From: Lachnospiraceae bacterium | Lineage (GTDB): Bacteria; Bacillota; Clostridia; Lachnospirales; Lachnospiraceae | DNA: 64,000 nt | Direction of reading: 5' to 3' | NCBI GenBank assembly: GCA_017431345.1 | Contig: JAFRLH010000055.1 | Span: 58,229-122,228, forward strand | In this document: positions 1 through 64,000 of the stretch, piece by piece | Layout of the letters: each line of letters starts with the position of its first letter | How positions within the stretch are numbered: position 1 is the stretch's first letter | Notes under the pieces: generated by a model | Database searches by the model: none | Told to the model about the DNA's origin: nothing | What the model saw: only the letters and a program-made list of their open reading frames with translations | Program-made: the position numbers and the translations under genes

Positions 1-713
1 AGCTGCGCAAGGGTAGGATAGCCGGCAGGGATGGCGGTGCATTTTACACCGATGGCACCGTGGGCTATAGCAGCCGCGGCACAGGCGTTCGCCATGTTCA
101 TCTCGTCGCTGATCTGCACATACAGTTCAATATCCTGAAGCGCCGGAACGTTTTCAAAAATGCCTTCAACGAAGCTGCCGAATTCATCGGGCAGCATGAT
201 GCCTGCGCTGTCGCATACGGTGATCTTGTTCGCGCCGGATTCGATCGCGGCATTGATCGCTTCATACAGGAAATCGATTTCTGCGCGGGTGGCATCCAGC
301 GCGGAGAATTCGACATGCTCGCTGTAGTAACGGCATTCCTTCACCTGCTTTCTGATCTCTTCCAGCATGGCAGGCGCCTTTTTATGGCAGACATATTCCA
401 TCTGCAGGGGAGAGAGCGGAACAAGAAGGTTCAGTTTCGGCTTCTTTGCAGAACGGACACTCTCCCATGTCTCTGCAATATTTCCGACCGAGATATCCAC
501 AGCAGCCGAAATACGGGTGGCAACCATGGAAGCGATCGTCCGGTTCGCAAGCTGATCAGCCCTGCCGCCGGCGATGGGGGCCAGCTCGATCGTATCGGAT
601 CTCAGTCTGTCCAGGCTTCTGGCAACTTCAAGCTTTTCCTTAAAGGAGAGCTCTCTGCCGCGGATGCGGCCGGCTTCCCTGAGTGTCATGTCGATGAATT
701 TTACTGTCCTCAT
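1..713 (-). CDS. HMGL-like / pyruvate carboxyltransferase-family protein (LeuA/NifV/CimA-like), N-terminal 237 codons; 3' end runs off the window
   Basis: Own translation of the minus strand from ATG 713-711, with an AGAGGAG RBS about 7 nt upstream: MRTVKFIDMTLREAGRIRGRELSFKEKLEVARSLDRL...ITVCDSAGIMLPDEF. The frame is open to position 1. It is not in the ORF track because the window edge truncates it. Track ORF 60..1172(+) is its antisense shadow. Confidence 0.6.
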   Translation of the reverse strand, partial: MRTVKFIDMTLREAGRIRGRELSFKEKLEVARSLDRLRSDTIELAPIAGGRADQLANRTIASMVATRISAAVDISVGNIAETWESVRSAKKPKLNLLVPLSPLQMEYVCHKKAPAMLEEIRKQVKECRYYSEHVEFSALDATRAEIDFLYEAINAAIESGANKITVCDSAGIMLPDEFGSFVEGIFENVPALQDIELYVQISDEMNMANACAAAAIAHGAIGVKCTAIPAGYPTLAQ

Positions 714-780
714 AATTGTTCGCTCCTCTGTTATATTTCTTTGTCTTATTCCTGTATCTTTAAATGGCCTGTCTGTATGC

Positions 781-944
781 CGGGCAGCTCTCTTCATTCC
801 GTCCGGCGATTCCGGCAACTGTCTTCATCTTTGGCAGCGCCCCCGGGCAGCTCTCTTCATTCCGTCCGACGATTCCGGCAGCTGTCTTCATCTTTGGCAG
901 CGCCCCCGGGCAGCTCTCTTCATTCCGTCCGACGATTCCGGCAG
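781..944. repeat. 63-bp tandem repeat, 2.6 copies
   Basis: The unit cgggcagctctcttcattccgtccg(g/a)cgattccggca(a/g)ctgtcttcatctttggcagcgcccc starts at 781, 844 and 907. Only 2-3 substitutions separate the copies. It lies in the non-coding region upstream of the HMGL-like gene. Confidence 0.9.
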
Positions 945-1344
945 GGAAATCAGGGTTTGTGCGAAATTCTTCTCTTTTTTACAGGAAGCTACCCCTGTTT
1001 CGGAACTGATTCTCCCGAAAAAGGGTATCTTTGTCAGAATCAGAGCTGTTTTACGCACATTTTGACGGTCTTCTTGAAATTCTGTCATAAATGTATGACA
1101 GTGCTGGGGTACCTTTTTGAAACAACCCCTGTTTTTACGCCCATCCTCCCGAAACGGCGTGCCGGGAATTAATGAGTTCCGGGTTCCTTCTCGGATTCCG
1201 GTGCAGAATTCCCGGGATCCTTCTTCCCGATATTTAGCACAGACACTCTTTTTTCGAACGCCTTTTGGGGCTGCCTTGTCCGATGTCAGTGAATTGGTGA
1301 TTATACTCCTCTGTTTACCGCTGCCGTTCGCGCGCTTATACATT

Positions 1345-1630
1345 AAAAATCCCGGGATCCTGTTAAGGATCCCGGGACGAATAAACTCTTTATTCGCGGT
1401 ACCACCCGGTTTGCCGCATAGGCGGCCTCTCATAAGCGCTCCGTCAAGCGCCCTGCCATGGTAACGGGGCTTCCGTATCTCCTTACACAGCAACTTCCGC
1501 CTTCCGGAGATCTGCTCAGGCATGAGACTGCATATTCTGTACGCACACCGGCTCGCACCGCCCGCCGGCTCTCTGAAGTGGTTCTCAGAATGCATAGTGC
1601 CTTCATTGCATTTTGTTCTGCTATTCCTGA
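1345..1630 (-). promoter_or_regulatory. T-box riboswitch leader (specifier possibly UAU/Tyr, ambiguous)
   Basis: The minus strand reads CAGAGAGCCGGCGGGCGGTGCGAGCC (AGAGAG box plus GGUGNRA-type distal loop). It continues with ACAGAATATGCAG (specifier-loop-like GAA-UAU-G) and AAACCGGGTGGTACCGCGAA (T-box motif, + strand 1395-1407). The terminator is CCCGGGATCC-TTAACA-GGATCCCGGG-ATTTTT at 1376-1345. The CCGGG of the T-box can pair with the 5' CCCGG of the terminator to form an antiterminator. Confidence 0.75.
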
Positions 1631-1666
1631 TCACTGACTGTCCGTCAAAACAGCTGGCAATCAGCG

Positions 1667-1760
1667 TTGCACAAAATTTTACACGAATTTTTTAAGGTTG
1701 TCAACACAGGTTTTGTGCAATAACTGCTGTAATTGTGCAAAAAATAGAGTTTTGCACATA
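1667..1760. repeat. Cluster of four TTGTGCAA/TTGCACAA motifs
   Basis: The four sites are gTTGCACAAaa (1667), tTTGTGCAAtaa (1713), aTTGTGCAAaaa (1733) and tTTTGCACAta (1751). The same TGTGCAATAA word forms the 42-bp arrays at 16.45 and 22.16 kb. Confidence 0.6.
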
Positions 1761-2060
1761 TCCGCAGGAAACAGACAGAAAACCCGGCCGTCATTCGGGC
1801 AGGATCTGGCAGCCGGGCAAGCGGGATTGATAAGAGGACTAAAAGGAATTTCCCCCCGGATGAGACGATAGCACAGAACCGTCCCCGGAACAACCTACTG
1901 TTGGTTTACAAAGCGGTTCGGAAAATATCCTTCCGGATAACTTGACATCCTGATTTTTCTCACACATAATCTGGGGTACAGTGTAAGAATGCTTCCGTAA
2001 AACGATCCGCATTTTTCCCTGGCACTGATAACGATCCAGCGTTGAAAGGAAATCCGTGAC

Positions 2061-3398
2061 ATGTCCGTATCTCTGAATATTCCGGAAAATGTGAATATCA
2101 TCCTGAAGATCTTAAAGGAAGCCGGCTATGAAGCTTATATCGTAGGCGGCTGTGTCCGTGACGCCATTTTGGGCAGGACGCCCGGCGATTGGGATATCAC
2201 CACTTCCGCCATGCCGGAAGAAGTCAAGACACTGTTCAGACGCACCATTGATACCGGCATTAAACACGGGACTGTCACGGTTCTCATCAGAGGGGAAGGT
2301 TATGAAGTAACCACTTACCGGATCGACGGCGAGTATGAAGACGGGAGACATCCCAAGCAGGTAACGTTTACGCGCTCCCTTTCCGAAGATCTTCTTCGCC
2401 GTGATTTTACCATCAACGCCATGGCATATCATCCGGAGACCGGACTTGTGGATCTCTTCGGCGGCGAAGCGGATCTGAAGGCACGTACCATCCGCGCCGT
2501 CGGAGTCCCGAATGACCGGTTTGATGAAGACGCGCTCCGAATCCTGCGCGCGGTCCGCTTTTCCGCCCAGCTCGATTTTGAGATCGAACCGGCGACACTG
2601 CAGAGCATTGCTGATCATGCGGAGAATCTGCGTCTGATCAGCGCTGAAAGGATCCGTGTCGAACTGACAAAGACGCTCGTTTCCGATCACCCTGAAAAGT
2701 TCATGGTCTTCCACGATACAGGCATCACAAAAGTCCTGTTCCCGGAATTCGACCAGATGCTCGCCATGCCGCAGGAGAATCCCTGGCACTGCTATAATGT
2801 AGGCCGCCATACAATGGAAGTGGTAAAAGGCGTTCCGGCGGATCCCATTCTCAGATGGGCTGCGCTTCTCCATGATGTCGGAAAACTGTGGACGAAAACG
2901 ATCGACGGGGAGGGGAAGGCGCATTTTTACGGACACGCCAAAAAGAGCGCGGAATTTGCCGGTGATTTCCTGCGCAATCTGAAATTCGACAATCACACGA
3001 TTGAGATGGTGTGCCTGTTCGCAAGACATCACGACGCGTGGTTCGACGGCAGTGATAAAGTGACAAGAAGAGTGATCAGCCGTGTCGGAAAAGAGAATTT
3101 TCCTGCGCTGCTGCAGATAGCAAGAGCTGACGCCATGGCTAAAAGCGATTATGCAAAAGCACAGCTTCTGCCGAAATACGACAGGGTGGAAGAAGGGTAT
3201 TACCGGATCATGGCTGCGAATCAATGCACCACGCTGAAAGAACTCGCGGTAAACGGCGGCGATCTGATCAAAGCGGGCATAAAGCCCGGAAAAGAAATGG
3301 GCGAGCTGCTGCAGTCGCTGCTCACCCATGTGATAGAATATCCTGAAGAGAATGTGAAAGAAGTGCTGCTTGAACGCACGTTGTCTTCCCGTTCTTAA
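2061..3398 (+). CDS. cca: CCA-adding tRNA nucleotidyltransferase with HD domain
   Basis: 445-aa ORF. Motifs include GGCVRDAILGRTPGDWDITT, RRDFTINAMAY and an HD-domain tail (LLHDVGK). Confidence 0.9.
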   Translation: MSVSLNIPENVNIILKILKEAGYEAYIVGGCVRDAILGRTPGDWDITTSAMPEEVKTLFRRTIDTGIKHGTVTVLIRGEGYEVTTYRIDGEYEDGRHPKQVTFTRSLSEDLLRRDFTINAMAYHPETGLVDLFGGEADLKARTIRAVGVPNDRFDEDALRILRAVRFSAQLDFEIEPATLQSIADHAENLRLISAERIRVELTKTLVSDHPEKFMVFHDTGITKVLFPEFDQMLAMPQENPWHCYNVGRHTMEVVKGVPADPILRWAALLHDVGKLWTKTIDGEGKAHFYGHAKKSAEFAGDFLRNLKFDNHTIEMVCLFARHHDAWFDGSDKVTRRVISRVGKENFPALLQIARADAMAKSDYAKAQLLPKYDRVEEGYYRIMAANQCTTLKELAVNGGDLIKAGIKPGKEMGELLQSLLTHVIEYPEENVKEVLLERTLSSRS

Positions 3399-3763
3399 GC
3401 TTCCTCCACCGATGCATCCGGCGCATTTTTCTGTACCGAAGCGACGCCGTTCAGACACTTGCGGAGAGTCGTATAATCCTCACTGACTGCAATGATCTGT
3501 CCGTTCTTTGCCTTTAAGCGGAAACGGAACTGGTCTGCTTTATCCTTGTAGACTTCAAATTTCGGATGTTTAAAAGTTTCATAGCCTTCGACTGTCTGGT
3601 TCTCTACGGCTGCGATCGCTGCGTTCTTGGCGACGCTTGCAATGCCGTTCAGGCATGTCTTCATTGACTTGTAGACCTGAGAGCTGGCGATTACCTGGCC
3701 ATTGTTTGCCTTGAGATCGAATTTTACGCCTGTTTTAGCGGTCTTGATTACAAATTTGCCCAT
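3395..3763 (-). CDS. YegP/DUF1508 family protein (tandem repeat of the domain)
   Basis: MGKFVIKTAKTGVKFDLKANNGQVIASSQVYKS... and the second half FRFRLKAKNGQIIAVSEDYTT... Start moved to ATG 3763, which has a GGAGGA RBS. The track ORF extends to 3817. Confidence 0.8.
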   Translation of the reverse strand: MGKFVIKTAKTGVKFDLKANNGQVIASSQVYKSMKTCLNGIASVAKNAAIAAVENQTVEGYETFKHPKFEVYKDKADQFRFRLKAKNGQIIAVSEDYTTLRKCLNGVASVQKNAPDASVEEA

Positions 3764-4039
3764 GACTTTCCTCCTGAAACCTCTTTCCTTTCTTATGATG
3801 TCCGAAGCAGGATACAATATCCTTCCCTATATTCGCTTCTAACGATAATATATCTCTGAATCTTTCCAATTGCAATAAAAATATGAAATATTCTGTCACT
3901 GTAATCTGACAAATAGGAATCCATGGAACAGACGTATTATGACACGGATCCTTCGCATTCAAAGACACTCAGGACGACTGTTTTCAGCTTGCTTGCATGC
4001 AATTTTAAATTATCCCTGAAATATTTTGTCAATTTTTGC

Positions 4040-4068
4040 TTGACAAAGTAAAAAACAGGTGTTATCTT
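4040..4068 (+). promoter_or_regulatory. Sigma-A type promoter of the Trp T-box/trpB2 unit
   Basis: TTGACA (4040-4045), a 17-nt spacer, then TATCTT (4063-4068). Confidence 0.5.
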
Positions 4069-4074
4069 GTTGTA

Positions 4075-4365
4075 AACCGTTGAGGAAGAGCGAGTAAGGA
4101 TCTTCGTCTTCTTTCAGAGAGCTGCCGGCCGGTGCGAGACAGCAGAAGAGATTTTCCCGAATGGACTTCTGAGGGCGAGAGGAAAGGGTGTTCGCGGGCG
4201 CCTGAGTATGCGAGCCGGAGCAGCATCTCCGTGAACAAAGGCAGCGTATGATGGTACGCATGAGAGGGCATGTCAGACATGTCAAGCCGGGTGGCACCGC
4301 AGGTTCGAATTTATGACCCTGTCCCAGCAAATACAAACTGGGACAGGGTCTTTTGTTGTTAACAC
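4075..4365 (+). promoter_or_regulatory. T-box riboswitch, Trp specifier (UGG)
   Basis: It contains CAGAGAGCTGCCGGCCGGTGCGAGAC (AGAGAG box plus GGUGNRA). The specifier loop is CCCGAA-UGG-A, with UGG at 4162-4164. The T-box motif is AGCCGGGTGGCACCGCAGG at 4285-4303. The terminator is GACCCTGTCCCAG-N10-CTGGGACAGGGTC-TTTT at 4314-4364. Confidence 0.85.
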
Positions 4366-4405
4366 GGCCCGCTCCCAACAAACAAAACACGAAAGGAGCA
4401 CCACT

Positions 4406-5782
4406 ATGTCAGACAAGAACGTAATCCCCTACAAGATCTACCTCGAAGAATCGGAGATGCCTGAATCCTGGTACAACGTCCGTGCCGACATGAAGAACAA
4501 ACCGGCCCCTCTGCTCAACCCCGGCACCCGCGAGCCTATGACAGCAGAGGAACTCTCCGGTGTATTCTGCGAGGAACTGGTCGCCCAGGAACTCGACAAC
4601 GAGCACCCCTATATCGCCATCCCGCAAGAGATCCGCGATTTCTATAAAATGTACCGTCCGTCACCGCTGGTAAGAGCGTATTGTCTGGAAGAACGGCTGC
4701 AGACGCCCGCAAAGATTTATTATAAATTCGAAGGGAATAATACCAGCGGATCCCATAAACTGAATTCCGCGATCGCGCAGGCTTATTACGCAAAGAAACA
4801 GGGGCTGAAGGGCGTGACCACAGAGACCGGTGCCGGCCAGTGGGGAACAGCTCTTTCCATGGCCTGTTCCTACTTTGAACTGGACTGCAAGGTCTATATG
4901 GTCAAAGTTTCCTATGAGCAGAAACCTTTCAGGCGCGAAGTCATGCGCACCTACGGCGCATCCGTTACGCCTTCTCCTTCCATGACCACCGAGATCGGAA
5001 AAAAGATCCTGGCCGAACATCCCGGCACTACCGGCAGCCTCGGCTGCGCCATTTCGGAAGCGGTGGAAGTGGCTGTCACGAATCCCGGCTATCGATATGT
5101 TCTGGGAAGCGTACTGAACCAGGTGCTGCTGCACCAGTCCGTGATCGGTCTGGAAACAAAGGCAGCGCTCGACAAATACAACATCAAACCCGACCTGATC
5201 ATCGGCTGCGCCGGCGGCGGTTCCAACCTCGGCGGACTGATCGCTCCGTTCGTGGGTGAGAAGCTCCGCGGAGAAGCCGACTATCAGATCATTGCGGTGG
5301 AGCCGGCATCCTGCCCGAGCTTTACACGAGGCACTTACGCTTATGATTTCTGCGATACCGGCATGATCTGCCCGCTCGCAAAAATGTATACATTGGGATC
5401 CTCCTATATTCCTGCGCCGAACCATGCCGGCGGCCTTCGCTATCACGGCATGAGCCCGGTGCTCTCCCAGCTGTATGATGACGGTCTGATGGAAGCCAGA
5501 TCCGTCAGGCAGACGGATGTATTTGAAGCAGCCGAACAGTTCGCGAGAGTGGAAGGCATCCTGCCCGCACCGGAAAGTTCCCACGCGATCCGGGTTGCCA
5601 TCGATGAAGCCCTGAAATGCAAGGAGACCGGCGAAGAAAAAACGATCGTATTCGGTCTCACCGGCACCGGCTATTTTGATCTGGTCGCCTATGAGAAATT
5701 CCACAACGGCGAGATGGAAAACTACATCCCGACAGATGAAGAGATTGCAGAAAGCATCGCGAAACTGCCGAAGATGGACTGA
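4406..5782 (+). CDS. trpB: TrpB-like PLP-dependent enzyme (tryptophan synthase beta, TrpB2 type)
   Basis: MSDKNVIPYKIYLEESEMPESWYN...FEGNNTSGSHKLNSAIAQAYY...TETGAGQWGTAL...GCAGGGSNLGG. Start chosen at ATG 4406 after a GAAAGGAG RBS. The track ORF starts at 4313, inside the T-box terminator. Confidence 0.85.
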   Translation: MSDKNVIPYKIYLEESEMPESWYNVRADMKNKPAPLLNPGTREPMTAEELSGVFCEELVAQELDNEHPYIAIPQEIRDFYKMYRPSPLVRAYCLEERLQTPAKIYYKFEGNNTSGSHKLNSAIAQAYYAKKQGLKGVTTETGAGQWGTALSMACSYFELDCKVYMVKVSYEQKPFRREVMRTYGASVTPSPSMTTEIGKKILAEHPGTTGSLGCAISEAVEVAVTNPGYRYVLGSVLNQVLLHQSVIGLETKAALDKYNIKPDLIIGCAGGGSNLGGLIAPFVGEKLRGEADYQIIAVEPASCPSFTRGTYAYDFCDTGMICPLAKMYTLGSSYIPAPNHAGGLRYHGMSPVLSQLYDDGLMEARSVRQTDVFEAAEQFARVEGILPAPESSHAIRVAIDEALKCKETGEEKTIVFGLTGTGYFDLVAYEKFHNGEMENYIPTDEEIAESIAKLPKMD

Positions 5783-5806
5783 ACCTTGATATTCATCATC
5801 CTCTTT

Positions 5807-5839
5807 CCGGGCGGCACGTTCCATCGCCGCCCGGTTTTT
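5807..5839 (+). terminator. Rho-independent terminator of trpB2
   Basis: CCGGGCGGC-N10-GCCGCCCGG followed by TTTTT. Confidence 0.7.
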
Positions 5840-5949
5840 CTGTCCGGAAAACCGGGGTAAAGTATCCGGAAGCGGGTTCTTGTCTGCTTATCACAGATCA
5901 TACAGAAAAGCGATTTTTATCCTTTCCGGCAGCACTGCAGCCTGCCTGC

Positions 5950-6876
5950 TTACAGCTCATATAAAAAGCGGATCCGGCTGTATATCCTCTCAAAATCAAC
6001 CATACACAGATCACTCCAGATGTGCACAGGCACTTTGTCTTCAAAGGTATAAACCGTCGGGATCTGATCTCCCTGCAGGTCGTGATACGCTACGATCTTC
6101 TTTTCTTCCGGATAGACCAGCCAGTATTCCTTCACCCCTGCGTCCAGATACTTCCTGAACTTAATCGTTATATCCTTTCTTCTCGTGACCGGTGAAAGGA
6201 TCTCCACGATCATATCCGGCTCCCCGTAAAGCCCGAACCGCTTCAGCTTCTCCCTGTCACAGACCACAACGATATCCGGCTCGATCATTGTCTTGTCGTC
6301 CCGGTCCAGCTGTACGTCAAAAGGCGCATTGTATACCATACATTCCCCATTCTGTGACCTGACAAACAGATTCAATTCTGTAAACAATTCCGCGCTTAAA
6401 GCCTGATGAATGTTCTGCGGCGCGCTCATATCATAGATCACGCCGTCGATCAGTTCCACGCGCCTGTCCTCCGGGATCGCATAATAATCCTCCAGCGTGT
6501 ACTCCCCCTGCTTCTTCTTATAAGTATATGGTGCCGGCGATTCCGCGACACTGTCCGGTCCTCCCTCCGGATCATCCGGCAGCCTGTTAAAGTCATAAAT
6601 CCGTTCAGATTCAAATCCCCTGCCTTTTCTCAGGACTTTCTCCAGCGCCAGAAGTGTCTTCAGACGCGGCGCCTTCGTTGCGCCGGCCAGCACCTTCTGC
6701 ACTGTCCCCAGCGGCACACCGGATCTGGCAGCCAGTTCTTCATTCGTCATACCGAGTTCCCGTTTTCTGGCCCGCATCTCTTCAATCGTCATGTCACAGT
6801 TCTCCTTTTCACCATCGGCCGCCTTCAGGCCTGCTTTATATTTTTTCTCTACATGCTGATTATATTCTTTCTGCAT
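5950..6876 (-). CDS. XRE-type HTH fused to a Uma2 (DUF820) restriction-endonuclease-like domain
   Basis: The N-terminus is RKRELGMTNEELAARSGVPLGTVQKVLAG (HTH). The C-terminus is VELIDGVIYDMSAP...EPDIVVVCD...PDMIVEILSP...KFRKYLDAGVKEYWLV (Uma2 pattern). An alternative start is M29 at 6792. Confidence 0.75.
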   Translation of the reverse strand: MQKEYNQHVEKKYKAGLKAADGEKENCDMTIEEMRARKRELGMTNEELAARSGVPLGTVQKVLAGATKAPRLKTLLALEKVLRKGRGFESERIYDFNRLPDDPEGGPDSVAESPAPYTYKKKQGEYTLEDYYAIPEDRRVELIDGVIYDMSAPQNIHQALSAELFTELNLFVRSQNGECMVYNAPFDVQLDRDDKTMIEPDIVVVCDREKLKRFGLYGEPDMIVEILSPVTRRKDITIKFRKYLDAGVKEYWLVYPEEKKIVAYHDLQGDQIPTVYTFEDKVPVHIWSDLCMVDFERIYSRIRFLYEL

Positions 6877-7094
6877 CCGTTTGTCAACCTGTATATTTCC
6901 ATTTATCCATATTTATTCCATTTAAAGTACATTTGATTATGCGCGATACATCCATTTTATTTCCATTGCTTCTGTATTGATCATCCTGGAATCACGGCAC
7001 TCCGCCCGTGTCCGGGATGATCCAACCGTCTGCAGACAAAAAAGATCCTTCCGCGCTGCTGTGCGGAAGGATCCGGCATCCGTTTTATAATGCG

Positions 7095-9623
7095 TTATCT
7101 CAGGAATATATCCCACCAGTGGCCTTCGTCATCCGACCCGCGATCCTCTCGGCGTCCGTCTCCGGACTCACCGTTTCCGGAACCGCCGCCGGAATCGTCA
7201 CCGTTCCCAGAGCCGTCGTCATCCTCTGAGGAATCATTCCCTCCGGTGAAAATATCCCACCAGTGGCCTTCTTTTTCCTCATTGTCGTCATTATCTTCCC
7301 ACTTATCATCATTATCCTGCTTATTATCGTTACTATTCCCCCACCAGCCGCCATTATTTCCATCGTCAGAGTTATCGTTCCCCCACGAATCCTGCCTGTC
7401 GTTGTCTCTGCCAAAGAACGGTGTGAAAAGGCCTTTATGCTGGCTGCAGACTTTCAGATCGGAGGGCATGACATACTCTTCATCCTCTGTCCCTTCGCTC
7501 GCGCGTTTCAGATAGACCTTCGTTTCCTTATTCTTGCAGTACACCCCTGCGCTCTGGTGGGAATCCGCGCAATATGTGATCTCTTCATGGCAGTCGCAGT
7601 AGGTCGTCGGCGCTGTGCCTGCGGCATAGATCTCTTCTCTGGTCATATCGCCCTGCACGGTCTGGTCGCACAGGCCCTCTGTCGCCAGTTTCCCGCACTT
7701 CGTGCAGATCGTATATTTTTCCATTCCTGCGAGCAGGCCGAAGCCGGTGTCTTCCAGCCCCTCATTGGCAGACTTCATGACTTCCGCCCAGAGTTTCCGG
7801 ACATAGGCGCCGCTTTCCTGCTTTCCGCCGGAATCCAGACCGCCCCAGACGCCGCATGTATAATAAGGAGAATACCCGATCATCCATGCATCACGCGTAC
7901 CGGAGGTAGTGCCGGTCTTTCCGGCAATGCTCATTCCGTCAAACGCCGCATCCGTTCCGGTACCTCTTTTAATGACATCCTCCATCGCATAGGTAAGGAG
8001 CGCCGCTGTTTCTGGCTGCACCACAACATGCGAATCCGGCGTCTTTTCGATCAATACATTTCCTTCATGATCGAGGATCTTTGTGTAATAGACCGGCTCG
8101 ATATAAGCGCCGCCGCGTGCCAGCACGCCGTATGCCGTCGTCATTTCCAGATTGGTAACGCCGTTCTTTGTGCCGCCGAGCGCAAGAGATTCCACCCTGT
8201 CGTCTGCATTCAGGGTTGTGATCCCGAAGTCCGACAGACCGGAAAGCACACTGTTGATCCCCTGGTCATTAAAGCATTTCAGGGCAACAATATTGCTGGA
8301 GTCGACGATCGCCTGCCGGATCGTTGTCATGCCGCCGTAGATCCCGCTGGAATTATGAACTTCCGTTCCGTCCGAATAAGCGGTCGGTGCATCGTCGATC
8401 ACGGTACCAAGCGTCAGATCTCCGTTCTCAAAGCCGGATGCATACTCCCCGATGACTTTAATGGTCGAGCCGGGCTGCCGTTCCGTATTAACCGCGCGGT
8501 TGAGCACCAGATTTGCGGTCTTCTCCCCGCGTCCGCCGACCATTGCACGGACCTGGCCGGATTCATTATCCATCAGCACAAGCGAGAGCTGCGTATCAGG
8601 ATCATCCACTTCACAGGAATTGACCGCATTCTCACACTTTTCCTGCAGTGCGGAATCCTCTGTGGAATAAATGGTCAGTCCGCCGCGGTACAGGAGATTC
8701 CATGCCTCATCTTCACTGATCCCGAGTTCTTTCTGCAGATCCTCCAGCAGTTCATAGATCATTGCCTCTTCAAAATAGGACATGATCTCAACAGTATTTC
8801 CCTTTTCTCTTACTGCAGCAATGCGGCCGTATACATCGTCCTCTTCCGCTGCGTTGTACTCCTCCTCGGAAATATATCCCTGCTCCAGCATTTTCTGGAG
8901 GACGATTTCCCTTCTGCCGGAATTTGCCTCCGGCTCTCTGGCCGGATTGTATCTGGTCGGGTTTTTGGTGATCGCAGCAAGTGCCGCACACTCGGAGACC
9001 GTCAGTGCGGAAACATCCTTATCAAAATAATATCTTGATGCGGTCTGCACGCCCAGATTGCCGCCGCCGAGATTGATGGTGTTGAGATATTTCTCAAGGA
9101 TCCATTCCTTGCTGACTTTCTGTTCAAGCTGCACAGCAAGATACTGTTCCTTTATTTTCCGTTCCAGTTTGTCTTCAAAATTCTCCTCACTCATCCAGTC
9201 TGTAAAGACATTGTTCTTCAGCAGCTGCTGTGTAATGGTACTCGCGCCCTGCGTGACGCCGCCGTTCGTGATCCCCCTGAACACAGCACGCGCAAGCCCC
9301 TTGAGGTCCACGCCGTGATGCTTGTAAAAACGCTCATCTTCTATGGCAATAAATGCCTGATACAGCTCTTCCGGCATCTCGTCCAGACGTACATAAACGC
9401 GGTTCGATTCAGAATCGGAAAGATTGAGCGCGACTTCCCCGGAAAGATCGAGCACGCTGGTACGGTATCCGTCCGGCTCTGCATCCGCCGTATTGATCAC
9501 CGGCGCTTCCGAAATGACCATCAGGACATAGGAAACGCCCGCACCGATCCCCGCGACAATAAGCGCAGTCAGGATCAGCAGCACAATGCCGATCTTTTTT
9601 CCTCTTTTCTTTTTCTCTTTCAT
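7095..9623 (-). CDS. Class A penicillin-binding protein (PBP1A-type transglycosylase/transpeptidase) with an acidic low-complexity C-terminal tail
   Basis: It has an N-terminal TM segment. Motifs are EDERFYKHHGVD, GSTIKV, DSSN and GKTGTT. The last ~110 aa are D/G/N/S-rich and contain two EGHWWDIF motifs. Confidence 0.9.
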   Translation of the reverse strand: MKEKKKRGKKIGIVLLILTALIVAGIGAGVSYVLMVISEAPVINTADAEPDGYRTSVLDLSGEVALNLSDSESNRVYVRLDEMPEELYQAFIAIEDERFYKHHGVDLKGLARAVFRGITNGGVTQGASTITQQLLKNNVFTDWMSEENFEDKLERKIKEQYLAVQLEQKVSKEWILEKYLNTINLGGGNLGVQTASRYYFDKDVSALTVSECAALAAITKNPTRYNPAREPEANSGRREIVLQKMLEQGYISEEEYNAAEEDDVYGRIAAVREKGNTVEIMSYFEEAMIYELLEDLQKELGISEDEAWNLLYRGGLTIYSTEDSALQEKCENAVNSCEVDDPDTQLSLVLMDNESGQVRAMVGGRGEKTANLVLNRAVNTERQPGSTIKVIGEYASGFENGDLTLGTVIDDAPTAYSDGTEVHNSSGIYGGMTTIRQAIVDSSNIVALKCFNDQGINSVLSGLSDFGITTLNADDRVESLALGGTKNGVTNLEMTTAYGVLARGGAYIEPVYYTKILDHEGNVLIEKTPDSHVVVQPETAALLTYAMEDVIKRGTGTDAAFDGMSIAGKTGTTSGTRDAWMIGYSPYYTCGVWGGLDSGGKQESGAYVRKLWAEVMKSANEGLEDTGFGLLAGMEKYTICTKCGKLATEGLCDQTVQGDMTREEIYAAGTAPTTYCDCHEEITYCADSHQSAGVYCKNKETKVYLKRASEGTEDEEYVMPSDLKVCSQHKGLFTPFFGRDNDRQDSWGNDNSDDGNNGGWWGNSNDNKQDNDDKWEDNDDNEEKEGHWWDIFTGGNDSSEDDDGSGNGDDSGGGSGNGESGDGRREDRGSDDEGHWWDIFLR

Positions 9624-9840
9624 ATAACGATCCCTCCCCTGTAAAAAAGAACGACCATCAGTAACTTTCCCGCCTCCCTTTTTCTGCGAAGTTCTTCATT
9701 CTGAGAAAATCATAAAGGATATTTGTGTTTAATCCTTGTTCGCATTTTTAAGCCGTGATTAAATACGTAAGAATTTTCTGTGGGAAATGTTACAAAATGA
9801 TTTGCGAAGATGTTACGTTTTGCAGATAGGTATGGTATGA

Positions 9841-10533
9841 TTGGAGCATCACGAAAGAACCCGGGAAAAATGTATGAAAAGCAGGAAATGGTATCTCATC
9901 ACGGCGATCTCTGACATCGCCGTTGTCTTCATGATCTTATTTGCGCTCGTTGTCATGTACTGCGGGCTTGATATCGGCGTCCTTTTTTCTGAAAAAGGCA
10001 TCTCCATGTTCAGATACTATACGGTCGATGCGAACTTTTTTACCGCAGCAGCCTGTATCGTCTGTGCCCCCCTGGAAATCAAAGCCTATAAAAAAGAACA
10101 TTACGAACTCCCTGCATGGGCTGTAATGTTCAAATTCACCGGCATTGTCTGCCTCACTCTTACCTTCCTGGTCGTGGTCTTTTTCCTGATGCCGATGTTC
10201 GGCGTAAAGAAGATGACGGAAGGTTCCAATGTATTCATGCACTTTGTGATCCCCGTCTGGTGCATCCTGACATTCTGTCTGTCCGGCCAGGGAAAACTGG
10301 TGAAAAAAGCGTTCATTCCGCTGAGCCTCATTCCGACCTTTCTTTACGGCATCGCTTATTTAGTCCCCATTCTGGGAAGCGGTCCGGACAATGTCGTCCC
10401 CAGCAAACACGCGGACTGGTATGGCTTCGCGCAGGTCGGCCCGGTGCTGCTCGCGCCGGTGTTCCTGCTGCTGATCGCCATCACCTACGGGATCGCCCGC
10501 GGTGTGTGGAAAATGAGCGGCGGAAGACGCTAG
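9841..10533 (+). CDS. Integral membrane protein of unknown function (about 6 TM segments)
   Basis: 230-aa ORF with repeated hydrophobic stretches. The likely real start is MKSRKWYL at 9874. Confidence 0.5.
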   Translation: MEHHERTREKCMKSRKWYLITAISDIAVVFMILFALVVMYCGLDIGVLFSEKGISMFRYYTVDANFFTAAACIVCAPLEIKAYKKEHYELPAWAVMFKFTGIVCLTLTFLVVVFFLMPMFGVKKMTEGSNVFMHFVIPVWCILTFCLSGQGKLVKKAFIPLSLIPTFLYGIAYLVPILGSGPDNVVPSKHADWYGFAQVGPVLLAPVFLLLIAITYGIARGVWKMSGGRR

Positions 10534-10660
10534 GCCGGTATTATACTTGCTCTTGTTCATAATTCCGCTCTTTTTCAGGAATATACATCCTTTTGTTTTC
10601 CTGTCAGCCTGATATACCGGACATGATCTGAGAATTTGTTCATATATCTCTTCAGTCATA

Positions 10661-10723
10661 AAAAAATACATCCCTTATCCATCGATGATTACGGATCATC
10701 TTTGAAAAAAGGATGTATTTTTT
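10661..10723. terminator. Bidirectional terminator-like hairpin
   Basis: AAAAAATACATCC...GGATGTATTTTTT with an internal GATGAT-tacg-GATCATC sub-hairpin. It lies between a + gene and a convergent - gene. Confidence 0.5.
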
Positions 10724-10896
10724 CTGTCTCCGATATACATATGAACAAAACGGTCTTGTTCTGCAGGATAATCATGATTTCAGCGGAAAACAGGGATGTA
10801 TTATTCTATGCCGACATCAATATATGAACAATCAGTCATAGGATCAGCGTTATCGCAGGGATAAACATACAATAAGAGCGGCAAGCTCAGCAAAGT

Positions 10897-11823
10897 TCAT
10901 ATCAGCAGTGTCATCAGCGGGATCGTCACCATGCACGCAAGGCTTGACAGGAAGATCGCCCTCGATCCCAGTTCCACATCACCGCCGTATGTCTGCGAGA
11001 AAATGACTGACAGCGACGGACACGGCATCGCCGCGCACAGGATCAGCACACTTTTCAGCAGTGGGGATACAAACGGCATGAAATGAAGCGCCAGCACAGT
11101 GAGCAGCGGAATCGCGGCAAGCCGCATGATGCAGATCGTGATCACATCCTTATCCCGGAACGTATCCGCAATTCTTCCCCGCGACAGGCTTAAGCCGATC
11201 ACGAACATCGACAGCGGCGTGGTGATGCCCGCAAACGCGTTGATTACTCTCGATGCCACCTCCGGCACGGGAATCTGAAACAGGAAAAAGAGCAGGCCGA
11301 GCAGCATCGCGAGATTCTGCCTGGAGAGCAGCACATTCTTTTTCCCGCCGTCCGGTTCTTTCCCCGAAAATGCGTACATCATCCTGACGCACAGGGTATA
11401 CTGCACGATCATATAAGCCGGTCCCGAATTGGCAAGGATGAATACCCCGTCCTGGCCGAGCAGCGCATTTACGATCGGGATCCCCATAAAGCCGGTATTG
11501 CCGTAGGAAGAGGCAAAGATCCACGTCCCGCGGCGGATCTTCCGGACACCCAGCGCACCGGAAACAAGATAACTGATCCCCAGCGCAGACAATGAAAACA
11601 CAAGGCTCAGCACCAGTCCGATCACGCTGTCTTTCAGCATGTTTATGTCGAACGCGCGCTGCATGGATGAAAAGATCATGCACGGCAGTGTGACCTGCAT
11701 CAAAAATGCGGTAAGGTCTGAAAATGCTTTGTCTGAGAGCTTTCCGCTCTTCCCCGCGAAGAATCCCACCGCGATCATGGCGAACAGGATCAGCAGATTA
11801 TTTATAATAAGGAAAATGTCCAT
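10897..11823 (-). CDS. AEC (auxin efflux carrier) family transporter
   Basis: 308 aa and polytopic. MDIFLIINNLLILFAMIAVGFFAGKSGKL... is a typical AEC N-terminus. Confidence 0.8.
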   Translation of the reverse strand: MDIFLIINNLLILFAMIAVGFFAGKSGKLSDKAFSDLTAFLMQVTLPCMIFSSMQRAFDINMLKDSVIGLVLSLVFSLSALGISYLVSGALGVRKIRRGTWIFASSYGNTGFMGIPIVNALLGQDGVFILANSGPAYMIVQYTLCVRMMYAFSGKEPDGGKKNVLLSRQNLAMLLGLLFFLFQIPVPEVASRVINAFAGITTPLSMFVIGLSLSRGRIADTFRDKDVITICIMRLAAIPLLTVLALHFMPFVSPLLKSVLILCAAMPCPSLSVIFSQTYGGDVELGSRAIFLSSLACMVTIPLMTLLI

Positions 11824-11836
11824 ATACTAAACGAAC

Positions 11837-12469
11837 TTATTTCTTTGCATCTTCTCTGATAAAATTCATAAAGGTCTTCTTAATGGGCGCGGGCAGCCCG
11901 TACTTTTCTTTGCCGAGTTCGATCGAGCGGATCAGGAAGACCATATTCTGCGCCAGCGTCTTGACTGTGTGCATGCCTTCCGCATCGAAGGCACTTTCTC
12001 CGTCCGCGGATCCGTATACACCGTTCCAGTACTGGCTGGATGCGATCGGCATCTGGCTGATGGAGAAATATTTGTTGATCTCATCCATTGTAACGGTCGT
12101 GCCGGCACGTCTGGCCACTGCGACTGATGCACCGACTTTCATGCGCTTGTCGGTATGACATGAGAAGAACAGTCTGTCCATAAAGGAGATCAGCGAACCA
12201 TTTGCGGAGGCATAATAGACAGGACTTCCGACCACCATGCCGTCGCAGGCTTCAAACAGGGGCGCCGCCTTGTTCACGACATCGTCAAAGACACATTTCC
12301 CCAGTTCCCTGCATTTGCCGCAGTCGGCGCATCCGCGCACTGCGCCGGGGCCGAGATCGACCCAGTCGACCTGCGCACCTTCCGCTTCGAAGATTTTCCG
12401 CATTTCGTTTAACGCGGTATACGTGTTTCCCTCTTTGTTCGGCGAACCGTTGACCATTAATATTCTCAT
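11837..12469 (-). CDS. Flavodoxin-like fold NAD(P)H-dependent FMN reductase / iron-sulfur flavoprotein-like
   Basis: MRILMVNGSPNKEGNTY...CADCGKCRELGKCVFDD...VVGSPVYYASANGS. Confidence 0.75.
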   Translation of the reverse strand: MRILMVNGSPNKEGNTYTALNEMRKIFEAEGAQVDWVDLGPGAVRGCADCGKCRELGKCVFDDVVNKAAPLFEACDGMVVGSPVYYASANGSLISFMDRLFFSCHTDKRMKVGASVAVARRAGTTVTMDEINKYFSISQMPIASSQYWNGVYGSADGESAFDAEGMHTVKTLAQNMVFLIRSIELGKEKYGLPAPIKKTFMNFIREDAKK

Positions 12470-12530
12470 TTTTCCTCCTTATCAGCGCTGCCGTCAGATC
12501 CGGACAATACATTCCGGGCAGCATCTCTTT

Positions 12531-12839
12531 CTAATCATATTCAAATATACCCTGTATGGCATCTGATACGTTCATGACCATATAATAGGGGAGACTGTCA
12601 ATAATCATACAGGATCTTTTTCCCGGGTCGATCATTTTCATCTGCTCACAGATGACCGTACCGGAAAAACCTGAAACGCCGCTTACCGGTATATGAAGCG
12701 GGCCTTCCGGAATATCCTCCGGGACAGGACACACATGAAATACACCGGTTGCATCAATAAAAGCATTATTGCTCACGATCAGGAACCGCAGTTTCTGACC
12801 GGACATCTTAATGATCTGTCCCTGCCGGAATTCTGTCAT
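12531..12839 (-). CDS. mazF: Type II toxin, PemK/MazF family
   Basis: 102 aa with FLIVSNNAFIDATGVFHVCPV...VICEQMKMIDPGKR. It overlaps the upstream antitoxin gene by 4 bp. Confidence 0.75.
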   Translation of the reverse strand: MTEFRQGQIIKMSGQKLRFLIVSNNAFIDATGVFHVCPVPEDIPEGPLHIPVSGVSGFSGTVICEQMKMIDPGKRSCMIIDSLPYYMVMNVSDAIQGIFEYD

Positions 12840-13078
12840 AAAATCTCCTTTCCGACAGGATCTCCCCAGTCAAATTCATAAACAGATATTTCTCCGTCAT
12901 AATCTGCCAGGCGTTCTTTAAATGATCTGTGCGCAAACTCTTTCTGAAGCACGATCATCCCGTTTTCCACTTTCACGTTCAGGACATCTGAAACAGTGAT
13001 CCCAAGCTGATCCAGGATCTCTTTCGGAAGCCTGATTCCCTGACTGTTTCCCCACGCTCTTACAGCGACCTGAAGCAT
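12836..13078 (-). CDS. mazE: Type II antitoxin, AbrB/MazE/SpoVT family
   Basis: MLQVAVRAWGNSQGIRLPKEILDQLGI... is a SpoVT-AbrB swapped-hairpin signature. Confidence 0.8.
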   Translation of the reverse strand: MLQVAVRAWGNSQGIRLPKEILDQLGITVSDVLNVKVENGMIVLQKEFAHRSFKERLADYDGEISVYEFDWGDPVGKEIL

Positions 13079-13107
13079 GCCTTCACCTCCTTCTGCCAGA
13101 ACAGCCG

Positions 13108-13135
13108 TCCGGGATAATTATACAATTATCCCGGA
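13108..13135. promoter_or_regulatory. Palindromic candidate operator of mazEF
   Basis: TCCGGGATAATT-atac-AATTATCCCGGA with 12-bp perfect arms. It sits 30-57 nt upstream of the mazE start. Confidence 0.4.
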
Positions 13136-13199
13136 TATCAGTCAAGATATGCCCGGATCGACAGCACTTCAGAGCCAGGGATCCAATTCTTTCGGAAAA

Positions 13200-13225
13200 C
13201 AAAAAACCCGGGCATTTGCCCGGGC
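13200..13225 (-). terminator. Terminator of the proximal hsp20
   Basis: The minus strand reads CCCGGGCAAATGCCCGGG followed by TTTTTT. Confidence 0.75.
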
Positions 13226-13270
13226 GGAATGGTAAATGATTCAGATATTTCTGTCAGATCGTTTTACGGA

Positions 13271-13717
13271 TCAGCCTTCGATCGCGATATATTTCTTCTG
13301 CTCAACTTCCTGCTGTTTCTCTTTCTTGGGAACCAGGATCGTCAGGATACCATCGGCGAATTTCGCCTTGATGTCTTCCTGGGTGATCTGCTCGCCCACA
13401 TAGAAGCTCCTGCTCATCGAACCGGAATATCTTTCCTTCCTCAGATACTTGCCTTCCTGATCCTTCTCATCCTTGTTCTCGGAATGGGAAGCTTCGATGG
13501 TAAGGGTACCGTCTTTAAGATCTGCCTTCACGTCTTCTTTGGTGAAGCCGGGCAGTTCCATCTCGATCTGGTAGTTATCCTCGGTTTCCTTAATATCGGT
13601 GTTCATCTGGGTCACCTGGGTGCGTCCGAAATGACGGGCCGGCCAGAAACTGTCGTTAAAGAATTCATCAAACAGGCTGTCTGTAAAATTATCATTGAAA
13701 ATGCTGGGTCTTAACAT
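13271..13717 (-). CDS. Hsp20/alpha-crystallin small heat-shock protein
   Basis: 148 aa with DIKETEDNYQIEMELPGFTKEDVKADLKDGTLTI...FADGILTILVPK. Confidence 0.9.
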   Translation of the reverse strand: MLRPSIFNDNFTDSLFDEFFNDSFWPARHFGRTQVTQMNTDIKETEDNYQIEMELPGFTKEDVKADLKDGTLTIEASHSENKDEKDQEGKYLRKERYSGSMSRSFYVGEQITQEDIKAKFADGILTILVPKKEKQQEVEQKKYIAIEG

Positions 13718-13840
13718 AATGCTTACCTCCTTCTATTCTATGCGCCTTTCGGCGGTCTGACAGTTGTCGTTTTAAGAATGCGCTACTTCATTGAGCGCTT
13801 TTGTTTTTCTCAATTCAAGTGCTCTGTTATTCTGCAAATG

Positions 13841-13959
13841 TGTCATCCTGAGCAAGCGAAGCGCGTCGAAGGATCTTCGCTCTGAAACAGGCGGCTTTAC
13901 TAAAACCGCAAGCATTACGCGGTGGATTCTTCCGTTGCTCTGCGCCTTCAGAATGACAG
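13841..13959 (+). repeat. 119-bp MITE/REP-like element with TGTCATYCTGA terminal inverted repeats (copy B)
   Basis: It starts TGTCATCCTGAGCAAGCGAAGCGCGTCGAAGGATCT and ends CTTCAGAATGACAG. It aligns along its whole length with the minus strand of 49234-49352. Confidence 0.6.
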
Positions 13960-13964
13960 ATGTT

Positions 13965-14303
13965 TTATTCGATCGTGATCCTCTTCTCCTCAGCTGCCTT
14001 CTCGTAAGCAATCTTCGGAATCGTCAGGATCAGGACACCGTCCTTATAAGCTGCTTTGACATCTTCAGTCTTGATGTCTCCGACATAGAAACGTCTCTGG
14101 CACTTGCCGGTATAGCGTTCTTTTCTGAGAGGCTTCATGGTCTCGTCATTCAGGAACTTGGCTTCTACGGTCAGATATTCTTTCTCAACGTACGCTGCGA
14201 TCTTTTCCTTGGCGCAGCCCGGGATGTCTACCTTCAGCACATAAGCCTCATTGTTTTCCAGAATATCGCATCTCATTAAATCATTTCTTCTTTCCATGAT
14301 CAT
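13965..14303 (-). CDS. Hsp20/alpha-crystallin small heat-shock protein
   Basis: M(I)MERRNDLMRCDILENNEAYVLKVDIPG...YKDGVLILTIPK. Start placed at ATG 14303 or 14297. The track ORF extends to 14399. Confidence 0.85.
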   Translation of the reverse strand: MIMERRNDLMRCDILENNEAYVLKVDIPGCAKEKIAAYVEKEYLTVEAKFLNDETMKPLRKERYTGKCQRRFYVGDIKTEDVKAAYKDGVLILTIPKIAYEKAAEEKRITIE

Positions 14304-14423
14304 CCCTTCTTTCCGTATGATTAAGAGGATCCTTGGGCATTCCGGCTTCCGGTGGATACGCTTTTCTGCATCTGCACCGCCTTCCTGCGTTCTGATCACT
14401 CTCTTTTTTCTCTTTACGCCTAT

Positions 14424-14452
14424 GTTATAGCACTTCTGTTAGCACTCGTCAA
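14424..14452 (-). promoter_or_regulatory. Sigma-A type promoter of hsp20 overlapping CIRCE
   Basis: The minus strand has TTGACG (14452-14447), a 17-nt spacer, then TATAAC (14429-14424). The -35 lies in the CIRCE spacer. Confidence 0.55.
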
Positions 14453-14465
14453 GAGTGAGTGCTAA
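14439..14465. promoter_or_regulatory. CIRCE operator (HrcA binding site)
   Basis: TTAGCACTC-GTCAAGAGT-GAGTGCTAA is a perfect match to the TTAGCACTC-N9-GAGTGCTAA consensus. Confidence 0.85.
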
Positions 14466-14627
14466 CATTTTTTGTGAAATTTCCGTGAAGAAATGATTAA
14501 ATGACTTATTTTGCGGGTTCCGGTCTTCTTTCCATCGAAAATATACTGTACTGATCTGTGCAATATTCTTCTTATAGTTCGTTCTGCTGCCCAACGCAAG
14601 ACGCCGCCTGATAACCTCAGACGGCGT
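14449..14627. repeat. Non-coding module copy X1 plus hairpin H1
   Basis: tcaagagtgagtgctaacattttttgtgaaatttccgtgaa... is identical for ~41 nt to 16327 onward. It is homologous to 22024 onward, with an internal deletion. It ends in the hairpin AGACGCCGCCTGA-taacc-TCAGACGGCGT at 14599-14627. Confidence 0.8.
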
Positions 14628-14648
14628 TTCGACATGTGAATTTCTTTC

Positions 14649-15992
14649 TTATTTGAGTTTGGACATCAGAACAGATGCCATGTAGATTGGCAAAAATTTA
14701 ATCCCCTGTTCTTTATGCACATCTTTCTGGGATAGAACGATCGTTTCCTTTACAGACCCGGAATACTTTTTTCGAAAACAATCCAGCGACTCATGTTTTC
14801 CGGTTCCCGAAGCTTTCACCTCCAGCGCTGTGATCTTTGCTTTCTCTGTGATCAGGAAATCGACTTCATAGTAATGAGTGCTCCCTTCCTTTTCCCAGGT
14901 ATGATAGAACAATTCCCTTCCTGCGGCAGCAATCATCTGTGCTACCGCATTTTCATACAGATATCCAAGGTTTGCCGGAAGCTTGTCAGACAACAGTTTT
15001 GCGTAGATTTCATTTTCAGCCGCAGGGCGGTCGATAAACATAAGCGTTACAAACAGACCGGTATCCGCGATATACATTTTATAACTGCTCAGATCCTTCG
15101 TATCTGTCAATGTCACATGCGGATCCGTAGTATTATAAGAGATCAGAACCGTTTTGGAATCGATCAGATCATAAAGACGTTCTTCATCCCGTTCCGTTTT
15201 TTTCTTTTTGGTAGCACCGGAAAGCAGATATCGTTTCGTATCTTTGGATAGCTGCCCGGGAATTGAATGATACATCGCGGAAATTCTGCCGGAAGAATCG
15301 ATTTTTTTGAAATCCGCCTCGTATAATTCCAGAATAGACCTTTTCACCATATCGATCTCGGAGAAACTTTTCCCCTGCGTATAGGCCTCTACCGCCTGAG
15401 GCATACCGCCCACTGCCATATACAGCCTGAAATCACGCATCATCTGCCGGTTGATCTGCTGCTCCATACTCTTTCCGGACCGGTACAACTGCTCAATAAC
15501 TTCATAAGAATGCTTTCCGACTGCCAGAAGAAACTCCTCATAATCCATAGGATAAACCGGCAGTTTCATCTCCTCCGACGGAATCAGGATATTTTTTACA
15601 TTTCTCCGAATAGAAATCAGGGATCCGGTCTCGATATAATGATATCTGCCATCTTTCACCAGATATTTGATCGCCTGTCTCGCCGGCGGATACAGCTGAA
15701 TCTCATCGAATATGATCACGGATCTGTGTTGTACCAGCTGAACACCGGTGACTGCCTGCAGCCGCAGAAAAAACATGTCGATATCTGCAAGATCATCAAA
15801 ACATGACATAACCGTTTTTGAGGCAGAGGCAAAATCGATCAGAATATACGAATCATATTCATTTTTCGCAAAAGATTCCGCTATCGTTGACTTACCGACA
15901 CGTCTGGGGCCTTCCAGAAGAATGCTGTAGTGATCCGCATACTTCTCCTTCCATTCCAGAAGCCGGTCATAGGCTTTTCTCTTGAAAATCAT
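14649..15992 (-). CDS. AAA-type P-loop NTPase with a DUF4143-like / PD-(D/E)xK-like C-terminal domain
   Basis: 447 aa. Walker A is LLEGPRRVGKST and Walker B is VIIFDEIQ. The C-terminus is YEVDFLITEKAKITALEVKASG. A GGGAGGG RBS precedes it. Confidence 0.8.
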   Translation of the reverse strand: MIFKRKAYDRLLEWKEKYADHYSILLEGPRRVGKSTIAESFAKNEYDSYILIDFASASKTVMSCFDDLADIDMFFLRLQAVTGVQLVQHRSVIIFDEIQLYPPARQAIKYLVKDGRYHYIETGSLISIRRNVKNILIPSEEMKLPVYPMDYEEFLLAVGKHSYEVIEQLYRSGKSMEQQINRQMMRDFRLYMAVGGMPQAVEAYTQGKSFSEIDMVKRSILELYEADFKKIDSSGRISAMYHSIPGQLSKDTKRYLLSGATKKKKTERDEERLYDLIDSKTVLISYNTTDPHVTLTDTKDLSSYKMYIADTGLFVTLMFIDRPAAENEIYAKLLSDKLPANLGYLYENAVAQMIAAAGRELFYHTWEKEGSTHYYEVDFLITEKAKITALEVKASGTGKHESLDCFRKKYSGSVKETIVLSQKDVHKEQGIKFLPIYMASVLMSKLK

Positions 15993-16023
15993 ATTGTCCG
16001 CCCTCCCTATATGGCCAAATATA

Positions 16024-16103
16024 GCATTTCTTCAATTGTTTTTCAAGCGAAATATTCCGTTTCTTCAATTATTTATCGTCAAACAACTTCCGTTTCTTCA
16101 ATA
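16024..16103. repeat. Three direct 14-bp repeats phased at 33 bp upstream of NTPase-1
   Basis: The copies are gcaTTTCTTCAATT (16024), ccgTTTCTTCAATT (16057) and ccgTTTCTTCAATa (16090). Confidence 0.7.
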
Positions 16104-16177
16104 TTATCCGATTGCTTATGTACCATTGCCTAATACTATTCCGAGCCCGAAGATGGTCTCCTGTCAGAATATGCAAT

Positions 16178-16380
16178 CTGACCAATTTTTTGACCAATTT
16201 TGCCTAACACCAGACGCCGCCTGATGAGCTCAGACGGCGTCTTCCTTTACTGCATATTGTGTTTTTCTTTTCCGGACACCACTACATAAGCCATGACAGG
16301 GGCTGTTAAACCGACCGCAACCGTAATCAAGAGTGAGTGCTAACATTTTTTGTGAAATTTCCGTGAAAATTGATGTGCTG
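16178..16380. repeat. Non-coding module copy Y2 plus the start of X2
   Basis: It contains cTGACCAATTTTtTGACCAATTTTg. Hairpin H2 is AGACGCCGCCTGA-tgagc-TCAGACGGCGTCT at 16212-16242. A ~90-bp conserved stretch then ends in the right CIRCE half, tcAAGAGTGAGTGCTAAc. It is about 93% identical by eye to 21875-22040. Confidence 0.85.
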
Positions 16381-16450
16381 TCCTATCTATGGTAACCATT
16401 TTTATCAATACAGCGGCAGATCGGGTCCGCCAAACCAATGTTTCGGCTTT

Positions 16451-16618
16451 TGTGCAATTTTGATAGCATCCGGACATTTTTACTGTCTCTGTTTTTGCAA
16501 TAATCTCCTCTTTACGGAAAAATGCTGTCACGATCCGTGCAATAATGCTGCCTTTCAGGATTTTCTACTGTCCTCTTGACCTTGTTTTTCTCAACTCTCC
16601 GCGTAAAAAAGGACAGTA
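16451..16618. repeat. Iteron-like array: three 42/43-bp units (TGTGCAATAA...TACTGTC) plus an inverted TACTGTCC/GGACAGTA pair
   Basis: TGTGCAAT-like words are at 16451, 16494 and 16536. (T/A)(A/G)CTGTC words are at 16481, 16523 and 16566. GGACAGTA is at 16611. Confidence 0.7.
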
Positions 16619-16859
16619 TAATTCTATTTTCGCAGCCTGATTGCACAAAAACGATACATTTCACCTGTTATTGCCTCTCTCAGCCGCATTTTGGGGACAG
16701 CACAATTTCATATATGCCTGTTTTTTGCACCGCTTCCCGCCTGAAATTGAAATTACGCCGCCATCAACATGACGAGGCCGCGATCCGTTCAGTTGGATCA
16801 CCGCCGCTTTCTTCGTGATCATCAGTATTCTCGAAAGCCATCGCCAAAAACAGAGATTT

Positions 16860-18803
16860 TCAAGTATGAGAGCCATTCTTCCGCCCGCAGCATTTCTTAT
16901 ACTTTTTCCCGCTGCCGCAGGGACAGGGATCGTTGGGGTAGATTTTTCTTACACCGGCCTTCACTTCTCCGGCGAGGCCATTCGGCATGGCCATGATCGG
17001 AATCGAATCCGCCGTCATTTCATTATCGACCTCAAAACCCAGCTGCTTCAGCTCCCTGCTCCCATTTTCAAGCAGGTCTGCAGCATTGCTGCTCATCGGA
17101 ACGATCACCGGGCGCCTTCCGGGAGCGGATGCCGGCATTAAAGACAACATCTCGTTCGGCGTATGGCCTCTCAGTTCAAACATTCGCGTGTGGTTGTTCA
17201 GATCCATAATGATCTTCGCAAAGGATTCGATCTGTCCCTTTGCAGAGAACTCGATTCCTCGGGAATTCAGTTCTTCCATATAGTCAGAAAGCATTCCGCC
17301 GCCGGAGAACACCATAAATGCGTACCGGCAAAGTTCCTCACTCAATTCTGCTTCCAGCTTCAGGTCATTCTGAAGGAATCTGAACAGCTTCTTATACGAT
17401 GGATTCGAGGCCGGGTACCCGTTTGCCGGGAGTTCCCGGATTTCAGTTTCCCCGGGAAGATAGAACGCAACATCCCTTTGCCTGGCTTCGATCGCGAGAA
17501 AAATATCTCCTTCTGCCGCTTCATTGGCAACCAGTCTGTTCCCCATCACGCGGCATGGATTCAGTTTTTGCGGGATTCTCTGCAAGAGCTTCTGAAATCC
17601 CCCGTAATCAGTCTGACTGCCGTTTCTCTGTTTGTACATCCGGAACAGATGTTTTACCGGTCCTACAACAAATAAAGCCGAAAATGTCTGCAGGCACTGA
17701 ATCAGCCATCTCGCATCTGTATGATAAGCCCTGTATCCGTTTTTGCAGATCACTTCATAGACCGCAGCCACATCCCAGGGTACCTCCACCGTATCGTCGG
17801 AGTATTCCGCAAGATAGTTCAGCTCATAGATGCCTTCCAGATGATACCAGTCTTCGTCCGTCGGCCGGAAATGTTCTTTTTTGATTGCCGCCTCGAACGC
17901 ATCCAGATCCTCCTCCGGCAGTTCCAACAGCACACTTCGCATGACATCCGGCTCCAGCAGATGCCGGGCCAGTTCATAGGCAATTCTGGGTTTTTTCTGT
18001 GCCTTCAGATCACAGCCGGTCTCTTCCGCCGTTTCTATAAGAAGGTCCTTGGGATACGAATTCAACAGATCCAGCAGCGAACCTGTGCTCTGTTTCTCCT
18101 GTACACGTGTCGTGGCAGAGGTCTTCGGAACCGGAGACACCTTCTGTTGTTCCGTGGCAGCCTGCAAGAGAAGACGGCTTGCCTCAGTAAGCATTGCGCT
18201 CGTAGATTTCCCAAGCAGATTATTGCGGCTTTTGATTTCTTTACAAGTGCCGATTCCCTGCCCTTTCCGTACGCGGTTAAAGACTGCGGCAAAGGACGGA
18301 TATCCAGGTCCTTCCTCTTTCAGGAAACAGCTATCCTTCAAGATCTGATTGATTTCTGTTCCATCGCCCCAATATTCATCTTCTTTTACCGAAACTTCTT
18401 TCAGTATGACCGGATAAAAGAGCGAGCTTTTATCGCTTTCCTCAGTAAACCGGATATCATCTAATATTTTTTCGACTTCTACTCTATACTCCGGAGCACT
18501 ATCCTGTTCTTTCACGCGGAAAGTAAACCAGGTTTTATTCATAAGCCAGTCGTCGGCGCAGGAATCCTTTGCACTCCAACAGGAGTACTCATAACTGTAG
18601 GGAATTCTTCCCTTTCCCTGACTCTCGAAGATACGATCTTTTTCCTGAAAGAACTCAAACTCAAACCGGGCTGTCCGCGGCAGCTCCAGCATTACTTCCA
18701 GTATATATGCCAGTTGGGAAAAAGTAATATGCAGCGGAAGATACGCGCGTCGCCAACGGGGCGGTTTAATACCTTTTCTGATTGCTTTGATCTGAATGAA
18801 CAT
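16860..18803 (-). CDS. PRiA4_ORF3-like N-terminal domain protein with a C-terminal SEC-C metal-binding motif
   Basis: 647 aa. The N-terminus IQIKAIRKGIKPPRWRRAYLPLHITFSQLAYILEVML resembles the IKPPIWRR module of the plasmid pRiA4b ORF-3 family. The C-terminus is PNDPCPCGSGKKYKKCCG. Confidence 0.7.
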   Translation of the reverse strand: MFIQIKAIRKGIKPPRWRRAYLPLHITFSQLAYILEVMLELPRTARFEFEFFQEKDRIFESQGKGRIPYSYEYSCWSAKDSCADDWLMNKTWFTFRVKEQDSAPEYRVEVEKILDDIRFTEESDKSSLFYPVILKEVSVKEDEYWGDGTEINQILKDSCFLKEEGPGYPSFAAVFNRVRKGQGIGTCKEIKSRNNLLGKSTSAMLTEASRLLLQAATEQQKVSPVPKTSATTRVQEKQSTGSLLDLLNSYPKDLLIETAEETGCDLKAQKKPRIAYELARHLLEPDVMRSVLLELPEEDLDAFEAAIKKEHFRPTDEDWYHLEGIYELNYLAEYSDDTVEVPWDVAAVYEVICKNGYRAYHTDARWLIQCLQTFSALFVVGPVKHLFRMYKQRNGSQTDYGGFQKLLQRIPQKLNPCRVMGNRLVANEAAEGDIFLAIEARQRDVAFYLPGETEIRELPANGYPASNPSYKKLFRFLQNDLKLEAELSEELCRYAFMVFSGGGMLSDYMEELNSRGIEFSAKGQIESFAKIIMDLNNHTRMFELRGHTPNEMLSLMPASAPGRRPVIVPMSSNAADLLENGSRELKQLGFEVDNEMTADSIPIMAMPNGLAGEVKAGVRKIYPNDPCPCGSGKKYKKCCGRKNGSHT

Positions 18804-18953
18804 GTTTCCTCCTGTGTTCCGAAATATGCTTTTTATTTTAGTTTCAGCAATACAGATCTTTTAACGTCAGCAGTTTTACTTTTTCCGAGTCCGCGTTTTC
18901 TTCCACGCTCATTTCCTGATCTTCCAAACTGCTGTCACGTGTCAAATGACTGT

Positions 18954-20300
18954 TCACTGCTTCCTTGCTCTGAGCCAGTCCCTTAACAGAAAGGTACAAT
19001 AATACGGAAAGGTATATATACTGTTCTCAATTCCCACATTATTCATGGATAGCTTTATTCCCCACTGAATATCAGCATACTTATCATTCCTGATCAGGGA
19101 TCTCAAAGACTGAGATCTGCCGCTTCGGGCTTTTACCTCCACCGGAATCAATCTTTCCGTATCTCTGACAAAGAAATCCTCCTCCAGCGTGCCATCCTCA
19201 CGCTTATAATAGTACAGCGAGTATCCTTGTTTATATAAGGCCTCCCCCACGATGTTCTCATATAGCGCTCCTTTATATACGCCAAGATTTTTATTGGCTC
19301 TCAGATCTTCCTGGGACTCGTCATCCAGCATAGCCGTCAGAATTCCCGTATCTGCCATGTACAGTTTGAATTTCAGATCGTCATAGTTTCCTTTTAACGG
19401 CAGTTCCGGAAAATTCAGACAGTAGCATTTTTTTACGATACCGGCATCCTGAAGCCAGTCTATACATCCGCCGTAATCATGAAATCTGGCACCTGAGGCC
19501 ACTTTTGAAATCTGAAATTTCTTGTTGTCCTTTGCCAGCTGAGCCGGTATTGCATCAAAGACCCTCGCAATACGTGTCTGATCCACGCCATCCGCATATT
19601 TCCTGATGTCGTCTCGGTAAGCAGTTATAATCTGTTTTTGAAGTTCATGGGTGCCTGAGAATGATTTCGTGTCATAATACCTCGCAACGACCTCCGGCAT
19701 GCCGCCAAGGATTGTGTAATCAATAAACAGCTGCATCAATGAATCCTGTATGGCACTGCCGAACGGCTTTCCTTCCAGCATATGAGACAGCAGATCCTGC
19801 TTCAGAGAGTCATCGTATCCTCTCGCCCACAAAAACTCCTCAAAATCCAGAGAATACATCTCATAGTCTGTTTTATACCCAACGCTGACACTCTCAATCT
19901 GTTTGTAGTTAATTCCAAGCAGAGAGCCGCTGCAGATGACATCAAAGCGATGATCAATGGCAAAGAACTTCAAGGATGTTGCAATGTCCGGGCAGGCCTG
20001 CATCTCGTCAAAGAACAGCAGAGTTCTGCCTGCTTCAAAATAGAATCCCGGTTCGATCCTTGTAATGTTTTTTATAATATCATCCGTATTATATCCGTTT
20101 TCAAGAATCGTTCTGAACTTCGGACTCTCGATGAAATTAATCTCGATAATGTTCTCATAGTGTGCTCCGGCAAATCTTCGGATGGATTCTGTTTTTCCGA
20201 TCTGCCGTGCTCCTTTTATGATTAATGGCTTTCTATCCTTGTCCCGGTACCAGTTTTCAAGATAATCATCAATTTTTCTTTTTAAATAGCTCATGTGCAC
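18954..20300 (-). CDS. AAA-type P-loop NTPase with a DUF4143-like / PD-(D/E)xK-like C-terminal domain (paralog of 14649-15992)
   Basis: 448 aa. Walker A is IIKGARQIGKTE and Walker B is LLFFDEMQ. The C-terminus is EEDFFVRDTERLIPVEVKARSG. Confidence 0.8.
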   Translation of the reverse strand: MHMSYLKRKIDDYLENWYRDKDRKPLIIKGARQIGKTESIRRFAGAHYENIIEINFIESPKFRTILENGYNTDDIIKNITRIEPGFYFEAGRTLLFFDEMQACPDIATSLKFFAIDHRFDVICSGSLLGINYKQIESVSVGYKTDYEMYSLDFEEFLWARGYDDSLKQDLLSHMLEGKPFGSAIQDSLMQLFIDYTILGGMPEVVARYYDTKSFSGTHELQKQIITAYRDDIRKYADGVDQTRIARVFDAIPAQLAKDNKKFQISKVASGARFHDYGGCIDWLQDAGIVKKCYCLNFPELPLKGNYDDLKFKLYMADTGILTAMLDDESQEDLRANKNLGVYKGALYENIVGEALYKQGYSLYYYKREDGTLEEDFFVRDTERLIPVEVKARSGRSQSLRSLIRNDKYADIQWGIKLSMNNVGIENSIYTFPYYCTFLLRDWLRARKQ

Positions 20301-20530
20301 ACCTGTCTTTCTGTTTTATATAGTATAATATTGATCTGAGCCACATCTGTCAATATTTTCAGAGCCATTTGCGTCTGCTTTCTTTTATTTTTAGAGCCAT
20401 TTATTGTCTTTTGGATACAATTTTTAGATAAAGCCCTCACATATTTCCTTATAAGCGTCAAGACAAGAAGCAAATATTTGTTCGCCTGACTGTCAGGAAT
20501 TACATACAGCATTCAACTATGCCCATCTAT

Positions 20531-20660
20531 CTGACCATTTTTTTGACCAGTTTCCCGTAAACCCAGACGCCGCCTGATACCTTCAGACGGCGTCTCCTAT
20601 TACTGTATATTGTTATCCTACACTCCGGATACCTGTGCATAAGGCATTACAGGCTCCATC
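20531..20660. repeat. Diverged non-coding module copy Y'
   Basis: It contains cTGACCATTTTTtTGACCAGTTTCc and hairpin H3, AGACGCCGCCTGA-tacct-TCAGACGGCGTCT, at 20565-20595. Homology to Y2/Y3 decays after that point. Confidence 0.7.
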
Positions 20661-20723
20661 AATAGTGTTCTTCTTCATATGTCCGGCGCACTAATTCATC
20701 AAAATAAGGCAAGGTAAAAGTAA

Positions 20724-21734
20724 CTACTCCCCAGCTGTCACCCTTAACAAGTCCTTTTTGATCAGCCTTTTCCGATATGGACTGAATTCATCTTTGCTCA
20801 GATGAAGAATCTCTCTCACTTCCGCTGTTCTGTGGCTCTGCGCCTTCGCTATTCCATAAGCAACAAACCGGTCTTTCTGCGACAGCCGTTCCCAGATAAT
20901 ATCATAGGCATAATCATGTAATCTGACTTTCCACTCCTTCCGCACCGCTTCTGTATACCGGCATTGATTTTTCCAGGTAAAATAACCAATCAGCTGAAAT
21001 GCGTAAGGATATCCTTTTGTTTCCCGGACCATATCCAGTGCAGTATCCGGATCCATTCCCAGTGTCTCTTTATAGTCATTCTGAATCTGCTGAATCTGTA
21101 AAGGCTCCATAATCAGTTTTGGTGCCCTATACAGAAAAGTAAGATTCTTTACATTTTGCAATTCTTCTATATTTTCAGACAGACCAGTCATCAGCAAAAA
21201 TACCGGAAGATCATCCCGGATGTATAATTGAAACGCACTTGCAAATGCCACCATTTCCTTTGATTTTATAATCTCATCGATCGCAATTAATACCCGTTTA
21301 TTCTGACGTTTGAGACTTTCGAGCATTTTTTTCAACGCGATTTCCGGATTGCTGATTTTGGGTGCTCCGGATACTTCCAGGCCCACTCCGAAAAATGACA
21401 GGTTGATACTGGCATTCTGAAAGACCCTGGCCAATGTTTTTTCTGCCGCCAGTGCAGAAATGGTTTTATCCAGTATATCGCCGCCTGAACTGATGCTGAC
21501 GACAATCCAGTCTTCCTGTTGTTTAAAATATGCCGTTGCGTCAGTTAAGAAAACTGTTTTCCCTGATCTCCGCACACCGGTTATCATGTAGATCTGGATC
21601 ATCGGTTCTGGCACTGTAAAATCATCCGTAACCTGTCGCAACAGTTTCTCCCGCCGAATATTACGGATCGGCTCCTTCCCAAACATAATAGAATATGGAT
21701 TCAGTTTCATTGCCTGCGATCTTCCTTTTTCCAT
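20724..21734 (-). CDS. P-loop NTPase (Arch_ATPase/ORC-Cdc6-like) with a wHTH-like C-terminus
   Basis: 336 aa. Walker A is ITGVRRSGKTV and Walker B is LIAIDEII. The likely start is MKLNPYSIMFG at 21710. Confidence 0.7.
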   Translation of the reverse strand: MEKGRSQAMKLNPYSIMFGKEPIRNIRREKLLRQVTDDFTVPEPMIQIYMITGVRRSGKTVFLTDATAYFKQQEDWIVVSISSGGDILDKTISALAAEKTLARVFQNASINLSFFGVGLEVSGAPKISNPEIALKKMLESLKRQNKRVLIAIDEIIKSKEMVAFASAFQLYIRDDLPVFLLMTGLSENIEELQNVKNLTFLYRAPKLIMEPLQIQQIQNDYKETLGMDPDTALDMVRETKGYPYAFQLIGYFTWKNQCRYTEAVRKEWKVRLHDYAYDIIWERLSQKDRFVAYGIAKAQSHRTAEVREILHLSKDEFSPYRKRLIKKDLLRVTAGE

Positions 21735-21874
21735 ACTGATAAAGTCCTTTCCCAGTCCAACGAATAATGACTGCTGTTTTACTCTTTCTAATTATTTTAC
21801 TCTTTTTACTCTTTTATTTTTTATTCCATTGTTTTAGCCAGATCAAGATATTTATGTCCGGAAAAGCCATAACT

Positions 21875-22080
21875 TTGACCAATTTTCTGACCAATTTTGC
21901 TTAACACCAGACGCCGCCTGATAACCTCAGACGGCGTCTTCCTTTACTGCATATTGTGTTTTTTTCTTCCGGATACCACTACATAAGCCATGACAGGGGC
22001 TGTTAAACCGACCGCAACCGTAATCAAGAGTGGGTGCTGACTTTTTTTGGTAACTTTTCGTGAGAAGTTGATGAAGTGAC
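21875..22080. repeat. Non-coding module copy Y3 plus the start of X3
   Basis: It contains tTGACCAATTTTcTGACCAATTTTg and hairpin H4 at 21909-21939. A conserved stretch follows, ending tcAAGAGTGgGTGCTgAc at 22024-22041. Confidence 0.85.
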
Positions 22081-22158
22081 TTATTTCTGCGTGTTTCGCT
22101 CTTCTTTCCATATACATTTCCGGGCAGCCAGCCGCCAATCTGCTTTTCCGGCTTCGTT

Positions 22159-22327
22159 TGTGCAATAAATGATGTTCTATAAAATTATACTGTCCCGGAT
22201 TGTGCAATAACCGCTTTCCATTGAAAAAATACTGTACTGATCTGTGCAATAATCTTCTTATAAAATGTTTATACTGTCCTAATTTCACTGACAGATGACA
22301 CAAGCCAGTGCAAATCAGGACAGTATA
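22159..22327. repeat. Iteron-like array: three exact-phase 42-bp units, followed by a 21-bp-arm inverted repeat
   Basis: TGTGCAATAA is at 22159, 22201 and 22243. ATACTGT(C/A)C is at 22187, 22229 and 22271. The inverted repeat is tatactgtcctaatttcactg (22270-22290) against cagtgcaaatcaggacagtata (22306-22327). Confidence 0.8.
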
Positions 22328-22667
22328 TTTTGTTTTTTGACTTCGAATTGCACACCGAACAGGAATACTATGCTTTTCTGCCGCCGTCATACGCTGTTTA
22401 ATGACAGTACACTTATTCAAAAACCTATAATTTTGCACTCTATTGGCATGACATGATAAAAAAACACCGCCTGATACGGAATGATGCAGCAGGGGACGTT
22501 ATTTCAGTCTTTTATTGTCATAATTTGCATAAAACCGGCAAATATTTGTTGAATTCTATTGTGATATTGATATTATATTAAATAAAGAATTATGAATCTG
22601 ACGGAGAAGGGATCTTCTCCCTGCTCCGTCTTCCGGCACCATCACGAAAGGGGGCGGCTGACAGGTA

Positions 22668-23639
22668 ATGTACTATTTTCGAAAAAAAATTTGCGGTTCA
22701 TTAAGAAGAGAAATGATCCGTGCTGTCCTTGAACGCATGCAGGGCATGGAAATCGAATTCAATACAGAACGAATAAACAATCTGCAGGAACAGGGATCAG
22801 ACGGGAAATACGAAGTTGACAAAATGCTGAACATTCCGTACATGAACCGCGGTGAGGTCCCTCTGGCGATGGATATTTTCAGGCCGGTCGTCCCCGAAGG
22901 GCAGGAACTGCCTGTAATCATCACGATCCATGGCGGCGGACTTGTGGCCGGGGACCGTTCGATCTCAAGATACCTCGCGAACGATCTCGCCGGACGGGGA
23001 TATCTCGTCTTCTCCCTGGAATACAGACTGGCTCCGCGGGCGAACGCGGCGGAACAGCTTGATGACATCTGCGCCGGCATGGATCTGGTCGGCAGAAAAC
23101 TCGTGGATTTCGAAGTGGATTTCACGCGCATCTTCCTGACGGCGGAAAGCGCCGGCGCTTATCTGGCGATCTATGTTGCCGCCATGAAAAAATCTGAAAA
23201 GCTTCAGAAAGCGATCGGGTATGAGCCTACCAGAATGACCTTCAAAGCGCTCGGGCTGATCTCCGGCATGTTCTATACGAAACGCCGGGATCCCATCGGA
23301 CTGCTTCTCTCCGAGCAGTTCTACGGCGATAAGCGCCTGGACAGGGATTTTCTTCAGTACATGGATCCCGAACACCCGGAGATCATTGACAATCTGCCTC
23401 CTGTTTTCCTGATCACGAGCCGGGGGGATTTTCTGAACAATTATACCCTGATGTATCACAAGGCGCTGAAAAAGGCAGGAAAAAAGACACATCTTGTCTA
23501 TTATGGAGAAAAGGAACTTTCTCATGCTTTTGCTTCCCTCTCCCCCGATCTTGAACAGGGAAAGGATGCGATCGACCGGATGCTCCGCTGGTTCGAGGAA
23601 CAGGCAGATGCGGCCGGCAAAGATCCCGCGAAGCAGTAA
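22668..23639 (+). CDS. Alpha/beta-hydrolase fold-3 carboxylesterase/lipase
   Basis: It has the oxyanion-hole motif IITIHGGGLVAGD and the nucleophile-elbow-like motif TAESAGAY. The exact start is uncertain; internal Met codons are possible. Confidence 0.8.
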   Translation: MYYFRKKICGSLRREMIRAVLERMQGMEIEFNTERINNLQEQGSDGKYEVDKMLNIPYMNRGEVPLAMDIFRPVVPEGQELPVIITIHGGGLVAGDRSISRYLANDLAGRGYLVFSLEYRLAPRANAAEQLDDICAGMDLVGRKLVDFEVDFTRIFLTAESAGAYLAIYVAAMKKSEKLQKAIGYEPTRMTFKALGLISGMFYTKRRDPIGLLLSEQFYGDKRLDRDFLQYMDPEHPEIIDNLPPVFLITSRGDFLNNYTLMYHKALKKAGKKTHLVYYGEKELSHAFASLSPDLEQGKDAIDRMLRWFEEQADAAGKDPAKQ

Positions 23640-23692
23640 TTTCTGAAATGAATTTTAATTATTAATAAATGATCTGTAAGGAGGAATCTGAT

Positions 23693-23914
23693 ATGGCACT
23701 TCGAAAAAAAGCCCCAAAAATCATGAAACCCGTCCTTCCGGCCCGTCCCCCCATCGCCCGCCGTCCGAAGCCCATTAAGCCCGGGCGCCGTCCTGCAGGC
23801 CCCGCTCCTGCCCTGCTTCTTCTTGCTGCAGTGCCGGCAATCAAGAACAAGCGGAAAAAGACTGCAGCCGAACCCGGCAAGGCACCTGCCGAACAGCCCC
23901 CGGCTGATTCCTGA
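23693..23914 (+). CDS. 73-aa Pro/Lys/Arg-rich small protein with one hydrophobic segment
   Basis: A strong RBS, TAAGGAGGAATCTGAT, precedes the ATG. The sequence is MALRKKAPKIMKPVLPARPPIARRPKPIKPGRRPAGPAPALLLLAAVPAIKNKRKK... I recognise no homology, and low complexity makes the coding call uncertain. Confidence 0.45.
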   Translation: MALRKKAPKIMKPVLPARPPIARRPKPIKPGRRPAGPAPALLLLAAVPAIKNKRKKTAAEPGKAPAEQPPADS

Positions 23915-23961
23915 CCTGCAGGCCGCTTCTTCAGAACAAGAAAGGAACTGTACTCCGGGAA

Positions 23962-26076
23962 ATGAATACGATCGAACAGAAGAACTACGAGAAGGTCTCT
24001 GCGCGTGTCAGAAGCGGAAAGATCACGGCGCAGAAGAGCTGGAAAATGATCAGAGAGCTGAATTCCTTCAGCGACGAGAGGCTTGATAAAGCTGCCCTCA
24101 TTACCGGTAAGCGCACATTCACATACCGCCAGCTGTTCAGGCAGTGGGAACGCTATGCGGAAGCGTTCTCAGGTCTGGGGATTACCTGGAGAAAGCATTC
24201 CAGAGTCGGAGTAGTATCCACCCCCTCCGCCGAATCCGTGTTCACTTTTTACGGGCTGAACATGACAGGCGCTTCCGTATCCATGATCCACATGCTGGAT
24301 GTACTGGAAAGTTCCCGTTTTGACATAATGATCCGCAAAGAAGGGCTCACAGATCTTATTTTCAGCGATATTGCCGTAAATCCCGCGCTGGTACGGCGTA
24401 TTGCGGAAAACAAAGAGTCACTCGGCCTCCGCAATATTATCATTTCACAGAATACTGTGGCAGGCCCCTTTGCTCCCCCTGAGCTGAAGCTGCACAGCAG
24501 GATGATCCACAGACAGTTAAAGACGATCCCCGGCGTCCTGTTCATGGATGACCTTCTTGAAGAATACGAAGCCCATCCCATTGTTTACGGACGCAGCGCT
24601 TCTGCGGAAGACGCGCTCATCATTCATACTTCAGGGACCACGAGCGGGATCCATAAGCCTGTTCCCTTTTCTGATCAGGCATTTAACGAATCTGTCTCCA
24701 GGCTTTTGACAGACGAAAGGTTCCGTTTTATGGAGGGAACTGCCGTCTCATTCCTGGGAATGGAACTGGCCGCGTCTTATGCTGTCATGGACATGATGCA
24801 TCTTCCGCTTTCCTTTGGCGGTGCTATTGTAACGATTCCCATGGGCATCTTTAATCCGTTGATGGGGAAGGCTATTCCGCATTACGGCGTGAATATCATG
24901 TTCGGGTCTCCCGGCATGATCGAAGACTGGATCAGAGTCCCGGAAAAACCGGATCTGTCCTCGCTCGCCTTTATCTTCCTTGGCGGCGTATATGTCTCGC
25001 TGGACGAAAAACGCCGGCTGGATAATTATCTTGCAGAATGCGGCTGCAAAGTCCGTACTACGATCGGTTACGGACTTACCGAAGCAGGGGCTGCTGTCAT
25101 CATTTCGGATGCAGAACGCACAGACGATGCCATCGGATTTCCGCTGCAGGGAGTAAAGGTCCTGATCTGCGATGAAGAGGACGGAAAATTCTATACGCCG
25201 GAAGACGGGCCCCATACCGGCACCCTTTTCCTGTCGACGCCGTCTTTAAGCAGCGGCAGGATCGATGACGAAGTCTTTTTTACGCTTGATGAAATAGACG
25301 GAGAGTCTTTCCTGAACACCTATGACAAGGTGACAGTCTATGAAGACGGCAGCCTTTGCTGCATCGGCAGGACAGACAAATACTTCGTGAATAATGAAGG
25401 CGTCCGGTTCGACGCAGGGATCGTGGAAACCGCGGTGGCAGCGCAGCCGGGGATCAGGGCCTGCGCGCTCGCTCCCGGATTTGACAAACTTCTTCACGAT
25501 ACGATTCCCGTCCTGTATGTCAGTACAACGGTGGCCGGCCGCGGTGCCGCAGGCGTCGTCCGCCAGGCTCTGTGCAATGCTTTCATAAAGGAGAACAGAA
25601 TACAGGAAACAAATCTTCCGGGACAATGCGTCATCACGGAGAAGATCCCATTCACGGAGACCGGGAAGGTAGATGTGCACAAGATCTTAAAGGCCGGGAT
25701 CAACGGAAAACGATTTACCGTGACGCCTGTACGGATCCGGGGGAAGCTTACAGATGTAACGCTTATTCCCGCTCCCGACTCGGTCCAAGAAAAGATCGGC
25801 TTATGGACAGGGCTCCCTGAAGAACTGGAAATGAATGCAGATGTTCTCAAAACGGCTTTCACACCTGCTTTTGAACGCGCCAAATCCGGTAAGAACAGGG
25901 CTTTCGCCCCGCCGGTCCCGCCCGGGAAGTCCGGAGAACAGGGCTTTCGGAATTTTGATCCGCGCAGGAAGCATCTTCAATTTACGATCATGCTTCTGCA
26001 GCATTCCCTGGAATTCTGCCGCAGACTGCAGGGATCGATCGCGCCTGAACCTGAAGATGATGACACATTTTCGTAA
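23962..26076 (+). CDS. Divergent adenylate-forming (AMP-binding/ANL superfamily) enzyme, paralog A
   Basis: 704 aa. Motifs are IIHTSGTTSGIHKP (A3-like), IGYGLTEAG (A5), IGRTDKYFVNNEGVRF (A8) and PFTETGKVD (A10 Lys). About 120 aa of non-catalytic C-terminal extension follow. Confidence 0.8.
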   Translation: MNTIEQKNYEKVSARVRSGKITAQKSWKMIRELNSFSDERLDKAALITGKRTFTYRQLFRQWERYAEAFSGLGITWRKHSRVGVVSTPSAESVFTFYGLNMTGASVSMIHMLDVLESSRFDIMIRKEGLTDLIFSDIAVNPALVRRIAENKESLGLRNIIISQNTVAGPFAPPELKLHSRMIHRQLKTIPGVLFMDDLLEEYEAHPIVYGRSASAEDALIIHTSGTTSGIHKPVPFSDQAFNESVSRLLTDERFRFMEGTAVSFLGMELAASYAVMDMMHLPLSFGGAIVTIPMGIFNPLMGKAIPHYGVNIMFGSPGMIEDWIRVPEKPDLSSLAFIFLGGVYVSLDEKRRLDNYLAECGCKVRTTIGYGLTEAGAAVIISDAERTDDAIGFPLQGVKVLICDEEDGKFYTPEDGPHTGTLFLSTPSLSSGRIDDEVFFTLDEIDGESFLNTYDKVTVYEDGSLCCIGRTDKYFVNNEGVRFDAGIVETAVAAQPGIRACALAPGFDKLLHDTIPVLYVSTTVAGRGAAGVVRQALCNAFIKENRIQETNLPGQCVITEKIPFTETGKVDVHKILKAGINGKRFTVTPVRIRGKLTDVTLIPAPDSVQEKIGLWTGLPEELEMNADVLKTAFTPAFERAKSGKNRAFAPPVPPGKSGEQGFRNFDPRRKHLQFTIMLLQHSLEFCRRLQGSIAPEPEDDDTFS

Positions 26077-26133
26077 GATACCGATATGATCTGCGAGAAG
26101 AGAAAAACATATGAAAAGGAGATCTGTCACACC

Positions 26134-28920
26134 ATGACAAAAGCGGAAGAAAAAAAATATGCAGCACTCTCTGCGCGTATCGCGAGCGGCGAGATCGCGG
26201 ACCAGAAAAGCTGGAAAATGATCCGGGAACTGAATTCCTTCAGTGAGGAACGCCTGAATTCCGTTGCTATGATCGACTGCACGCGCAAGTACACCTACCG
26301 CCAGATGTTCAGGCAGTGGGAACGGTATGCAGAGGTGTTCTCCGCCCTTAATATTACCGGAAAGAACAACTCCCGGGCAGGCATGCTTTCCGCTCCTGCC
26401 GTTGAATCCGTCTTTGCCTTTTACGGTCTGAACATGACCGGCGCATCCGTTTCCATGATCAGCACGACCGATGCGCTGAATCTGGACCTCCTCGAAAAAA
26501 TGATCCCGGAGGAAGGCATTACGGATCTTCTTCTTACCGATACGATCCTGCAGCCCGAACTGTTCCGGCGTCTGATTGCTGAACAGGAGGCGCTTGGGCT
26601 CCGCAATATCATTGTGCTCCACTGGGAACTTACAGGCCCCTATGTCACCCGGAATCTTAACCTGTACAGTAAGAATCATTATAAGCAGATCAAAAAGATC
26701 CCCGGCGTTGTTCTTATGGACGACCTGCTTGACCAATACGAGGCAGCACCTATTGTCTACGGCCCCGCTCATTCTGAAGAAGCTGCCCTGATCCTTCACA
26801 CCTCCGGAACGACCAGCGGGATCCACAAACCGATCCCGCATTCTGACCTGGGGTTCAATGAAGCCGTTGCCAGGCTGCTGCGGGACGACCGTTTTAAATA
26901 CCTGGCCGGCAATGCAAGGACCTTCCTCGGGCTTGATCTTTCAGCCTCTTTCGCCATGATGGATATGCTGCATCTGCCGCTCGCTTTCGGCGGCACTGTC
27001 GTTTCGATCCCCATGGGCTTCTATAATACCGCTGTCGCAAGAGCGATCAAAGATTTTGATATCAATGTTCTGTTCGGCGGCGGATTCCTGCTGCCCCAGA
27101 TGATGCGCAGCCCGATCAGGCCCGATCTGTCTCCTCTTGAACTGTGCTTCATCGGCGGTGTATATACTTCGGCGGACAGAAAGAAACAGTATGAGGAGTT
27201 CCTTGAAAAATGCGGTTCGAAAGCCCGTATTACCATCGGATACGGCCTGTCTGAAGCAGGCGCCGCTGTCATTATCGCCGACCCGGAAAGAACGGACGAT
27301 GCGATCGGCTATCCTCTTCCCGGCGTGAAGGTAAAGATCTATGACGAAGAAGAGGAAAAATACTATTCACTGGAAGACGGGCCGCATACAGGCGTCCTGT
27401 TCCTCTCCTCCCCTTCTGTCAGCAGCGGCAAAATCGATGACAAGGTGTTCTTTACCCTGGAAGAGATCGACGGGGAAGAATATCTGAACACCTATGATCT
27501 GGTTACAGTCAATGAGGACGGCAGCCTCACCTGTATCGGAAGAGCCAACAAGTATTTCGTGAACAACGAAGGCATTCGTTTTGACGCGGGGCTTGTGGAA
27601 ACGGCGGTTTCGGCACAGCCCGGGATCATCTCCTGCGGCCTGGCGCCGATCTATGAGAAGAGCATCCATGACACGGTCCCTGTCCTCTATGTACATGCCG
27701 AAGGGAATCCTGCTGCCGCCATGCGGACAGTCCATCAGGCTCTTCTGAATGTCTTCATAAAGGAGAACAGGATCGTGGATACGAACCTGCCGGGCCAGTG
27801 CGTGATCACGGACCGTATCCCGATGACGACGACAGGGAAAGTCGATGTTTATGCGATCATAAAAGAAGGCGTAAAAGGACCGGTATACATGGTAACGCCG
27901 ATCCGCAGGCAGGGTAAGCTGATCGATATCGGTCTCGTTCCCGTTCCGAAGAAAGCCGACAGTCATGCAGTTCTTTCAGGCATGCCCGATGAGCTTCATT
28001 TCGGGAAGGATTTAAGGCAGGCTGTGGGATTATTCTTCCCCGGTCTCGACCGTGCGGCGCAATCCGGAGACTGCCGGCAGGCACACGAGCCGATGCGCGG
28101 ACCGATGCGGCCTCCGTTCTTTGACAATATGAGGCAGGGGAACGGCCCCATGCGTGCGCCTTTCTTCGGGAACCGTATGCCGAACCGCTTCCCCATGACT
28201 CCTCCCTGGTTCGAAAACCGGCAGCAGAACCAGGACGGACAGGCTTATAGCGATCCCCGTCAGTACGGACTGGAGATGGTCATCCAGTTCCTGCAGAATA
28301 TGATCGATGTGTGCCAGCAGATGGAGAACATGCCTTCCCCCGGCGATGGCTATCAGCCTCCTCAGGGGCAGCAGGGCTTCATGCCTGGCAATGGCTATCA
28401 GCCTCCCCAGGGGCAGCAGGGCTTCATGCCCGGCAATGGCTACCAGCCTCCCCAGGGGCAGCAGGGTTATATGCCCGGCAATGGCTATGAACCTCCCCAG
28501 GGGCAGCATGGCTTCATGCCAGGCGATGGCTATCAGCCTCCTCAGGGACAGCAGGACTTCATGCCCGGCAACGGCTATCAACCTCCTCAGGGACAGCAGG
28601 GCTTCATGCCAGGCAATGGCTATCAGCCTCCCCAGGGACAGCAGGGCTTTATGCCCGGTGATGGTTACCAGCCTCCTCAGGGGCAGCAGGGCTTCATGCC
28701 CGGCAATGGCTATCAGCCTCCCCAGGAACAGCAGGGCTTCATGCCCGGCAACGGTTACCAGCCTCCCCAGGGACAGGGAATGCCTATGCCCCGGATGGGC
28801 TTCATGCCGCAGGGCAGCCAGAACGGATCAGATCCCGGGCCCATGATGAGAGACTTCGTCTTTGATATACTCCGCAAACTGTTCTATGCCTCTGATACAG
28901 ATTATTTCTATGAGGATTAA
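26134..28920 (+). CDS. Divergent adenylate-forming (ANL) enzyme, paralog B, with a long Q/P/G/M-rich repeat tail
   Basis: It has the same motifs as paralog A: ILHTSGTTSGIHKP, IGYGLSEAG, IGRANKYFVNNEGIRF and PMTTTGKVD. The N-terminus MTKAEEKKYAALSARIASGEIADQKSWKMIRELN aligns with paralog A. The track ORF begins at 26086. Confidence 0.8.
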   Translation: MTKAEEKKYAALSARIASGEIADQKSWKMIRELNSFSEERLNSVAMIDCTRKYTYRQMFRQWERYAEVFSALNITGKNNSRAGMLSAPAVESVFAFYGLNMTGASVSMISTTDALNLDLLEKMIPEEGITDLLLTDTILQPELFRRLIAEQEALGLRNIIVLHWELTGPYVTRNLNLYSKNHYKQIKKIPGVVLMDDLLDQYEAAPIVYGPAHSEEAALILHTSGTTSGIHKPIPHSDLGFNEAVARLLRDDRFKYLAGNARTFLGLDLSASFAMMDMLHLPLAFGGTVVSIPMGFYNTAVARAIKDFDINVLFGGGFLLPQMMRSPIRPDLSPLELCFIGGVYTSADRKKQYEEFLEKCGSKARITIGYGLSEAGAAVIIADPERTDDAIGYPLPGVKVKIYDEEEEKYYSLEDGPHTGVLFLSSPSVSSGKIDDKVFFTLEEIDGEEYLNTYDLVTVNEDGSLTCIGRANKYFVNNEGIRFDAGLVETAVSAQPGIISCGLAPIYEKSIHDTVPVLYVHAEGNPAAAMRTVHQALLNVFIKENRIVDTNLPGQCVITDRIPMTTTGKVDVYAIIKEGVKGPVYMVTPIRRQGKLIDIGLVPVPKKADSHAVLSGMPDELHFGKDLRQAVGLFFPGLDRAAQSGDCRQAHEPMRGPMRPPFFDNMRQGNGPMRAPFFGNRMPNRFPMTPPWFENRQQNQDGQAYSDPRQYGLEMVIQFLQNMIDVCQQMENMPSPGDGYQPPQGQQGFMPGNGYQPPQGQQGFMPGNGYQPPQGQQGYMPGNGYEPPQGQHGFMPGDGYQPPQGQQDFMPGNGYQPPQGQQGFMPGNGYQPPQGQQGFMPGDGYQPPQGQQGFMPGNGYQPPQEQQGFMPGNGYQPPQGQGMPMPRMGFMPQGSQNGSDPGPMMRDFVFDILRKLFYASDTDYFYED
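28342..28791 (+). repeat. 45-bp in-frame tandem repeat, about 10 copies, encoding G(N/D)GYQPPQGQQGFMP
   Basis: ggc(a/g)atggctatcagcctcc(t/c)caggggcagcagggcttcatgcc(t/c) repeats head-to-tail from 28342. The copies differ by a few substitutions only. Confidence 0.95.
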
Positions 28921-28950
28921 GGAGTTGGTAAATCTCCCGTGAACAGGATA

Positions 28951-28988
28951 AGCCGCCGCCCGATCCACTCGGGCGGCGGCTTTTTTTG
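28951..28988 (+). terminator. Rho-independent terminator of the adenylase operon
   Basis: AGCCGCCGCCCG-atccact-CGGGCGGCGGCT followed by TTTTTTT. Confidence 0.85.
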
Positions 28989-29020
28989 CACAATTCTTTC
29001 TTATTCTGTTCCGGCAGTCA

Positions 29021-29677
29021 TCAATCGTCGCCGAAGACCGCGCGGTAATCCGCCTGGAACTTGGCAATGCCCTGATCCGTCAGCGGATGTTTCGTCATCT
29101 GCTCAATGACTTTGTAAGGAACCGTCGCGATATCTGCGCCTGCAAGTGCGCTGGCGGATACATGGATCGTATTGCGGATGCTGGCGGAGATGATCTGGGT
29201 CTCGATCTCATGGATCGCGAACATCTCTGCGATGTCTTTGATCAGATCAATGCCCGGCATATTGATATCATCGAGCCTGCCGACAAACGGAGAAACATAC
29301 GTTGCGCCGGCACGGGCTGCAAGCAGCGCCTGGTTCACGGAGAAGATCAGTGTGACATTGGTCTTGATACCTTCCGCGGACAGCACTTTGACGGCCTTCA
29401 GGCCTTCCGCTGTCATAGGGATCTTTACGACCATATTCGGATGGATCGCGGCGATCTCCCGTCCTTCCCTGATCATGCCTTCCGCATCTGTCGTCGTCGC
29501 TTTGACTTCTCCGCTGATCGGTCCGTCCACGATCGAAGCGATCTCCGCGATGACCTCATTGAAATTCCTGCCTTCCTTCGCGATCAGCGAAGGATTGGTG
29601 GTGACGCCGCAGATGACGCCCATGTCATTTGCTTTTCTGATGTCTTCTACATTCGCAGTATCAATGAATAATTTCAT
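29021..29677 (-). CDS. fsa: Fructose-6-phosphate aldolase / transaldolase (class 3B)
   Basis: [37 protein letters not shown]...VVKIPMT...NVTLIFS. Start placed at 29677, the track M21. Confidence 0.85.
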
Positions 29678-30187
29678 TTCTGCCTCCTTTTTGGTGTTCA
29701 GCGGGAAATGAATCCGCTGACGGTCTCCATGTGCCATCCCCTATACTGCAGGATCATACTTCCCTGTCCTGCCGCAGGACAGGGATATCTTCTTTTCAAG
29801 TATATCTTTATACCGCTGAAATGACAAGTAAAACACCTCTCTATTTTTTAATGAATGTCCTATCTTCTCCGAAGGAATCCCTGACGACCAGCATCTGCGG
29901 CTCTTTAGAACTGAATTCGTTGTCAACATCCTCCTCGCTGGAGACCGCCCTGTTGACATAGGCGACCGGAAGATGGCTTTCCTGCACTGCATTCTTCAGT
30001 TCATACAGGACCTCTTCATCCCTGACTTTCATGGTGCAGGTTCCCGACTATTTTGTGCAGCAGGATTACTGTCGTGATTTTTATGCTGTTTCAGCAATTT
30101 TTAGAATGCATTTTTCCCTTGTATCGGTTACAATATAAAGTGATCTCGTTTGTTTTACAGCAATAGAATATTATCGGGAGAAAATCA

Positions 30188-31825
30188 ATGACAGTCTATG
30201 AATTCTTTACCCTCATGGGCGGCGTCGGCCTGTTCCTCTATGGAATGAGCATCATGTCCACCGGCTTAAAAGGCGCGGCCGGTGACAAGATGCAGACCAT
30301 TCTGGAACACGCCACGACGAACCGCTATCTGGCCGTCTTCGTTGGAATTCTCGTAACCTTACTGATCCAGAGTTCCTCCGCCACGGATATGATGGTCATC
30401 AGCTTTGTCAATTCCGGGCTGATGACGCTGGCGCAGGCGATCGGCGTGATCATGGGCGCCAATATCGGTACCACGGTCACGGCGCAGATCACGGCGTTCA
30501 ATCTTGGCGCGTACGCTCCGATGATTCTTTTTGTCGGCGCAGTTATGTACCTGTTCCTGAAAAAAAATACCGTGAAGTATATCGGTTCCATCATCATGGG
30601 TTTCGGCATGCTCTTCTTCGGCATTGCGCTGATCAAGCAGGCCATTGTGCCGCTTTCCCAGAGCCCGGAATTTATCTCCTTCCTGTCTACCCTGGAGCAT
30701 CCGGCGGTCGCCGTGCTCTTCGGCGTATTGTTTACAGCGGTACTCCAAAGCTCCTCTTCATCTGTCGTTATCTTTCAGGCTTTTGCGGCACAGGGACTTC
30801 TGACGTTTGACATTACCGTCTATCTGGTGATCGGCGCCGCGATCGGTTCGGTAGCCCCGAATCTCCTTGCTTCCCTGACCACGAACCGGAACGGAAAACG
30901 TACTGCGATCCTGAACCTGCTTTTCAATCTGATCCGCGCGGCGATCATTATCCTGCTGATCAACCTGTTCCCGCCGTTCCTGGAATTCATCCGGAACCTG
31001 ACGCCGAACAGCGTGGGACGGCAGGTCGCGAACGCCCATACGATCTTCGCGATCCTGGCAGTCCTGATCGAGTTCCCGTTAGCGGGAGTGATCGTTTCCA
31101 TGGCGAAGAAGATCATCCCGATGAAAGAGGAGGAAAGCCGCCAGCTGGAGAACCGCCAGCTGAAGTATCTGAATCATCTGCCCGAAGTGCTGCCTTCTTC
31201 GGTAGCCCTGCAGCAGTCGCGCCGTGAGATCGCCCGCATGGGACACATTACGCTGGACAGCATCCATGAAGCGATCGACTGTTTCTTCGAGCCGGATGAA
31301 AAGAAGATTGAAGATGTCATCGAGACGGAAGAAAGCGTGGATATCCTTACAGACGCCATCAGCCAGCGCCTGGTCGCGTTAAGAGCCCGGGATTACGGTC
31401 CGAAGGATGTTTATCAGCTGTCGCAGATGATGATGATCGTTTCCGATATCGAGCGTATCTCCGACCATGCGGAAAATATCGTGGAGTATGCAGAGCAGCT
31501 GCAGAGCAAGAAGGCTGTGATCTCCGAGACCGGCCGGAATGAGCTGAAGCGGCTCGCGAAAGCCGCCCAGACATCCCTTACGATGGCACTGGATATTTTC
31601 GAGAATGAAAAATACGACCTGCTTCCGGAAATGGAAGCGCTGGAACAGAATGTGGACGATCTGCAGGTCGAGGTCATCAACAATCATGTACAGCGTCTGA
31701 TGATCGTCGCGTGCGACCCCATGGGCGGCGTCATTTTCACCGATATGGCGACGAACCTGGAGCGCTGTTCCGACCATGCGCTGAATATCGCCACCGCGCT
31801 GGCACATATCCCCGAGGATCTGTAA
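30188..31825 (+). CDS. Na+/phosphate cotransporter family protein with C-terminal PhoU-like domains
   Basis: 545 aa with LFLYGMSIMSTGLK...QSSSATD...QSSSSSV duplicated motifs. The C-terminal ERISDHAENI / ERCSDHALNI segments are PhoU repeats. Confidence 0.85.
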   Translation: MTVYEFFTLMGGVGLFLYGMSIMSTGLKGAAGDKMQTILEHATTNRYLAVFVGILVTLLIQSSSATDMMVISFVNSGLMTLAQAIGVIMGANIGTTVTAQITAFNLGAYAPMILFVGAVMYLFLKKNTVKYIGSIIMGFGMLFFGIALIKQAIVPLSQSPEFISFLSTLEHPAVAVLFGVLFTAVLQSSSSSVVIFQAFAAQGLLTFDITVYLVIGAAIGSVAPNLLASLTTNRNGKRTAILNLLFNLIRAAIIILLINLFPPFLEFIRNLTPNSVGRQVANAHTIFAILAVLIEFPLAGVIVSMAKKIIPMKEEESRQLENRQLKYLNHLPEVLPSSVALQQSRREIARMGHITLDSIHEAIDCFFEPDEKKIEDVIETEESVDILTDAISQRLVALRARDYGPKDVYQLSQMMMIVSDIERISDHAENIVEYAEQLQSKKAVISETGRNELKRLAKAAQTSLTMALDIFENEKYDLLPEMEALEQNVDDLQVEVINNHVQRLMIVACDPMGGVIFTDMATNLERCSDHALNIATALAHIPEDL

Positions 31826-31854
31826 GCAGCACGAAATCATTTTCATCGAAATAC

Positions 31855-31881
31855 AAAAAACCGCCCGCAGGCGGTTTTTTT
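31855..31881. terminator. Bidirectional terminator between convergent genes
   Basis: AAAAAACCGCCCGCAGGCGGTTTTTTT. Confidence 0.85.
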
Positions 31882-31902
31882 GATGCTGCTGCACTGCTTC
31901 TC

Positions 31903-32553
31903 TTATCCGGCAAGCAGTGTGTACATCGCAATAAAATGGCACAGGCTGCCCGCCAGTACAAACACATGAAACAGTTCATGATTCCCAAAGAACTTTCTCT
32001 GCGGGAAAAGCGGAATCCTGCAGGCATAAATGATGCCGCCGGCGGTATAAATAATCCCTCCGGCAAGAAGCCAGAGGAACACCTGATGCGGAAGGAGCCG
32101 CACCAGATCACCGAATACAAAGACACAGATCCATCCCATCAGGATGTAAATAACGGAAGAGAACCATTTCGGACAGGTGATCCAGACCCCCTTGGTGATC
32201 ATGCCTGCCAGCGCCAGGATCCACACCGCCGCCAGCATGATCCATCCTTTTGTTTCGTCCAGCACCAGCAGGCAGAAGGGCGTATAACAGCCGGCGATCA
32301 TGACAAAGATCATCATATGATCGATCTTCCGGAAGATCCTGAGCGTCCTGTCCTTCACGCAGACAGAATGATAAAGCGTACTTGCCGTATAAAGCAGAAA
32401 CATACAGGATGTAAAAACAGCGGTCGCGATGACAGCGCGTCTGTCACCCGTAAGCAATGCGCGGAACATGAGCGGAAACGCCACTGCCGCGCTCGCGATG
32501 ACGCCGGCAAAATGCGTCAGCGCGCTTCCCGGTTCCCTGATGAGGTCCGTCAT
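31903..32553 (-). CDS. Hemolysin III / PAQR family channel protein
   Basis: MTDLIREPGSALTHFAGVI...STLYHS...DHMMIFVMIAGCYTPF...HELFHVFVLAGSLCHF. Confidence 0.8.
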   Translation of the reverse strand: MTDLIREPGSALTHFAGVIASAAVAFPLMFRALLTGDRRAVIATAVFTSCMFLLYTASTLYHSVCVKDRTLRIFRKIDHMMIFVMIAGCYTPFCLLVLDETKGWIMLAAVWILALAGMITKGVWITCPKWFSSVIYILMGWICVFVFGDLVRLLPHQVFLWLLAGGIIYTAGGIIYACRIPLFPQRKFFGNHELFHVFVLAGSLCHFIAMYTLLAG

Positions 32554-32854
32554 AAGATCCTCCTTTCCGGAATATTCCAAAGCCGCTTTGAAATGCGGTT
32601 TTGAAATGCCTGTTATCGGTTTTTCAATATCTCTTCAAAAGATATTTTAAACTTTGTAAATGCAGATGTCAAGCTTTTAGAATACTTTTAACAGGTTTTT
32701 CATTATCCTTTTATCGGATCTACGTTGACTTATCACGGCGCCGGCATTATACTTTCATCAGAACCCCTTGCCTGTGTCCAGGACAGCTCCGGAGCAATTC
32801 TGCCGGACAGCACATCCTGCAGAACCCCTGTCTGTCATTACGGAAGGAGCAGCC

Positions 32855-33373
32855 ATGCAGCAGCAGATCAAAGAAATGATCGCCGCGGAGATATCGGCAT
32901 TCCGTCTTCCCCGCTACGATGATATCCCCAATGTCGGCCTGTATCTTGAACAGACGGTCCATTATATCTGTGAATATCTGGACCCGCTGTATCACAACGC
33001 CGTGACCGGCCCGATGATCAGCAATTACGTGAAAAAGAAAATAGTCGCCAACCCGATCCGGAAGCAGTACGGCAGGGAACAGATCGCGGAACTGCTGTTC
33101 ATTACCGTTGCAAAATCGATCCTCTCTCTGGACAATATCTCGGTCCTCCTTACCATCCGCAAGGAACGTTACGGCATAAAAGAAGCCTACAACGAGTTCT
33201 GTGAGATCCTCGAGCAGGCTGTGAAGCAGGCGTTCGGCCTGTGTGCAGATACATTTCCGGAAGATGTCCCGGAAGATAAGGAGATCCTGCGAAATACGCT
33301 GATCGCGGCGGCGAACAAGCTCTATCTGGAGCAGTGGATCAGCCGCTATGCCAGGGAAGAAGAGAAGATCTGA
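32855..33373 (+). CDS. DUF1836 domain protein
   Basis: MQQQIKEMIAAEISAFRLPRYDDIPNVGLYLEQTV...MISNYVKKKIVANPIRKQYGREQIAELL. A GGAAGGAG RBS precedes ATG 32855. Confidence 0.7.
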   Translation: MQQQIKEMIAAEISAFRLPRYDDIPNVGLYLEQTVHYICEYLDPLYHNAVTGPMISNYVKKKIVANPIRKQYGREQIAELLFITVAKSILSLDNISVLLTIRKERYGIKEAYNEFCEILEQAVKQAFGLCADTFPEDVPEDKEILRNTLIAAANKLYLEQWISRYAREEEKI

Positions 33374-33401
33374 GGCTGAAGGAAATACCCATTACGGATT
33401 T

Positions 33402-34181
33402 TCATCTCATACAGCCGTACCAGAACTGAATCGCTTTACCGATCCACCCTTCCGCAGACGTACCGCTTCCGAGGCCGACGCCGTGGCCGACCCCCGGGAA
33501 TATCTCGCTTTTATAGATCACACCCTCTGCCGCAAGCGCCTCGGCCATGCGCAGGGTATTTTCCGGCTGCACGGTCTCATCCGCATCTCCGGTCCAGATG
33601 TAAGTGGGCGGGTAGGCATCCGTCACATGCTCTTCCACGCTCGTGAACATTTCCCCTCTCAGGGAAGCATCCTGGCCGAGCAGATTGTCATGCGTATCCT
33701 TCTGTGTATATTCTTTCAGCATGGAAATGACCGGATAGATCAGGATCATCGCTTCCGGCTTCGGCAGGGAATATTTTGCATAGCCCATGTTCTGCGTGCC
33801 GAAGGAAGCTGCCAGATGACCGCCGGCAGACGAGCCCCAGACGCTGTAATGATCCGTATCAAGGCCGAACCGTTCGCTGTTCTTAAAGATGTACTTCACA
33901 GCCCGTGCCAGATCTCTCTGCGGCGCGGGAAATCTTGCCATCTCCTTTGTATGATAATAAACGATAAAGGCGGAGATCCCGTGCCTGTTCAGTTCCCTTG
34001 CAAAAGGAACACCTTCTATGTAGCTGCATACTTTTGCATAAGCGCCTCCCGGGGCGATCACGGCAAAAGGATGCTTTTTCCCGTCGCGGATCACGAAACG
34101 GGTATCCAGCCGGCATTTATTGGGCTGAAAAAGATCGCGGATGTACTGTTTCAGGTCAGCATCAACTGGCAGTCCGAACAT
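33402..34181 (-). CDS. Alpha/beta hydrolase (esterase)
   Basis: 259 aa with the VWGSSAGGHLAA nucleophile elbow and PTYIWTGDADETV. Confidence 0.75.
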   Translation of the reverse strand: MFGLPVDADLKQYIRDLFQPNKCRLDTRFVIRDGKKHPFAVIAPGGAYAKVCSYIEGVPFARELNRHGISAFIVYYHTKEMARFPAPQRDLARAVKYIFKNSERFGLDTDHYSVWGSSAGGHLAASFGTQNMGYAKYSLPKPEAMILIYPVISMLKEYTQKDTHDNLLGQDASLRGEMFTSVEEHVTDAYPPTYIWTGDADETVQPENTLRMAEALAAEGVIYKSEIFPGVGHGVGLGSGTSAEGWIGKAIQFWYGCMR

Positions 34182-34255
34182 GTTTATTCTCTCCTTCTCA
34201 TCGATTTTTTGTTAATTATACTGTCTGTTAATATTACTGCAGACCGGCTGGTTCC

Positions 34256-35059
34256 TCAACCTGTTTTTGACCGAATCCGCTTCCGGAATTCAGCGGGCGT
34301 CATATGATATTCTTCCCGGAATACACGATTGAATGTCCGCTGGCTGCCGAAGCCGGCATCCAGACAGATCTCTGTCACCGGATCCTCCGTATCCTCAAGC
34401 AGATGACGGCTGTACTCCAGGCGGGTGAGATTCAGATACCGGTTGAAGTTCATGTTAAATGACTGCGAGAAAATCCTGGATAAAGCGAACGGATTGACAT
34501 ACAGATCCCTCGCCATGGAATCCAGTGTGACCGGCTCCGTGAAATGCTCCGCAATATAAGACACGGTCCGTTCCACCAGACTGGCTTCTTCTCTCTTTCT
34601 TGGTGTCAGTGCAAGGACAGGGAGGATGCGGCCAAGGAGGATCTGCATATATGCTTCGCGGATAGCCGCTGCGTAAGATCCGGCTTCCTCTCCGGATGTG
34701 AGCACTTTCAGCGCATACCTGATATCCGGATGGACCATATCGGCCCGGATGACCGGAATTTTCGCAACATTTGTCTCCAACACCTGAATAAAACGGCCCA
34801 ACAGAGAGGGATCTGCCAGAATAAACTCCACCTGGCCGCCTTTACCGGTAAACTCCTGATAAAAATGGATCTGGTTCGGGAACACGACGCCCAGATCACC
34901 GGCTTCCAGGTGATACAGCTCCCTGTCGACGCCGAACTCAATCGAACCCTCGCATACATGAACGATTTCCAGCGCAGCATGCAGAGAGGGTGCAACAAAG
35001 CCGGCTCTTCTCTTAAATACTTCAAAGTCCTGATCTTCTTTTTTGTACAGGAGATGCAT
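34256..35059 (-). CDS. AraC family transcriptional regulator (cupin sensor plus HTH)
   Basis: It has an N-terminal cupin-like region. The C-terminus is LARDLYVNPFALSRIFSQ...ICLDAGFGSQRTFNRVFREEY. Confidence 0.85.
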   Translation of the reverse strand: MHLLYKKEDQDFEVFKRRAGFVAPSLHAALEIVHVCEGSIEFGVDRELYHLEAGDLGVVFPNQIHFYQEFTGKGGQVEFILADPSLLGRFIQVLETNVAKIPVIRADMVHPDIRYALKVLTSGEEAGSYAAAIREAYMQILLGRILPVLALTPRKREEASLVERTVSYIAEHFTEPVTLDSMARDLYVNPFALSRIFSQSFNMNFNRYLNLTRLEYSRHLLEDTEDPVTEICLDAGFGSQRTFNRVFREEYHMTPAEFRKRIRSKTG

Positions 35060-35211
35060 GGAAATCCTCCGTAAAGAACAAGCATTGTGTCATGAAAGCG
35101 CTTCGTTCACATGATAGCAAGATTTGGCTATTTTTTCAATGTATTTGACGAGCAAAGACCCGTTTTCGGGAGTATTATTCAGGACGCAAGCGAACAAAGG
35201 AGGTAAGAACG

Positions 35212-35292
35212 ATGAGCGCACTGATGAATACTCTGAAGAGATTTTTTGAGAATTACAAAGAGCACTGCGAAGAAAATCGTATGTTCAGATAA
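35212..35292 (+). CDS. Candidate 26-aa microprotein (MSALMNTLKRFFENYKEHCEENRMFR)
   Basis: It is not in the ORF track because it is too short. AAAGGAGGT lies 7 nt before the ATG, and a terminator follows 33 nt after the stop. It is divergent from the AraC gene. Confidence 0.35.
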   Translation: MSALMNTLKRFFENYKEHCEENRMFR

Positions 35293-35324
35293 ATAACCGT
35301 GTAAGACAGAAACTTATATGCCAC

Positions 35325-35352
35325 AAACGCCCCGGCAGCCGGGGCGTTTTTT
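35325..35352 (+). terminator. Rho-independent terminator
   Basis: AAACGCCCCGGCAGCCGGGGCGTTTTTT. Confidence 0.8.
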
Positions 35353-35367
35353 CGTTTCAGACGCTTG

Positions 35368-35958
35368 TCAGTATTCAAACAGGTAATCTCCGCAGGCATT
35401 GATCACAGCCGTTTCGCCGTACTGTGTCACGCGCGGGATATTCATGCCGTAGTTCATGTGAATGTGCCCATGCACGAAATATTTCGGATGGTACTTGTCC
35501 ATCAATTCCCGGAAGCACTCGAAGCCGCGGTGTGAAAGTGTGTCCGTATCATTGATTCCTCTGGCAGGCGCATGGGTGAGCAGGATATCAAAGCCGCCGT
35601 ATTTCCTGAGCTGCAGCCAGAGCTTTCTTATCCTGTGTTTCATTTCCTGCTCCGTATACATGCACTGACCATCATTATATCTGTAGGAACCGCCCAGGCC
35701 GAGGATCCGGATCCCGTTTACAACAGTGATCCTGTCCTCTGCACTGATACATCCCCCCGCCGGTTCTTTCAGCAGCGCTTCATCATGATTGCCGAGGACG
35801 TAGACCAGCGGCTTACCGGACATTGTCACACAGAAATCCAGATAGCTTCTCTTCAGGTCCCCGCAGGAAAGGATCAGGTCGACGCCGTCAAATTTCCCCG
35901 GGGTGTAATAATTGTAGTAGCGGTCCGACTCGACATCGGAGATCGTGAGTATTTTCAT
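35368..35958 (-). CDS. Metallophosphoesterase (calcineurin-like)
   Basis: MKILTISDVES...LILSCGDL...VLGNHD...THAP...VHGHIH. Start placed at 35958, the track M34. Confidence 0.8.
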   Translation of the reverse strand: MKILTISDVESDRYYNYYTPGKFDGVDLILSCGDLKRSYLDFCVTMSGKPLVYVLGNHDEALLKEPAGGCISAEDRITVVNGIRILGLGGSYRYNDGQCMYTEQEMKHRIRKLWLQLRKYGGFDILLTHAPARGINDTDTLSHRGFECFRELMDKYHPKYFVHGHIHMNYGMNIPRVTQYGETAVINACGDYLFEY

Positions 35959-35983
35959 GCTTTTTCTTTCTTCTCCCCGGTTT

Positions 35984-37930
35984 TCAGTTCTTCTTTCTGG
36001 CCGGACCGACGCCGATCTCCTCGACAAGATCTTTGGACTCATTATCCAGCTGGTCATATTCCGGGATCGTGCCCTTCACATTGACATCGAGCGAATCCAT
36101 TGTAATGATCTCTTCGATCTTGTCCGGGCGGATCTCATCGTCCCACTGCAGACTTCCGTCATCCATAAGCTTCGGTCTGCTGAACGGATTGATCATGCCG
36201 CTCCGGATCCCCTTGCAGAGGATATCCCCCAGGCAGCGCACGCCGAAAGGCAATTTATCCGAAAAACGAAGATCTACCGCACCGGAGGACATGCCCCAGT
36301 AATAATTCAGGGAATGGCTCGTCTTCTTCGATTCTTCCTGGTAGGCTCCGCTGCGGATCGACGTGATCAGCCTGTCGTAGATCACCCCCCAGTTCCAGAT
36401 CGGATGGACAAGCGGACCGCTCTTCTCATCCGTGACATCCACGATACCGAACATATACTCATCGCTGTCGTACCGTTTATCGGAAAAATCGCGGTATGAG
36501 ATCATGGAGATGCCTTTTTCCTTAAGCCTCGCTTCGGCTGCTTCCATGCCGCCAAGAGAAGACCATTCCAGATAGATCTCTGCATCCGGATCCGTGAGCG
36601 TCACACCGCGGGCGAATGCATTGATCTCCGCGATCATCCCGTAAATGGGATATTTGCAGATATAGCCGATCTTTCTGTCACGGGTCAGTGCGCCGGCAAC
36701 AGCGCCGGCAACGTATTTCGCTTCATACGCGCGGGGATAATATGTCCTCACCGACCTGTAGGGCTCATTGAGCGAGCAGACAAGGATATCGACATCCGGA
36801 TGTTCCACCGCCACCCTTGCACACGCGCGGGTACTGCCGCCATCGATGGAAAAAATGACCTTTGCCCCGTCGGCGATGATTTTTTCCAGCTGTGTTTCGA
36901 TGCTTTCGGAATCGTTTTTGACATAGACAGATGTTTCCACATCCGGCCGGATCTTCTCAATATACTGCCGGCCTTCCTCATGGCTTGCATCCCAGGTGGA
37001 GTTTTCCGCTCCCTTTCCATAGAAAAAGGCGGCTTTCAGCGGTTTCTTCGTATTGATCAGCGGGATCTTGTGGAGGATCTTTCCGGTGATGCCCGGTGTC
37101 TCCTGCGGATTCAGCTTCAGTTCGACCTGCCGGTCATCCTTTGCGGAAGCGATCTGGTCCCAGAGCTTCCGGATGGCTGCCTTCAGGTCTGCCGGGGACA
37201 TCTCATACATGTCCTCATATTCGTATAATTTCAGACATTCCAAAAGAGCATCCGCTGCTGTCGTTTTCAGATGTTTTCCGAATTCCGCATCATACGCAAG
37301 GCGGAAACGCTGATAAAGCGCTGTGAAAGCCTTCGCTTCATCTTCGGTCCACGGATCGGAGAACCGCTTCTTCATGATCGTCAAAAGCTCGCTGTAAGCG
37401 CCGGTTCTGGACAGTTCGATGATATCAACACCCGTTCTGTCCCGAAAATCCAGAAGCGCATAGTATTTCTCAACCTCAGGATCTCCGGTCCTGTTCGGGA
37501 TGATCTGCCTGACATAGGCAGGGATCTTGTCCGCGCCGAAAAATTTCAGGACACTGACACGTTTATTGCCTTCCTGCACATAGTAACGGTTCATGTATTC
37601 CGTTACCAGGACAGGATCCCTGATGCCTTCGGTAAGATGCGCTTCGCAGAGGCGGTACCATTTCGCCGCAAATTCCGTCTCCTTGCCGACAACAGGCATG
37701 AAATTCCTGGCAAAGGATCTGGTGCGGCCGGCGGTCTTTGTGCCGATCACCCATTCCTGGGGAATCTCGGTGTAGCCGGCATCCCTGACGGAACAGGTGT
37801 TGTTGTCCGGAATGATCTCGTCCAGGACGGGAAGGTAGGGATATTCGCCTGCGGAGACCGCCTGCTTGAAGCTTCGTTTGCCCTTTTTCAGGGCGTCCTC
37901 GTAGTATTCAAAATAATTTTCCATAGGCAT
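35984..37930 (-). CDS. Signal-less BMP/PnrA-like (periplasmic-binding-protein fold) domain protein with a ~280-aa N-terminal extension
   Basis: 648 aa. The C-terminal half (GAKVIFSIDGGSTRACARV...YEAKYVAGAVAGALT...YPIYGMIAEINAFARG) resembles the basic-membrane-protein family. The N-terminus (YYVQEGNKRVSVLKFFGADKIPAYV) is ParB/Srx-like by eye. No signal peptide or lipobox is present. Confidence 0.55.
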   Translation of the reverse strand: MPMENYFEYYEDALKKGKRSFKQAVSAGEYPYLPVLDEIIPDNNTCSVRDAGYTEIPQEWVIGTKTAGRTRSFARNFMPVVGKETEFAAKWYRLCEAHLTEGIRDPVLVTEYMNRYYVQEGNKRVSVLKFFGADKIPAYVRQIIPNRTGDPEVEKYYALLDFRDRTGVDIIELSRTGAYSELLTIMKKRFSDPWTEDEAKAFTALYQRFRLAYDAEFGKHLKTTAADALLECLKLYEYEDMYEMSPADLKAAIRKLWDQIASAKDDRQVELKLNPQETPGITGKILHKIPLINTKKPLKAAFFYGKGAENSTWDASHEEGRQYIEKIRPDVETSVYVKNDSESIETQLEKIIADGAKVIFSIDGGSTRACARVAVEHPDVDILVCSLNEPYRSVRTYYPRAYEAKYVAGAVAGALTRDRKIGYICKYPIYGMIAEINAFARGVTLTDPDAEIYLEWSSLGGMEAAEARLKEKGISMISYRDFSDKRYDSDEYMFGIVDVTDEKSGPLVHPIWNWGVIYDRLITSIRSGAYQEESKKTSHSLNYYWGMSSGAVDLRFSDKLPFGVRCLGDILCKGIRSGMINPFSRPKLMDDGSLQWDDEIRPDKIEEIITMDSLDVNVKGTIPEYDQLDNESKDLVEEIGVGPARKKN

Positions 37931-37990
37931 AAAAAAGTACCTCTATATTCATTGTCATCCAGAGCTGTTTCAGCAGTAAAGGATCTGTTC

Positions 37991-40177
37991 TCAAATCTTC
38001 ACCAGGTGATACACATAGCTGTGCGCGTCCTCACCCGGCTGCGGCAGCGGCAGTCCCATATCCATCAGCGCGTCTGCTGCACACACCCTGCCGTCTTCTT
38101 CGATCCGGTACATCGCGCCGGGTTCCAGCCCGTCTGCCTTCACATACATTGCCGGCATATTGCCCCGGCTCTCAATGATCACGGCACAGAGCAGCACCTG
38201 GGACTTGTCTTCCGATACATATGCCCACGCACCCATATTATCGGATACCGGATCCGACAGTCTGTAATAGTCCCCGTTCTGAATGAGTGCAGCATCCTTT
38301 CTGTATGCCCCGATCTGCCCGCGGACTGCCTCTTTCTCTTCCTCTGTCATCTTCCCGGGATCCAGTTCATAGCCGAACGTGCCGTTCATGGCCACCGCAG
38401 CACGCGTCTTAAGCGGCGTCACCCTGCCGTTCTGGTGGTTCGGACAGGTGGAAACGTGTGCTCCCACAGCAGAGATCGGATACCCGAACGATGTTCCGTA
38501 CTGGATGATGAGCCTGTCCACGGCATCCGTGTTGTCACTGCACCAGATCTGCGGCGTATAATACAGCATTCCCGCGTCAAATCTTCCGCCGCCGCCGCTG
38601 CAGCCTTCGATCAGGACGTCGGGATAACGTTCATTCAGACGTTCCAGTACACTGTAGAGTCCGATCATGTAATCATACAGCACTTTCCCCTGATCATCAG
38701 AGGTATGAGAGAACACATCCGCAATTGAGCGGTTATAATCCCATTTCAGATATTCGATATTTCCCTGATCCAGCACACCGCAGACTGCTTCATACATCCA
38801 CTCGCGCACTTCCTCTCTCGAGAGATCCAGCACCAGCTGGTTCCGGCCGAGGACCGGCTTCTTCCCGGGGATCACCATCGCCCAGTCCGGATGCGCGCGG
38901 AACAGATCGCTGTTCTCATTGACCATCTCCGGCTCGATCCAGATGCCGAATTTCACCCCTGCCTCATTGACGCGGCGGATCAGTTCTGCCAATGAGCAGC
39001 CCAGCTTCTCTTCATTTGCCGTCCAGTCGCCGAGTGCCAGGAAATCACTGTTCCGTTTCCCGAACCAGCCATCGTCCATGACCAGCAGATCAATGCCGAG
39101 CTCTTTCGCTTCCTTCGCCAGGCGGACAATACCGTCACCGTCAAAATCAAAATAAAATGCTTCCCAGCTGTTGAGCAGGACCGGCCTTACCGCATCCCGG
39201 TATTTCCCTCTGCAGACATGCTTTCTGATGCAGCGGTGCAGGTTATGGGAAAGCTTCGCGAGGCCTTCCCCGCTGTAACTCATGATCACTTCCGGAGAAG
39301 CCAGTTCCTCTCCGGGCTCCAGCGGATAGGAGAATTTTTCCTCTGCCAGGCCCATCTGCATCCGCGTCTGATTATACTGATCCCTCTCGGCTTCCGCCTT
39401 AAAGCCGCCGCTGTAAACGAACTGCATGGACCAGCATTTGCCGGAACGTTCGTCGGCGGTGTGATCTGCCAGGATCATCATGGGATTGTACTGATGGGAG
39501 GACATGCCGCGTCGGCTGCCGATCACGTGGGAACCATGTGTCAGCGCACAGCGTTCCGGCTGCCGTTCCATCGCGTGCCGCCCGCAGAATGTAATGAGAT
39601 CAAAATCACCGAAAGGCAGATCCAGGCAGGCGCTCTGCAGCTTCTCGATCCGGAACGGCTTTTCGCCGCAGTTCGATACGAGCACGCTTCTGGTGATGAT
39701 ATCGAGTTCCGGCAGTACGCCATACAGCAGCGTAATGTGCAGTCCCAGCCTTTTGTCTTCCAAAAATACTTTCAGCGTCTCCGCATGATCATTTTCCGAT
39801 TCCGCATATACCGCCGGAAGTCCCTGCAGGGAATACTTTCCGGGAGTAATCTCATAGCCGGCATAGCGGAGTTCGCAGCCGAAAGCATCATTGGCATCTT
39901 TCACGATCAGCATCGGGCTTCTGTAATCGCCGGTTCCCTGCACCGGGAACTCCTGCGGCAGATAATCCATCGAGTAGCCGCGGATGTCGGCTGCGTCATA
40001 CGGCGAGCCTGACAGTCCTCTGTCGGCTACGGTCAGCAGCCAGTCCATGCAGCCGGCAGCTTTTCTTCCATAATACAGATGCAGCAGATAACCGTACGGA
40101 TCGACCTGCATCTGATAGGTGGTATTTTTTGTATGGATCGTAAAGGTTCTCTTTTGGTTGTCATGGAGTATTGCCAT
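37991..40177 (-). CDS. agaA: Alpha-galactosidase, GH36
   Basis: 728 aa with NSWEAFYFDF...LVMDDGWFGKR...LKWDYNR...IEGCSGGGGRFD. Confidence 0.9.
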   Translation of the reverse strand: MAILHDNQKRTFTIHTKNTTYQMQVDPYGYLLHLYYGRKAAGCMDWLLTVADRGLSGSPYDAADIRGYSMDYLPQEFPVQGTGDYRSPMLIVKDANDAFGCELRYAGYEITPGKYSLQGLPAVYAESENDHAETLKVFLEDKRLGLHITLLYGVLPELDIITRSVLVSNCGEKPFRIEKLQSACLDLPFGDFDLITFCGRHAMERQPERCALTHGSHVIGSRRGMSSHQYNPMMILADHTADERSGKCWSMQFVYSGGFKAEAERDQYNQTRMQMGLAEEKFSYPLEPGEELASPEVIMSYSGEGLAKLSHNLHRCIRKHVCRGKYRDAVRPVLLNSWEAFYFDFDGDGIVRLAKEAKELGIDLLVMDDGWFGKRNSDFLALGDWTANEEKLGCSLAELIRRVNEAGVKFGIWIEPEMVNENSDLFRAHPDWAMVIPGKKPVLGRNQLVLDLSREEVREWMYEAVCGVLDQGNIEYLKWDYNRSIADVFSHTSDDQGKVLYDYMIGLYSVLERLNERYPDVLIEGCSGGGGRFDAGMLYYTPQIWCSDNTDAVDRLIIQYGTSFGYPISAVGAHVSTCPNHQNGRVTPLKTRAAVAMNGTFGYELDPGKMTEEEKEAVRGQIGAYRKDAALIQNGDYYRLSDPVSDNMGAWAYVSEDKSQVLLCAVIIESRGNMPAMYVKADGLEPGAMYRIEEDGRVCAADALMDMGLPLPQPGEDAHSYVYHLVKI

Positions 40178-40650
40178 ATCTGTATCTCCTTCAGGATTTC
40201 AGACTATTCATGAAACGTTTTACATGTGTGCATATTATCATCTTTTTTTCGGAAGTCAAGAGGATATTCCTGCGGATCGGAGGATGATTTTCCGGTTCCC
40301 GGGGACCGCGTGACGGTTCTCCGATCCCCTTACACGCTGCCCCTTTCATCTGCCGCGGAGAGTTGCTTTCCGGGCTCATCTGTCAAGTGGCGGCAGCCGA
40401 AAAGTCGCCCCGTGAACGCTGCACCTGCGTCATCCCCGGCTTCCGCTTATCAATATGTGCACAAAAATACTGTATTCTATATTTTATGGTCCAGGTACAG
40501 TCTTTCACAGTCTGTTTTAATGCTGTCTGCCGCCTGATCCGTGCACCACTGGAGACCTGCATTCAAAAATTACAAAAGTCTGTTCACGAACGAGCGGAGG
40601 ATCCGGGAAACTGCAGCTCCGAAAGAGCCGAAGAATCAGCCTGGGAGAAC

Positions 40651-41535
40651 CTACTCTGCCCCTTCCATCTGCCGCATTTTCTCCCTTACATACCATGCAA
40701 AGGCTTTTACAGCAGGCGATCCGGCGGACAGCGCAGAAACGCCCATTCCCAGATCCACATACTGCGGGGGATCAAGCGGCAGGATTTTCACATCATAATT
40801 CCATATTTGCGTACTCAGTTCGTTCACAAGGAGAACCCCCATATTGCTCTGCACCATAGCGGCAGCGGTAAAGGAATTCCTTGTCGTGGCAAGAATATTC
40901 GGACTGATCCCGTACTTTTCAAAGATCGATTCAATATCCCTGTCTTTTCCGTAGGAGGACTGGATCAGCGGCGCGTTCTCACACTCCCGCAAAGGGAATG
41001 CATCCATCGCAGCATAGGGGCTGTCCTTCGCGACCACGGCCACCATCGGATTACTCCGGAGCGCGAACCATTCTCCTTCAAAATCATGTTGATCCGCAAA
41101 AAAGCCAATATCCGCCCGTCCGTCAACAAGCGCTTCGATCACATATCTGCGGATACTGTCATCGATCTGAATCCTGATCCCCGGATATTTTTCCCTGAAT
41201 CCGCGGATCAGCTCCGGGAGCCAGGCCGCGCAGATGCTCGGGTACGCGGTGATCCGTACCTCTCCGACCAGCACGCCGGAGATCTCGGCAGCCGTTTCAT
41301 AGATTCTCTCCTCCTGAAGGATAAAATTCGCGATCACCGGGCGCAGTCTCTCGCCGTCCGCAGTCAGTTCAACGCCTTTCCGGCTGCGCCGGAAAAGCTT
41401 CACATGCAGCTCCTCTTCAAGTGCGGCGATCAGCTGACTTACAGCCGAAGTGGTGTAGCCAAGCTCTTCCGCAGCGCCTCTGAAGCTGCCATATCTGACT
41501 GCAGCAGCGAACGCCCTGCATCTTGCTGTTTCCAT
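40651..41535 (-). CDS. LysR family transcriptional regulator
   Basis: The HTH is FAAAVRYGSFRGAAEELGYTTSAVSQLIAALEEEL, with a substrate-binding C-terminus. It is divergent from the 41914-45290 operon. Confidence 0.85.
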   Translation of the reverse strand: METARCRAFAAAVRYGSFRGAAEELGYTTSAVSQLIAALEEELHVKLFRRSRKGVELTADGERLRPVIANFILQEERIYETAAEISGVLVGEVRITAYPSICAAWLPELIRGFREKYPGIRIQIDDSIRRYVIEALVDGRADIGFFADQHDFEGEWFALRSNPMVAVVAKDSPYAAMDAFPLRECENAPLIQSSYGKDRDIESIFEKYGISPNILATTRNSFTAAAMVQSNMGVLLVNELSTQIWNYDVKILPLDPPQYVDLGMGVSALSAGSPAVKAFAWYVREKMRQMEGAE

Positions 41536-41913
41536 ATTCCATCTCCCTAATGAAAGATATTGTTTCCTATATTATGAGAGCACTGCCTGAAATGATTCAC
41601 CGTACTGCTTCGTTCTTCCTGCTCTCACAGAGCTTCCTTCATTTGCTGCTCACAGGATTCTTCCCTGCTGCCTGCTCATAAAAGAGCGCCCCAGGGACAA
41701 TAATCTCCTTTTTCACAAGCACAATGCCGATCATTTGATTTCTGTCTGTCGGATCCAATTATATATTAAGTTTTCCTTAATATCAACTTTAAATACATTA
41801 GATTTACTTTTCATTATATTTCGCATATACTTTTCACAGAACAGATCATCACACATTGCAAAAAGGAAGGATCGCAGCGAACATTCCTGCGGATCCTGCG
41901 AAAGGAGCCTGTT

Positions 41914-42567
41914 ATGTCAGTCGCCCAGCTTGGCTTCGCGGAGCCGTTTTTCAGTATCGATTATATAGAAAACGAGAAATCGATGCACATTGCCGAAAAG
42001 AGCATGGTCATTAATCTCGCCGAGCATGAACAAGAGAATATTCTGCTGGACGGCGGACGCGTGATCCTGCCTTTGAAAGCAGCTGTTCTTCAGGATATGA
42101 CTCTGAAGAATCTCACGCGCGCGTTCCTGATCCGTGATTTCGAAAAATGCGATATCACAGATCCCGCAACCGCTGATGCCATCATGCATACCTGGAAATC
42201 CCTTTATGAGATGTCCGGCCTGCCCCGGCACAAAGGTCTTCCTTATTACAAATCCCCCAAATTCTGCATTGGAGAAGGAAACCATCACATAGAGCTGAAT
42301 CTCTGTTTTGTGAGCGAAGGGATGGTTCCCTCCGGCCCGCACCGTGATCACGACCGGGATTTTGACGAGGTCCATGCACAGATCCTCGGCTACGGCATGA
42401 TGCGGATCTATGATTATGACGATAAGGAGCACATTCATCAGGAGCTTAACATGGCTCCCGGAACCGTCCACGATAAAATGTATGATGACAAGGGTGATTA
42501 TCCCTGGCATGAATACAAGAGCGTAACACCGTGTGTATATTGTCCGATCGAACTGGACAGAGGCTGA
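41914..42567 (+). CDS. Cupin-like protein of unknown function (paralog 1)
   Basis: 217 aa. PSGPHRDHDRDFDEVHAQILGYG and PGTVHDKM resemble cupin motifs 1 and 2. It shares EPF, PYYKSP, CxVSE, PSGxHRxHD and GDYPWHxY with 44664-45290. Confidence 0.6.
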   Translation: MSVAQLGFAEPFFSIDYIENEKSMHIAEKSMVINLAEHEQENILLDGGRVILPLKAAVLQDMTLKNLTRAFLIRDFEKCDITDPATADAIMHTWKSLYEMSGLPRHKGLPYYKSPKFCIGEGNHHIELNLCFVSEGMVPSGPHRDHDRDFDEVHAQILGYGMMRIYDYDDKEHIHQELNMAPGTVHDKMYDDKGDYPWHEYKSVTPCVYCPIELDRG

Positions 42568-42588
42568 ATACAGGCAAGGAGAGAAGAA

Positions 42589-43764
42589 ATGGATAAGAAA
42601 CGCATCACAATCGGAACTGTAGGCTACGGATACGGCGCATTTCTGCATGTCAACGGCTATCTGAACGCCGGCGGCATCCCGATCCGTCTGAAGACTGTCT
42701 GCGCCAGAAACGCCGAAAAGGCCGAAGCTTTCCGTGCAAAATATGATTACGAGCAGATCTGTACCAACTATGAAGAACTTGTCGCGGATCCCGAGATCGA
42801 TCTGATCGACCTTTCCGTACCGCCCCGTCTTCACATTCCCTACTGCATCATGGCACTCAAGGCCGGCAAAAGCGTGATCTGTGAAAAACCCATAACCGGA
42901 TATTTCGGAGACGGCAGCGACAATATCGGAAAGACCGTCAAAAAAGCAGATATGTGGGCGGAAATGGACGCGCAGCTGAAAGAACTGAAGGCAGCGATCG
43001 ATGAAAGCGAAGGTCATTTCTTCTATGCCGAGGATTTTGTTTACGCGACGCCCGTACAGAAAGCGGCTGAGATCCTCCGCGCCAAGAAGAGCAAGATCAT
43101 GTTCATGAACGGCATTGAATCCATCATCGGCTCCACCAGCGAAGCTGCAAGCGAATGGAAGAATTTCGGCGGCGGCACCATGATGCGCAACGGCATTCAC
43201 ATTCTTTCGACGATGATGTATCTGAAGCAGGTCGAAGCGGAAGCCAGAGGCGAAGAGATCAAGGTGAAAAGCGTTATGGCGGAAATGGGACAGATCAGCA
43301 AAGTGCCGCTTAAAGAAGGCGAGCGCCAGTACGCACAGGCCCATCCCAATGACGTGGAAGACTGCGCGAATGTGATCCTCACATTCTCCGATGGTTCCAT
43401 GTGCAACATCATCGGCACCGACGCTGTGATCGGCGGTTCGGCGAACCACGTGACAGTCGCCTGCAACGATATGAAATTCCAGATGAATCTGACACAGAAC
43501 GATCTTCTGAAAACTTACTGCTGCAACGATAACGGACTGGACGGCGTATACTGGGGCGAGCTCAACCCGCCGAAGACCGGCTGGAACAATGTCTTTGTAA
43601 GCGATGAAGTCATCAGGGGATATACCGGCGAGATGAAGGCATTTCTGGAAGCCATGGAATACGGAACGACGCCGGAAACATCATTTGAACTGGCTTATGA
43701 GATCATCCGCGTTGTCTATGCCGCCTTCCGTTCCGCGGAAGAAGGCAGAAGGATCGAACTGTAA
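42589..43764 (+). CDS. Gfo/Idh/MocA family oxidoreductase
   Basis: It has the Rossmann N-terminus ITIGTVGYGYGAFLH and VICEKPI. Confidence 0.85.
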   Translation: MDKKRITIGTVGYGYGAFLHVNGYLNAGGIPIRLKTVCARNAEKAEAFRAKYDYEQICTNYEELVADPEIDLIDLSVPPRLHIPYCIMALKAGKSVICEKPITGYFGDGSDNIGKTVKKADMWAEMDAQLKELKAAIDESEGHFFYAEDFVYATPVQKAAEILRAKKSKIMFMNGIESIIGSTSEAASEWKNFGGGTMMRNGIHILSTMMYLKQVEAEARGEEIKVKSVMAEMGQISKVPLKEGERQYAQAHPNDVEDCANVILTFSDGSMCNIIGTDAVIGGSANHVTVACNDMKFQMNLTQNDLLKTYCCNDNGLDGVYWGELNPPKTGWNNVFVSDEVIRGYTGEMKAFLEAMEYGTTPETSFELAYEIIRVVYAAFRSAEEGRRIEL

Positions 43765-43823
43765 CAGATACGGGCCGCACAGCATTATCTGCACCCGGAG
43801 CATCACAGAAGGAGAATACCATC

Positions 43824-44645
43824 ATGGGAATGAAATTCAGCATATGCACAGTAGACCGTCCTCTGGAATCAACCTCTCCTTTTCCGCTCAGAGGCAGCAG
43901 CTATGAAGAATGCGCCGCTGTCGCCGAACTCCTCGGCTATGACGGCATAGAGCTGCAGATCCAGGATCCCTCCAAATACAACGCAAAGGAACTGCGGGCA
44001 AGCCTTGACCGTCACGGGATTGGCTGTTCCGCCGTTACCACCGGCCTTGCCTACCTGTTTGAAGGCATGAGCATGGTGCATCCGGATGAGAAGATCCGCC
44101 TGGCTACCGTGGAGCGCCTTCACAGACAGCTCGATCTGGCAAAGGAACTGGATTCGCAGATCCTGATCGGGTATCTTCGCGGCCGCAAGAGTCCCGGGCA
44201 GACGGACCAGGAATTCGAAGATATCCTGACAGACAGCGTCGCCCGTGTCCTGGAATATGCGGAAGAGATTCAAACGCCCATGGTCATGGAACAGATCAAC
44301 CGCTACGACGGCGATGTATTCTGCTCCACAGACAGGACGATGCGGTTCCTGGAGAAATTCAATTCGGATTTCCTCCTGTACAACGGCGATACCTACCATA
44401 TGCTCACGGAGGACAAAGATGTGCCCGCTGCGATCCGCAGATCACTCAGCAAACTGGTGCTGTTCCATGTATCAGATGAAGGCCGGCTGCTGCCGGACGA
44501 TTCCCATTTCGATTTCCATGAAGCAGCGGCCGTACTGAAGGCGGAAGGGTACGATAAATGGGTAAGCATAGAAGCGAAGCCCGAACCTACGAGTTTTGAA
44601 GCAACGCGCAGGGGGCTGAAGTATCTGCGCAGCGTTTTCGGATAA
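43824..44645 (+). CDS. Sugar phosphate isomerase/epimerase (xylose isomerase-like TIM barrel)
   Basis: 273 aa with GYDGIELQ...MVMEQINRYD...FHVSDE. Confidence 0.8.
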   Translation: MGMKFSICTVDRPLESTSPFPLRGSSYEECAAVAELLGYDGIELQIQDPSKYNAKELRASLDRHGIGCSAVTTGLAYLFEGMSMVHPDEKIRLATVERLHRQLDLAKELDSQILIGYLRGRKSPGQTDQEFEDILTDSVARVLEYAEEIQTPMVMEQINRYDGDVFCSTDRTMRFLEKFNSDFLLYNGDTYHMLTEDKDVPAAIRRSLSKLVLFHVSDEGRLLPDDSHFDFHEAAAVLKAEGYDKWVSIEAKPEPTSFEATRRGLKYLRSVFG

Positions 44646-44663
44646 GAAGGAGGCGTAAACAGC

Positions 44664-45290
44664 ATGGTAGAAAAACTGTCTTTCGGAGAACCTTTTATTG
44701 AATCCCGTTACCTGCAGAACGAATTCGGCTTTACAGCGACAGGCCGCTGCAATCTGATCAATCTGGATACAGAGCAGGCGATCACTGTGGAGGGAGAATA
44801 TGCGCTTCCGCCGCTCTGTGCGATGCAGATCTGCGGCGCAAAGATCGACGTTCCCGGGAAAGCCCTGCTGATCTATAATGCCGGCACGCTGGATCTCAAT
44901 GATCTGCAGACGCTGGACTGCTTAAGAAAGGTCTGGAAATCCAATTGGGAACTGACGCATCTGGAAAAACACCGCGGCGTTCCGTATTATAAATCTCCCC
45001 GGATCACGATCGATAATGTGACCATGAATTTCTGCCTGGTCTCCGAACCGGACTGCCCTTCCGGCATTCACCGCGAGCACGACGGAAAGATCAAAGAGCT
45101 GCATGTTCAGCTGGTCGGAGAAGGTGCCGTAGATCTGATGCGTTCAGAGGATCCTTCCTCCATGTATGCCTCTTTCCCGCTCACCGCAGGATGCACGCAC
45201 CTGCCGACGTGGGATCAGGACGGCGATTATCCCTGGCACCGCTACCGCAGCAAAAGCAGATGCATTTTCCTGGGCGTAGAGATCCGGTAA
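44664..45290 (+). CDS. Cupin-like protein of unknown function (paralog 2)
   Basis: 208 aa with PSGIHREHDGKIKELHVQLVGEG and DGDYPWHRYRS. It is a paralog of 41914-42567. Confidence 0.6.
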   Translation: MVEKLSFGEPFIESRYLQNEFGFTATGRCNLINLDTEQAITVEGEYALPPLCAMQICGAKIDVPGKALLIYNAGTLDLNDLQTLDCLRKVWKSNWELTHLEKHRGVPYYKSPRITIDNVTMNFCLVSEPDCPSGIHREHDGKIKELHVQLVGEGAVDLMRSEDPSSMYASFPLTAGCTHLPTWDQDGDYPWHRYRSKSRCIFLGVEIR

Positions 45291-45330
45291 CTGCCTGATA
45301 TACTGCCGAATCTTTTCCTCTACATACAAA

Positions 45331-45381
45331 GCCGCCTGATTGGTTCATTTCCACCCGACTTCCAATTCAGGCGGCTTTTTT
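45331..45381 (+). terminator. Terminator of the LysR-controlled operon
   Basis: GCCGCCTGA-N27-TCAGGCGGC followed by TTTTTT. Confidence 0.6.
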
Positions 45382-45390
45382 ATAAAGGAT

Positions 45391-45449
45391 CAGGGGACGG
45401 TTCTCCGGCTCACTCTGTCTGGCAGAGTGAGCCGGAGAACCGTCCCCTG
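45391..45449. repeat. Perfect 27-bp-arm inverted repeat (bidirectional terminator or REP-like)
   Basis: caggggacggttctccggctcactctg-tctgg-cagagtgagccggagaaccgtcccctg. It is flanked by AAAGGA and TCCCTTTT. Confidence 0.85.
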
Positions 45450-45460
45450 GTCCCTTTTAT

Positions 45461-46195
45461 TTATCTTCCCGCTATGCCGGGCGGCAGTTCAAGATGATTC
45501 GCTTCCAATAAAGTTCTGTCACGAAGGATCTCTTCTGCCGGCCCGTCTGCGGCGATCCTGCCGTTTGAAAGAAGGATCACCCTGCTGCAGGTATCCATGA
45601 TCATATCCAGATCATGCGATGTGATGATCTTCGTCTGAGAAAGCTCTTTTATTGTATTGATCACGATCCGCCGGTTATAAGGATCCAGCGATGCAGTTGG
45701 CTCATCCATCAGGATCGCTTCAGGCTGCATGGCAAGGATCACCGCTATTGCGGCCATCTTTTTTTCACCGCCGGACAGCTTGTGATTGTGCCGGTGCTTC
45801 AGCTCTGTCAGATTCAGCTTCGCAAGCACTTCATCTGCTGTTTTGTCTGCTTCCTCCCTGCTCATACCATAGTTCACCGGCCCGAAGATCAGATCTTCAT
45901 ACACCGTCGGCATGAACATCTGGTCATCCGAATCCTGCAGGACAAAGCCGAGCTTCTTTCTGATGTCCGCCAGATTGTTCCGGCTCATTGGCATTCCATC
46001 GATCAGGATCTCTCCGTCCCCGGATACCAGCCCCAGCAGCAGCTTCATGACGGTCGATTTCCCGGCGCCGTTCGCGCCGATCAGCCCGACCGACTCGCCC
46101 TTTTCAATCCGAAAAGAAAGATCCTGCACCACAGGTTTCCCGTTTTCATATTCAAAACTGACATTTTTCAATTCAATCATTTTTTCACCGCTCAA
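45461..46195 (-). CDS. cbiO: ECF/cobalt-type ABC transporter ATP-binding protein
   Basis: GANGAGKST, LSGGEKKMAAIA and LMDEPTASLD. Confidence 0.85.
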   Translation of the reverse strand: MSGEKMIELKNVSFEYENGKPVVQDLSFRIEKGESVGLIGANGAGKSTVMKLLLGLVSGDGEILIDGMPMSRNNLADIRKKLGFVLQDSDDQMFMPTVYEDLIFGPVNYGMSREEADKTADEVLAKLNLTELKHRHNHKLSGGEKKMAAIAVILAMQPEAILMDEPTASLDPYNRRIVINTIKELSQTKIITSHDLDMIMDTCSRVILLSNGRIAADGPAEEILRDRTLLEANHLELPPGIAGR

Positions 46196-46268
46196 TCCGC
46201 TTATTTTCTGTTACAGGCCTGCAGCAAAGCTGGTTTTTCTCTTCCGGCCTGGCTTCTACTTGCTTCTT

Positions 46269-46378
46269 GTGACCTGATTGCTTGTTTTCCTCTCTTCAGG
46301 TCACTCTTTTATGCCTTCACGCTCGGTTTTCTCTCGCTTTCTGTGACCTGATTGCTTGTTTTCTTCTCTTCAGGTCAC
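46269..46378. repeat. Two copies of a 36-bp hairpin (GTGACCTGA-N18-TCAGGTCAC), period 74 bp, between cbiQ and cbiO
   Basis: The copies are at 46269-46304 and 46343-46378. They are nearly identical, loop included. Confidence 0.85.
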
Positions 46379-46391
46379 TTCCCGCTGCTTT

Positions 46392-47222
46392 TCACCTCAC
46401 AAACAGCCGGCCGACCAGCTCTGCTGCATGGCCATAACGCACAAGCAGGAAAAATGCCGCTGAAACGGCCAGATAAATGGCGTCCCGTATCTCAAACCTT
46501 GTCCGAACCGCATAATGGAACCGCCCGTCATACCCGCGCAGCAGCATGCTCTCGTATAAACGCTGCGCTCTGTCCATGCTGCGCAGCAGCAGCTGGCCCA
46601 AAAACGACCCCCATGCGGCAATATGAATTCCTTTCTGCCCGGGTGCACGCAGATGATAAGCATCCGTCATGACTGCCAGTTCCGAAGTCAGCACGCCGAC
46701 ATATCGGTACGTCAGCAGCAGCAATGTCACCAGCATCTCAGGCACATGGATCTTCCGAAGTACCGCGCAGATGCTGTCCATCGGTGTCGTCGCTGCAAGA
46801 AGGAAGGATGACATCAGGCAGAAAACGCCTTTCAGCATCAGCGTGATCATGGAGATCACACCGCCGGTCACAATGAATCCGCCAAGCCGGAACATCGGCG
46901 TATGGTCAAAGAACGGATTGAACAATCCCACCGCCATGACAAGAGGAAGAACGATCCGCAGTTTGTAAAAACATGTCCGCATCGGGATCCCGGCAAGCGT
47001 GAACAGCAGTACCGGCCAGATCACCATGGGGATGATCCCGGAAAGATCGTATTTATGAAAAGAGAGAACCGCCAGGATATACATAACTGCCGCAGCCAGC
47101 TTCGCGCCTGGGTTTAATGAATGCACGAAAGAAGAGCCTGCGGCAAGTTCATCCATCGCCGTAAGTTCATGCAGGGCATGTTCGATTTTGTTTCCGGGCT
47201 CTCTTTTCATAATACCTTTCAT
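46392..47222 (-). CDS. cbiQ: ECF transporter transmembrane (T) component, CbiQ family
   Basis: It is polytopic, with the end motif LRSMDRAQRLYESMLLRGYDG. The track ORF start (47255) lies inside a MITE-like fragment, so the start was moved to M12 (47222). M16 (47210) is also possible. Confidence 0.8.
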   Translation of the reverse strand: MKGIMKREPGNKIEHALHELTAMDELAAGSSFVHSLNPGAKLAAAVMYILAVLSFHKYDLSGIIPMVIWPVLLFTLAGIPMRTCFYKLRIVLPLVMAVGLFNPFFDHTPMFRLGGFIVTGGVISMITLMLKGVFCLMSSFLLAATTPMDSICAVLRKIHVPEMLVTLLLLTYRYVGVLTSELAVMTDAYHLRAPGQKGIHIAAWGSFLGQLLLRSMDRAQRLYESMLLRGYDGRFHYAVRTRFEIRDAIYLAVSAAFFLLVRYGHAAELVGRLFVR

Positions 47223-47417
47223 AAAACCGCATCTTATAAGCGGTGGATTCTTCACGGCTAAAGCCGTTCAGAATGACAGAAGAGGCAGTTTCCAGACAGG
47301 CTCCATCATACTTCTCTAAATAGCAGGAAAGGAATCTCCCATCTGGCAGGCTGTTCAGAATGACAGAGGCGGCAATTCTCACCGGGACCGGCCGGGCTCG
47401 TACATACTTCTCTAAAT
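47223..47417. repeat. Partial MITE-like copy (47223-47280) plus two direct repeats GTTCAGAATGACAGA...CATACTTCTCTAAAT
   Basis: aaaaccgca..gcggtggattcttc..gttcagaatgacaga aligns with the 3' half of 13841-13959. The direct repeats are at 47266-47321 and 47353-47417. Confidence 0.65.
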
Positions 47418-47565
47418 GACAAAAGAGGCATCTTCAGATACCTCTTTATCATACCATAAAATCCGTTATCACAGAAAACACTATTCAGCTGGCCGCCCGC
47501 CGAATCCAAACAGTTGCTCTGATACCGCTTTCATAATACACAATGATAATCATTCCGCAAGGACT

Positions 47566-48630
47566 TCATCCCACGGAATGCAGGCTGCCTCCTTTTCGCT
47601 TCCGAAAGAAGCCGCCCGCCATACAGACCAGCACGGCGATTCCTGCGACGATCGCAGATCCCACAATACCGGACACCGTCGTTCCGACAGCCGCATCATT
47701 ATTCGGAAATGCATAATCCGGCAGGAAAGAGGTTGCCTCCTGGATCGAGCCGGCAGTATCCGCCGCAGCGCTTGACACGCCGAAATTCTCCTCATCCAGG
47801 CCCATATTCTGGCTGTATCCGGCTTCTTCGTTTCCAAACAGCGCCCATTCCAGGCCGTCCGGGTTGCTGCTGGCAAGCAGGCTTAAGCCCCCGCCGACGA
47901 CCACGACAACAGCCGCCAGAATAGCAAGCGTCGTTCCAAGCGTTCTCTTCGCCGGCGCATGCTTCATATCTTCGCTCTCCAGCAGTTCCGGTCTGGATTC
48001 ATGCACGAATACCAGCACGGCTGATGTGATCAGGCCTTCCACCAGACCGATTGCCAGATGGATCGGCTGCATCAGTGCACAGAACGCGCCGAAAGGAAGT
48101 TCCGTGATTCCGGAAAGGCTGGTCTCCAGCACAACGGAAAAGGCGCCGAGTTGCAGCGTGATAATACATCCGATCACTGAAGCTGCGATAATGCGCAGTC
48201 TCTCCGCATTTCTGCCTTCGCCGAACAGTTTACTCTTCATGATCGGCCGCCAGATCAGATAATATCCCACGAAACAGCCGTAAAACGCCATGTTCCACAC
48301 ATTGGCCCCCAGTGCCATCAGACCGCCGTCCGCGAAGAACAGACACTGGACGGCCAGGATCACAATCATGGACAGGAACCCCGCCTGCGGTCCGAGCAGA
48401 GCCGACAGCATCATACCGCCGCACATATGTCCCGAAGAACCGGTGCCCGGAATCGTATAATTGATCATCTGGCCTGCAAAAACAAGCGCAGCCGTCACAG
48501 CCATTGTCGGCAGTTTCTGCGGTTCCTCATCCAGTTTCAGTTTACGGATCGAAAGACCTGCGGCCGCACCTGAAGCGGCATACATTGTTGCTGCCACGGC
48601 CGGAGCCAGCAGCGCATCTGCCATATGCAT
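47566..48630 (-). CDS. cbiM: CbiM/NikM-family ECF substrate-capture component fused to a PDGLE domain
   Basis: MHMADALLAPAVAA...SSGHMCGGMMLSALLGP...FFADGG. The C-terminus has NPDGLEWALF followed by a final TM segment. Confidence 0.85.
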   Translation of the reverse strand: MHMADALLAPAVAATMYAASGAAAGLSIRKLKLDEEPQKLPTMAVTAALVFAGQMINYTIPGTGSSGHMCGGMMLSALLGPQAGFLSMIVILAVQCLFFADGGLMALGANVWNMAFYGCFVGYYLIWRPIMKSKLFGEGRNAERLRIIAASVIGCIITLQLGAFSVVLETSLSGITELPFGAFCALMQPIHLAIGLVEGLITSAVLVFVHESRPELLESEDMKHAPAKRTLGTTLAILAAVVVVVGGGLSLLASSNPDGLEWALFGNEEAGYSQNMGLDEENFGVSSAAADTAGSIQEATSFLPDYAFPNNDAAVGTTVSGIVGSAIVAGIAVLVCMAGGFFRKRKGGSLHSVG

Positions 48631-48855
48631 ACTTTACCTCTTTCTCAGAATGCGCGGATTACCGGGGCTCCGCATTCTATCTATATACGGGACTTAAGCT
48701 TATCCGCTTCAGCACTTTACCATAATCAAGTATACGTTCGGCAAAATGCCGCCGCAAGCCCCCCAGGGGGTTGTAAACGTTTCCCGCAGCCAAACTTTTC
48801 CTCCGCCGTCAAAACTTCTTCCCTTGGGCGGCAGAAAGAAGCCCTCCCCAGGCAT

Positions 48856-48881
48856 CAAAAAACCCCGCCGTGCGGCGGGGT
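48856..48881 (-). terminator. Terminator of rpsR
   Basis: The minus strand reads CCCCGCCGCACGGCGGGG followed by TTTTTT. Confidence 0.85.
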
Positions 48882-48903
48882 GCATCTGTTTTCCTTATGG
48901 CGA

Positions 48904-49170
48904 TCAGTCTGTTACGTAAGGCATAAGCGCTACGTGGCGGGCTCTCTTTACAGCTGTGGTAAGAGCTCTCTGATGCTTTGCGCATGTTCCGGTGATACGA
49001 CGGGGCAGGATCTTGCCTCTCTCGGAAACATACTTTCTCAGTTTTGCTGTATCCTTGTAATCGATCACGCAGTTCTCTTCACCGCAGAATACGCAGACTT
49101 TTTTTCTTCTGCGGATACCGCCGCGTCTTCTCATAGGGCCGTCTGCCTTGTCACCTTTATTAAAAGCCAT
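48904..49170 (-). CDS. rpsR: 30S ribosomal protein S18
   Basis: [63 protein letters not shown]. Confidence 0.95.
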
Positions 49171-49233
49171 TGCTGTTTCCTCCTGATTGTAATGTTGAAA
49201 GTAGGTTTGTCAGCGCATTTGACCGCCGCAGTA

Positions 49234-49352
49234 TGTCATACTGACGACAATTCATTGTCGGAAGTATCCACCGCCCTGCTTCTTCGGTTTTTGTAAAACC
49301 GCACTCTTCAGGGCGCAGATCCTTCGCCGGCAGAGCCGGCTTCAGGATGACA
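49234..49352 (-). repeat. 119-bp MITE/REP-like element (copy A) inserted between ssb and rpsR
   Basis: The minus strand reads TGTCATCCTGAAGCCGGCTCTGCCGGCGAAGGATCT...GCGGTGGATACTTCCG...GTCAGTATGACA. It is collinear with 13841-13959. Confidence 0.6.
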
Positions 49353-49401
49353 ACTGTTATTCATTCCGGCAAGTCCGAAAAATGATTGCGCTATTAAAAA
49401 A

Positions 49402-49896
49402 TTAGTTGAAGGGCAGCTCCTCATCATCCACGCCGTCCGGAATGTTCATGAAACCGTCTCCCACGGGAGCGGCCTGTGCCGGATTGGGATTCACGGGAGC
49501 ATTGTAGGAACCTCCCTGCGCAGCATTATTCTGCGGTCTGGGGGAGAAACCTCCCTGTCCGCCGCCCTGGGCATTCTTGCTCTCGGCGAACTCGATCTCT
49601 TCCGCGATGATCTGTACGGAGAATACTCTCTGTCCTTCGCGGTTCGTGTAATTATCATTCTGTATACGTCCGACAAGAAGGATCTTCGTTCCCTGATGAA
49701 GATACTTCTCTACGAACTCGGCCTGACGTCCGAAAGCAGTGCAGTTGAAGAAATCAGCATCCGCGCTGTCTCCCTGACGCTTGAATCTTCTGTCGACCGC
49801 GATGGAAAACCTGGCTATTGCCATGGAGTTGTCTCCGTTCGTGTAACGGATCTCCGGGTCTCTGGTAAGTCTTCCCATCAAAATGACTTTATTCAT
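49402..49896 (-). CDS. ssb: Single-stranded DNA-binding protein
   Basis: MNKVILMGRLTRDPEIRYT... It has a Gly/Gln/Pro-rich linker and an acidic tip DDEELPF. Confidence 0.95.
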   Translation of the reverse strand: MNKVILMGRLTRDPEIRYTNGDNSMAIARFSIAVDRRFKRQGDSADADFFNCTAFGRQAEFVEKYLHQGTKILLVGRIQNDNYTNREGQRVFSVQIIAEEIEFAESKNAQGGGQGGFSPRPQNNAAQGGSYNAPVNPNPAQAAPVGDGFMNIPDGVDDEELPFN

Positions 49897-50233
49897 CTTC
49901 CTCTTTAACCTCTTCTGCTTCTTTCACCACTTTTTTAGGTGCTTCAGTCTCTTCAGGCTTTACGATCAGGAAGCGGATCACAGGCTCCATAACTCTTACA
50001 TGGGATTCTACCTGCGCGGGGCACTCGGCTTCAGCCTCGAAGGTGATGAAGGTGTAGTAACCCTCTTTCATCTTCTGGATCTCATAGGCCAGTCTCTTCT
50101 TTCCCCAGTCATCCTCACCTACAATGTTTCCGCCGTAAGCGGAGATGTAGCCTCTGATTTTCTCGAGGGCCGCGGCTCTTTCATCATCCTCAAGCTTTGC
50201 GCTCAAGACCACGGCAAGTTCATACTTGTTCAT
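49889..50233 (-). CDS. rpsF: 30S ribosomal protein S6
   Basis: MNKYELAVVLSAKLEDDERAAALEKI...WGKKRLAYEIQK. An AAGGAGG RBS precedes ATG 50233. Confidence 0.9.
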   Translation of the reverse strand: MNKYELAVVLSAKLEDDERAAALEKIRGYISAYGGNIVGEDDWGKKRLAYEIQKMKEGYYTFITFEAEAECPAQVESHVRVMEPVIRFLIVKPEETEAPKKVVKEAEEVKEEDE

Positions 50234-50379
50234 AAAAAACCTCCTTATGGACGCTTGGCCCTTCATTTCACGAAGAGCAAGGATCTGCAGTCTGATGCTG
50301 CATCTGTTGTGTCACAAACATGGATTTTATCACAAAAAAAACCGGGATGCAAGTGCTTTTCCCGGTTTTCTCAACGAAC

Positions 50380-51543
50380 TTATGCTTTTCCGGCGGTCTG
50401 GTACTCCGCCATCTTCTTCTGGATCTTGAAGGTCGGTGAGAGCAGTCCTTCGATACTGGAATCATGGTTGAACGAATCGATCAGCGCGGCCAGATATTCA
50501 CTCATATCCACACTGACATAGTACTCTCTCTGCAGGATCTCCGGCGGCTGATAGATCAGATTGGTGGTATATACCTTATCGATCAGGCCGGCTTCGGTCG
50601 CTTTGTCAAAGGTCTCGATGCCGGAAGTGAACAGGCCGAAGGTCGCGCATGCGAACACTTTCCTGGCCTTGCGCTCTTTGAGCTGTCTTGCTACATCGAT
50701 AATACTGTCTCCCGAAGCGATCATATCGTCCACGATCACGACATCCTTGTCCTCCACGGAGCTTCCGAGGAACTCATGGGCAACGATGGGATTTTTTCCG
50801 TTCACGACTCTTGTATAATCACGGCGCTTATAGAACATGCCTACATCGAGACCGAGCGTATTCGCAAAATAGATCGCTCTTCCGATCGCACCTTCGTCAG
50901 GGCTGATCACCATCATATGTTCGGGATCGATCGTCAGATCCTCGGTCTCCATCAGCGTCTTCATGAACTGGTAGGTCGGCATGATCGTCTCAAAGCCATT
51001 CATCGGGATCGCATTCTGCACTCTGGGGTCATGCGCATCGAAGGTGATGATATTTTCGACACCCATCGCGGCAAGCTCCTGCAGGGCTACGGCACAGTCC
51101 AGCGATTCTCTTGCCTGGCGTTTGTGCTGTCTGCCTTCATACAGGAACGGCATGATCACGTTTACACGCTTGGCCTTGCCGCCCACGGCGGCAATGATGC
51201 GCTTCAGGTTCTGGAAATGATCGTCCGGAGACATCGGATTCTTTTCTCCGTACATCGAATATTCCACACTGTAATTGCTTACATCGGCAATGATAAAAAT
51301 GTCCAGGCCGCGGACGGACGCATTCAGGACGCCCTTTCCTTCTCCGGATCCGAAACGGGGAAGCGAAACATTCAGCAGGAAAGAATCCTTCCTGTAACCG
51401 GCTACCGGCAGTTCCCTGGTACGTCTCCACGATGCCAGATAGGAATCCACATGACTTACAAGATCCTCACAGCCCGGAAGAGCGATCAGTGCCAGCGGTC
51501 CTCTGGGCAGCCCTGTAAGAGACTCGTTTTTTTCGTAAGACAT
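50380..51543 (-). CDS. prs: Ribose-phosphate diphosphokinase (long form)
   Basis: NVIMPFLYEGRQHKR, DAHDPRVQN and VVIVDDMIASGDS (PRPP loop). Confidence 0.85.
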   Translation of the reverse strand: MSYEKNESLTGLPRGPLALIALPGCEDLVSHVDSYLASWRRTRELPVAGYRKDSFLLNVSLPRFGSGEGKGVLNASVRGLDIFIIADVSNYSVEYSMYGEKNPMSPDDHFQNLKRIIAAVGGKAKRVNVIMPFLYEGRQHKRQARESLDCAVALQELAAMGVENIITFDAHDPRVQNAIPMNGFETIMPTYQFMKTLMETEDLTIDPEHMMVISPDEGAIGRAIYFANTLGLDVGMFYKRRDYTRVVNGKNPIVAHEFLGSSVEDKDVVIVDDMIASGDSIIDVARQLKERKARKVFACATFGLFTSGIETFDKATEAGLIDKVYTTNLIYQPPEILQREYYVSVDMSEYLAALIDSFNHDSSIEGLLSPTFKIQKKMAEYQTAGKA

Positions 51544-51564
51544 TTTAAAAATCCTCCTGTGGTG

Positions 51565-52554
51565 CTACGCTTTTGCCCTCATGGAAAGAGCCGGTCTCAG
51601 ATCATCGCCGGGAAATCTCCTGATCCGGAAATTGCCCAGGATCCTGGAAGTGACGCGCTCCGAATACAGTTCCCGCAGATCGTCCAGCGACAGATTGGTG
51701 GAGATGACCGTCGACTTCCCGGATAGTATTCTCTCATTCAGACAGTTGAACAGGCCTGAAACGGTAAACCGGTTGGTCAGTTCCGTGCCGAGATCATCGA
51801 TGATCAGAAGATCGCAGGCATTGATCGTATCCATCTTCCCGGATGCTTCTTCCCTGCCGGAAAACGTGTCTTCCGCCATGATCTTAAAAAGCTGTTCTGC
51901 CGTAAGATACACTACCGGGACCGACTTGTCAAGGAGCGCCTTCGCGATGCAGTGCGTCATAAATGTCTTCCCTGTCCCGGGGTCTCCCCAGAGCAGCAGA
52001 TTGCCGCCCTTTTCCTGAAACGCATCGGCAAACTCCCTGATAAAATCATAGTTCGCTTTCATTATATCACGGACACTGCGCCCGGATCCGTCATTCATAG
52101 GCTGATCCGAAAAAATATCTGCACGCCAGGTCGAAAAATTCTCTTTTGTCAGGATCTCCCTGATCCTGGACTGATCATAGAGCAGGGCCGTCTCCGCGCG
52201 GCGCCTGCATTCACAGGGCCTGCCGTCAATATATCCCGTATCGCGGCAAAGCGGACAATCGTATTTCATTTCCAGATCCGACGGATCGACCCCCGCGGTC
52301 TCCAGCAGTTCCCGCTTCTGGCCGGTGATCAGCGCCCTCCTTGCAGAGAACTCATCCGCCCTGTTCCGGTCTCCCGAAGCCGCCGCCTTTGCCGCTTCAA
52401 AAGCCAGATCGGAAAGTTCCTCCTCCAGCGAAAAGAGCTCCGGCATCATCTCGTAGATCTTCTGCCGGCGCATTTCCCACTCATACGCATGTCTGCTGCG
52501 TCTGCGGTCATATTCCCGCTCTATGATATTGTATTGCTCGTTTGACAGCGCCAT
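51565..52554 (-). CDS. dnaI: DnaC/DnaI-family helicase loader ATPase with an N-terminal Zn-ribbon
   Basis: CPLCRDTGYIDGRPCEC, LLWGDPGTGKTF and LLIIDDLGTE. Confidence 0.8.
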   Translation of the reverse strand: MALSNEQYNIIEREYDRRRSRHAYEWEMRRQKIYEMMPELFSLEEELSDLAFEAAKAAASGDRNRADEFSARRALITGQKRELLETAGVDPSDLEMKYDCPLCRDTGYIDGRPCECRRRAETALLYDQSRIREILTKENFSTWRADIFSDQPMNDGSGRSVRDIMKANYDFIREFADAFQEKGGNLLLWGDPGTGKTFMTHCIAKALLDKSVPVVYLTAEQLFKIMAEDTFSGREEASGKMDTINACDLLIIDDLGTELTNRFTVSGLFNCLNERILSGKSTVISTNLSLDDLRELYSERVTSRILGNFRIRRFPGDDLRPALSMRAKA

Positions 52555-52562
52555 CTCTCCTC

Positions 52563-53738
52563 CTACCAGTTCCCATCCTTAAGAAGCGCGGCGAGATCTG
52601 CCTGGCGCTGGTCAAAATTCACAAGACGCGATCTGTTCTCAGGTTTTTCAGGCGCAGCCTGACGTTTTCGGATGATCTTTCTGGCCGTCTGGGCTTCCTT
52701 TGCCTGCGCAACGCTTTTTACCCCTTTATCGTACCAGTCGGACAGGATCCTGTCCGTATATTCAAAGCTCGGCTGATGGGTCGCCGTCATCGTGGCATTG
52801 ATCGCTTCGGTGATCACATCCAGCGGCATGCCCAGATCCTTCCTCCAGCGTTTCACGAACTGTTTTTCCCTCATCGCCAGGGTCCTGCCGGAGATGCCGA
52901 AGGCCTGCATCACCCTTCTGTTCTCTGTGCTGTATTCCTGATGCGCTTCTCTGGCTTCATCCGCACTCCGGATGCCCTCTTCATGCCAGCCGATCGCGAC
53001 CGATTCCATGTACTTGTACGAGGCATGTCCGCCGTTTACGCAGTATTCCACAAGATATTCGATCAGCTCGGCAGGAAATGCAAGATCCTTATACAGATAG
53101 GCGAAAAGCTGGACATCCTTTGAAGAAAGCGTCCTCTTCAGGTACATTTCGGCAACATATACGACTTCCGCAAAATCCCTGTCCTCCTGCAGATCCGCCA
53201 GTTCGTCCACAGAAACAGCCCGGACGCCCTGCGGCGCCTGTTTTGCGGGCACCGGCACGACACCGGGTTCAGCGGTCTTCTCCGGCTGTCCGGTCAGGCT
53301 GTCATCAGAAGAAACTCCCCCTGCCGCCAGCTTCAGGTCAGCGTCTGTCTCCGGTCCCTGCAGCGCCTCTGCAGACGCGGCGGGCTTCCTTCCAGGCATC
53401 GAAATAACATCCGCTTCTTTCAGGCGGACAGACTCCTCCCCGGGAGCGGCGACCGGCAGGATGGAAACGGACAGAATCTCCCCGCCGCTTTCTGAGAGCG
53501 CAAGGATGCCCTGCTTCTCCCAGTATCTGAGCGCACGAAGAACATCCTTCTCGGTATAATGAAGACGGTCCGCCAGATCGCTTATGTCAATACCGGAAGA
53601 GGACTGCTGCGCAGCCCTGATCAGATACAGATATACTTTTATGAATTCTCCTCCCGCTTCAGGCATATAGATGTCCAGAAACGCGTTCGGGACAGCCGTA
53701 AAACCGGAGAAGCCCTTATTCTCTATATACAATTCCAT
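52563..53738 (-). CDS. DnaD-domain replication initiation protein (DnaB/DnaD-like)
   Basis: 391 aa. It has an N-terminal wHTH-like region and C-terminal DnaD-type repeats (VMQAFGISGRTLAMREKQFVKRW...ITEAIN). It lies immediately upstream of the loader gene. Confidence 0.75.
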   Translation of the reverse strand: MELYIENKGFSGFTAVPNAFLDIYMPEAGGEFIKVYLYLIRAAQQSSSGIDISDLADRLHYTEKDVLRALRYWEKQGILALSESGGEILSVSILPVAAPGEESVRLKEADVISMPGRKPAASAEALQGPETDADLKLAAGGVSSDDSLTGQPEKTAEPGVVPVPAKQAPQGVRAVSVDELADLQEDRDFAEVVYVAEMYLKRTLSSKDVQLFAYLYKDLAFPAELIEYLVEYCVNGGHASYKYMESVAIGWHEEGIRSADEAREAHQEYSTENRRVMQAFGISGRTLAMREKQFVKRWRKDLGMPLDVITEAINATMTATHQPSFEYTDRILSDWYDKGVKSVAQAKEAQTARKIIRKRQAAPEKPENRSRLVNFDQRQADLAALLKDGNW

Positions 53739-53800
53739 TTTCTCCTTCTGAACTTATAAAAGCACAGATTGCAAAAGCAGCGGACTGCTGCTTTTAGGGT

Positions 53801-53829
53801 AGTATAACATACCATTTTTTCTCATTCAA
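53801..53829 (-). promoter_or_regulatory. Sigma-A type promoter of the dnaD-like/dnaI-like operon
   Basis: The minus strand has TTGAAT (53829-53824), a 17-nt spacer, then TATACT (53806-53801). Confidence 0.55.
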
Positions 53830-53865
53830 CAGCACCGGTCTGTCGTCTGAAGCGTCAGGAAAATA

Positions 53866-53971
53866 TGTGGAAATTGTGGAAAAGGGCGGAAAAGCACGTT
53901 TTTCCGTGGGAAAAGGAAAAGGCTTTTCCACTATCTGGATATGTGGAAAAGCCTGTGGAAAACGTGGAAAA
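53866..53971. promoter_or_regulatory. Cluster of DnaA-box-like 9-mers
   Basis: TGTGGAAAT is at 53866. TGTGGAAAA is at 53875, 53942 and 53954. CGTGGAAAA is at 53963 and TTTTCCACT at 53924. Weaker GCGGAAAA and CGTGGGAAAA sites are also present. TGTGGAAAA is the reverse complement of TTTTCCACA, one mismatch from TTATCCACA. Confidence 0.6.
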
Positions 53972-55354
53972 CTACAGCTTAAGCATGTTTTCTCCCACTT
54001 TTACGATATCTCCGGCGCCCATAGTTATCAACATTTCGCCGTGGAAGAAATTTTTTAAAAGAAATTTTTCGATCTCCGGGAAGGTGTCAAAGCACGTCAC
54101 TTTTTTACCCAGTTTTTTGATTTTTTCTGCCAGAACGTAAGACGAGATCCCGAGATCATCCGTTTCCCTGGCCGGATAGATCTTTGCCAGCACAACTTCG
54201 TCTGCCAGAGACAGGGCATCCGCAAATTCATCCAGGAGCGCTTTCGTCCTGCTGTATGTGTGCGGCTGAAAGATGCAGATCACTTTTCTCTCTCCCATCT
54301 TCTTTGCAGCTGTAAGCGTCGCCCTGATCTCATCCGGATGATGGGCGTAATCATCGATCACCAGCACATCTCCGGGAAGGATCCCTTTCTTCTCAAACCG
54401 TCTGTGCGTGCCTCCGAACGACTTCAGTGCCTGAAAGATCACTTCCGGATCCGCGCCGAGTTCTGTCATGCAGGCAGCTGCGGCAAGCGCGTTCCAGGCA
54501 TTGTGCAGGCCGGGTACGCCAAGCGCCACCTCTCCTTCCTGCACGCCGCCTTTAAAGAGCGTGAAGGAAGCACATCCGTTCTTATCATAGGTAATATTTT
54601 CCATGCGGTAATCGTCTTCCGCGCGTTCTCCCACGGTGATCACCCTGCATTTTACATCCTTTACGATATCCTCATACTTTTCAATGTTGCTGCTGATCAC
54701 AAGGAAACCGTCTTCAGGCAGCAGCATCGCAAATTTCCCGAAGGAATTCCGGATATCATCCAGATCCTCGAAGAAATCAAGATGATCCGCACCGACATTC
54801 AGGATGACGCCGACGGTGGGAAAAAAGGAAAGAAAACTGTTCGTATATTCGCATGCCTCTGCGATGAACAGATCCGACTGCCCGATCCTGATATTCCCGC
54901 CGATTGAATCCAGCATCCCGCCGACAGATACTGTAGGGTCCAGTTCCGCAGCAAGCGCTGCTTCGGTGATCATGGAGGTCGTTGTCGTCTTTCCATGTGT
55001 GCCGGCTACCGCGACTGCTGTATGGTAATTTTTCATCGTCTGCCCCAGCAGCTCTGCTCTGGTCAGCAGCGGGATCCCGAGCTCCTTCGCCCTCATCAGT
55101 TCCGGATTGTCGGCATGAACGGCAGCGGTATAGACGATCTTCTGCATGTTCTCGTCTATGTTTTCCGCCCTCTGGCCGATCGCTACATGGACGCCTTCGC
55201 TCTCCAGCTTTTTGATGAGCTCTGACGCATGCATATCGGATCCCGTGACTTTAAATCCACGGTCTTTCAGTATCTCGGCCAGGCCGCTCATGCTGATGCC
55301 GCCGATTCCGATAAAGTGTACCCATTCCGGTTTGTTAAAATCTATACTGGCCAT
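53972..55354 (-). CDS. murC: UDP-N-acetylmuramate--L-alanine ligase
   Basis: HFIGIGGISMSGLAEIL and GTHGKTTTTSMI. Confidence 0.95.
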   Translation of the reverse strand: MASIDFNKPEWVHFIGIGGISMSGLAEILKDRGFKVTGSDMHASELIKKLESEGVHVAIGQRAENIDENMQKIVYTAAVHADNPELMRAKELGIPLLTRAELLGQTMKNYHTAVAVAGTHGKTTTTSMITEAALAAELDPTVSVGGMLDSIGGNIRIGQSDLFIAEACEYTNSFLSFFPTVGVILNVGADHLDFFEDLDDIRNSFGKFAMLLPEDGFLVISSNIEKYEDIVKDVKCRVITVGERAEDDYRMENITYDKNGCASFTLFKGGVQEGEVALGVPGLHNAWNALAAAACMTELGADPEVIFQALKSFGGTHRRFEKKGILPGDVLVIDDYAHHPDEIRATLTAAKKMGERKVICIFQPHTYSRTKALLDEFADALSLADEVVLAKIYPARETDDLGISSYVLAEKIKKLGKKVTCFDTFPEIEKFLLKNFFHGEMLITMGAGDIVKVGENMLKL

Positions 55355-55473
55355 AAAAACCCTCTTTTAAACAGATTCATGAAACAGGAGCTCCGCGCAT
55401 GCGAAACTCCCGTACAGTTTTTCTATAATCGCATACCGGTGAATATAACAATCTCTCAGCGTGCTTCCCCTGC

Positions 55474-55815
55474 TTATTCAGCGGCGCTCTCCGCTTCCTC
55501 ACCGGCTTCGGCTTCTTCGTCCGCTTCCGCTGCGGCATCCGCTTCTTCGGCTGCATCAGCCGCTTCCGTCTCCGTCACGCCGGCGAAATCCGAAACGACC
55601 TGGGATGTGACATTATAATCCGGAAGCGCATCCTCATAAGCCTTGTACTGGCTGTATCCGGTAAATCCGATCGCAGCGATAATGGCTGCTGCGCAGAGAG
55701 CAGCCACGCCTTTGGTAAGGAAGCTGTTTCTCTTTTTGCGGCTCTTTTCCTTCGCCAGATTTTCCTTGCGGTGTGTCTTCTTTTCCTTATATGCGTTGAC
55801 TTTTTCTACACTCAT
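55474..55815 (-). CDS. Small single-pass membrane protein with an acidic Ala/Glu-rich tail
   Basis: 113 aa. It has a basic N-terminus, the TM segment GVAALCAAAIIAAIGFTGY, and the tail AADAAEEADAAAEADEEAEAGEEAESAAE. Confidence 0.5.
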   Translation of the reverse strand: MSVEKVNAYKEKKTHRKENLAKEKSRKKRNSFLTKGVAALCAAAIIAAIGFTGYSQYKAYEDALPDYNVTSQVVSDFAGVTETEAADAAEEADAAAEADEEAEAGEEAESAAE

Positions 55816-55992
55816 ATCAAAATACCTCAGTATTATTTTTCACCAGTCCATATAATATGCAGTCAAACAGTGGTGATCAGTCGTGCAGGGCATAAAGCAG
55901 TATATACCCTGCGGACCCTGTCACCATACTATACAACGAAAACTCCCTCTTTGCAAGAGGGAGTCTGTCACATCCTTATTGCATCTGTTGCT

Positions 55993-57180
55993 TTACAGAT
56001 ACTTTTTCAGCTCCTCGGCGCGGTCTGTCTTCTCCCAGGAGAGATCCAGATCGTTCCTGCCGAAATGGCCGTAAGCAGCTGTCTGCTTGTAGATCGGTCT
56101 GCGCAGATCAAGCATCTTAATAATGCCTGCAGGACGAAGGTCAAAATGCTTCCGAATGATCTCCGTAAGCTTTTCATCCTTCAGTTTTCCGGTACCGAAG
56201 GTGTCCACAAAGACGGAGGTAGGCGTTGCTACGCCGATCGCATAGGAAAGCTGTACCTCACACTTTTCTGCAAGCCCTGCCGCAACAACATTCTTCGCAA
56301 CATACCGTGCGGCATAGGCTGCGGAACGGTCGACCTTTGTGCAGTCTTTTCCGGAGAATGCGCCGCCGCCGTGACGTGCGTATCCGCCGTAGGTGTCAAC
56401 GATGATCTTTCTTCCGGTCAGTCCGGAATCTCCCTGCGGGCCTCCGATCACGAAGCGGCCGGTGGGATTGATGAAAAACTTTGTTTTTCCGTCGACCATT
56501 CCTGCGGGTACAACGGGATCGATGACATACTTTCTGATATCCTGATGGATCTGCTCCTGCGTCACATCCGGATCATGCTGCGTGGAAATGACCACACAGT
56601 CTACTCTCTCCGGCTTTCCGTTCTCATCATATTCGATCGTCACCTGGCTCTTGCCGTCCGGGCGAAGGTATTTCAGCGTGCCGTCTTTTCTCACTTCGGC
56701 AAGCTTTTTGGTAAGACGGTGCGCAAGCGCAATGGGATAAGGCATGAGTTCAGGGGTCTCGTTGGTCGCATAACCGAACATCATTCCCTGGTCGCCGGCG
56801 CCGTAGTTTCCGATTTCCTCTTCAGTCATCTGGTTTTCCTTGATTTCCAGCGCTTTGTCAACACCCATGGCGATGTCACTTGACTGATTGTCGATCGCGG
56901 TCAGCACCGCACAGGTATGTCCGTCAAATCCGTACTCTGATCTGTCATAACCGATATCAAGGACCGTCTGCCTTACGATCGCGGGAATATCGACATAAGC
57001 CGACGTGGTAATCTCGCCCATGACCAGAACAAATCCGGTATTTACACTCGTCTCGCAGGCTACGCGGCCCATGGGATCTGTCTCCATGATCGCGTCGAGG
57101 ACAGCGTCCGAAATCTGATCGCAGATCTTATCGGGATGGCCTTCCGTGACGGATTCCGATGTGAATAATCTCCTTTCCAT
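55993..57180 (-). CDS. metK: S-adenosylmethionine synthase
   Basis: [25 protein letters not shown]...[12 protein letters not shown]...GGGAFSGKD. Start placed at 57180, the track M26. Confidence 0.95.
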
Positions 57181-57221
57181 GACTTTCTGCAGTCTCCTTT
57201 CAAGGTGCAGCAGGATCTGCT

Positions 57222-57380
57222 GCAAAGAAAAACCGGATCCAGAAGGACCCGGCATAAAAAAATCATTTTAAGCAGGGATCTTCTTATTGTTCGATTTCTC
57301 GCTCCGTGTTAGCACCTTCCATCGCTGGGGTTGCTGTGGTATCATCGATCCTTCGTCTCCACCACTCGAAATAAGAAATG
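57222..57380 (-). promoter_or_regulatory. SAM-I (S-box) riboswitch with terminator
   Basis: The minus strand reads TTCTTATTTCGAGTGGTGGAGACGAAGGATCGATGATACCACAGCAACC...GGTGCTAACACGGAGCGAGAAATCGAACAATAAGAAG. The terminator that follows is CCGGGTCC-ttct-GGATCCGG-TTTTTCTTT. Confidence 0.85.
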
Positions 57381-57465
57381 ATCCGGATATTTAATTGTTG
57401 CTGAAATAGTACTACGTGTATGGATCTATGTCAACAGTGATGTCATACAGAATGCATCAACTGTA

Positions 57466-58755
57466 TCATCCGACTCTCATGCGGAATTTCCGGGCGTCTT
57501 TGGCATCGTTCACGGTCTCGATCACAGCGCCGAGGCTTCTCAGTTTCTCATCGAAATCCTCGTATCCGCGCTGAATGTATCTGATATTGTCGACCGTCGT
57601 ATAGCCTTCGGCTGCCAGGCCGGCCATGACAAGCGCCGCGCCGGCACGCAGATCCGGGGCTTCCAGATCCGCCCCTGTCAGGCGGTCAACACCGCGGAAT
57701 ACCGCGACATTTCCTTCCACCTTGATATCCGCGCCCATCTTCGCAAGTTCATCCGCGTATTTGAAACGGTTCTCAAAAATGCTTTCCGTGATAATGCCTG
57801 TGCCGTCCGCAAGACAGAGCGCTACGCCCATCTGGGGCTGCATGTCTGTCGGGAAACCCGGGTAAGGCAGTGTCTTTACATTGCAGCTCATGGTCTTCGG
57901 CTTGCCGACAACGCGGATGCTGTCATCGAATTCAAGCACTTCGCAGCCAAGTTCAAGAAGCTTTGACGAAATGGCTTCCATATGCTTCGGAATAATGTTC
58001 TTGACTGTAACATCCCCTCTGGTGACCGCCGCCGCGAACATGAACGTGCCGGCTTCGATCTGATCCGGAATAATGGAATATTCCGTGCCGTGCAGATGAT
58101 CCACGCCTCTGATCCTGATAACATCCGTGCCGGCGCCTTTGATATTCGCGCCCATGGAGTTCAGCATGTTCGCCACATCAACGACATGCGGCTCTTTGGC
58201 GGCATTCTCGATGATCGTGTTTCCATCTGCAAGAACGGCTGTCAGCATAACATTGATCGTAGCGCCGACGGAGACCATATCCATGTAAACATGACCGCCG
58301 CGCAGCCTTGTGGAATCCGCGATGACCAGGCCATGCTCGACTTTCGCTTTCGCGGAAAGAGCCCTGAATCCCTTCAGATGCAGGTCGATCGGGCGGCTTC
58401 CGATATCACAGCCGCCGGGAAGCGCGACTTCCGCATGGGAATACTTCCCGAGCAGCGCGCCGATCAGATAATACCCTGCCCTGATCTTCCTGATGAAATC
58501 ATTCTCCACATGGACAGAATGGATATTGCTGCCGTTCAGGCGCACCGTATGTCTGTCCGGACGCTCCACGATCACGCCGATATCTGCAAGCGCTTCCAGC
58601 ATGACGTTGATATCCCTGACATCAGGAAGATTATCTATAACTACTGTTTCATCTGTCATAATGGCGGCAGCCAGAATACCCAGAGCTGCGTTCTTCGCTC
58701 CGGCTATGATAACTTCTCCGACTAACGGATTTCCGCCTTTCATTATATACTGCAT
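57466..58755 (-). CDS. murA: UDP-N-acetylglucosamine 1-carboxyvinyltransferase
   Basis: GAKNAALGILAAAIM, LPGGCDIGSRPIDLHL and FPTDMQ. Start placed at the track M22. Confidence 0.9.
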   Translation of the reverse strand: MQYIMKGGNPLVGEVIIAGAKNAALGILAAAIMTDETVVIDNLPDVRDINVMLEALADIGVIVERPDRHTVRLNGSNIHSVHVENDFIRKIRAGYYLIGALLGKYSHAEVALPGGCDIGSRPIDLHLKGFRALSAKAKVEHGLVIADSTRLRGGHVYMDMVSVGATINVMLTAVLADGNTIIENAAKEPHVVDVANMLNSMGANIKGAGTDVIRIRGVDHLHGTEYSIIPDQIEAGTFMFAAAVTRGDVTVKNIIPKHMEAISSKLLELGCEVLEFDDSIRVVGKPKTMSCNVKTLPYPGFPTDMQPQMGVALCLADGTGIITESIFENRFKYADELAKMGADIKVEGNVAVFRGVDRLTGADLEAPDLRAGAALVMAGLAAEGYTTVDNIRYIQRGYEDFDEKLRSLGAVIETVNDAKDARKFRMRVG

Positions 58756-58987
58756 CTTGTCACTCCCGGATCCCCTTAAGATTACATCCTGTAAGTCGAA
58801 AAGGAAACAATTCTGCAATAATTTTCTTATTTTTGTAATGATATGGGCGCACTAATAGCGTCCGTAACAAGTATTGTAGCACGGATGACAGGTTTTGTAA
58901 ACCATCAGTTAAATAGACAGTTTATTTGCGAAATCGAATGGTTGACAGCAATCAACTTGGCAGTAATCCGGGAGCTGTCTCAGGCAG

Positions 58988-59518
58988 TCACGTTTCGTTG
59001 ATGATCTGAATCTGGCACGAACGCATGGTCTCCAGCGCAGCCAGATGTTTCTCCGGCGTCACGCCGGCGCAGCAGGCAGCATCTACTGAAATTGTGACCT
59101 CCGGCATCACCGCCTTCAGCAGCAGCGCATTGGAAACAACGCAGATATCCGTGCACAGCCCGATCAGTTCCAGTTCGATCTCTTCCTTTTCAGACAGCGC
59201 TTTGAGATCTGCCGCAAGCGCAGTGCTTCCGAAAGTCGGTTTCTCATAGATCTTCGCACCCGTCAGGAGTTCTTCAATATCCGGACGGATCTGCCAGCCT
59301 TCCGATCCTTTAACACAGTGCGGCACCGGCAGATACCTGCCCTCCTGCGTCTCCATGTAATTTTCACCGTGCGTATCCATGGTGGCTATGATATCCTCCG
59401 CCGGATAAGTGCGGATCTTTTCTTTTACTGCATCAACAATCAGGACAGCTTCTTTTGTCCCGAGGGCTGCGTCGATAAAATCATTCTGCATGTCAACAAC
59501 GATCAGTAAACGTCTCAT
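58988..59518 (-). CDS. Isochorismatase-family cysteine hydrolase (nicotinamidase-like)
   Basis: MRRLLIVVDMQNDFI...LIGLCTDICV. Confidence 0.8.
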   Translation of the reverse strand: MRRLLIVVDMQNDFIDAALGTKEAVLIVDAVKEKIRTYPAEDIIATMDTHGENYMETQEGRYLPVPHCVKGSEGWQIRPDIEELLTGAKIYEKPTFGSTALAADLKALSEKEEIELELIGLCTDICVVSNALLLKAVMPEVTISVDAACCAGVTPEKHLAALETMRSCQIQIINET

Positions 59519-59722
59519 TCTTTTTCCCTCTTTCTTCATTGCCGATAAGGCATGGATATCATTCTGCTTAAGGAATATTTCTTTTATGATTTTACACTAT
59601 TTTCTTCATCATTTCCACTTTATATCAAAAAGAGACAGGTGATGATTTCCATCTCCCTGTCCTCCAGGAAATTTTTAATGTATAAAAACAGTAAAAAGAT
59701 TGCAAAGCCAAAAAAAGTATCC

Positions 59723-61144
59723 TTACATCTTTTTAATACGGTTTTTGGCCAGCTGCATATAATATCCTGCTGCACATACCAGCAATGCAGTACAAAATCC
59801 CATCGCTGTCGGATCCCAGGAAAGATGCAGAATCTTTATGAGCAGCATTACTGCAAGTCCTAATGGTCCGGAAACAGTTACAAATACCGGGTGCAGTTTT
59901 CCCGGAAGGAACAGGCATGCTAATCCCGGCAGCACAATACCTACCAGACGCAGGCTGAAAGACAGGTATCCCCACTCAAGAATCAATGTATTCGGACTGG
60001 CTGCTGTCATGACAAACGAGATAAGCATTACTGCAAGCACAGTAATGCGGTTTACTGCCAGCGTGCGTTTGTCTGATGCACATTTGTTGATATACTTCCG
60101 GTAAATATCTACAGAGAAAACAGAGGACAAGCCTAAAGCCATTGAAGCGCCGGCACTGATTATAACGATCAGCAATCCTGCCAAACAGATTCCGCCAACA
60201 AACGGAGGCATTTTATTTACAATAAATAAAGGAAACGACTGTGCTGCTGTAATAAAAGGATACTCTGTCCGCATATACATTCCTATCCATGAAGAAAACA
60301 GCCCTACAGGGAGAACAGTCAACGCACTCAACAGACAGGCGTTCACTGCGTTTTTGCTCCTTTTCGCAGATACTATTGCCTGAATATATGTCTGCGTCGA
60401 AAGCATTCCAAGAGAAACACTAATTACCGAAGAAAGCTCTTTTGTTACTCCTCTTACAAAAAAATTATTAAAGACCTCCGGATCCAGTGATCTGTTCAAT
60501 GCGGCAAGGCCTCCAGCTAAATACAGTGCAAGAGCCCCTCCGCCAATAACCGTAATATACAGGAGTATTACTTTTACAACACCGAGAAATCCACTGATTT
60601 TCATTCCGCCGAAAGCAGCGTAACTAATCATGATAACAATGGAAACAACGACTGCCTGCACCATACTTATATCCATTAATGTTGTAAGTAAAGCCCCTGC
60701 GGCTGCGACCTGTGATACTATACCGGCAAGAAAGCCCGCTGGCGCAATTAAAGAGGTCAGTATGCCCGCTGTGTGACCAAATTCATCATAAATCAATTCC
60801 TGCAGCGTCAGTTTCCCATTTGCCCTAAACGGCTTCACATATAGCAAAGCTATAATCAGGCACCCTGCAGAACACCCTATAGCGTACCACCAGCCGGAAA
60901 TACCAAAGTCAAAAGCCATCTCTGCCGCACCTAAAGTACAGCTTCCTCCTATAAGACTGCCAACTATTACCCCTGTCACCATAAAGGTGCCGTAGTTTTT
61001 CCCTCCTGTTTGAAAATCATCATTAGTATGTACTTTTCTTACACTTGAAATCCCTATGATAATGATAAAAGCAATTGTACCAAACATAGAAACAATATGC
61101 GTTGGACTCAACTGAAAAAACTGCATCCTGCCTCCCGTAAACAT
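59723..61144 (-). CDS. Sodium:solute symporter (SSF) family transporter
   Basis: 473 aa, polytopic and Gly-rich. The start may be MQFFQLSP at 61126. Confidence 0.7.
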   Translation of the reverse strand: MFTGGRMQFFQLSPTHIVSMFGTIAFIIIIGISSVRKVHTNDDFQTGGKNYGTFMVTGVIVGSLIGGSCTLGAAEMAFDFGISGWWYAIGCSAGCLIIALLYVKPFRANGKLTLQELIYDEFGHTAGILTSLIAPAGFLAGIVSQVAAAGALLTTLMDISMVQAVVVSIVIMISYAAFGGMKISGFLGVVKVILLYITVIGGGALALYLAGGLAALNRSLDPEVFNNFFVRGVTKELSSVISVSLGMLSTQTYIQAIVSAKRSKNAVNACLLSALTVLPVGLFSSWIGMYMRTEYPFITAAQSFPLFIVNKMPPFVGGICLAGLLIVIISAGASMALGLSSVFSVDIYRKYINKCASDKRTLAVNRITVLAVMLISFVMTAASPNTLILEWGYLSFSLRLVGIVLPGLACLFLPGKLHPVFVTVSGPLGLAVMLLIKILHLSWDPTAMGFCTALLVCAAGYYMQLAKNRIKKM

Positions 61145-61279
61145 CCACCAAACTATTTAAAAATCGGGGCCAACCAGAAAATTAGGAAAATCGGGGCAAT
61201 TATAATAATTACCCCGATCAAATCACTTATCAGCCCATTAATATTTGTCAACACAAATCAGCGCAGAGTATTTATAGTA

Positions 61280-62842
61280 TTATTTCCCCTGTGCGGCTTT
61301 TCTCGCTGCAATGTCCAGATCTGTATCATGACGAACATTTTCCATAATCGCAATGGTGTCAGCACTTACATCCGGAACGAAATAACTCTCGTAAGATTCA
61401 ACCGGTCCAGGCTGTGTAAGCAGCGTTACAATAATAGAGGTTATAAGCGCAGCCGGTGCAGAATACAGGAATGCAGGCTGAGGTGTTCCTATCAGCGAGC
61501 AAGAAATGAAAACTGTAACGCCGACCACGATTGAAGTATAGCATGCAGGACGGTTATACCGTTTCCAGAACATCCCAAGCCAAATCGGGCCAACGAATGC
61601 AGATGCCAGAGGACCATAAACCATTGTCTGAACCAGCGCCATCAATGCCGGCGGTTTCAGAGCGAAAAATGTTGCAATCAGTCCCATGCCGAGCATAGCG
61701 TAGCGGATGCTTTTTTTCATTTTTTCTTCATCATCCGCAAGTGCAGGTGTCAGCGGTCGTATAAAGTCATACATCAGAGATGTAGCGCAATGAAGGAGGA
61801 ATGAGTTTGCTGAAGAAACCGCTGCTGCCAGAATCGCTACGAGCGTAATAGCTCCGATACCGGGATGGACAAACTGTTTAATCATCTGCGGAAGAATAGA
61901 GTCGGCAGTGCTTCCGGCGGGAAGAGAAGTGATAAGTACGCGTCCGGTAAGGCCGAGCACTACAAGGAAGCAGAACAGTACAAAAATAACCATAGGTGTC
62001 AATGCATACTGCAGAACGGCGGTCTTGACATTCTTTGGTGCTGACATACGTGTTGTATAATGCGGGCTGGCAGCAATACCAAAGGTATTCTGCAGAAATA
62101 CCACAAACAGTGCAAGCGCCGTATACGGTCCGCAAGTTGAAACATACTGTCCTAGCGGAGTAGGATCTCCGCCTTCGATGGCGGGCGCAGTAACTGTAGC
62201 AGCATTTTCAACGATAACTCCCAGACCACCGACCTTGCCTACAAGAACAACGGCTACAATGCCTATACCTACAACAATCAAAATTGTATTCAACAGGTCA
62301 GTTGCTGCTACAGACCAAAATCCTCCCATACTTGTAAAGATCAGGAAAATCAGGAAGAAAAATACTGCTATTTTATAATCAATACCGGTAATTGTACTGA
62401 AAATCGTTCCGAATCCGACTATCTGCATGTACGTTAATACAAAGTAGCCAACGAACGTTATAAGTGCAATTAAAATCTGCAGTGTACTTGTCTTAAGTGT
62501 AGGTTCAAAACGCATCCGGATGTATTCAGGGAATGTACGAGGTGGAAGCAACGGTCTGCGTGCTTTGTAAGCCAGAATGGACAGCAGTGCCATTCCAAGA
62601 AGCGGGCCAGCAAGAAACGCGATCATCGTTGCATACCCATACTGATAAGTATAACCCGTAAAACCGAGCACATATGCCGCCCCTATACAGGTCGCACAAG
62701 TGGTTCCGGTACCTATAAGAACACCCATACGATGTCCGCCGGTAGTAAAGTCACTTAAGCTTTCGGCATTTTTGGAACTTGAAAATACACTGAAGAGCAT
62801 AAATCCTATATAGACCAAAAAAGCTATCACATAATATATCAT
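61280..62842 (-). CDS. Sodium:solute symporter (SSF) family transporter
   Basis: 520 aa with 13 or more hydrophobic segments and FTTGGHRMGVLIGTGTTCATCIGAAYVLG. Confidence 0.8.
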   Translation of the reverse strand: MIYYVIAFLVYIGFMLFSVFSSSKNAESLSDFTTGGHRMGVLIGTGTTCATCIGAAYVLGFTGYTYQYGYATMIAFLAGPLLGMALLSILAYKARRPLLPPRTFPEYIRMRFEPTLKTSTLQILIALITFVGYFVLTYMQIVGFGTIFSTITGIDYKIAVFFFLIFLIFTSMGGFWSVAATDLLNTILIVVGIGIVAVVLVGKVGGLGVIVENAATVTAPAIEGGDPTPLGQYVSTCGPYTALALFVVFLQNTFGIAASPHYTTRMSAPKNVKTAVLQYALTPMVIFVLFCFLVVLGLTGRVLITSLPAGSTADSILPQMIKQFVHPGIGAITLVAILAAAVSSANSFLLHCATSLMYDFIRPLTPALADDEEKMKKSIRYAMLGMGLIATFFALKPPALMALVQTMVYGPLASAFVGPIWLGMFWKRYNRPACYTSIVVGVTVFISCSLIGTPQPAFLYSAPAALITSIIVTLLTQPGPVESYESYFVPDVSADTIAIMENVRHDTDLDIAARKAAQGK

Positions 62843-62869
62843 ACATTAAACCCCCTTCTCCCAATAAAC

Positions 62870-62998
62870 TCAGCACTTAAACAGGCTTCCGGTAGCTCCC
62901 CAACGCTCGACCTTGGATTTCTCTATCATAGAGCACTCGATAATAGCAAAAATCCCGGAAATAAAAGCGCACAACGCCATAATAATAAATCCAGTCAT
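62870..62998 (-). CDS. Candidate 42-aa membrane microprotein preceding the SSF transporter
   Basis: It is not in the ORF track. AAAGGAGGATAATTT precedes the ATG. The sequence is MTGFIIMALCAFISGIFAIIECSMIEKSKVERWGATGSLFKC. Its stop lies 27 nt before the transporter start. Confidence 0.5.
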   Translation of the reverse strand: MTGFIIMALCAFISGIFAIIECSMIEKSKVERWGATGSLFKC

Positions 62999-63188
62999 AA
63001 ATTATCCTCCTTTTTCCAAAAATAGATTGATTTACTGCAACAATACGGAAACGGCTCTGCAGCAACCGTCATATCGACCAATATCAAACATCCTTCCCGA
63101 AAGGAAACGGAACAGGAGTTCGGGCCCTTCATTTCATCCCCGTATTCCGTCCTCACCAAAAAGGCATTCTCAAAATGTGACCTGAGCG

Positions 63189-63986
63189 TCAATAAAGCCA
63201 GATTCCATGATCAGTGATATCCCAAATCTCTGCATGCTCTTTCATGTGCCGGCTTACATTGATATGTCCCCGGCTTATCATTCTTGCACTGGTCTCCTGA
63301 AACGCAAAACAGGCATTCCGCAGGCCTTCGCTTGCCTCTGTTTCAAAGGGTTCAAAAGAATCCAGTATGATTCTAGCCTGTGTACTGCTGATTACCTCTA
63401 CCTTAAAACACTGCTTTGTTGCTTTAAGAAGTTCCGAAAAGAAACCGCACACTCCTCTGACATCCCTGCATTCCGGGTTGATTCCTGCCGCTTCAAGCAG
63501 TTCCGGAGTATATTGTACCGCCAGCAGCCGCATGCTCTGTCTGAGAATATATTCAGCGTGTTCTTTTCCGACAGCATTATAAAGAACGTCCATTGTACCG
63601 CGAAAATAACCAGCTGAATAATTACGTTCTGCCTTCAGTTTTCTTGCTTCCGGCCATTTCTGAGGATCCAATTTTGGTGCCTTTGCCGAGTCAAATTCCG
63701 GAGTATGATCTACTGTTTCAAAACGCATTATCTCATCTTGTCTTAAGTCATGATCATATTCCATGAAATAACCTTCGTCATAAGGATCCCCTTCCATAAC
63801 GAATTTAGTTCCTACATAACCAAGTCTTGGACAATCCATGAAAAATCCATTCCTTGGATGCCAGGCACTAAAAATTGCTCTTCTGAGCTTTGCCGGAATT
63901 GATATCATTGCTACTCCGCCATAAGTCCACATAGGACCAAGATAGCGAATCCATACCTTTTGGGGCGACTCTTCAATATATTCCAT
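63189..63986 (-). CDS. Hypothetical protein (265 aa), no family recognised
   Basis: It is a long clean ORF in the AT-richer segment, and its codon pattern is consistent with the neighbours. I recognise no motif. Confidence 0.5.
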   Translation of the reverse strand: MEYIEESPQKVWIRYLGPMWTYGGVAMISIPAKLRRAIFSAWHPRNGFFMDCPRLGYVGTKFVMEGDPYDEGYFMEYDHDLRQDEIMRFETVDHTPEFDSAKAPKLDPQKWPEARKLKAERNYSAGYFRGTMDVLYNAVGKEHAEYILRQSMRLLAVQYTPELLEAAGINPECRDVRGVCGFFSELLKATKQCFKVEVISSTQARIILDSFEPFETEASEGLRNACFAFQETSARMISRGHINVSRHMKEHAEIWDITDHGIWLY

Positions 63987-64000
63987 ATCGAGCCCGCCTA

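What the first reader, a model, noticed from the sequence alone, without database searches (positions are those of the whole stretch)
14439..22440. AT-rich, repeat-bounded cassette array of three orphan NTPases plus a PRiA4_ORF3/SEC-C protein: candidate undescribed defence or mobile module
Between hsp20 (start 14303) and the esterase operon (22668) the sequence becomes visibly AT-richer. This stretch carries four minus-strand genes with no metabolic context. Two are paralogous Walker A/B NTPases ending in a D...E-V-K (PD-(D/E)xK-like) motif: YEVDFLI..ALEVKASG and EEDFFV..PVEVKARSG. A third is an unrelated P-loop NTPase with a wHTH-like tail. The fourth is a 647-aa protein with an IKPPRWRR (PRiA4_ORF3-like) N-terminus and a CPCGSGKKYKKCC SEC-C end. 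NTPase-1 and NTPase-3 are each preceded by a full copy of the same non-coding module (16178-16660 and 21875-22440). NTPase-2 has only a diverged copy (20531-20660), and there is an X-only copy at 14449-14627. Standalone ATPase-nuclease genes in a compositionally distinct, direct-repeat-bounded island resemble defence or mobile cassettes. I cannot match them to any named system, and no recombinase is present.
Basis: partly seen in the sequence, partly recalled or inferred. Interest (0 to 1): 0.8.

Follow-up and report, generated by a model that had tools for sequence, protein, structure and literature searches.

The report
Swappable ATPase gene cassettes beside hsp20
An AT-rich 8-kb stretch next to a heat-shock gene in a gut Lachnospiraceae chromosome is a strain-variable slot holding self-contained ATPase genes of unproven, possibly anti-phage, function, separated by repeated junction pieces that include a tiny conserved membrane-peptide gene.

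Summary
Four minus-strand genes lie in the most AT-rich 8 kb of the window (GC 0.44 vs 0.51), separated by repeats far beyond chance.

NTPase-1 and NTPase-2 are not orphans. They are full-length COG1373 proteins (AAA_14 + DUF4143 PD-(D/E)xK), which is PADLOC's untested candidate PDC-S01. NTPase-3 belongs to a large Lachnospiraceae "ATP-binding protein" family and is frameshifted. The 647-aa protein is a rare PRiA4_ORF3 + SEC-C protein whose homologues are not linked to NTPases elsewhere. So there are four independent genes, not one system.

The "non-coding module" is a composite junction:
- hsp20-type promoter sequence with the left arm of a CIRCE operator;
- a conserved 27-codon hydrophobic ORF;
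- an invariant 13-bp hairpin;
- a GGTCA direct-repeat box.

The "X-only copy" is the real hsp20 promoter with a perfect CIRCE.

Related contigs show cassette gain, loss and replacement at these junctions. The same cassettes also sit next to a CIRCE-hsp20 in other species at 87-93% nt identity.

Most likely this is an insertion hot spot upstream of hsp20 that turns over by recombination at repeated junctions. A defence role is plausible but unsupported.

The parts
14439..14465 (.). Perfect CIRCE (HrcA operator) of the hsp20 operon. The -35 TTGACG (14452-14447) lies inside it and the -10 TATAAC at 14429-14424.
   Evidence: One search gives an exact match to TTAGCACTC-N9-GAGTGCTAA. The promoter hexamers are read and are an inference.
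14466..14599 (-). Copy A of the junction. It holds hsp20-proximal sequence Q, one TTATTGCACA-N7-ACAGTAT unit (14543-14566) and half of hairpin H2 (14577-14586).
   Evidence: (families D5, D6, D11).
14600..14627 (.). Hairpin H, copy A, 22 nt after the NTPase-1 stop codon.
14649..15992 (-). NTPase-1: a COG1373 ATPase-nuclease (AAA_14 + DUF4143), matching PADLOC PDC-S01.
   Evidence: AAA_14 1.7e-20, DUF4143 4e-16. (PDC-S01 1.1e-95, residues 1-443). (6982 cluster representatives at E<=1e-3).
16018..16102 (-). NTPase-1 promoter TTGAAA-17-TATATT (16046-16018), with three ATTGAAGAAA repeats spaced 33 nt apart.
16179..16198 (-). T box (ATTGGTCAAAAAATTGGTCA), copy B. Cassette-specific sequence starts at or within about 20 nt 3' of it (for NTPase-1, about 20 nt further).
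16213..16240 (.). Hairpin H, copy B.
16247..16330 (-). Micro-ORF R, copy B: (TTG)-ITVAVGLTAPVMAYVVVSGKEKHNMQ*.
16321..16660 (-). Q with the left CIRCE arm (16321-16389), followed by the X array of TTGCAC..ACAGTA motifs. This is copy B, the more diverged one.
16860..18803 (-). 647-aa protein: PRiA4_ORF3-like N-terminal domain, a helical middle region and a SEC-C zinc motif at the C-terminus.
   Evidence: SEC-C 3e-9; PRiA4_ORF3 20.1 bits, below the cut-off. (model pLDDT 85.5; fold match to 2I1S, E 8.7e-6). (only 29 homologues).
18954..20300 (-). NTPase-2: a COG1373 ATPase-nuclease, 28% identical to NTPase-1.
   Evidence: DUF4143 1.8e-36, AAA_14 7e-24. (PDC-S01 4.9e-158)..
20325..20402 (-). NTPase-2 promoter TTGACA-17-TATTAT (20353-20325), with two AAATGGCTCTNAAAATA repeats.
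20532..20674 (-). Degraded junction copy D: T (20532-20551), H (20566-20593) and a decayed micro-ORF (20618-20674).
20659..21734 (-). NTPase-3: a P-loop ATPase of the ATPase_2 type. A -1 frameshift in an A-run near 20755 puts its last 31 residues in another frame.
   Evidence: (more than 3000 homologues)..
21777..21814 (-). Three AAAGAGTAAAA repeats upstream of NTPase-3. The orthologous cassette in L037 has five.
21876..22027 (-). Junction copy C: T (21876-21895), H (21910-21937) and micro-ORF R (21944-22027).
22018..22480 (-). Copy C: Q with the left CIRCE arm, the X array, and a 3' half of H with a T-run (22458-22475).

Best explanation
The interval between core genes and the CIRCE/HrcA-controlled hsp20 operon is a strain-variable insertion hot spot in a ruminant-gut Lachnospiraceae chromosome. 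It is filled with self-contained single-gene cassettes, and each ATPase gene has its own promoter and gene-specific promoter-proximal direct repeats.

The cassettes encode:
- two COG1373 ATPase + PD-(D/E)xK nuclease proteins (PADLOC candidate PDC-S01);
- one frameshifted ATPase_2-type ATPase;
- one rare PRiA4_ORF3/SEC-C protein.

These do not form one system.

The repeated 'modules' are junction elements. They combine pieces of the resident hsp20 upstream region (promoter-proximal sequence with the left CIRCE arm, and a GGTCA direct-repeat box), a 13-bp GC hairpin, and a 27-codon ORF for a hydrophobic peptide.

Shown: the junctions were duplicated as cassettes accumulated, and cassettes are gained, lost or replaced at them.

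Inferred: exchange happens by homologous or illegitimate recombination between junction copies after horizontal DNA uptake, without a dedicated recombinase.

Inferred from domains only: the COG1373 proteins act as NTP-driven DNA nucleases in genetic conflict.
For: Gene identities.

Independent promoters and repeats.

Junction anatomy.

CIRCE: the perfect CIRCE sits only next to hsp20, while copies B and C keep just the left arm.

T box: it lies about 120 nt upstream of CIRCE-hsp20 with no gene between in L009 and L013. In L011 it flanks the NTPase-1 cassette on both sides.

Micro-ORF: it is conserved in 7 distinct copies. Variable columns by codon position are 3/4/10 of 16 (Fisher p = 0.007). 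All replacements are conservative, and TTG or ATG sits at the same position. There is no RNA-structure signal.

Variation:
- L001 is 99.8% identical over 8.4 kb but lacks NTPase-3 and has a SASA gene upstream.
- L009 has window-identical hsp20 with an L013-type upstream region. Both alleles occur in one sample.
- In L015 a different secreted-protein gene sits behind the NTPase-1 leader, and the 6.5-kb esterase/AMP-ligase block is absent.
- L013 and L017 carry DUF4160/DUF2442/HTH and sigma-factor cassettes between the same hairpins.

Cassette boundaries: L037 homology to the window runs 21880-20651 at 86.9%. That is exactly from T to the next junction, and it again lies upstream of a perfect CIRCE-hsp20.

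Transfer: NTPase-1 is 96.8% identical in L011 while the adjacent hsp20 is only 45% identical.

Distribution: the hairpin is confined to one locus per genome in the 185,579 species-representative genomes scanned.

No recombinase was found among the 37 window ORFs scanned.
Against: The exchange mechanism is not shown.
- Cassette-specific sequence begins at or within about 20 nt of the T box in many independent junctions.
- One large insertion junction falls in the loop of H.
- The H stem is invariant over about 20 copies.
All three are also what a site-specific system would give.

Only a handful of related contigs could be examined, most of them short metagenomic assemblies that break at the repeats.

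The recurring position next to hsp20 could reflect a functional tie to the heat-shock response rather than an insertion preference.

The defence role has no direct support. The one PDC-S01 representative tested was not among the systems that protected against T4, T5 or T7 (PMC12881386), and the window has no validated defence genes beside it.
Confidence: 0.55

Rival explanations
1. A site-specific cassette platform analogous to an integron. The H hairpin (with optional H2 and H3) plus the T box is the recombination site at the end of each cassette, and it is recognised by a recombinase encoded elsewhere in the genome. Cassettes are excised and inserted as units next to hsp20.
For: - Cassettes are delimited by T on the 5' side and by H on the 3' side in more than 6 independent cases.
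- The H stem is invariant while its loop varies.
- The element comes in short (about 60 nt) and long (about 150 nt) forms, as attC sites do.
- It is confined to one locus per genome.
- One insertion junction lies in the H loop.
- The NTPase-3 cassette is shared across species exactly between junctions.
Against: - No integrase or other recombinase was found among the 37 window ORFs scanned.
- Cassettes carry their own promoters and long leaders.
- One cassette lies inverted relative to its junctions (L016).
- Duplications extend well beyond H and T into flanking gene ends and promoter DNA.
- The L001/window junction is about 130 nt beyond T.
- L037 carries the cassette with only diverged T/H2/H3 and no H.
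Confidence: 0.15
2. The ATPase genes are ordinary chromosomal paralogues functionally tied to the heat-shock regulon. They would be regulated through CIRCE-like and CtsR-like operators, and they would be neither mobile nor defensive.
For: ATPase genes lie directly upstream of a CIRCE-hsp20 in four lineages: the window, L011, L023 and L037. The T box resembles the CtsR heptad repeat (PMC12634643). The junctions carry hsp20-type promoter sequence.
Against: - The same species has alleles with no ATPase next to hsp20 (L009/L013).
- Cassette content differs between strains that are 99.8% identical.
- NTPase-1 is 97% identical where hsp20 is 45% identical.
- GC is 7 points below the surroundings.
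- A 50%-identical NTPase-3 homologue sits next to pgi and an IS3 transposase.
- The T spacing is 4-5 nt, not the 3 nt of CtsR boxes.
- The ATPase promoters are plain sigma-70 type lying downstream of T.
Confidence: 0.12
3. The COG1373 ATPase-nucleases are themselves selfish, homing-type elements. Their PD-(D/E)xK domain would cut a site in the hsp20 upstream region (for example T), and the gene would be copied in by repair. The junction repeats would be repair scars.
For: - The nuclease + ATPase + DNA-binding architecture.
- A very large, patchy, multi-copy family (PMC13356809).
- The NTPase-1 cassette is flanked by direct T copies in L011.
- The same cassette sits at the same kind of site in two species.
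Against: NTPase-3 and the other cargo (secreted protein, DUF4160/DUF2442, sigma factor) have no nuclease domain yet occupy the same slots. No target-site evidence exists. No member of the family has any demonstrated activity, and no solved structure was found by sequence search of the PDB.
Confidence: 0.08

Closest known systems
PADLOC phage defence candidate PDC-S01 (COG1373; AAA_14 + DUF4143)
   Same: NTPase-1 and NTPase-2 match the PDC-S01 profiles over their whole length. They have both Pfam domains above the cut-off, Walker A/B motifs and a D..ExK motif. They are single-gene units, as PDC-S01 is defined.
   Different: PDC-S01 is an untested 'guilt-by-embedding' candidate (bioRxiv 10.1101/2024.01.29.577857). 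One representative tested in E. coli B was not among the systems that protected against T4, T5 or T7 (PMC12881386). Here two 28%-identical paralogues sit in one hot spot. They are not embedded in a known system.
Integrons and attC cassette arrays (including CALINs)
   Same: An array of gene cassettes, mostly in one orientation, each followed by a palindromic element of variable length. The element is confined to one locus, and cassette content varies between strains.
   Different: No integrase or attI is present. Cassettes have their own promoters and leaders of 150-900 nt. The junction includes a coding micro-ORF and promoter DNA. One cassette is inverted. The host is a Firmicute.
Defence/accessory-gene integration hot spots between conserved core genes (as described for E. 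coli and Pseudomonas pangenomes; from my own knowledge)
   Same: Fixed flanks (hsp20 on one side, tal or other core genes on the other). The cargo is variable and AT-richer and differs between close strains. It includes candidate defence genes and toxin-antitoxin-like pairs.
   Different: There is no mobile-element backbone or integrase in the slot. Cassettes are separated by locus-specific repeated junctions derived partly from the neighbouring heat-shock promoter.
CIRCE/HrcA operator of class I heat-shock genes
   Same: 14439-14465 is an exact TTAGCACTC-N9-GAGTGCTAA overlapping the -35 of hsp20.
   Different: Junction copies B and C keep only the left arm. There it is fused to the start (TTG) of the micro-ORF, so they cannot form the operator.
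Type I toxin-antitoxin loci (small hydrophobic toxin followed by a shared terminator)
   Same: A 25-27-residue peptide with a hydrophobic stretch of about 19 residues and a polar tail, followed at 5-8 nt by a strong hairpin. It is multi-copy in a variable region.
   Different: No antisense promoter or RNA could be identified. There is no Shine-Dalgarno sequence, no family match, and toxicity is untested. The tail is acidic in some copies.

Membership tests
COG1373 / PADLOC PDC-S01 | N-terminal AAA_14 P-loop domain above the Pfam gathering score | tested here: met
   73.8 bits (NTPase-1) and 84.7 bits (NTPase-2) against a cut-off of 27. Walker A GxxxxGK[ST] and hhhhDE are visible.
COG1373 / PADLOC PDC-S01 | C-terminal DUF4143 (PD-(D/E)xK clan) with the D..(D/E)xK motif | tested here: met
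   59.6 and 125.8 bits against a cut-off of 28.1. The motifs are EVDFLI..ALEVK and EEDFFV..PVEVK. DUF4143 is listed as PD-(D/E)xK in PMC3424549.
COG1373 / PADLOC PDC-S01 | Full-length match to the PDC-S01 profile as a single-gene locus | tested here: met
   E 1.1e-95 (residues 1-443 of 447) and 4.9e-158 (residues 6-441 of 448). NTPase-3 gives only 2e-4 over 49 residues, so it is not a member.
COG1373 / PADLOC PDC-S01 | Protection against phage or plasmid | not testable with these tools
   Literature only. The candidate is untested (10.1101/2024.01.29.577857; PMC12988326). One representative was not among the systems that protected against T4, T5 or T7 (PMC12881386).
Integron | Tyrosine-recombinase integrase gene next to the array | tested here: not met
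   No recombinase domain in 37 window ORFs scanned against Pfam. The rest of the genome was not available.
Integron | Promoterless cassettes in a single orientation, each ending in an attC site | tested here: not met
   The cassettes have their own sigma-70 promoters. L016 holds an inverted cassette. The junctions contain a coding ORF and promoter DNA.
CIRCE/HrcA operator | TTAGCACTC-N9-GAGTGCTAA upstream of a chaperone gene | tested here: met
   0 mismatches at 14439-14465, the only site in 64 kb. It is also present before hsp20 in L011, L023 and L037.
CtsR operator | (A/G)GTCAAA-NAN-(A/G)GTCAAA, i.e. heptads with a 3-nt spacer, overlapping a promoter (PMC12634643) | tested here: not met
   The T boxes are GGTCAAA-AAATT-GGTCAGA (window) and GGTCAAA-AATT-GGTCAAA (L009, L011), so the spacers are 4-5 nt. 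Only the diverged L037 copy has a 3-nt spacer.
PRiA4_ORF3 (PF07929) | Domain match above the Pfam cut-off, or the fold of the prototype 2I1S | tested here: met
   The sequence score is 20.1 bits, below the 26.6 cut-off. However, the model (pLDDT 85.5) matches 2I1S at E 8.7e-6 with target TM 0.56, and 14 of 29 homologues carry PF07929.
SEC-C motif (PF02810) | C-terminal CxC..CC zinc motif above the cut-off | tested here: met
   36.9 bits against 20.4; matches to SecA and YchJ C-terminal peptides.
Type I toxin-antitoxin | Small hydrophobic toxin ORF under purifying selection | tested here: met
   third-position bias (p = 0.007), conservative replacements, and a mean Kyte-Doolittle value of 1.5-2.1 over the first 19 residues.
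Type I toxin-antitoxin | Overlapping antisense RNA antitoxin, and toxicity on expression | tested here: inconclusive
   The antisense strand was read by eye across T and H, and no convincing promoter was seen (sequence). Expression and toxicity are not testable here.
Defence island | Neighbourhood enriched in validated defence systems | tested here: inconclusive
   The window has only a MazE/PemK pair (12531-13078) and an HTH+Uma2 gene nearby. In L037 the NTPase-3 cassette directly follows Wadjet jetC-jetD. That is a single instance.

The most novel reading that the evidence does not exclude
The hairpin/T-box junction together with its micro-ORF may define a previously undescribed cassette-exchange system in Firmicutes. 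It would be anchored at the hsp20 promoter. Cassettes would be moved either by a recombinase acting in trans or by the COG1373 ATPase-nucleases themselves. If the latter, it would also give the hugely abundant PDC-S01/COG1373 family its first function.
Probability: 0.13. Interest if true: 0.8.

Novelty: new variant of a known kind. Interest (0 to 1): 0.47.

Why it matters
COG1373/PDC-S01 proteins are reported as one of the most common unexplained gene families in gut, rumen and archaeal genomes, and nothing is known about what they do.

This locus offers a compact natural experiment. The same cassettes are present, absent or replaced next to one heat-shock promoter in co-existing strains, and they are shared between species at 87-97% identity. 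That makes both questions directly testable: how such genes move, and whether they protect.

The junction micro-ORF and the invariant hairpin are candidate handles for the exchange mechanism.

If the locus turns out to be only a recombination-prone hot spot, it is still a useful marker of strain variation in Lachnospiraceae, but not a new biological principle.

Tried and rejected
- Rfam scan of 13500-23500 at E<=1 found nothing.
- No tRNA or tmRNA in the window that could serve as an integration target.
- R as a structured RNA was rejected: z = -1.5, and no compensatory pairs outside the invariant hairpin.
- X as coding sequence (the 164-aa ORF) was rejected: no codon-position bias, and the frame is broken in copy B.
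- The module has no match in plasmid or phage collections or in IMG/VR.
- A genome-wide REP/BIME-like repeat was rejected. The hairpin occurs only in this region of the 64-kb window and at one locus per genome in the representative genomes.
- IS200/IS605-type insertion (the junction reads TTGA|TTAC) was considered, but there is no TnpA or TnpB, and X is duplicated with the junction.
- NTPase-2 + SEC-C as a two-gene system was rejected. None of seven homologue contexts pairs them.
- A search for the micro-ORF peptide in the protein database failed. The query was too short, and then no shared words were found. It also has no Pfam or NCBIfam match.
- No solved structure is related by sequence to NTPase-2 or NTPase-3.
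- The exact esterase protein was not on record.

Full report

Yes. Four long minus-strand ORFs fill 14649-21734. The interval 14439-22440 has GC 0.440 against 0.511 for the rest of the window, the lowest of all 8-kb windows. The three NTPase genes are 0.43-0.44 GC, and the neighbouring esterase and AMP-ligase genes are 0.52-0.55.

- 16179-16369 matches 21876-22066 at 92% over 191 nt.
- A diverged copy lies at 20523-20653 (74-76%).
- A partial copy lies at 14449-14627.

A 28-nt hairpin, GACGCCGYCTGA-N4-ATCAGRCGGCGT, occurs four times with at most 2 mismatches, where none is expected by chance. Independent assemblies from other samples reproduce the whole arrangement at 99.9-100% identity (L002, L003, L032). 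It is therefore not an assembly artefact.

**2. What the genes are**

*NTPase-1 and NTPase-2.* Both carry AAA_14 and DUF4143 above the Pfam cut-offs. Both match PADLOC's PDC-S01 profiles end to end, at E 1e-95 and 5e-158. They are 28% identical to each other.

- The family is very large: 6,982 cluster representatives at E<=1e-3 for NTPase-1.
- PDC-S01 is reported as the most frequent single locus called in rumen genomes and the fourth most common 'defence' call in prokaryotes (PMC13356809, PMC12988326).
- It is an untested 'guilt-by-embedding' candidate (bioRxiv 10.1101/2024.01.29.577857).
- The one representative tested in E. coli B was not among the systems that protected against T4, T5 or T7 (PMC12881386).
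- No solved structure is related by sequence.

*NTPase-3.* It is a different P-loop ATPase, with weak ATPase_2 and AAA_14 matches. Its family has more than 3,000 members, mostly named 'ATP-binding protein' and mostly from Lachnospiraceae. Compared with homologues that are 92% and 89% identical, the window gene has lost its last ~31 residues through a frameshift in an A-run. The missing tail, GLVKGDSWGVVTFTLPYFDELVRRTYEEEHY*, is encoded in another frame down to 20659.

*The 647-aa protein.*
- It has a clear SEC-C motif and a sub-threshold PRiA4_ORF3 match.
- A confident model (pLDDT 85.5) matches only the PRiA4_ORF3 prototype 2I1S, over the N-terminal ~165 residues. The helical remainder matches nothing.
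- Only 29 homologues were found among 5.8 billion proteins.
- In seven homologue contexts it is not next to a COG1373 gene.
- One 60%-identical homologue (L023) again lies about 7 kb upstream of a CIRCE-hsp20, and the interval holds two ATPase_2-type ATPases (a 27%-identical NTPase-3-like ORF and a 475-aa ATPase_2 protein).

*Transcription.* NTPase-1 and NTPase-2 have strong sigma-70-type promoters of their own: TTGAAA-17-TATATT for NTPase-1 and TTGACA-17-TATTAT for NTPase-2. Each ATPase gene also has gene-specific direct repeats beside its promoter or start. The four genes are therefore separate units and not an operon or a conserved multi-gene system.

**3. What the 'non-coding module' is**

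Read on the minus strand, a full junction contains these elements in order:

- **H**, a hairpin with a 13-bp stem.
- **X**, about 330 nt holding five or six TTGCAC..ACAGTA motifs.
- **Q**, hsp20-type promoter-proximal sequence that ends in the left arm of a CIRCE.
- **R**, about 85 nt.
- **H** again.
- Optionally two further hairpins, **H2** and **H3**.
- **T**, the box AATTGGTCA-N4-ATTGGTCA.
- Then the next gene's leader.

The copy next to hsp20 is the real promoter. It holds the only perfect CIRCE in the window, TTAGCACTC-N9-GAGTGCTAA at 14439-14465. My reading of the sequence places the -35 hexamer inside it. Copies B and C break off in the CIRCE loop and continue into R.

R is coding:
- In seven distinct copies from at least four genomes, an ORF starts with TTG or ATG at the same position. 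It encodes M-I-T-V-A-V-G-L-T-A-P-V-M-A-Y-V-V-V-S-G plus a short polar tail, 25-27 residues in all.
- Variable columns by codon position are 3, 4 and 10 of 16 (Fisher p = 0.007), and every replacement is conservative.
- No RNA structure is supported beyond H.
- No protein family matches it.

X is not coding.

In relatives, T lies about 120 nt upstream of CIRCE-hsp20 with nothing in between (L009, L013). So T, like Q, belongs to the resident hsp20 upstream region. Its heptads resemble the CtsR box, but they are spaced by 4-5 nt instead of 3 (PMC12634643). I therefore do not file T as a CtsR operator.

**4. Variation and mobility**

Variation is extensive.

- **L001.** It is 99.8% identical to the window over 8.4 kb, but it lacks the NTPase-3 cassette and has a SASA esterase gene followed by a Q-R-H-T junction instead.
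- **L009.** It has window-identical hsp20 preceded by an L013-type upstream region with no NTPase-1 (98% to L013). The window-type allele was assembled from the same sample (L034).
- **L015.** The orthologue of the window's transaldolase gene (29021-29737) is followed directly by H-X-Q-R-H-T. The NTPase-1 leader there drives an unrelated secreted protein, followed by the 3' remnant of another DUF4143 gene. The 6.5-kb esterase/AMP-ligase block of the window is absent, and its junction falls in the loop of H.
- **L013/L017.** A DUF4160-DUF2442-HTH cassette and a sigma-factor/surface-protein block lie between the same hairpins.
- **L016.** An NTPase-3 homologue lies between two junctions in the opposite orientation.

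Across species:
- L011 (Lachnospiraceae MAG, roe deer) carries NTPase-1 at 96.8% amino-acid identity, flanked by direct T copies and followed by CIRCE-hsp20. Yet its hsp20 is only 45% identical.
- L037-L039 carry an intact NTPase-3. Their nucleotide homology to the window runs 21880-20651 at 86.9%, which is exactly the stretch between the window's junctions. Here it lies between Wadjet jetC-jetD and another ATPase, upstream of a perfect CIRCE-hsp20-dnaJ.
- A 50%-identical NTPase-3 homologue in Pseudobutyrivibrio is elsewhere, next to pgi and an IS3 transposase.
- The hairpin pattern was found at only one locus per genome in three Lachnospiraceae representatives. It was not found in viral, plasmid or phage collections.

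**5. Mechanism**

Shown:
- The interval upstream of hsp20 is a hot spot.
- Discrete cassettes bounded by T and H/R are gained, lost and replaced there.
- At least two cassettes are shared between species.

Inferred: how the exchange happens. I favour recombination between the repeated junctions after DNA uptake, for these reasons:
- Duplications extend into gene 3' ends, promoter DNA and the micro-ORF.
- Junction positions are not uniform. The L001/window break is about 130 nt beyond T.
- Cassettes have their own promoters, and one is inverted.
- No recombinase domain was found in the 37 window ORFs scanned.

A site-specific mechanism with a recombinase encoded elsewhere is not excluded. The invariant H stem, the onset of cassette-specific sequence at or just after T, and the hairpin-loop junction all fit it.

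The function of the COG1373 proteins (NTP-dependent nuclease acting on foreign DNA) is inferred from domains only. The single published test did not show protection. The micro-ORF looks like a small membrane peptide. A type I toxin role is a guess, with no antisense partner found.

**6. Verdict**

The genes are members of known, although functionally unexplained, families. The locus is a new variant of a known kind: an accessory or defence-candidate hot spot between core genes. What distinguishes it is junction elements built from a heat-shock promoter, an invariant hairpin and a conserved micro-ORF. Interest is moderate. It would be high if the junctions prove to be sites of a dedicated cassette-exchange system, or if the COG1373 proteins mobilise themselves.

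**Limits**

Only exact-pattern scans and a dozen context look-ups were possible. Most related contigs are short metagenomic assemblies that break at the repeats. No complete genome of the species was available.

Noticed in passing
window 20659-20760: NTPase-3 carries a -1 frameshift in an A-run. It is identical in three independent assemblies, so it is probably a real pseudogene. The intact 358-aa form exists in L037-L040.
   Followed up: yes
window 16027-16102; 20354-20402; 21777-21814; L037:4840-4905: Each ATPase gene has its own short direct repeats beside its promoter or start. NTPase-1 has ATTGAAGAAA three times at 33-nt spacing. NTPase-2 has AAATGGCTCTNAAAATA twice at 32-nt spacing. NTPase-3 has AAAGAGTAAAA three times, and the L037 orthologue has five. 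They may be operators for the ATPases' DNA-binding domains.
   Followed up: partly
window 22478-28980 compared with L015:2310-2470: The 6.5-kb esterase + two AMP-ligase block on the plus strand is absent in L015, where the transaldolase gene abuts H-X directly. In the window only the 3' half of H remains (22465-22475), so this 'operon' may itself be an inserted cassette.
   Followed up: partly
window 22110-22440 and 16390-16660: The X array holds a bipartite motif, TTGCAC-N12-TA(T/A)AAT-like, present 2-3 times as direct copies. It also holds inverted TATACTGTCC / GGACAGTA copies. The motifs are kept even in the diverged copy B. The spacing is too short for sigma-70, and what binds them is unknown.
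   Followed up: partly
L037:1-4571 (also L038, L040): Wadjet jetC and jetD genes lie immediately upstream of the NTPase-3 cassette in another species. This is the only instance seen of a validated defence system beside one of these ATPases.
   Followed up: no
window 12531-13078: A MazE antitoxin and PemK/MazF-like toxin pair lies directly downstream of the two hsp20 genes. It is conserved in all same-species contigs.
   Followed up: no
window 5950-6876: A gene encoding an HTH_3 domain fused to a Uma2 (restriction-endonuclease-like) domain lies about 7 kb from the hot spot.
   Followed up: no
L009 and L034 (both from sample ERZ28018966): Both hsp20-upstream alleles, with and without the NTPase-1 cassette, were assembled from one metagenome. 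This implies co-existing strains that differ at the hot spot.
   Followed up: partly
window 14437-14477 (+ strand): Read on the plus strand, the CIRCE hairpin is followed by TTTTTTGTG and scores as an intrinsic terminator. It could stop antisense transcription coming out of hsp20.
   Followed up: no
window 26086-28920: The 944-aa AMP-binding protein has a long low-complexity C-terminal region, with a weak glutenin-like match over residues 713-904.
   Followed up: no

Follow-up and report, generated by a model that had tools for sequence, protein, structure and literature searches.

A conserved CIRCE operator of hsp20 genes and its half-site copies at module junctions in a strain-variable ATPase island of a rumen Lachnospiraceae bacterium

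The window analyzed here is the whole 64,000-nt stretch of the Lachnospiraceae bacterium assembly GCA_017431345.1 (contig JAFRLH010000055.1, positions 58,229-122,228 of the forward strand), and genome-wide scans covered the 3.27-Mb genome to which it belongs. It contains an island in which every gene lies on the minus strand, in the order hsp20b, hsp20a, CIRCE, ATPase1, SEC-C protein, ATPase2 and ATPase3, followed by a divergent esterase operon:

13271-13717, minus strand: hsp20b, small heat-shock protein of 148 aa (Pfam HSP20, E 1e-23)
13965-14300, minus strand: hsp20a, small heat-shock protein (Pfam HSP20, E 4e-17)
14649-15992, minus strand: ATPase1, with AAA_14 and DUF4143 domains (Pfam; PADLOC PDC-S01, E 1e-95, full length)
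16860-18803, minus strand: 647-aa protein with a SEC-C motif and a weak PRiA4_ORF3 match (Pfam)
18954-20300, minus strand: ATPase2, with AAA_14 and DUF4143 domains (PADLOC PDC-S01, E 5e-158, full length)
20724-21734, minus strand: ATPase3, P-loop protein with an ATPase_2/AAA_14-like N-terminus (domain search and comparison)
from 22668, plus strand: esterase operon, divergent from the island genes

The best NCBIfam match of hsp20b was Hsp18_Clos, with a score under the family cut-off, and the start of hsp20a is ambiguous (14300 or 14294; 103-144 aa in metagenome gene calls). The spacer between the two genes (window 13841-13959) carries ~90-120 nt of a dispersed repeat, with many 73-97% matches over contigs of the same genome and of the congeners G002 and G004. 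ATPase1 and ATPase2 share 28% identity, and their profile matches point to both being PADLOC PDC-S01 candidate defence proteins. Kinship of ATPase3 to either of them is confined to the P-loop, which is also the only part of it that matched the PDC-S01 HMM (E 2e-4). Relaxed selection on the SEC-C gene is suggested by several metagenomic strains (L074/L083, which are ENA scaffold_4015, L078 and L086), in which it is broken up into 2-3 ORFs or reduced to 610 aa by a ~60-nt deletion. An Rfam search of the window returned only a T-box and a SAM riboswitch, both away from the locus.

Upstream of the hsp20 genes, a complete CIRCE overlaps their promoter:

14439-14465: complete CIRCE (HrcA operator), TTAGCACTC-N9-GAGTGCTAA, 0 mismatches in the pattern scan
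14452-14447, minus strand: -35 box TTGACG of the hsp20 promoter, inside the CIRCE spacer region
14429-14424, minus strand: predicted -10 box TATAAC of the hsp20 promoter, assigned from conservation

The arms (14439-14447 and 14457-14465) enclose the spacer (14448-14456), and the element reads TTAGCACTC/GTCAAGAGT/GAGTGCTAA. A distance of 139-145 nt separates it from the hsp20a start downstream, and it overlaps the conserved -35/-10 pair, in which TTGACG and TATAAC are 17 nt apart; the operon downstream consists of the two minus-strand hsp20 genes. The CIRCE pattern occurred at five sites in the 3.27-Mb genome, compared to none for a reversed control pattern, and the remaining sites precede htpG, hrcA-grpE-dnaK, groESL and a lon-like gene. 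The genome also encodes hrcA (PF01628, E 8e-67, contig C62), with a CIRCE in front, and HrcA is predicted to bind at the hsp20 CIRCE. Because the spacer holds the promoter's -35, HrcA bound to the hsp20a-hsp20b operator would directly occlude RNA polymerase. The spacers of the other genomic CIRCEs differ in sequence from that of hsp20, and unlike the hsp20 element, the CIRCE of htpG is placed after the -10. On the plus strand, the CIRCE hairpin followed by TTTTTT (14437-14476) scores as an intrinsic terminator for antisense transcription.

This layout is conserved within the genus. A CIRCE with a spacer-embedded -35 was kept in eight hsp20 upstream regions of six congeneric species (two units each in G001 and G010, and one each in G002, G005, G006 and G008), which have in common the string [TTCACAAAAAnTTCACAAAAAATG]-TTAGCACTC-nCnCTTGAC-GAGTGCTAA-N8-TATAA(C/T). 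The promoter consensus in these relatives is TTGAC(G/A)-17-TATAA(C/T), with a constant 17-nt distance to the -10, and the conserved spacer together with this fixed distance argues well, on comparative grounds, for a -35 within the spacer. The two complete CIRCE-hsp20 units of G001 (L031, G001:C51, positions 1862 and 5138) are 3.3 kb apart in the same orientation, the second complete unit of G010 lies on another contig (L102, G010:C64), and both second units share the spacer-embedded promoter architecture. In the window itself, positions 14468-14523 are orthologous to G002 C4:1-57.

Since the layout is conserved in eight upstream regions of six species, the full operator is ancestral, and the comparison identifies the complete CIRCE at 14439-14465 as the ancestral HrcA operator of the hsp20a-hsp20b operon. 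An 'empty' or pre-junction allele did not turn up in searches of 10 other genus genomes, 200 family genomes and metagenome look-ups. The rumen genus thus keeps an HrcA-type operator whose spacer also serves as the -35 of a small-HSP promoter.

From the T at 14449 onward, the operator region is repeated within the island. We refer to this 41-nt repeat as H (TCAAGAGTGAGTGCTAACATTTTTTGTGAAATTTCCGTGAA); on the gene strand its conserved upstream box reads TTCACnnnnnTTCACAAAAAATG. The left CIRCE arm and H are contiguous in all relatives compared, and homology between species ends ~33 nt past the right CIRCE arm, indicating that H corresponds exactly to the distal part of the conserved control region. 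In the extra full copies H is joined to a different left neighbor, X, and the resulting ~200-nt module reads, on the plus strand, a tail (TGACCAATTTT(T/C)TGACCAATTTTGC), a hairpin T, an 86-nt segment Xr, the junction and H. These repeats and the sequences beside them, including further hsp20-upstream sequence (Pext) and 42-nt E units, are as follows:

14449-14489: H copy A (native), 8 nt of spacer, the right CIRCE arm and the 24-nt conserved upstream box (repeat family D5)
14490-14576: Pext(A), more hsp20-upstream sequence and one 42-nt E unit (repeats D6 and D8, 85-94%)
14588-14627, minus strand: T(A), terminator-like hairpin, T alone, 21 nt after the ATPase1 stop codon (repeat D4)
16170-16367: module B (full), tail (TGACCAATTTT twice) 16170-16200, T 16201-16240, Xr 16241-16326, H 16327-16367 (repeats D2-D5)
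16451-16730: E(B), array with a 42-nt period, TACTGTnn-N6-TGTGCAATAAT, then inverted copies
20523-20653: module C (partial), tail, T and partial Xr (repeat D2)
21867-22064: module D (full), tail, T 21898-21937, Xr, junction and degenerate half-CIRCE H' 22024-22064 (repeats D3 and D5)
22065-22440: Pext' and E', diverged hsp20-upstream paralogue with three 42-nt units and an inverted section, ahead of the esterase operon (22668, plus strand)

The H sequence at 14449-14489 matched 16327-16367 at 41/41 positions and 22024-22064 at 33/41 (80%), and an exact repeat of 41 nt is much longer than chance would produce. To the left of both extra copies stands ...ACCGACCGCAACCGTAA, so that ...CCGCAACCGTAA stands where the left arm would be. 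The sequence statements of the initial annotation all hold, as does its point that only the hsp20-proximal copy is a complete palindrome: the other copies have the right arm only, and in H' of module D that arm is changed to GGGTGCTGA. The break (14448/14449) falls one base into the spacer, at the base of the loop of the 9-bp-arm palindrome, and divides the -35 as TTGA/CG on the minus strand, a split that had also been claimed and that is borne out by conservation of the promoter consensus in the eight regions.

Module C is without H and without the last 26 nt of Xr and is ~81% identical to modules B and D, whose X segments are 92.9% identical to each other. To the right of H, Pext(A) is paralogous to 22065-22262, and for more than 200 nt H'-Pext' as a whole can be aligned to H-Pext(A) as an old paralogue (~80%). 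In whole-genome BLAST and mismatch-tolerant pattern scans, H, the hairpin and the TGACCAATTTT tail were confined to this locus, which rejects the reading of these sequences as a genome-wide intergenic repeat, the finding that the initial annotation had named as weakening its own reading.

Several smaller repeats and one ORF accompany the modules. The E arrays (16451-16730 and 22150-22440) have a 42-43-nt period with inverted copies that read GGACAGTA...ATTGCACA; an unrelated gene of the same genome has a comparable third array in front of it (C49:~16100-16450), and one E unit persists beside hsp20 at 14540-14566. They could be operators, iterons or MITE-like elements, and Tn7-like ends were considered as well. 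Short direct repeats occur just upstream of each ATPase gene (16014-16079, 20330-20400 and 21775-21815), a separate set for each, with two 33-nt units at ATPase1 and TTTTAGAGCCATTT-type repeats at ATPase2. A 164-aa ORF (21944-22438, minus strand), annotated as a gene on metagenome contigs, spans Xr, H' and the E' array, and is open only through a TTAGCAC-to-TCAGCAC change in the arm of copy D, where copy B has a stop; it is probably spurious.

The hairpin T has a perfect 13-bp stem and a 5-nt loop on the minus (gene) strand only, as a G.U pair there becomes a C.A mismatch on the plus strand. Its folding energy is ~-27 kcal/mol (z = -5 to -6), the loop varies among copies, and the four copies bound ATPase1, SEC-C plus ATPase2, and ATPase3. 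We infer that T is an intrinsic-type terminator of the minus-strand genes, with a weak U-tail. T(A), at -24 kcal/mol on the minus strand, is orthologous to the hairpin at the corresponding place in G002 (83% match to G002 C4:201-253).

Xr is open in one minus-strand frame that ends in ...LLITVAVGLTAPVMAYVVVSGKEKHNMQ and a stop codon 6 nt before T, and the predicted C-terminus is hydrophobic. Together with an analogy to G002, this suggests that Xr is the C-terminus of a lost gene. The hsp20 upstream region of G002 runs, over a 55-nt contig overlap, into the orthologous T, which there terminates a different gene encoding a 749-aa secreted protein, and a second copy of tail, hairpin T and the last 39 codons of this gene lies ~6.5 kb further (267 nt, 93% identical). 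By analogy, this duplicate supports the gene-remnant reading of Xr and would be a scar of like kind in a sister species. Searches of 200 family genomes for a donor of X gave only chance matches (E above 1e-3). An ATPase1-like 3' end as the source of Xr was dropped, since the local alignment was no better than shuffles (25-57 of 500 reached its score).

Metagenome assemblies showed that strains are polymorphic at the modules. Contigs with an identical hsp20b protein are collinear with the window at 99.9-100%, and several of them end within H or X, in keeping with the repeats there. When hsp20b, ATPase2, ATPase3 and the esterase were looked up by exact match, the contexts were window-like with two exceptions, a strain variant and a tandem duplication, both of which are known from metagenome assemblies. 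The variant (L054, ENA ERZ28019011) is 99.9% identical up to 20401 and divergent beyond, with a full module upstream of ATPase2 (junction CCGCAACCGTAA/TCAAGAGTGAGTGCTAA), then a G002-like hsp20-upstream stretch and, in place of ATPase3 and the esterase, a SASA-domain gene absent from the genome of the window. The variant strain also carries an IS200/IS605-type Y1 transposase gene (L072, ENA ERZ28019011 k141_752711, positions 113-529) on the upstream side of ATPase2, ~5.5 kb away and past the rhamnosidase and SASA genes that this strain has instead of ATPase3 and the esterase.

The three known junction copies (B, D and the L054 module, V) read CCGCAACCGTAA/TCAAGAGTG and stand upstream of three unrelated genes. 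To the left of the junction, X is 92.9% identical between B and D and 89% between either and V; to the right, the homology consists of H plus diverged Pext, with H of copy A matching B at 41, D at 33 and V at 34 of 41 positions (73-100% among copies). Homology on both sides of the break indicates that one illegitimate junction was copied rather than several insertions occurring independently, and on this sequence evidence the three junctions are identical by descent.

The copies are also mosaic. H(B) equals H(A) at 41/41 positions, whereas the difference is 7% between X(B) and X(D) and 20% between H(D) and H(A); H(B) has the lineage-specific ATTTCC of copy A, where G002, G006 and L054 keep GTTTTT. 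The simplest reading of these differences would be an old junction and, more recently, conversion of B by A over a tract that stops where the homology ends. The tandem duplication, on ENA scaffold_4015 (ERZ28653819), repeats ATPase3-ATPase2-SEC-C twice with a ~5.7-kb period, equal to the B-D spacing of 5697 nt, and its hybrid module has all D-specific bases in X and all B-specific bases in H. A D-type X joined to a B-type H places the exchange inside the 58-nt run identical between B and D (16278-16335), which spans the junction, and this pattern matches the prediction of unequal homologous crossing-over, although short-read assembly with a k-mer below 58, if that was the method used, could have created the duplication artificially.

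Taken together, we consider it fairly probable that the island descends from an ancestral operator through a single break, with subsequent spread of the module by homologous recombination or conversion and with half-CIRCEs that are inert. Once in the lineage, illegitimate recombination (a deletion or duplication end-point) would have broken an hsp20-type control region inside the CIRCE spacer, fusing its distal part (the half-CIRCE, the upstream box and further upstream sequence) to X, which would derive from the 3' flank of a different gene and comprise the final ~25 codons of that gene, the terminator hairpin T and the TGACCAATTTT-repeat tail. The ~200-nt X/H module would then have spread within the locus via homologous recombination, unequal crossing-over and gene conversion, to reach its present places ahead of ATPase1 and ATPase3 in this genome and ahead of ATPase2 in the strain variant. 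As inert scars, the half-CIRCE copies would have one present activity, as portable homology for duplication, deletion and exchange of cassettes. One break in a palindrome would thus have produced recognizable half-operator scars that now mark cassette borders in a strain-variable island of candidate defence ATPases.

The founding event presumably was either a deletion from the spacer of a second hsp20 unit or the novel joint of a tandem duplication, both of which fit. Against the one-junction model as a whole, three unrelated genes behind one module fit an active cassette mechanism equally well, and the exact 41-nt identity of H(B) and H(A), ending at the edge of the conserved region, could reflect selection for a shared binding factor. 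In addition, the genomes searched contained no allele from before the junction from which the founding event could be rebuilt.

A possible, though somewhat less likely, version of the one-junction model specifies an ancestor with two tandem CIRCE-hsp20 units, in which a deletion removed the second hsp20 gene, running from the distal CIRCE spacer into the 3' end of the downstream gene and fusing H'-Pext'-E' to Xr. The second complete units of G001 and G010 and the old paralogy of H'-Pext' with H-Pext(A) are in its favor, but the island holds no trace of a third hsp20 gene, and modules B and L054 would still require later copying.

It is considerably less probable that the modules mark repeated entry of cassettes at one exact position, one of two origins offered by the initial annotation. 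Under a Campbell-type or site-specific scheme, circular cassettes with an attP-like X/H would enter the hsp20 CIRCE spacer and box (attB = CL/H) with the help of a recombinase encoded elsewhere, each entry restoring the CIRCE beside hsp20 and leaving X/H behind the cassette. The topology fits (CL/H-cassette-X/H-cassette-X/H'-original flank), the same module stands in front of each of three unrelated ATPase genes, strain variants differ at or near modules, and G000 and G002 differ in the genes between conserved T hairpins while the hsp20-adjacent T is orthologous in both. However, gene and domain annotation found no recombinase gene within window positions 3271-40177, the nearest candidate being the Y1 transposase of the variant strain only. 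X/H was also absent elsewhere in the same genome, in 10 other genus genomes, in 200 family genomes and in JGI metagenomes, where the two matches to the junction 19-mer had no other similarity to the window and are chance.

The form of the junctions likewise speaks against site-specific entry. The homology right of the junction is diverged and runs for 70-240 nt, which does not resemble a short conserved core; module C has no H; and scaffold_4015 has its crossover in the longest identical run, where a homologous exchange, and not a site-specific one, would be expected to fall. With junctions that are homologous on both sides (X 89-93%, H 73-100%) and an hsp20 operon that retains its intact operator, we regard repeated insertion as poorly compatible with the locus.

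The other proposed origin, that the control region was copied to drive the NTPase genes, is unlikely. The extra H copies have no left arm and no -10, and their -35 is short of its final 2 nt; the best hexamers past the junction, read from the sequence, are TTGATT-17-AACAGC. A T hairpin stands between each H copy and the next ATPase gene, and promoter-like sites matching 10-11 of 12 positions lie near ATPase1 (16046-16018) and ATPase2 (20353-20325). A promoter scan inside the modules found no match of at least 9 of 12, and the best promoter-like sites lay outside them. H' of module D (33/41) and H'' of the variant (34/41) are degenerate, with the CIRCE arm and the box both mutated. HrcA functions as a dimer on the full inverted repeat, and the half sites are probably inert.

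Functional co-option could still be imagined if the distal control region had been copied to bind an activator, an OmpR-type response regulator or an UP-element-reading RNA polymerase, and we give this little credence. Stress-linked control of the ATPase cassettes, or a decoy for HrcA, would be the consequence and is similarly improbable. The 41/41 identity of H(B) and H(A) stops exactly at the edge conserved across species, which favors co-option, and the conserved box is a TTCAC(A) direct repeat ~10-11 nt apart followed by an A-tract, resembling a protein-binding site or UP element. Against it stand the degenerate arm and box of H' and H'', the lack of a -10 after the junction, the -27 kcal/mol hairpin before every ATPase gene, the promoter-like sites that ATPase1 and ATPase2 have of their own, and the action of HrcA as a dimer on both arms. 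For annotators, a half-CIRCE of this kind should not be taken as evidence of heat-shock control.

Compared to known systems, the operator itself belongs with the CIRCE/HrcA class I heat-shock operators, with which it shares a perfect inverted repeat upstream of a chaperone gene and the presence of hrcA, and from which it differs in having the -35 hexamer within the 9-nt spacer. By its sequence it is an ordinary CIRCE with an unusual but conserved -35 overlap, whereas the extra copies at 16327 and 22024 are half sites and hence no CIRCE elements. HrcA control of small-HSP genes is known in lactobacilli, for example for hsp3 of Lactobacillus plantarum (PMC6503756).

The position of the break, one base inside the loop of a 9-bp-arm palindrome, is like that of palindrome-associated recombination end-points, and illegitimate recombination ending at palindromes and hairpins is general bacterial genetics. 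Homology among the T copies likewise starts at the stem base in copy A. Hairpin-associated illegitimate recombination is thus a reasonable cause of the junction, which is a single historical event.

Integron attC/CALIN arrays are similar in that single-gene cassettes are parted by similar structured repeats, and in three of the four copies the hairpin is followed by the words GTTAGGC, GTTAAGC and GTTGGGC (read from the sequence). We rejected an integron reading, as there is no integrase gene within window positions 3271-40177 and no attC architecture: the perfect 13-bp stem has neither extrahelical bases nor paired R''/L'' boxes, there is no inverse core RYYYAAC, and the cassettes have promoter-like sites of their own.

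In arrangement and probable action, the module array most resembles the PeSL cassettes of T4-type phages, in which terminator-containing modules mediate shuffling (PMC2839356, PMC4122927). In both, short conserved modules with a known or predicted terminator stem-loop flank single unrelated genes, which are non-essential in the PeSL case, and inter-module recombination in PeSL arrays yields duplications, deletions and replacements comparable to the apparent 5.7-kb duplication and the strain variant described here. In contrast to PeSL, the present modules lie on a bacterial chromosome in only four copies at one locus, have no evident strong conserved promoter and consist in part of a captured half operator, and no mini-circles were seen. 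A bolder version, which we hold to be rather improbable, would make them a chromosomal, recombinase-independent counterpart of PeSL cassettes, that is, portable homology blocks in a rumen bacterium. Just as improbably, these would swap, amplify and delete single-gene PDC-S01 cassettes beside hsp20, possibly via excised circles, with the CIRCE palindrome as the fragile seed. The modules would represent a new mechanism only if they prove to drive cassette exchange actively, and it is the PeSL cassettes that offer the closest known model for how they work.

Follow-up and report, generated by a model that had tools for sequence, protein, structure and literature searches.

The repeat arrays in the window, by which we mean the whole 64,000-nucleotide stretch of Lachnospiraceae DNA analysed here, are copies of a clade-restricted, dispersed, non-coding element, which is referred to as the lattice element. 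Its building block is a 35-bp unit, GRCAGTA-N22-TTGCAC(A), in which TTGCAC and GRCAGTA are referred to as word 1 and word 2, respectively. The units are arranged on a 42-bp lattice, with linkers of about 7-8 nt between neighbours, and form two arms around a centre. In either arm, word 2 lies at the centre-facing end of each unit and word 1 is outermost.

The window contains two full elements, array A at 16452-16730 and array B at 22160-22438. The long arm of array B is located on the minus strand at 22160-22278 and is composed of three units (22244-22278, 22202-22236, and 22160-22194) with an exact 42-bp period. Read on the plus strand, TGTGCAATAA starts at 22159, 22201, and 22243, and the TACTGTC/TACTGTA word ends at 22194, 22236, and 22278, the spacing being exactly 42 bp in both cases. 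The centre (22279-22318) is 40 bp long and, together with the flanking words, is part of an imperfect palindrome of ~20 nt. The short arm is on the plus strand at 22319-22438. Its unit S1 (22319-22353) is an inverted copy that reads GGACAGTATA...ATTGCAC, and its unit S2 occupies 22403-22438, the two being at offsets of 0 and 84. A repeat search and folding recovered inverted arms of ~20 nt near 22270-22331. Both the three-unit array with its exact 42-bp period and the inverted repeat at the junction word had been described in the initial annotation; the former was re-found at its coordinates, and the latter is real.

Array A has the same organisation. Its long arm, on the minus strand at 16452-16572, has three units (16537-16572, 16495-16529, and 16452-16487) of the form GACAGTA/GACAGCA-N22/23-TTGCAC/TTGCAA, with periods of 43 and 42 bp. 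The centre (16573-16611) separates the innermost inverted words by 39 bp; its sequence is unconserved and terminates in the A-tract GTAAAAAAG adjoining unit S1. The short arm is on the plus strand at 16612-16730 and consists of S1 (16612-16646) and S2 (16696-16730), again at offsets of 0 and 84, and the stretch separating them carries no unit. The three units and the first inverted unit agree with the initial annotation, but the end of 16660 given there is too short. The second inverted units, 84 bp farther out in both arrays (16696-16730 and 22403-22438), had been missed.

Two incomplete copies accompany the full elements. Fragment C, on the minus strand at 14544-14591, has a single degenerate unit, GGCAGCA-N21-TTGCAC, and after it another word 2, GTACAGTA; the lone surviving unit annotated earlier was re-found here as a composite at 14544-14563. 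A decayed remnant, reading AACAGCATA...ACAGTA...CTGCACA, is located on the minus strand at 30050-30095, at the junction between the genes for a transaldolase and a Na-Pi transporter. In the sister genome G004, this junction has a three-unit array.

Comparison of 11 loci, from three sister species and one metagenome contig, reveals a common two-arm design. The arms are inverted with respect to each other, and 40-41 bp separate their innermost GRCAGTA words. In 10 of the 11 loci, the short arm consists of precisely two units, with offsets of 0 and 84 (±1). The long arm is composed of contiguous units at 0, 42, 84, and onward, three to ten in number, and its outer expansions are recent tandem copies with decaying words. 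Length, but not sequence, is conserved in the centre and in the 49-nt gap within the short arm. An A-tract, GAAAAAG, adjoins unit S1 at about seven of the 11 loci. The whole element is about 280-650 bp long, and its arms never enclose a gene. Hence, the geometry is fixed near the dyad and loose toward the outer ends. That the outer units vary in number (3-10) and decay argues against their being transposon tips, and for a complex that would be built around the centre.

The co-occurrence of the two words is far above chance. In the window, the composite pattern has six matches against 0.31 expected, and none of 100 shuffles reached six. Genome-wide, [AG]CAGTA-N22/23-TTGCAC has 18 exact matches, while eight other gap sizes gave zero to two each and a reversed control gave none; all but one of the 18 exact units fall within four loci. 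Taken singly, the words are unremarkable. Specifically, TGTGCAATAA occurs eight times against 5.7 expected in the 3.27-Mb genome and TACTGTCC occurs 124 times against 100 expected, both being near background. ATACTGTCC occurs 70 times against 24 expected, with the surplus mostly in apparent coding sequence as GGA-CAG-TAT. The signal is the phased co-occurrence of both words, not word frequency. The initial annotation had let its claim depend on genome-wide word counts, and it stands for the phased pair, which exceeds background, but not for the single words, which do not. A looser pattern searched family-wide was also above its control; three matches that were checked (in G118 and G018) look coding, and this excess was set aside as codon bias.

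Among 79 units at 14 loci, the gap between the words is 22 nt in 63 and 23 nt in 13. In a profile of 53 non-redundant units, gGRCAGTAnW(w)T and TwwTTGCACA are the sole informative stretches, and the 22-nt spacer is at background. The position +8 past word 2 is invariably A or T, which gives the hexamer TAnWWT. Selection on the element acts on two short words and on their spacing, and on nothing else.

This genome (G000) has four full arrays, namely A and B, a third on contig C49 (16.1-16.5 kb), and a fourth on contig C91 (47.0-47.5 kb), aside from fragment C and the remnants on C76, at the gdh locus, and at ~30050-30095 of the window. What had been annotated as two copies of a module is instead a family of dispersed elements, and this one genome has four full loci as well as remnants. 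The other members are in G002 (on C5, C20, C43, and C3) and G004 (on C13, C14, C87, and C157), which are the uncultured Lachnospiraceae MAGs CAMOER and CAMOZZ and belong to the same genus as G000. Across 185,579 species, each represented by one genome, the exact two-unit pattern matched only in these two MAGs. A metagenome scan gave 120 stretches; nearly all of the 80 inspected are unrelated tandem repeats, and the only true relatives are L093, L100, and L150. The lone match of a viral scan is a coding repeat and was discarded. DapF is 98% identical to its G000 counterpart in G004 and 96% in G002, in comparison with 64-67% in three other members of the genus. From the DapF identities and the occurrence of arrays, the family is confined to a tight clade of three uncultured rumen Lachnospiraceae species. 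The three genomes, with completeness values of 97%, 87%, and 75%, are all MAGs, and absences from them are provisional. There are four to five loci per genome, and copies share 61-83% identity, solely within the arrays. In contrast, a 119-bp MITE at 13841-13959 of the window has dozens of matches in G002 and G004, at 72-97%.

Pfam scans of the neighbours at 14 intergenic loci identified unrelated housekeeping genes with no common functional theme. The flanking genes include hsp20; genes for AAA_14/DUF4143 ATPases; dapF and an alaX-like gene; a gene for an ANTAR response regulator; gdh and a SpoIIE-like gene; deoC and an ABC-F gene; cbiO and cobT; two SIS-domain genes; the transaldolase and Na/Pi transporter genes; and genes for a methyltransferase and a LigT-like phosphoesterase. 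With respect to the orientation of the flanking genes, four loci are divergent, nine co-directional, and one convergent, which is indistinguishable from chance and gives no demonstrable promoter bias. No regulator gene linked to the arrays was found among the neighbours examined. The lack of a shared theme, the chance orientations, and the lack of a linked regulator gene are observations that run against a view of the arrays as operator cassettes. As for the binder, the initial annotation had pointed to a winged-helix protein of the island in the window, a proposal now weakened in that searches of the array-bearing G002 and G004 yielded none of the DUF4143 ATPases of the island. An HTH_17 protein beside the L100 array was likewise rejected as the binder; G000 alone has this protein, which was not recovered from G002 or G004.

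At orthologous junctions, where the flanking proteins are 96-99% identical, some sister genomes carry the element and others lack it. Specifically, the dapF-alaX junction has a 440-bp insert with an array in G000, essentially no spacer in G002, and a different MITE in G004. The sis1-sis2 junction is 53 bp long in G000, compact in G002, and 470 bp long with an array in G004, the flanking proteins being 99% identical. The cbiO-cobT junction is 36 bp long in G000, ~925-955 bp long with an array in G002, and compact in G004. Upstream of gdh, there is one leftover unit in G000, nothing in G002, and a full array in G004. None of these four junctions has a target-site duplication or a clean boundary, and the indels that distinguish their filled and empty sites replace, rather than split, sequence. 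In one metagenome contig, the array and the downstream gene are 100% identical to those of G004, whereas the upstream gdh has diverged; the contig is a recombination mosaic at the gdh locus. Arrays are thus gained or lost rather than retained at orthologous loci across the sister species, and such a lack of retention is unusual for a regulon, which is a further observation against the operator-cassette view.

The surroundings of hsp20 bear on the local history of the copies. This gene lies on the minus strand at 13965-14399 and has a perfect CIRCE operator, TTAGCACTC-N9-GAGTGCTAA, upstream at 14439-14465. Fragment C is located ~80-95 nt upstream of that operator. It equals array B minus ~100 bp between two ATGGAAAG repeats, and the stretch 14528-14576 is 94% identical to 22214-22262. 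The region 14449-14576 is repeated upstream of the ATPase-1 and ATPase-3 genes, where the CIRCE is broken after its first half and fused to a 190-nt module containing a 12-bp hairpin and a GGTCA-N7-GGTCA repeat. These alignments show that one lattice element sat before the CIRCE-controlled hsp20 and was copied as ATPase cassettes accumulated, and that the hsp20 upstream region, half its CIRCE included, was copied along with the arrays. Arrays A and B have kept their words but are only 61-71% identical to each other, in comparison with 92% for the two copies of the adjacent module. As array A is far more diverged than its neighbouring module, the two arrays are not a simple recent duplication and their history is not a single recent event. 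Recent duplication with no conservation in relatives was the objection that the initial annotation had raised to its own reading, and it fails, the design being kept in related species, though at other loci. A Cys-rich ORF of ~39 codons in the flanking module (open at 16250-16345) was considered and dismissed, its start codon being absent from the copy at 22 kb.

Our best, tentative explanation for the arrays is a portable protein-docking cassette with an effect on the genes beside it. The lattice element would be the assembly site of a putative sequence-specific, oligomerising DNA-binding protein, which would either read both words by bipartite recognition or act together with a second protein. 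From the dyad, molecules bound to the same face of the helix may polymerise outward and form a higher-order, possibly DNA-wrapping complex. The strict spacing of the words and the freedom of the spacers almost certainly point to such a higher-order protein-DNA complex. The initial annotation had proposed cooperative binding of a regulator or initiator. Its phased cooperative binding is supported, as an inference, because the words are conserved on a strict four-turn lattice while the spacers are free; its initiator is not. The complex would control or insulate the transcription of flanking genes, and it may be relevant that the outward-facing, -10-box-like TAnWWT hexamer continues from word 2. 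Where the element is inserted in a tight operon, as at dapF-alaX, sis1-sis2, and cbiO-cobT, it would have to supply a promoter of its own or let transcription pass through. As a portable cis-cassette, the element would be moved in and out of intergenic DNA by recombination or indels, and would not be part of a replicon. With respect to what characterises operator arrays, helical phasing and free spacers were found, and a fixed promoter position and conservation at orthologous genes were not.

Several known sequence patterns were compared with the words. Arrays of sigma-70 promoters were rejected, since TTGCAC is 12 bp from the -10-like TAnWWT hexamer instead of 16-18 bp and other hexamer pairs have 19-22-nt spacers; this spacing is an observation against any promoter reading. 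A promoter scan detected 21 sites, which is no excess over the 16.8 ± 4.3 expected. Of the known operator motifs considered, none appears to account for the two words at their spacing; the motifs were CIRCE, CtsR, LexA, Rex, CRP/FNR, Spo0A, and PhoP, and also WalR, the sigma-54 -24/-12 element, LytTR/AgrA, the marbox, CggR, and TnrA. A literature search using the words returned only noise.

The protein-docking cassette has partial counterparts among described systems. In plasmid R1, parC has two sets of five iterons that flank a 39-bp promoter core; sopC of F is composed of 43-bp repeats, and parS of P1 has two types of box that are both bound by P1 ParB. Protein binding to such plasmid centromeres and operators is cooperative and wraps the DNA. 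The lattice arrays are similar to them in having repeats around a core of ~40 bp, a period of about four turns, and two words that would serve one protein. They differ in that the plasmid centromeres are single-copy, borne by plasmids or prophages, and adjoin par genes, whereas the lattice arrays are multi-copy, chromosomal, inverted, and par-less. The reused or 'mobile' promoters are homologous non-coding cassettes that precede unrelated genes and vary in presence among close relatives (PMC3575422). The lattice element shares with them, and with the BIMEs of E. coli, the occurrence as cassettes before unrelated genes and the variable presence. Those cassettes are, however, known by overall similarity or by palindromic REP units, while copies of the lattice element share two short words plus their spacing and have a defined dyad. 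BldC is reported to form cooperative head-to-tail multimers on direct repeats, whose number varies by target (PMC5859096). A variable number of direct repeats and a cooperative multimer are common to BldC and the proposed complex, but none of the arrays has a BldC-like gene linked to it.

The main alternative to a docking cassette, which we regard as somewhat less likely, is that the lattice element is a non-autonomous mobile or recombination element; this would account for the turnover and for the arm asymmetry. Its asymmetric arms would then be synapsis platforms, each with several sites for a trans-acting transposase or recombinase, in the manner of Tn7/Mu ends or of the lambda attP arms, and this enzyme would spread the copies. 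Presence and absence at orthologous junctions agree with mobility, parsimony indicating gains at dapF-alaX in G000 and at sis1-sis2 in G004, and so does the dispersal across unrelated loci. That a different MITE occupies the dapF-alaX junction of G004 points the same way. The arm asymmetry, two spaced sites against three or more packed ones, is conserved, and the outermost words read 5'-TGTGCAA...TTGCACA-3', i.e. TG...CA. The four compared junctions speak against mobility, as they show neither duplicated target sites nor clean insertion boundaries. The centre has a fixed geometry, while the outer 'tips' are variable in number and decaying. The copies are old, with 61-83% identity, and the arrays taken as gained have no near-identical source copy. 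No gene lies between the arms at any locus, and the centre is unconserved, unlike an att core. With regard to an enzyme, the sole Tn7-like element (G000:C89:52353-60309) has no clusters of the words and was not found in G002 or G004, and a search of the rve family for an autonomous partner found the rve domain to be absent or unrelated in these two incomplete genomes. Of what is typical of MITEs and of non-autonomous DDE transposons with Tn7/Mu/Tn402-like ends, only the presence/absence polymorphism was observed here, and not target duplication with reproducible boundaries, an autonomous partner, or many high-identity copies.

The comparison with known recombination platforms leads to a similar picture. 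Tn7 carries three TnsB sites at its left end and four at its right end (PMC8649781). The lattice element is similar to Tn7-like and Mu-type ends in that inverted arrays are formed of ~20-35-bp sites for protein binding, which are predicted ones in the lattice element, with free sequence between the sites, that the arms differ in a fixed way (spaced vs packed sites), and that the outermost nucleotides are TG...CA (PMC8649781). Unlike in those ends, the lattice arms meet at a 40-bp centre and carry no cargo, the geometry is conserved at the centre and not at the tips, with 3-10 outer units, and neither a 5-bp target duplication nor a transposase with matching ends was seen. A uniform 42-bp lattice is not a feature of Tn7 or Mu. 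In lambda attP, which is ~250 bp long, the P arm has the spaced sites P1 and P2, the P' arm has the contiguous, inverted sites P'1-3, and the core lies between them. The lattice element is like attP in size, in having two spaced vs three contiguous inverted sites, in the central position corresponding to the core, and in having two kinds of word. It is unlike attP in that its centre has no core-type sites or overlap, intact copies are present at many loci, and no integrase gene is nearby.

Somewhat more doubtful still is that the arrays represent an undescribed class of portable nucleoprotein-assembly site, characterised by a gene-less dyad array, bipartite words, a four-turn lattice, and a fixed arm asymmetry. 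A putative clade-specific protein would in that case either move the element without target duplication or impose a chromatin-like local control.

Clusters of DnaA boxes that titrate DnaA, like the clusters of B. subtilis or datA of E. coli, are a very improbable explanation. Word 1 with its flank (WWTTGCACA) is often one mismatch from the relaxed DnaA box, TTWTNCACA, and each locus has 5-12 such words in 300-650 bp. Compared with the consensus, TTATNCACA, the profile of word 1 fits the seven 3'-most positions. However, the 5' T pair needed by DnaA is only 40-47% T, and the G at box position 5 is invariant, although DnaA is not known to specify that position. Neither word 2 nor the strict 42-bp lattice is explained by DnaA boxes, and the loci are not conserved among the sister species.

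To a neutral minisatellite, in which 42-bp tandem repeats were duplicated as a palindrome and lack any sequence-specific function, we assign a similarly small chance. Recent tandem expansions with near-identical units do occur at G002:C5, at G002:C3, and in the metagenome contig L100. In most arrays, however, the units share only the two words and have wholly different spacers, whereas slippage or concerted evolution would homogenise entire units. Moreover, the identical asymmetric design recurs at 11 loci with differing spacers.

That the arrays are iterons of a replicon or an integrated origin, at which an initiator would bind the repeats and melt the central DNA, is extremely improbable. 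Direct repeats arranged as inverted sets around a short centre, with a period equal to a whole number of helical turns, had suggested iteron-like arrays and an initiator in the initial annotation. That label does not hold, as Pfam scans of the neighbours at 14 loci found no Rep or initiator gene, there is no replicon context, and the design occurs at at least 14 chromosomal intergenic loci beside housekeeping genes in three species, four to five per chromosome. Nor are the centres markedly AT-rich; by eye, three have an A+T content of 59-67% and a fourth of ~50%. No blastn match to 72,556 plasmids or 50,697 phages was obtained, and GC skew does not switch within the window. This genome does have a classical iteron-like array, at C89:33705-33905, and its nine 23-bp direct repeats do not resemble the lattice arrays.

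As negligible is a structured RNA or a REPIN/BIME-type hairpin acting as single-stranded nucleic acid: the inverted arms let the words pair and the fold of array B slightly beats shuffles (z = -2.3), yet only 7-nt words pair, across 19-22-nt internal loops, with -34 kcal/mol over 296 nt and no strong hairpin, the arrays have no Rfam match at E <= 1, and the spacers, which cannot be aligned at all, give no compensatory pattern. REP/BIME/REPIN hairpins were rejected in particular because the words are non-palindromic, with the same fold z of -2.3. A CRISPR array was rejected as well, the conserved words being only 6-10 nt long, the arms inverted, and cas genes absent nearby. The single overlapping ORF that was scanned (21944-22438) has no Pfam match. 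Together with the lack of an Rfam match, these observations bear out the earlier assignment of the arrays as neither coding nor CRISPR.

These results replace two odd repeats beside an island with a defined family of non-coding elements, characterised by a unit, a lattice, a dyad, and an arm asymmetry. They also remove a false lead, as there is no hidden replicon at these arrays. The binding protein, once found, could reveal intergenic cassettes that move without the usual hallmarks of transposons. Alternatively, it could reveal a portable module, regulatory or architectural, through which the expression of housekeeping operons is rewired from one sister species to another.

A perfect CIRCE operator (TTAGCACTC-N9-GAGTGCTAA) lies on the minus strand at window positions 14439-14465, upstream of the hsp20 gene. 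Half copies of it are found in two duplicated upstream regions, at 16327-16343 and 22024-22040. Both regions retain only the first CIRCE half and then pass through a junction into a different 190-nt module; therefore, the breakpoint of the duplication or insertion is within the operator. A hairpin with a 12-bp stem (GACGCCGTCTGA-loop-TCAGGCGGCGTC) occurs four times in the window, at 14598-14627, 16211-16240, 20564-20593, and 21908-21937, each time upstream of or between AAA_14 ATPase genes. Its G-U pair is present in the minus-strand RNA only. On this strand, the hairpin is followed in three of the four copies by GGTCAnAAAAnTGGTCAG, with two GGTCA words at a 12-bp period.

The metagenome contig L150 matches the stretch L053 of the sister-species genome G004 (on contig G004:C14) with 100% identity that starts in the region upstream of gdh, spans the array of lattice units, and includes the downstream gene; the gdh part itself is clearly diverged. 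This pattern is a sharp mosaic due to recombination (or assembly). Comparison of G000:C4:24400-24520, in the genome holding the window, with L053 1780-2520 reveals ca. 800 nt that are present in G004 and missing from G000. The missing stretch encodes the N-terminal 270 residues of a SpoIIE-like protein, whose gene lies on the downstream side of the gdh array.

Other repeats and mobile elements were also located. Nine direct 23-bp repeats (TTAATCATGTCAGAnnnnnnnnn) at G000:C89:33705-33905, immediately upstream of a gene start, are a classical iteron-like or operator array with no relation to the lattice arrays. The same contig carries Tn7-like transposon core genes at G000:C89:52353-60309 (L203 8354-16310); the ends of the transposon were not located. 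The set comprises a TnsA-like gene, a gene for an rve-domain protein of 731 aa, one for a TniB/TnsC-like ATPase, and two genes of the TniQ family. In the sister genome G002, about eight 18-nt tandem repeats (GTGACCAATAGACAGCAC; L050 on G002:C20, ca. 1600-1760) are situated immediately past the long arm of the array and ahead of an ABC-F gene. Tandem Repeats Finder reported a 63-bp tandem repeat at window 780-944 (2.6 copies, 98% match). Window 13841-13959 is occupied by a MITE-like repeat of 119 bp whose ends read TGTCATYCTGA; it has dozens of matches at 72-97% identity in G002 and G004, and one copy fills the dapF-alaX junction in G004. This repeat is a useful contrast to the lattice arrays.
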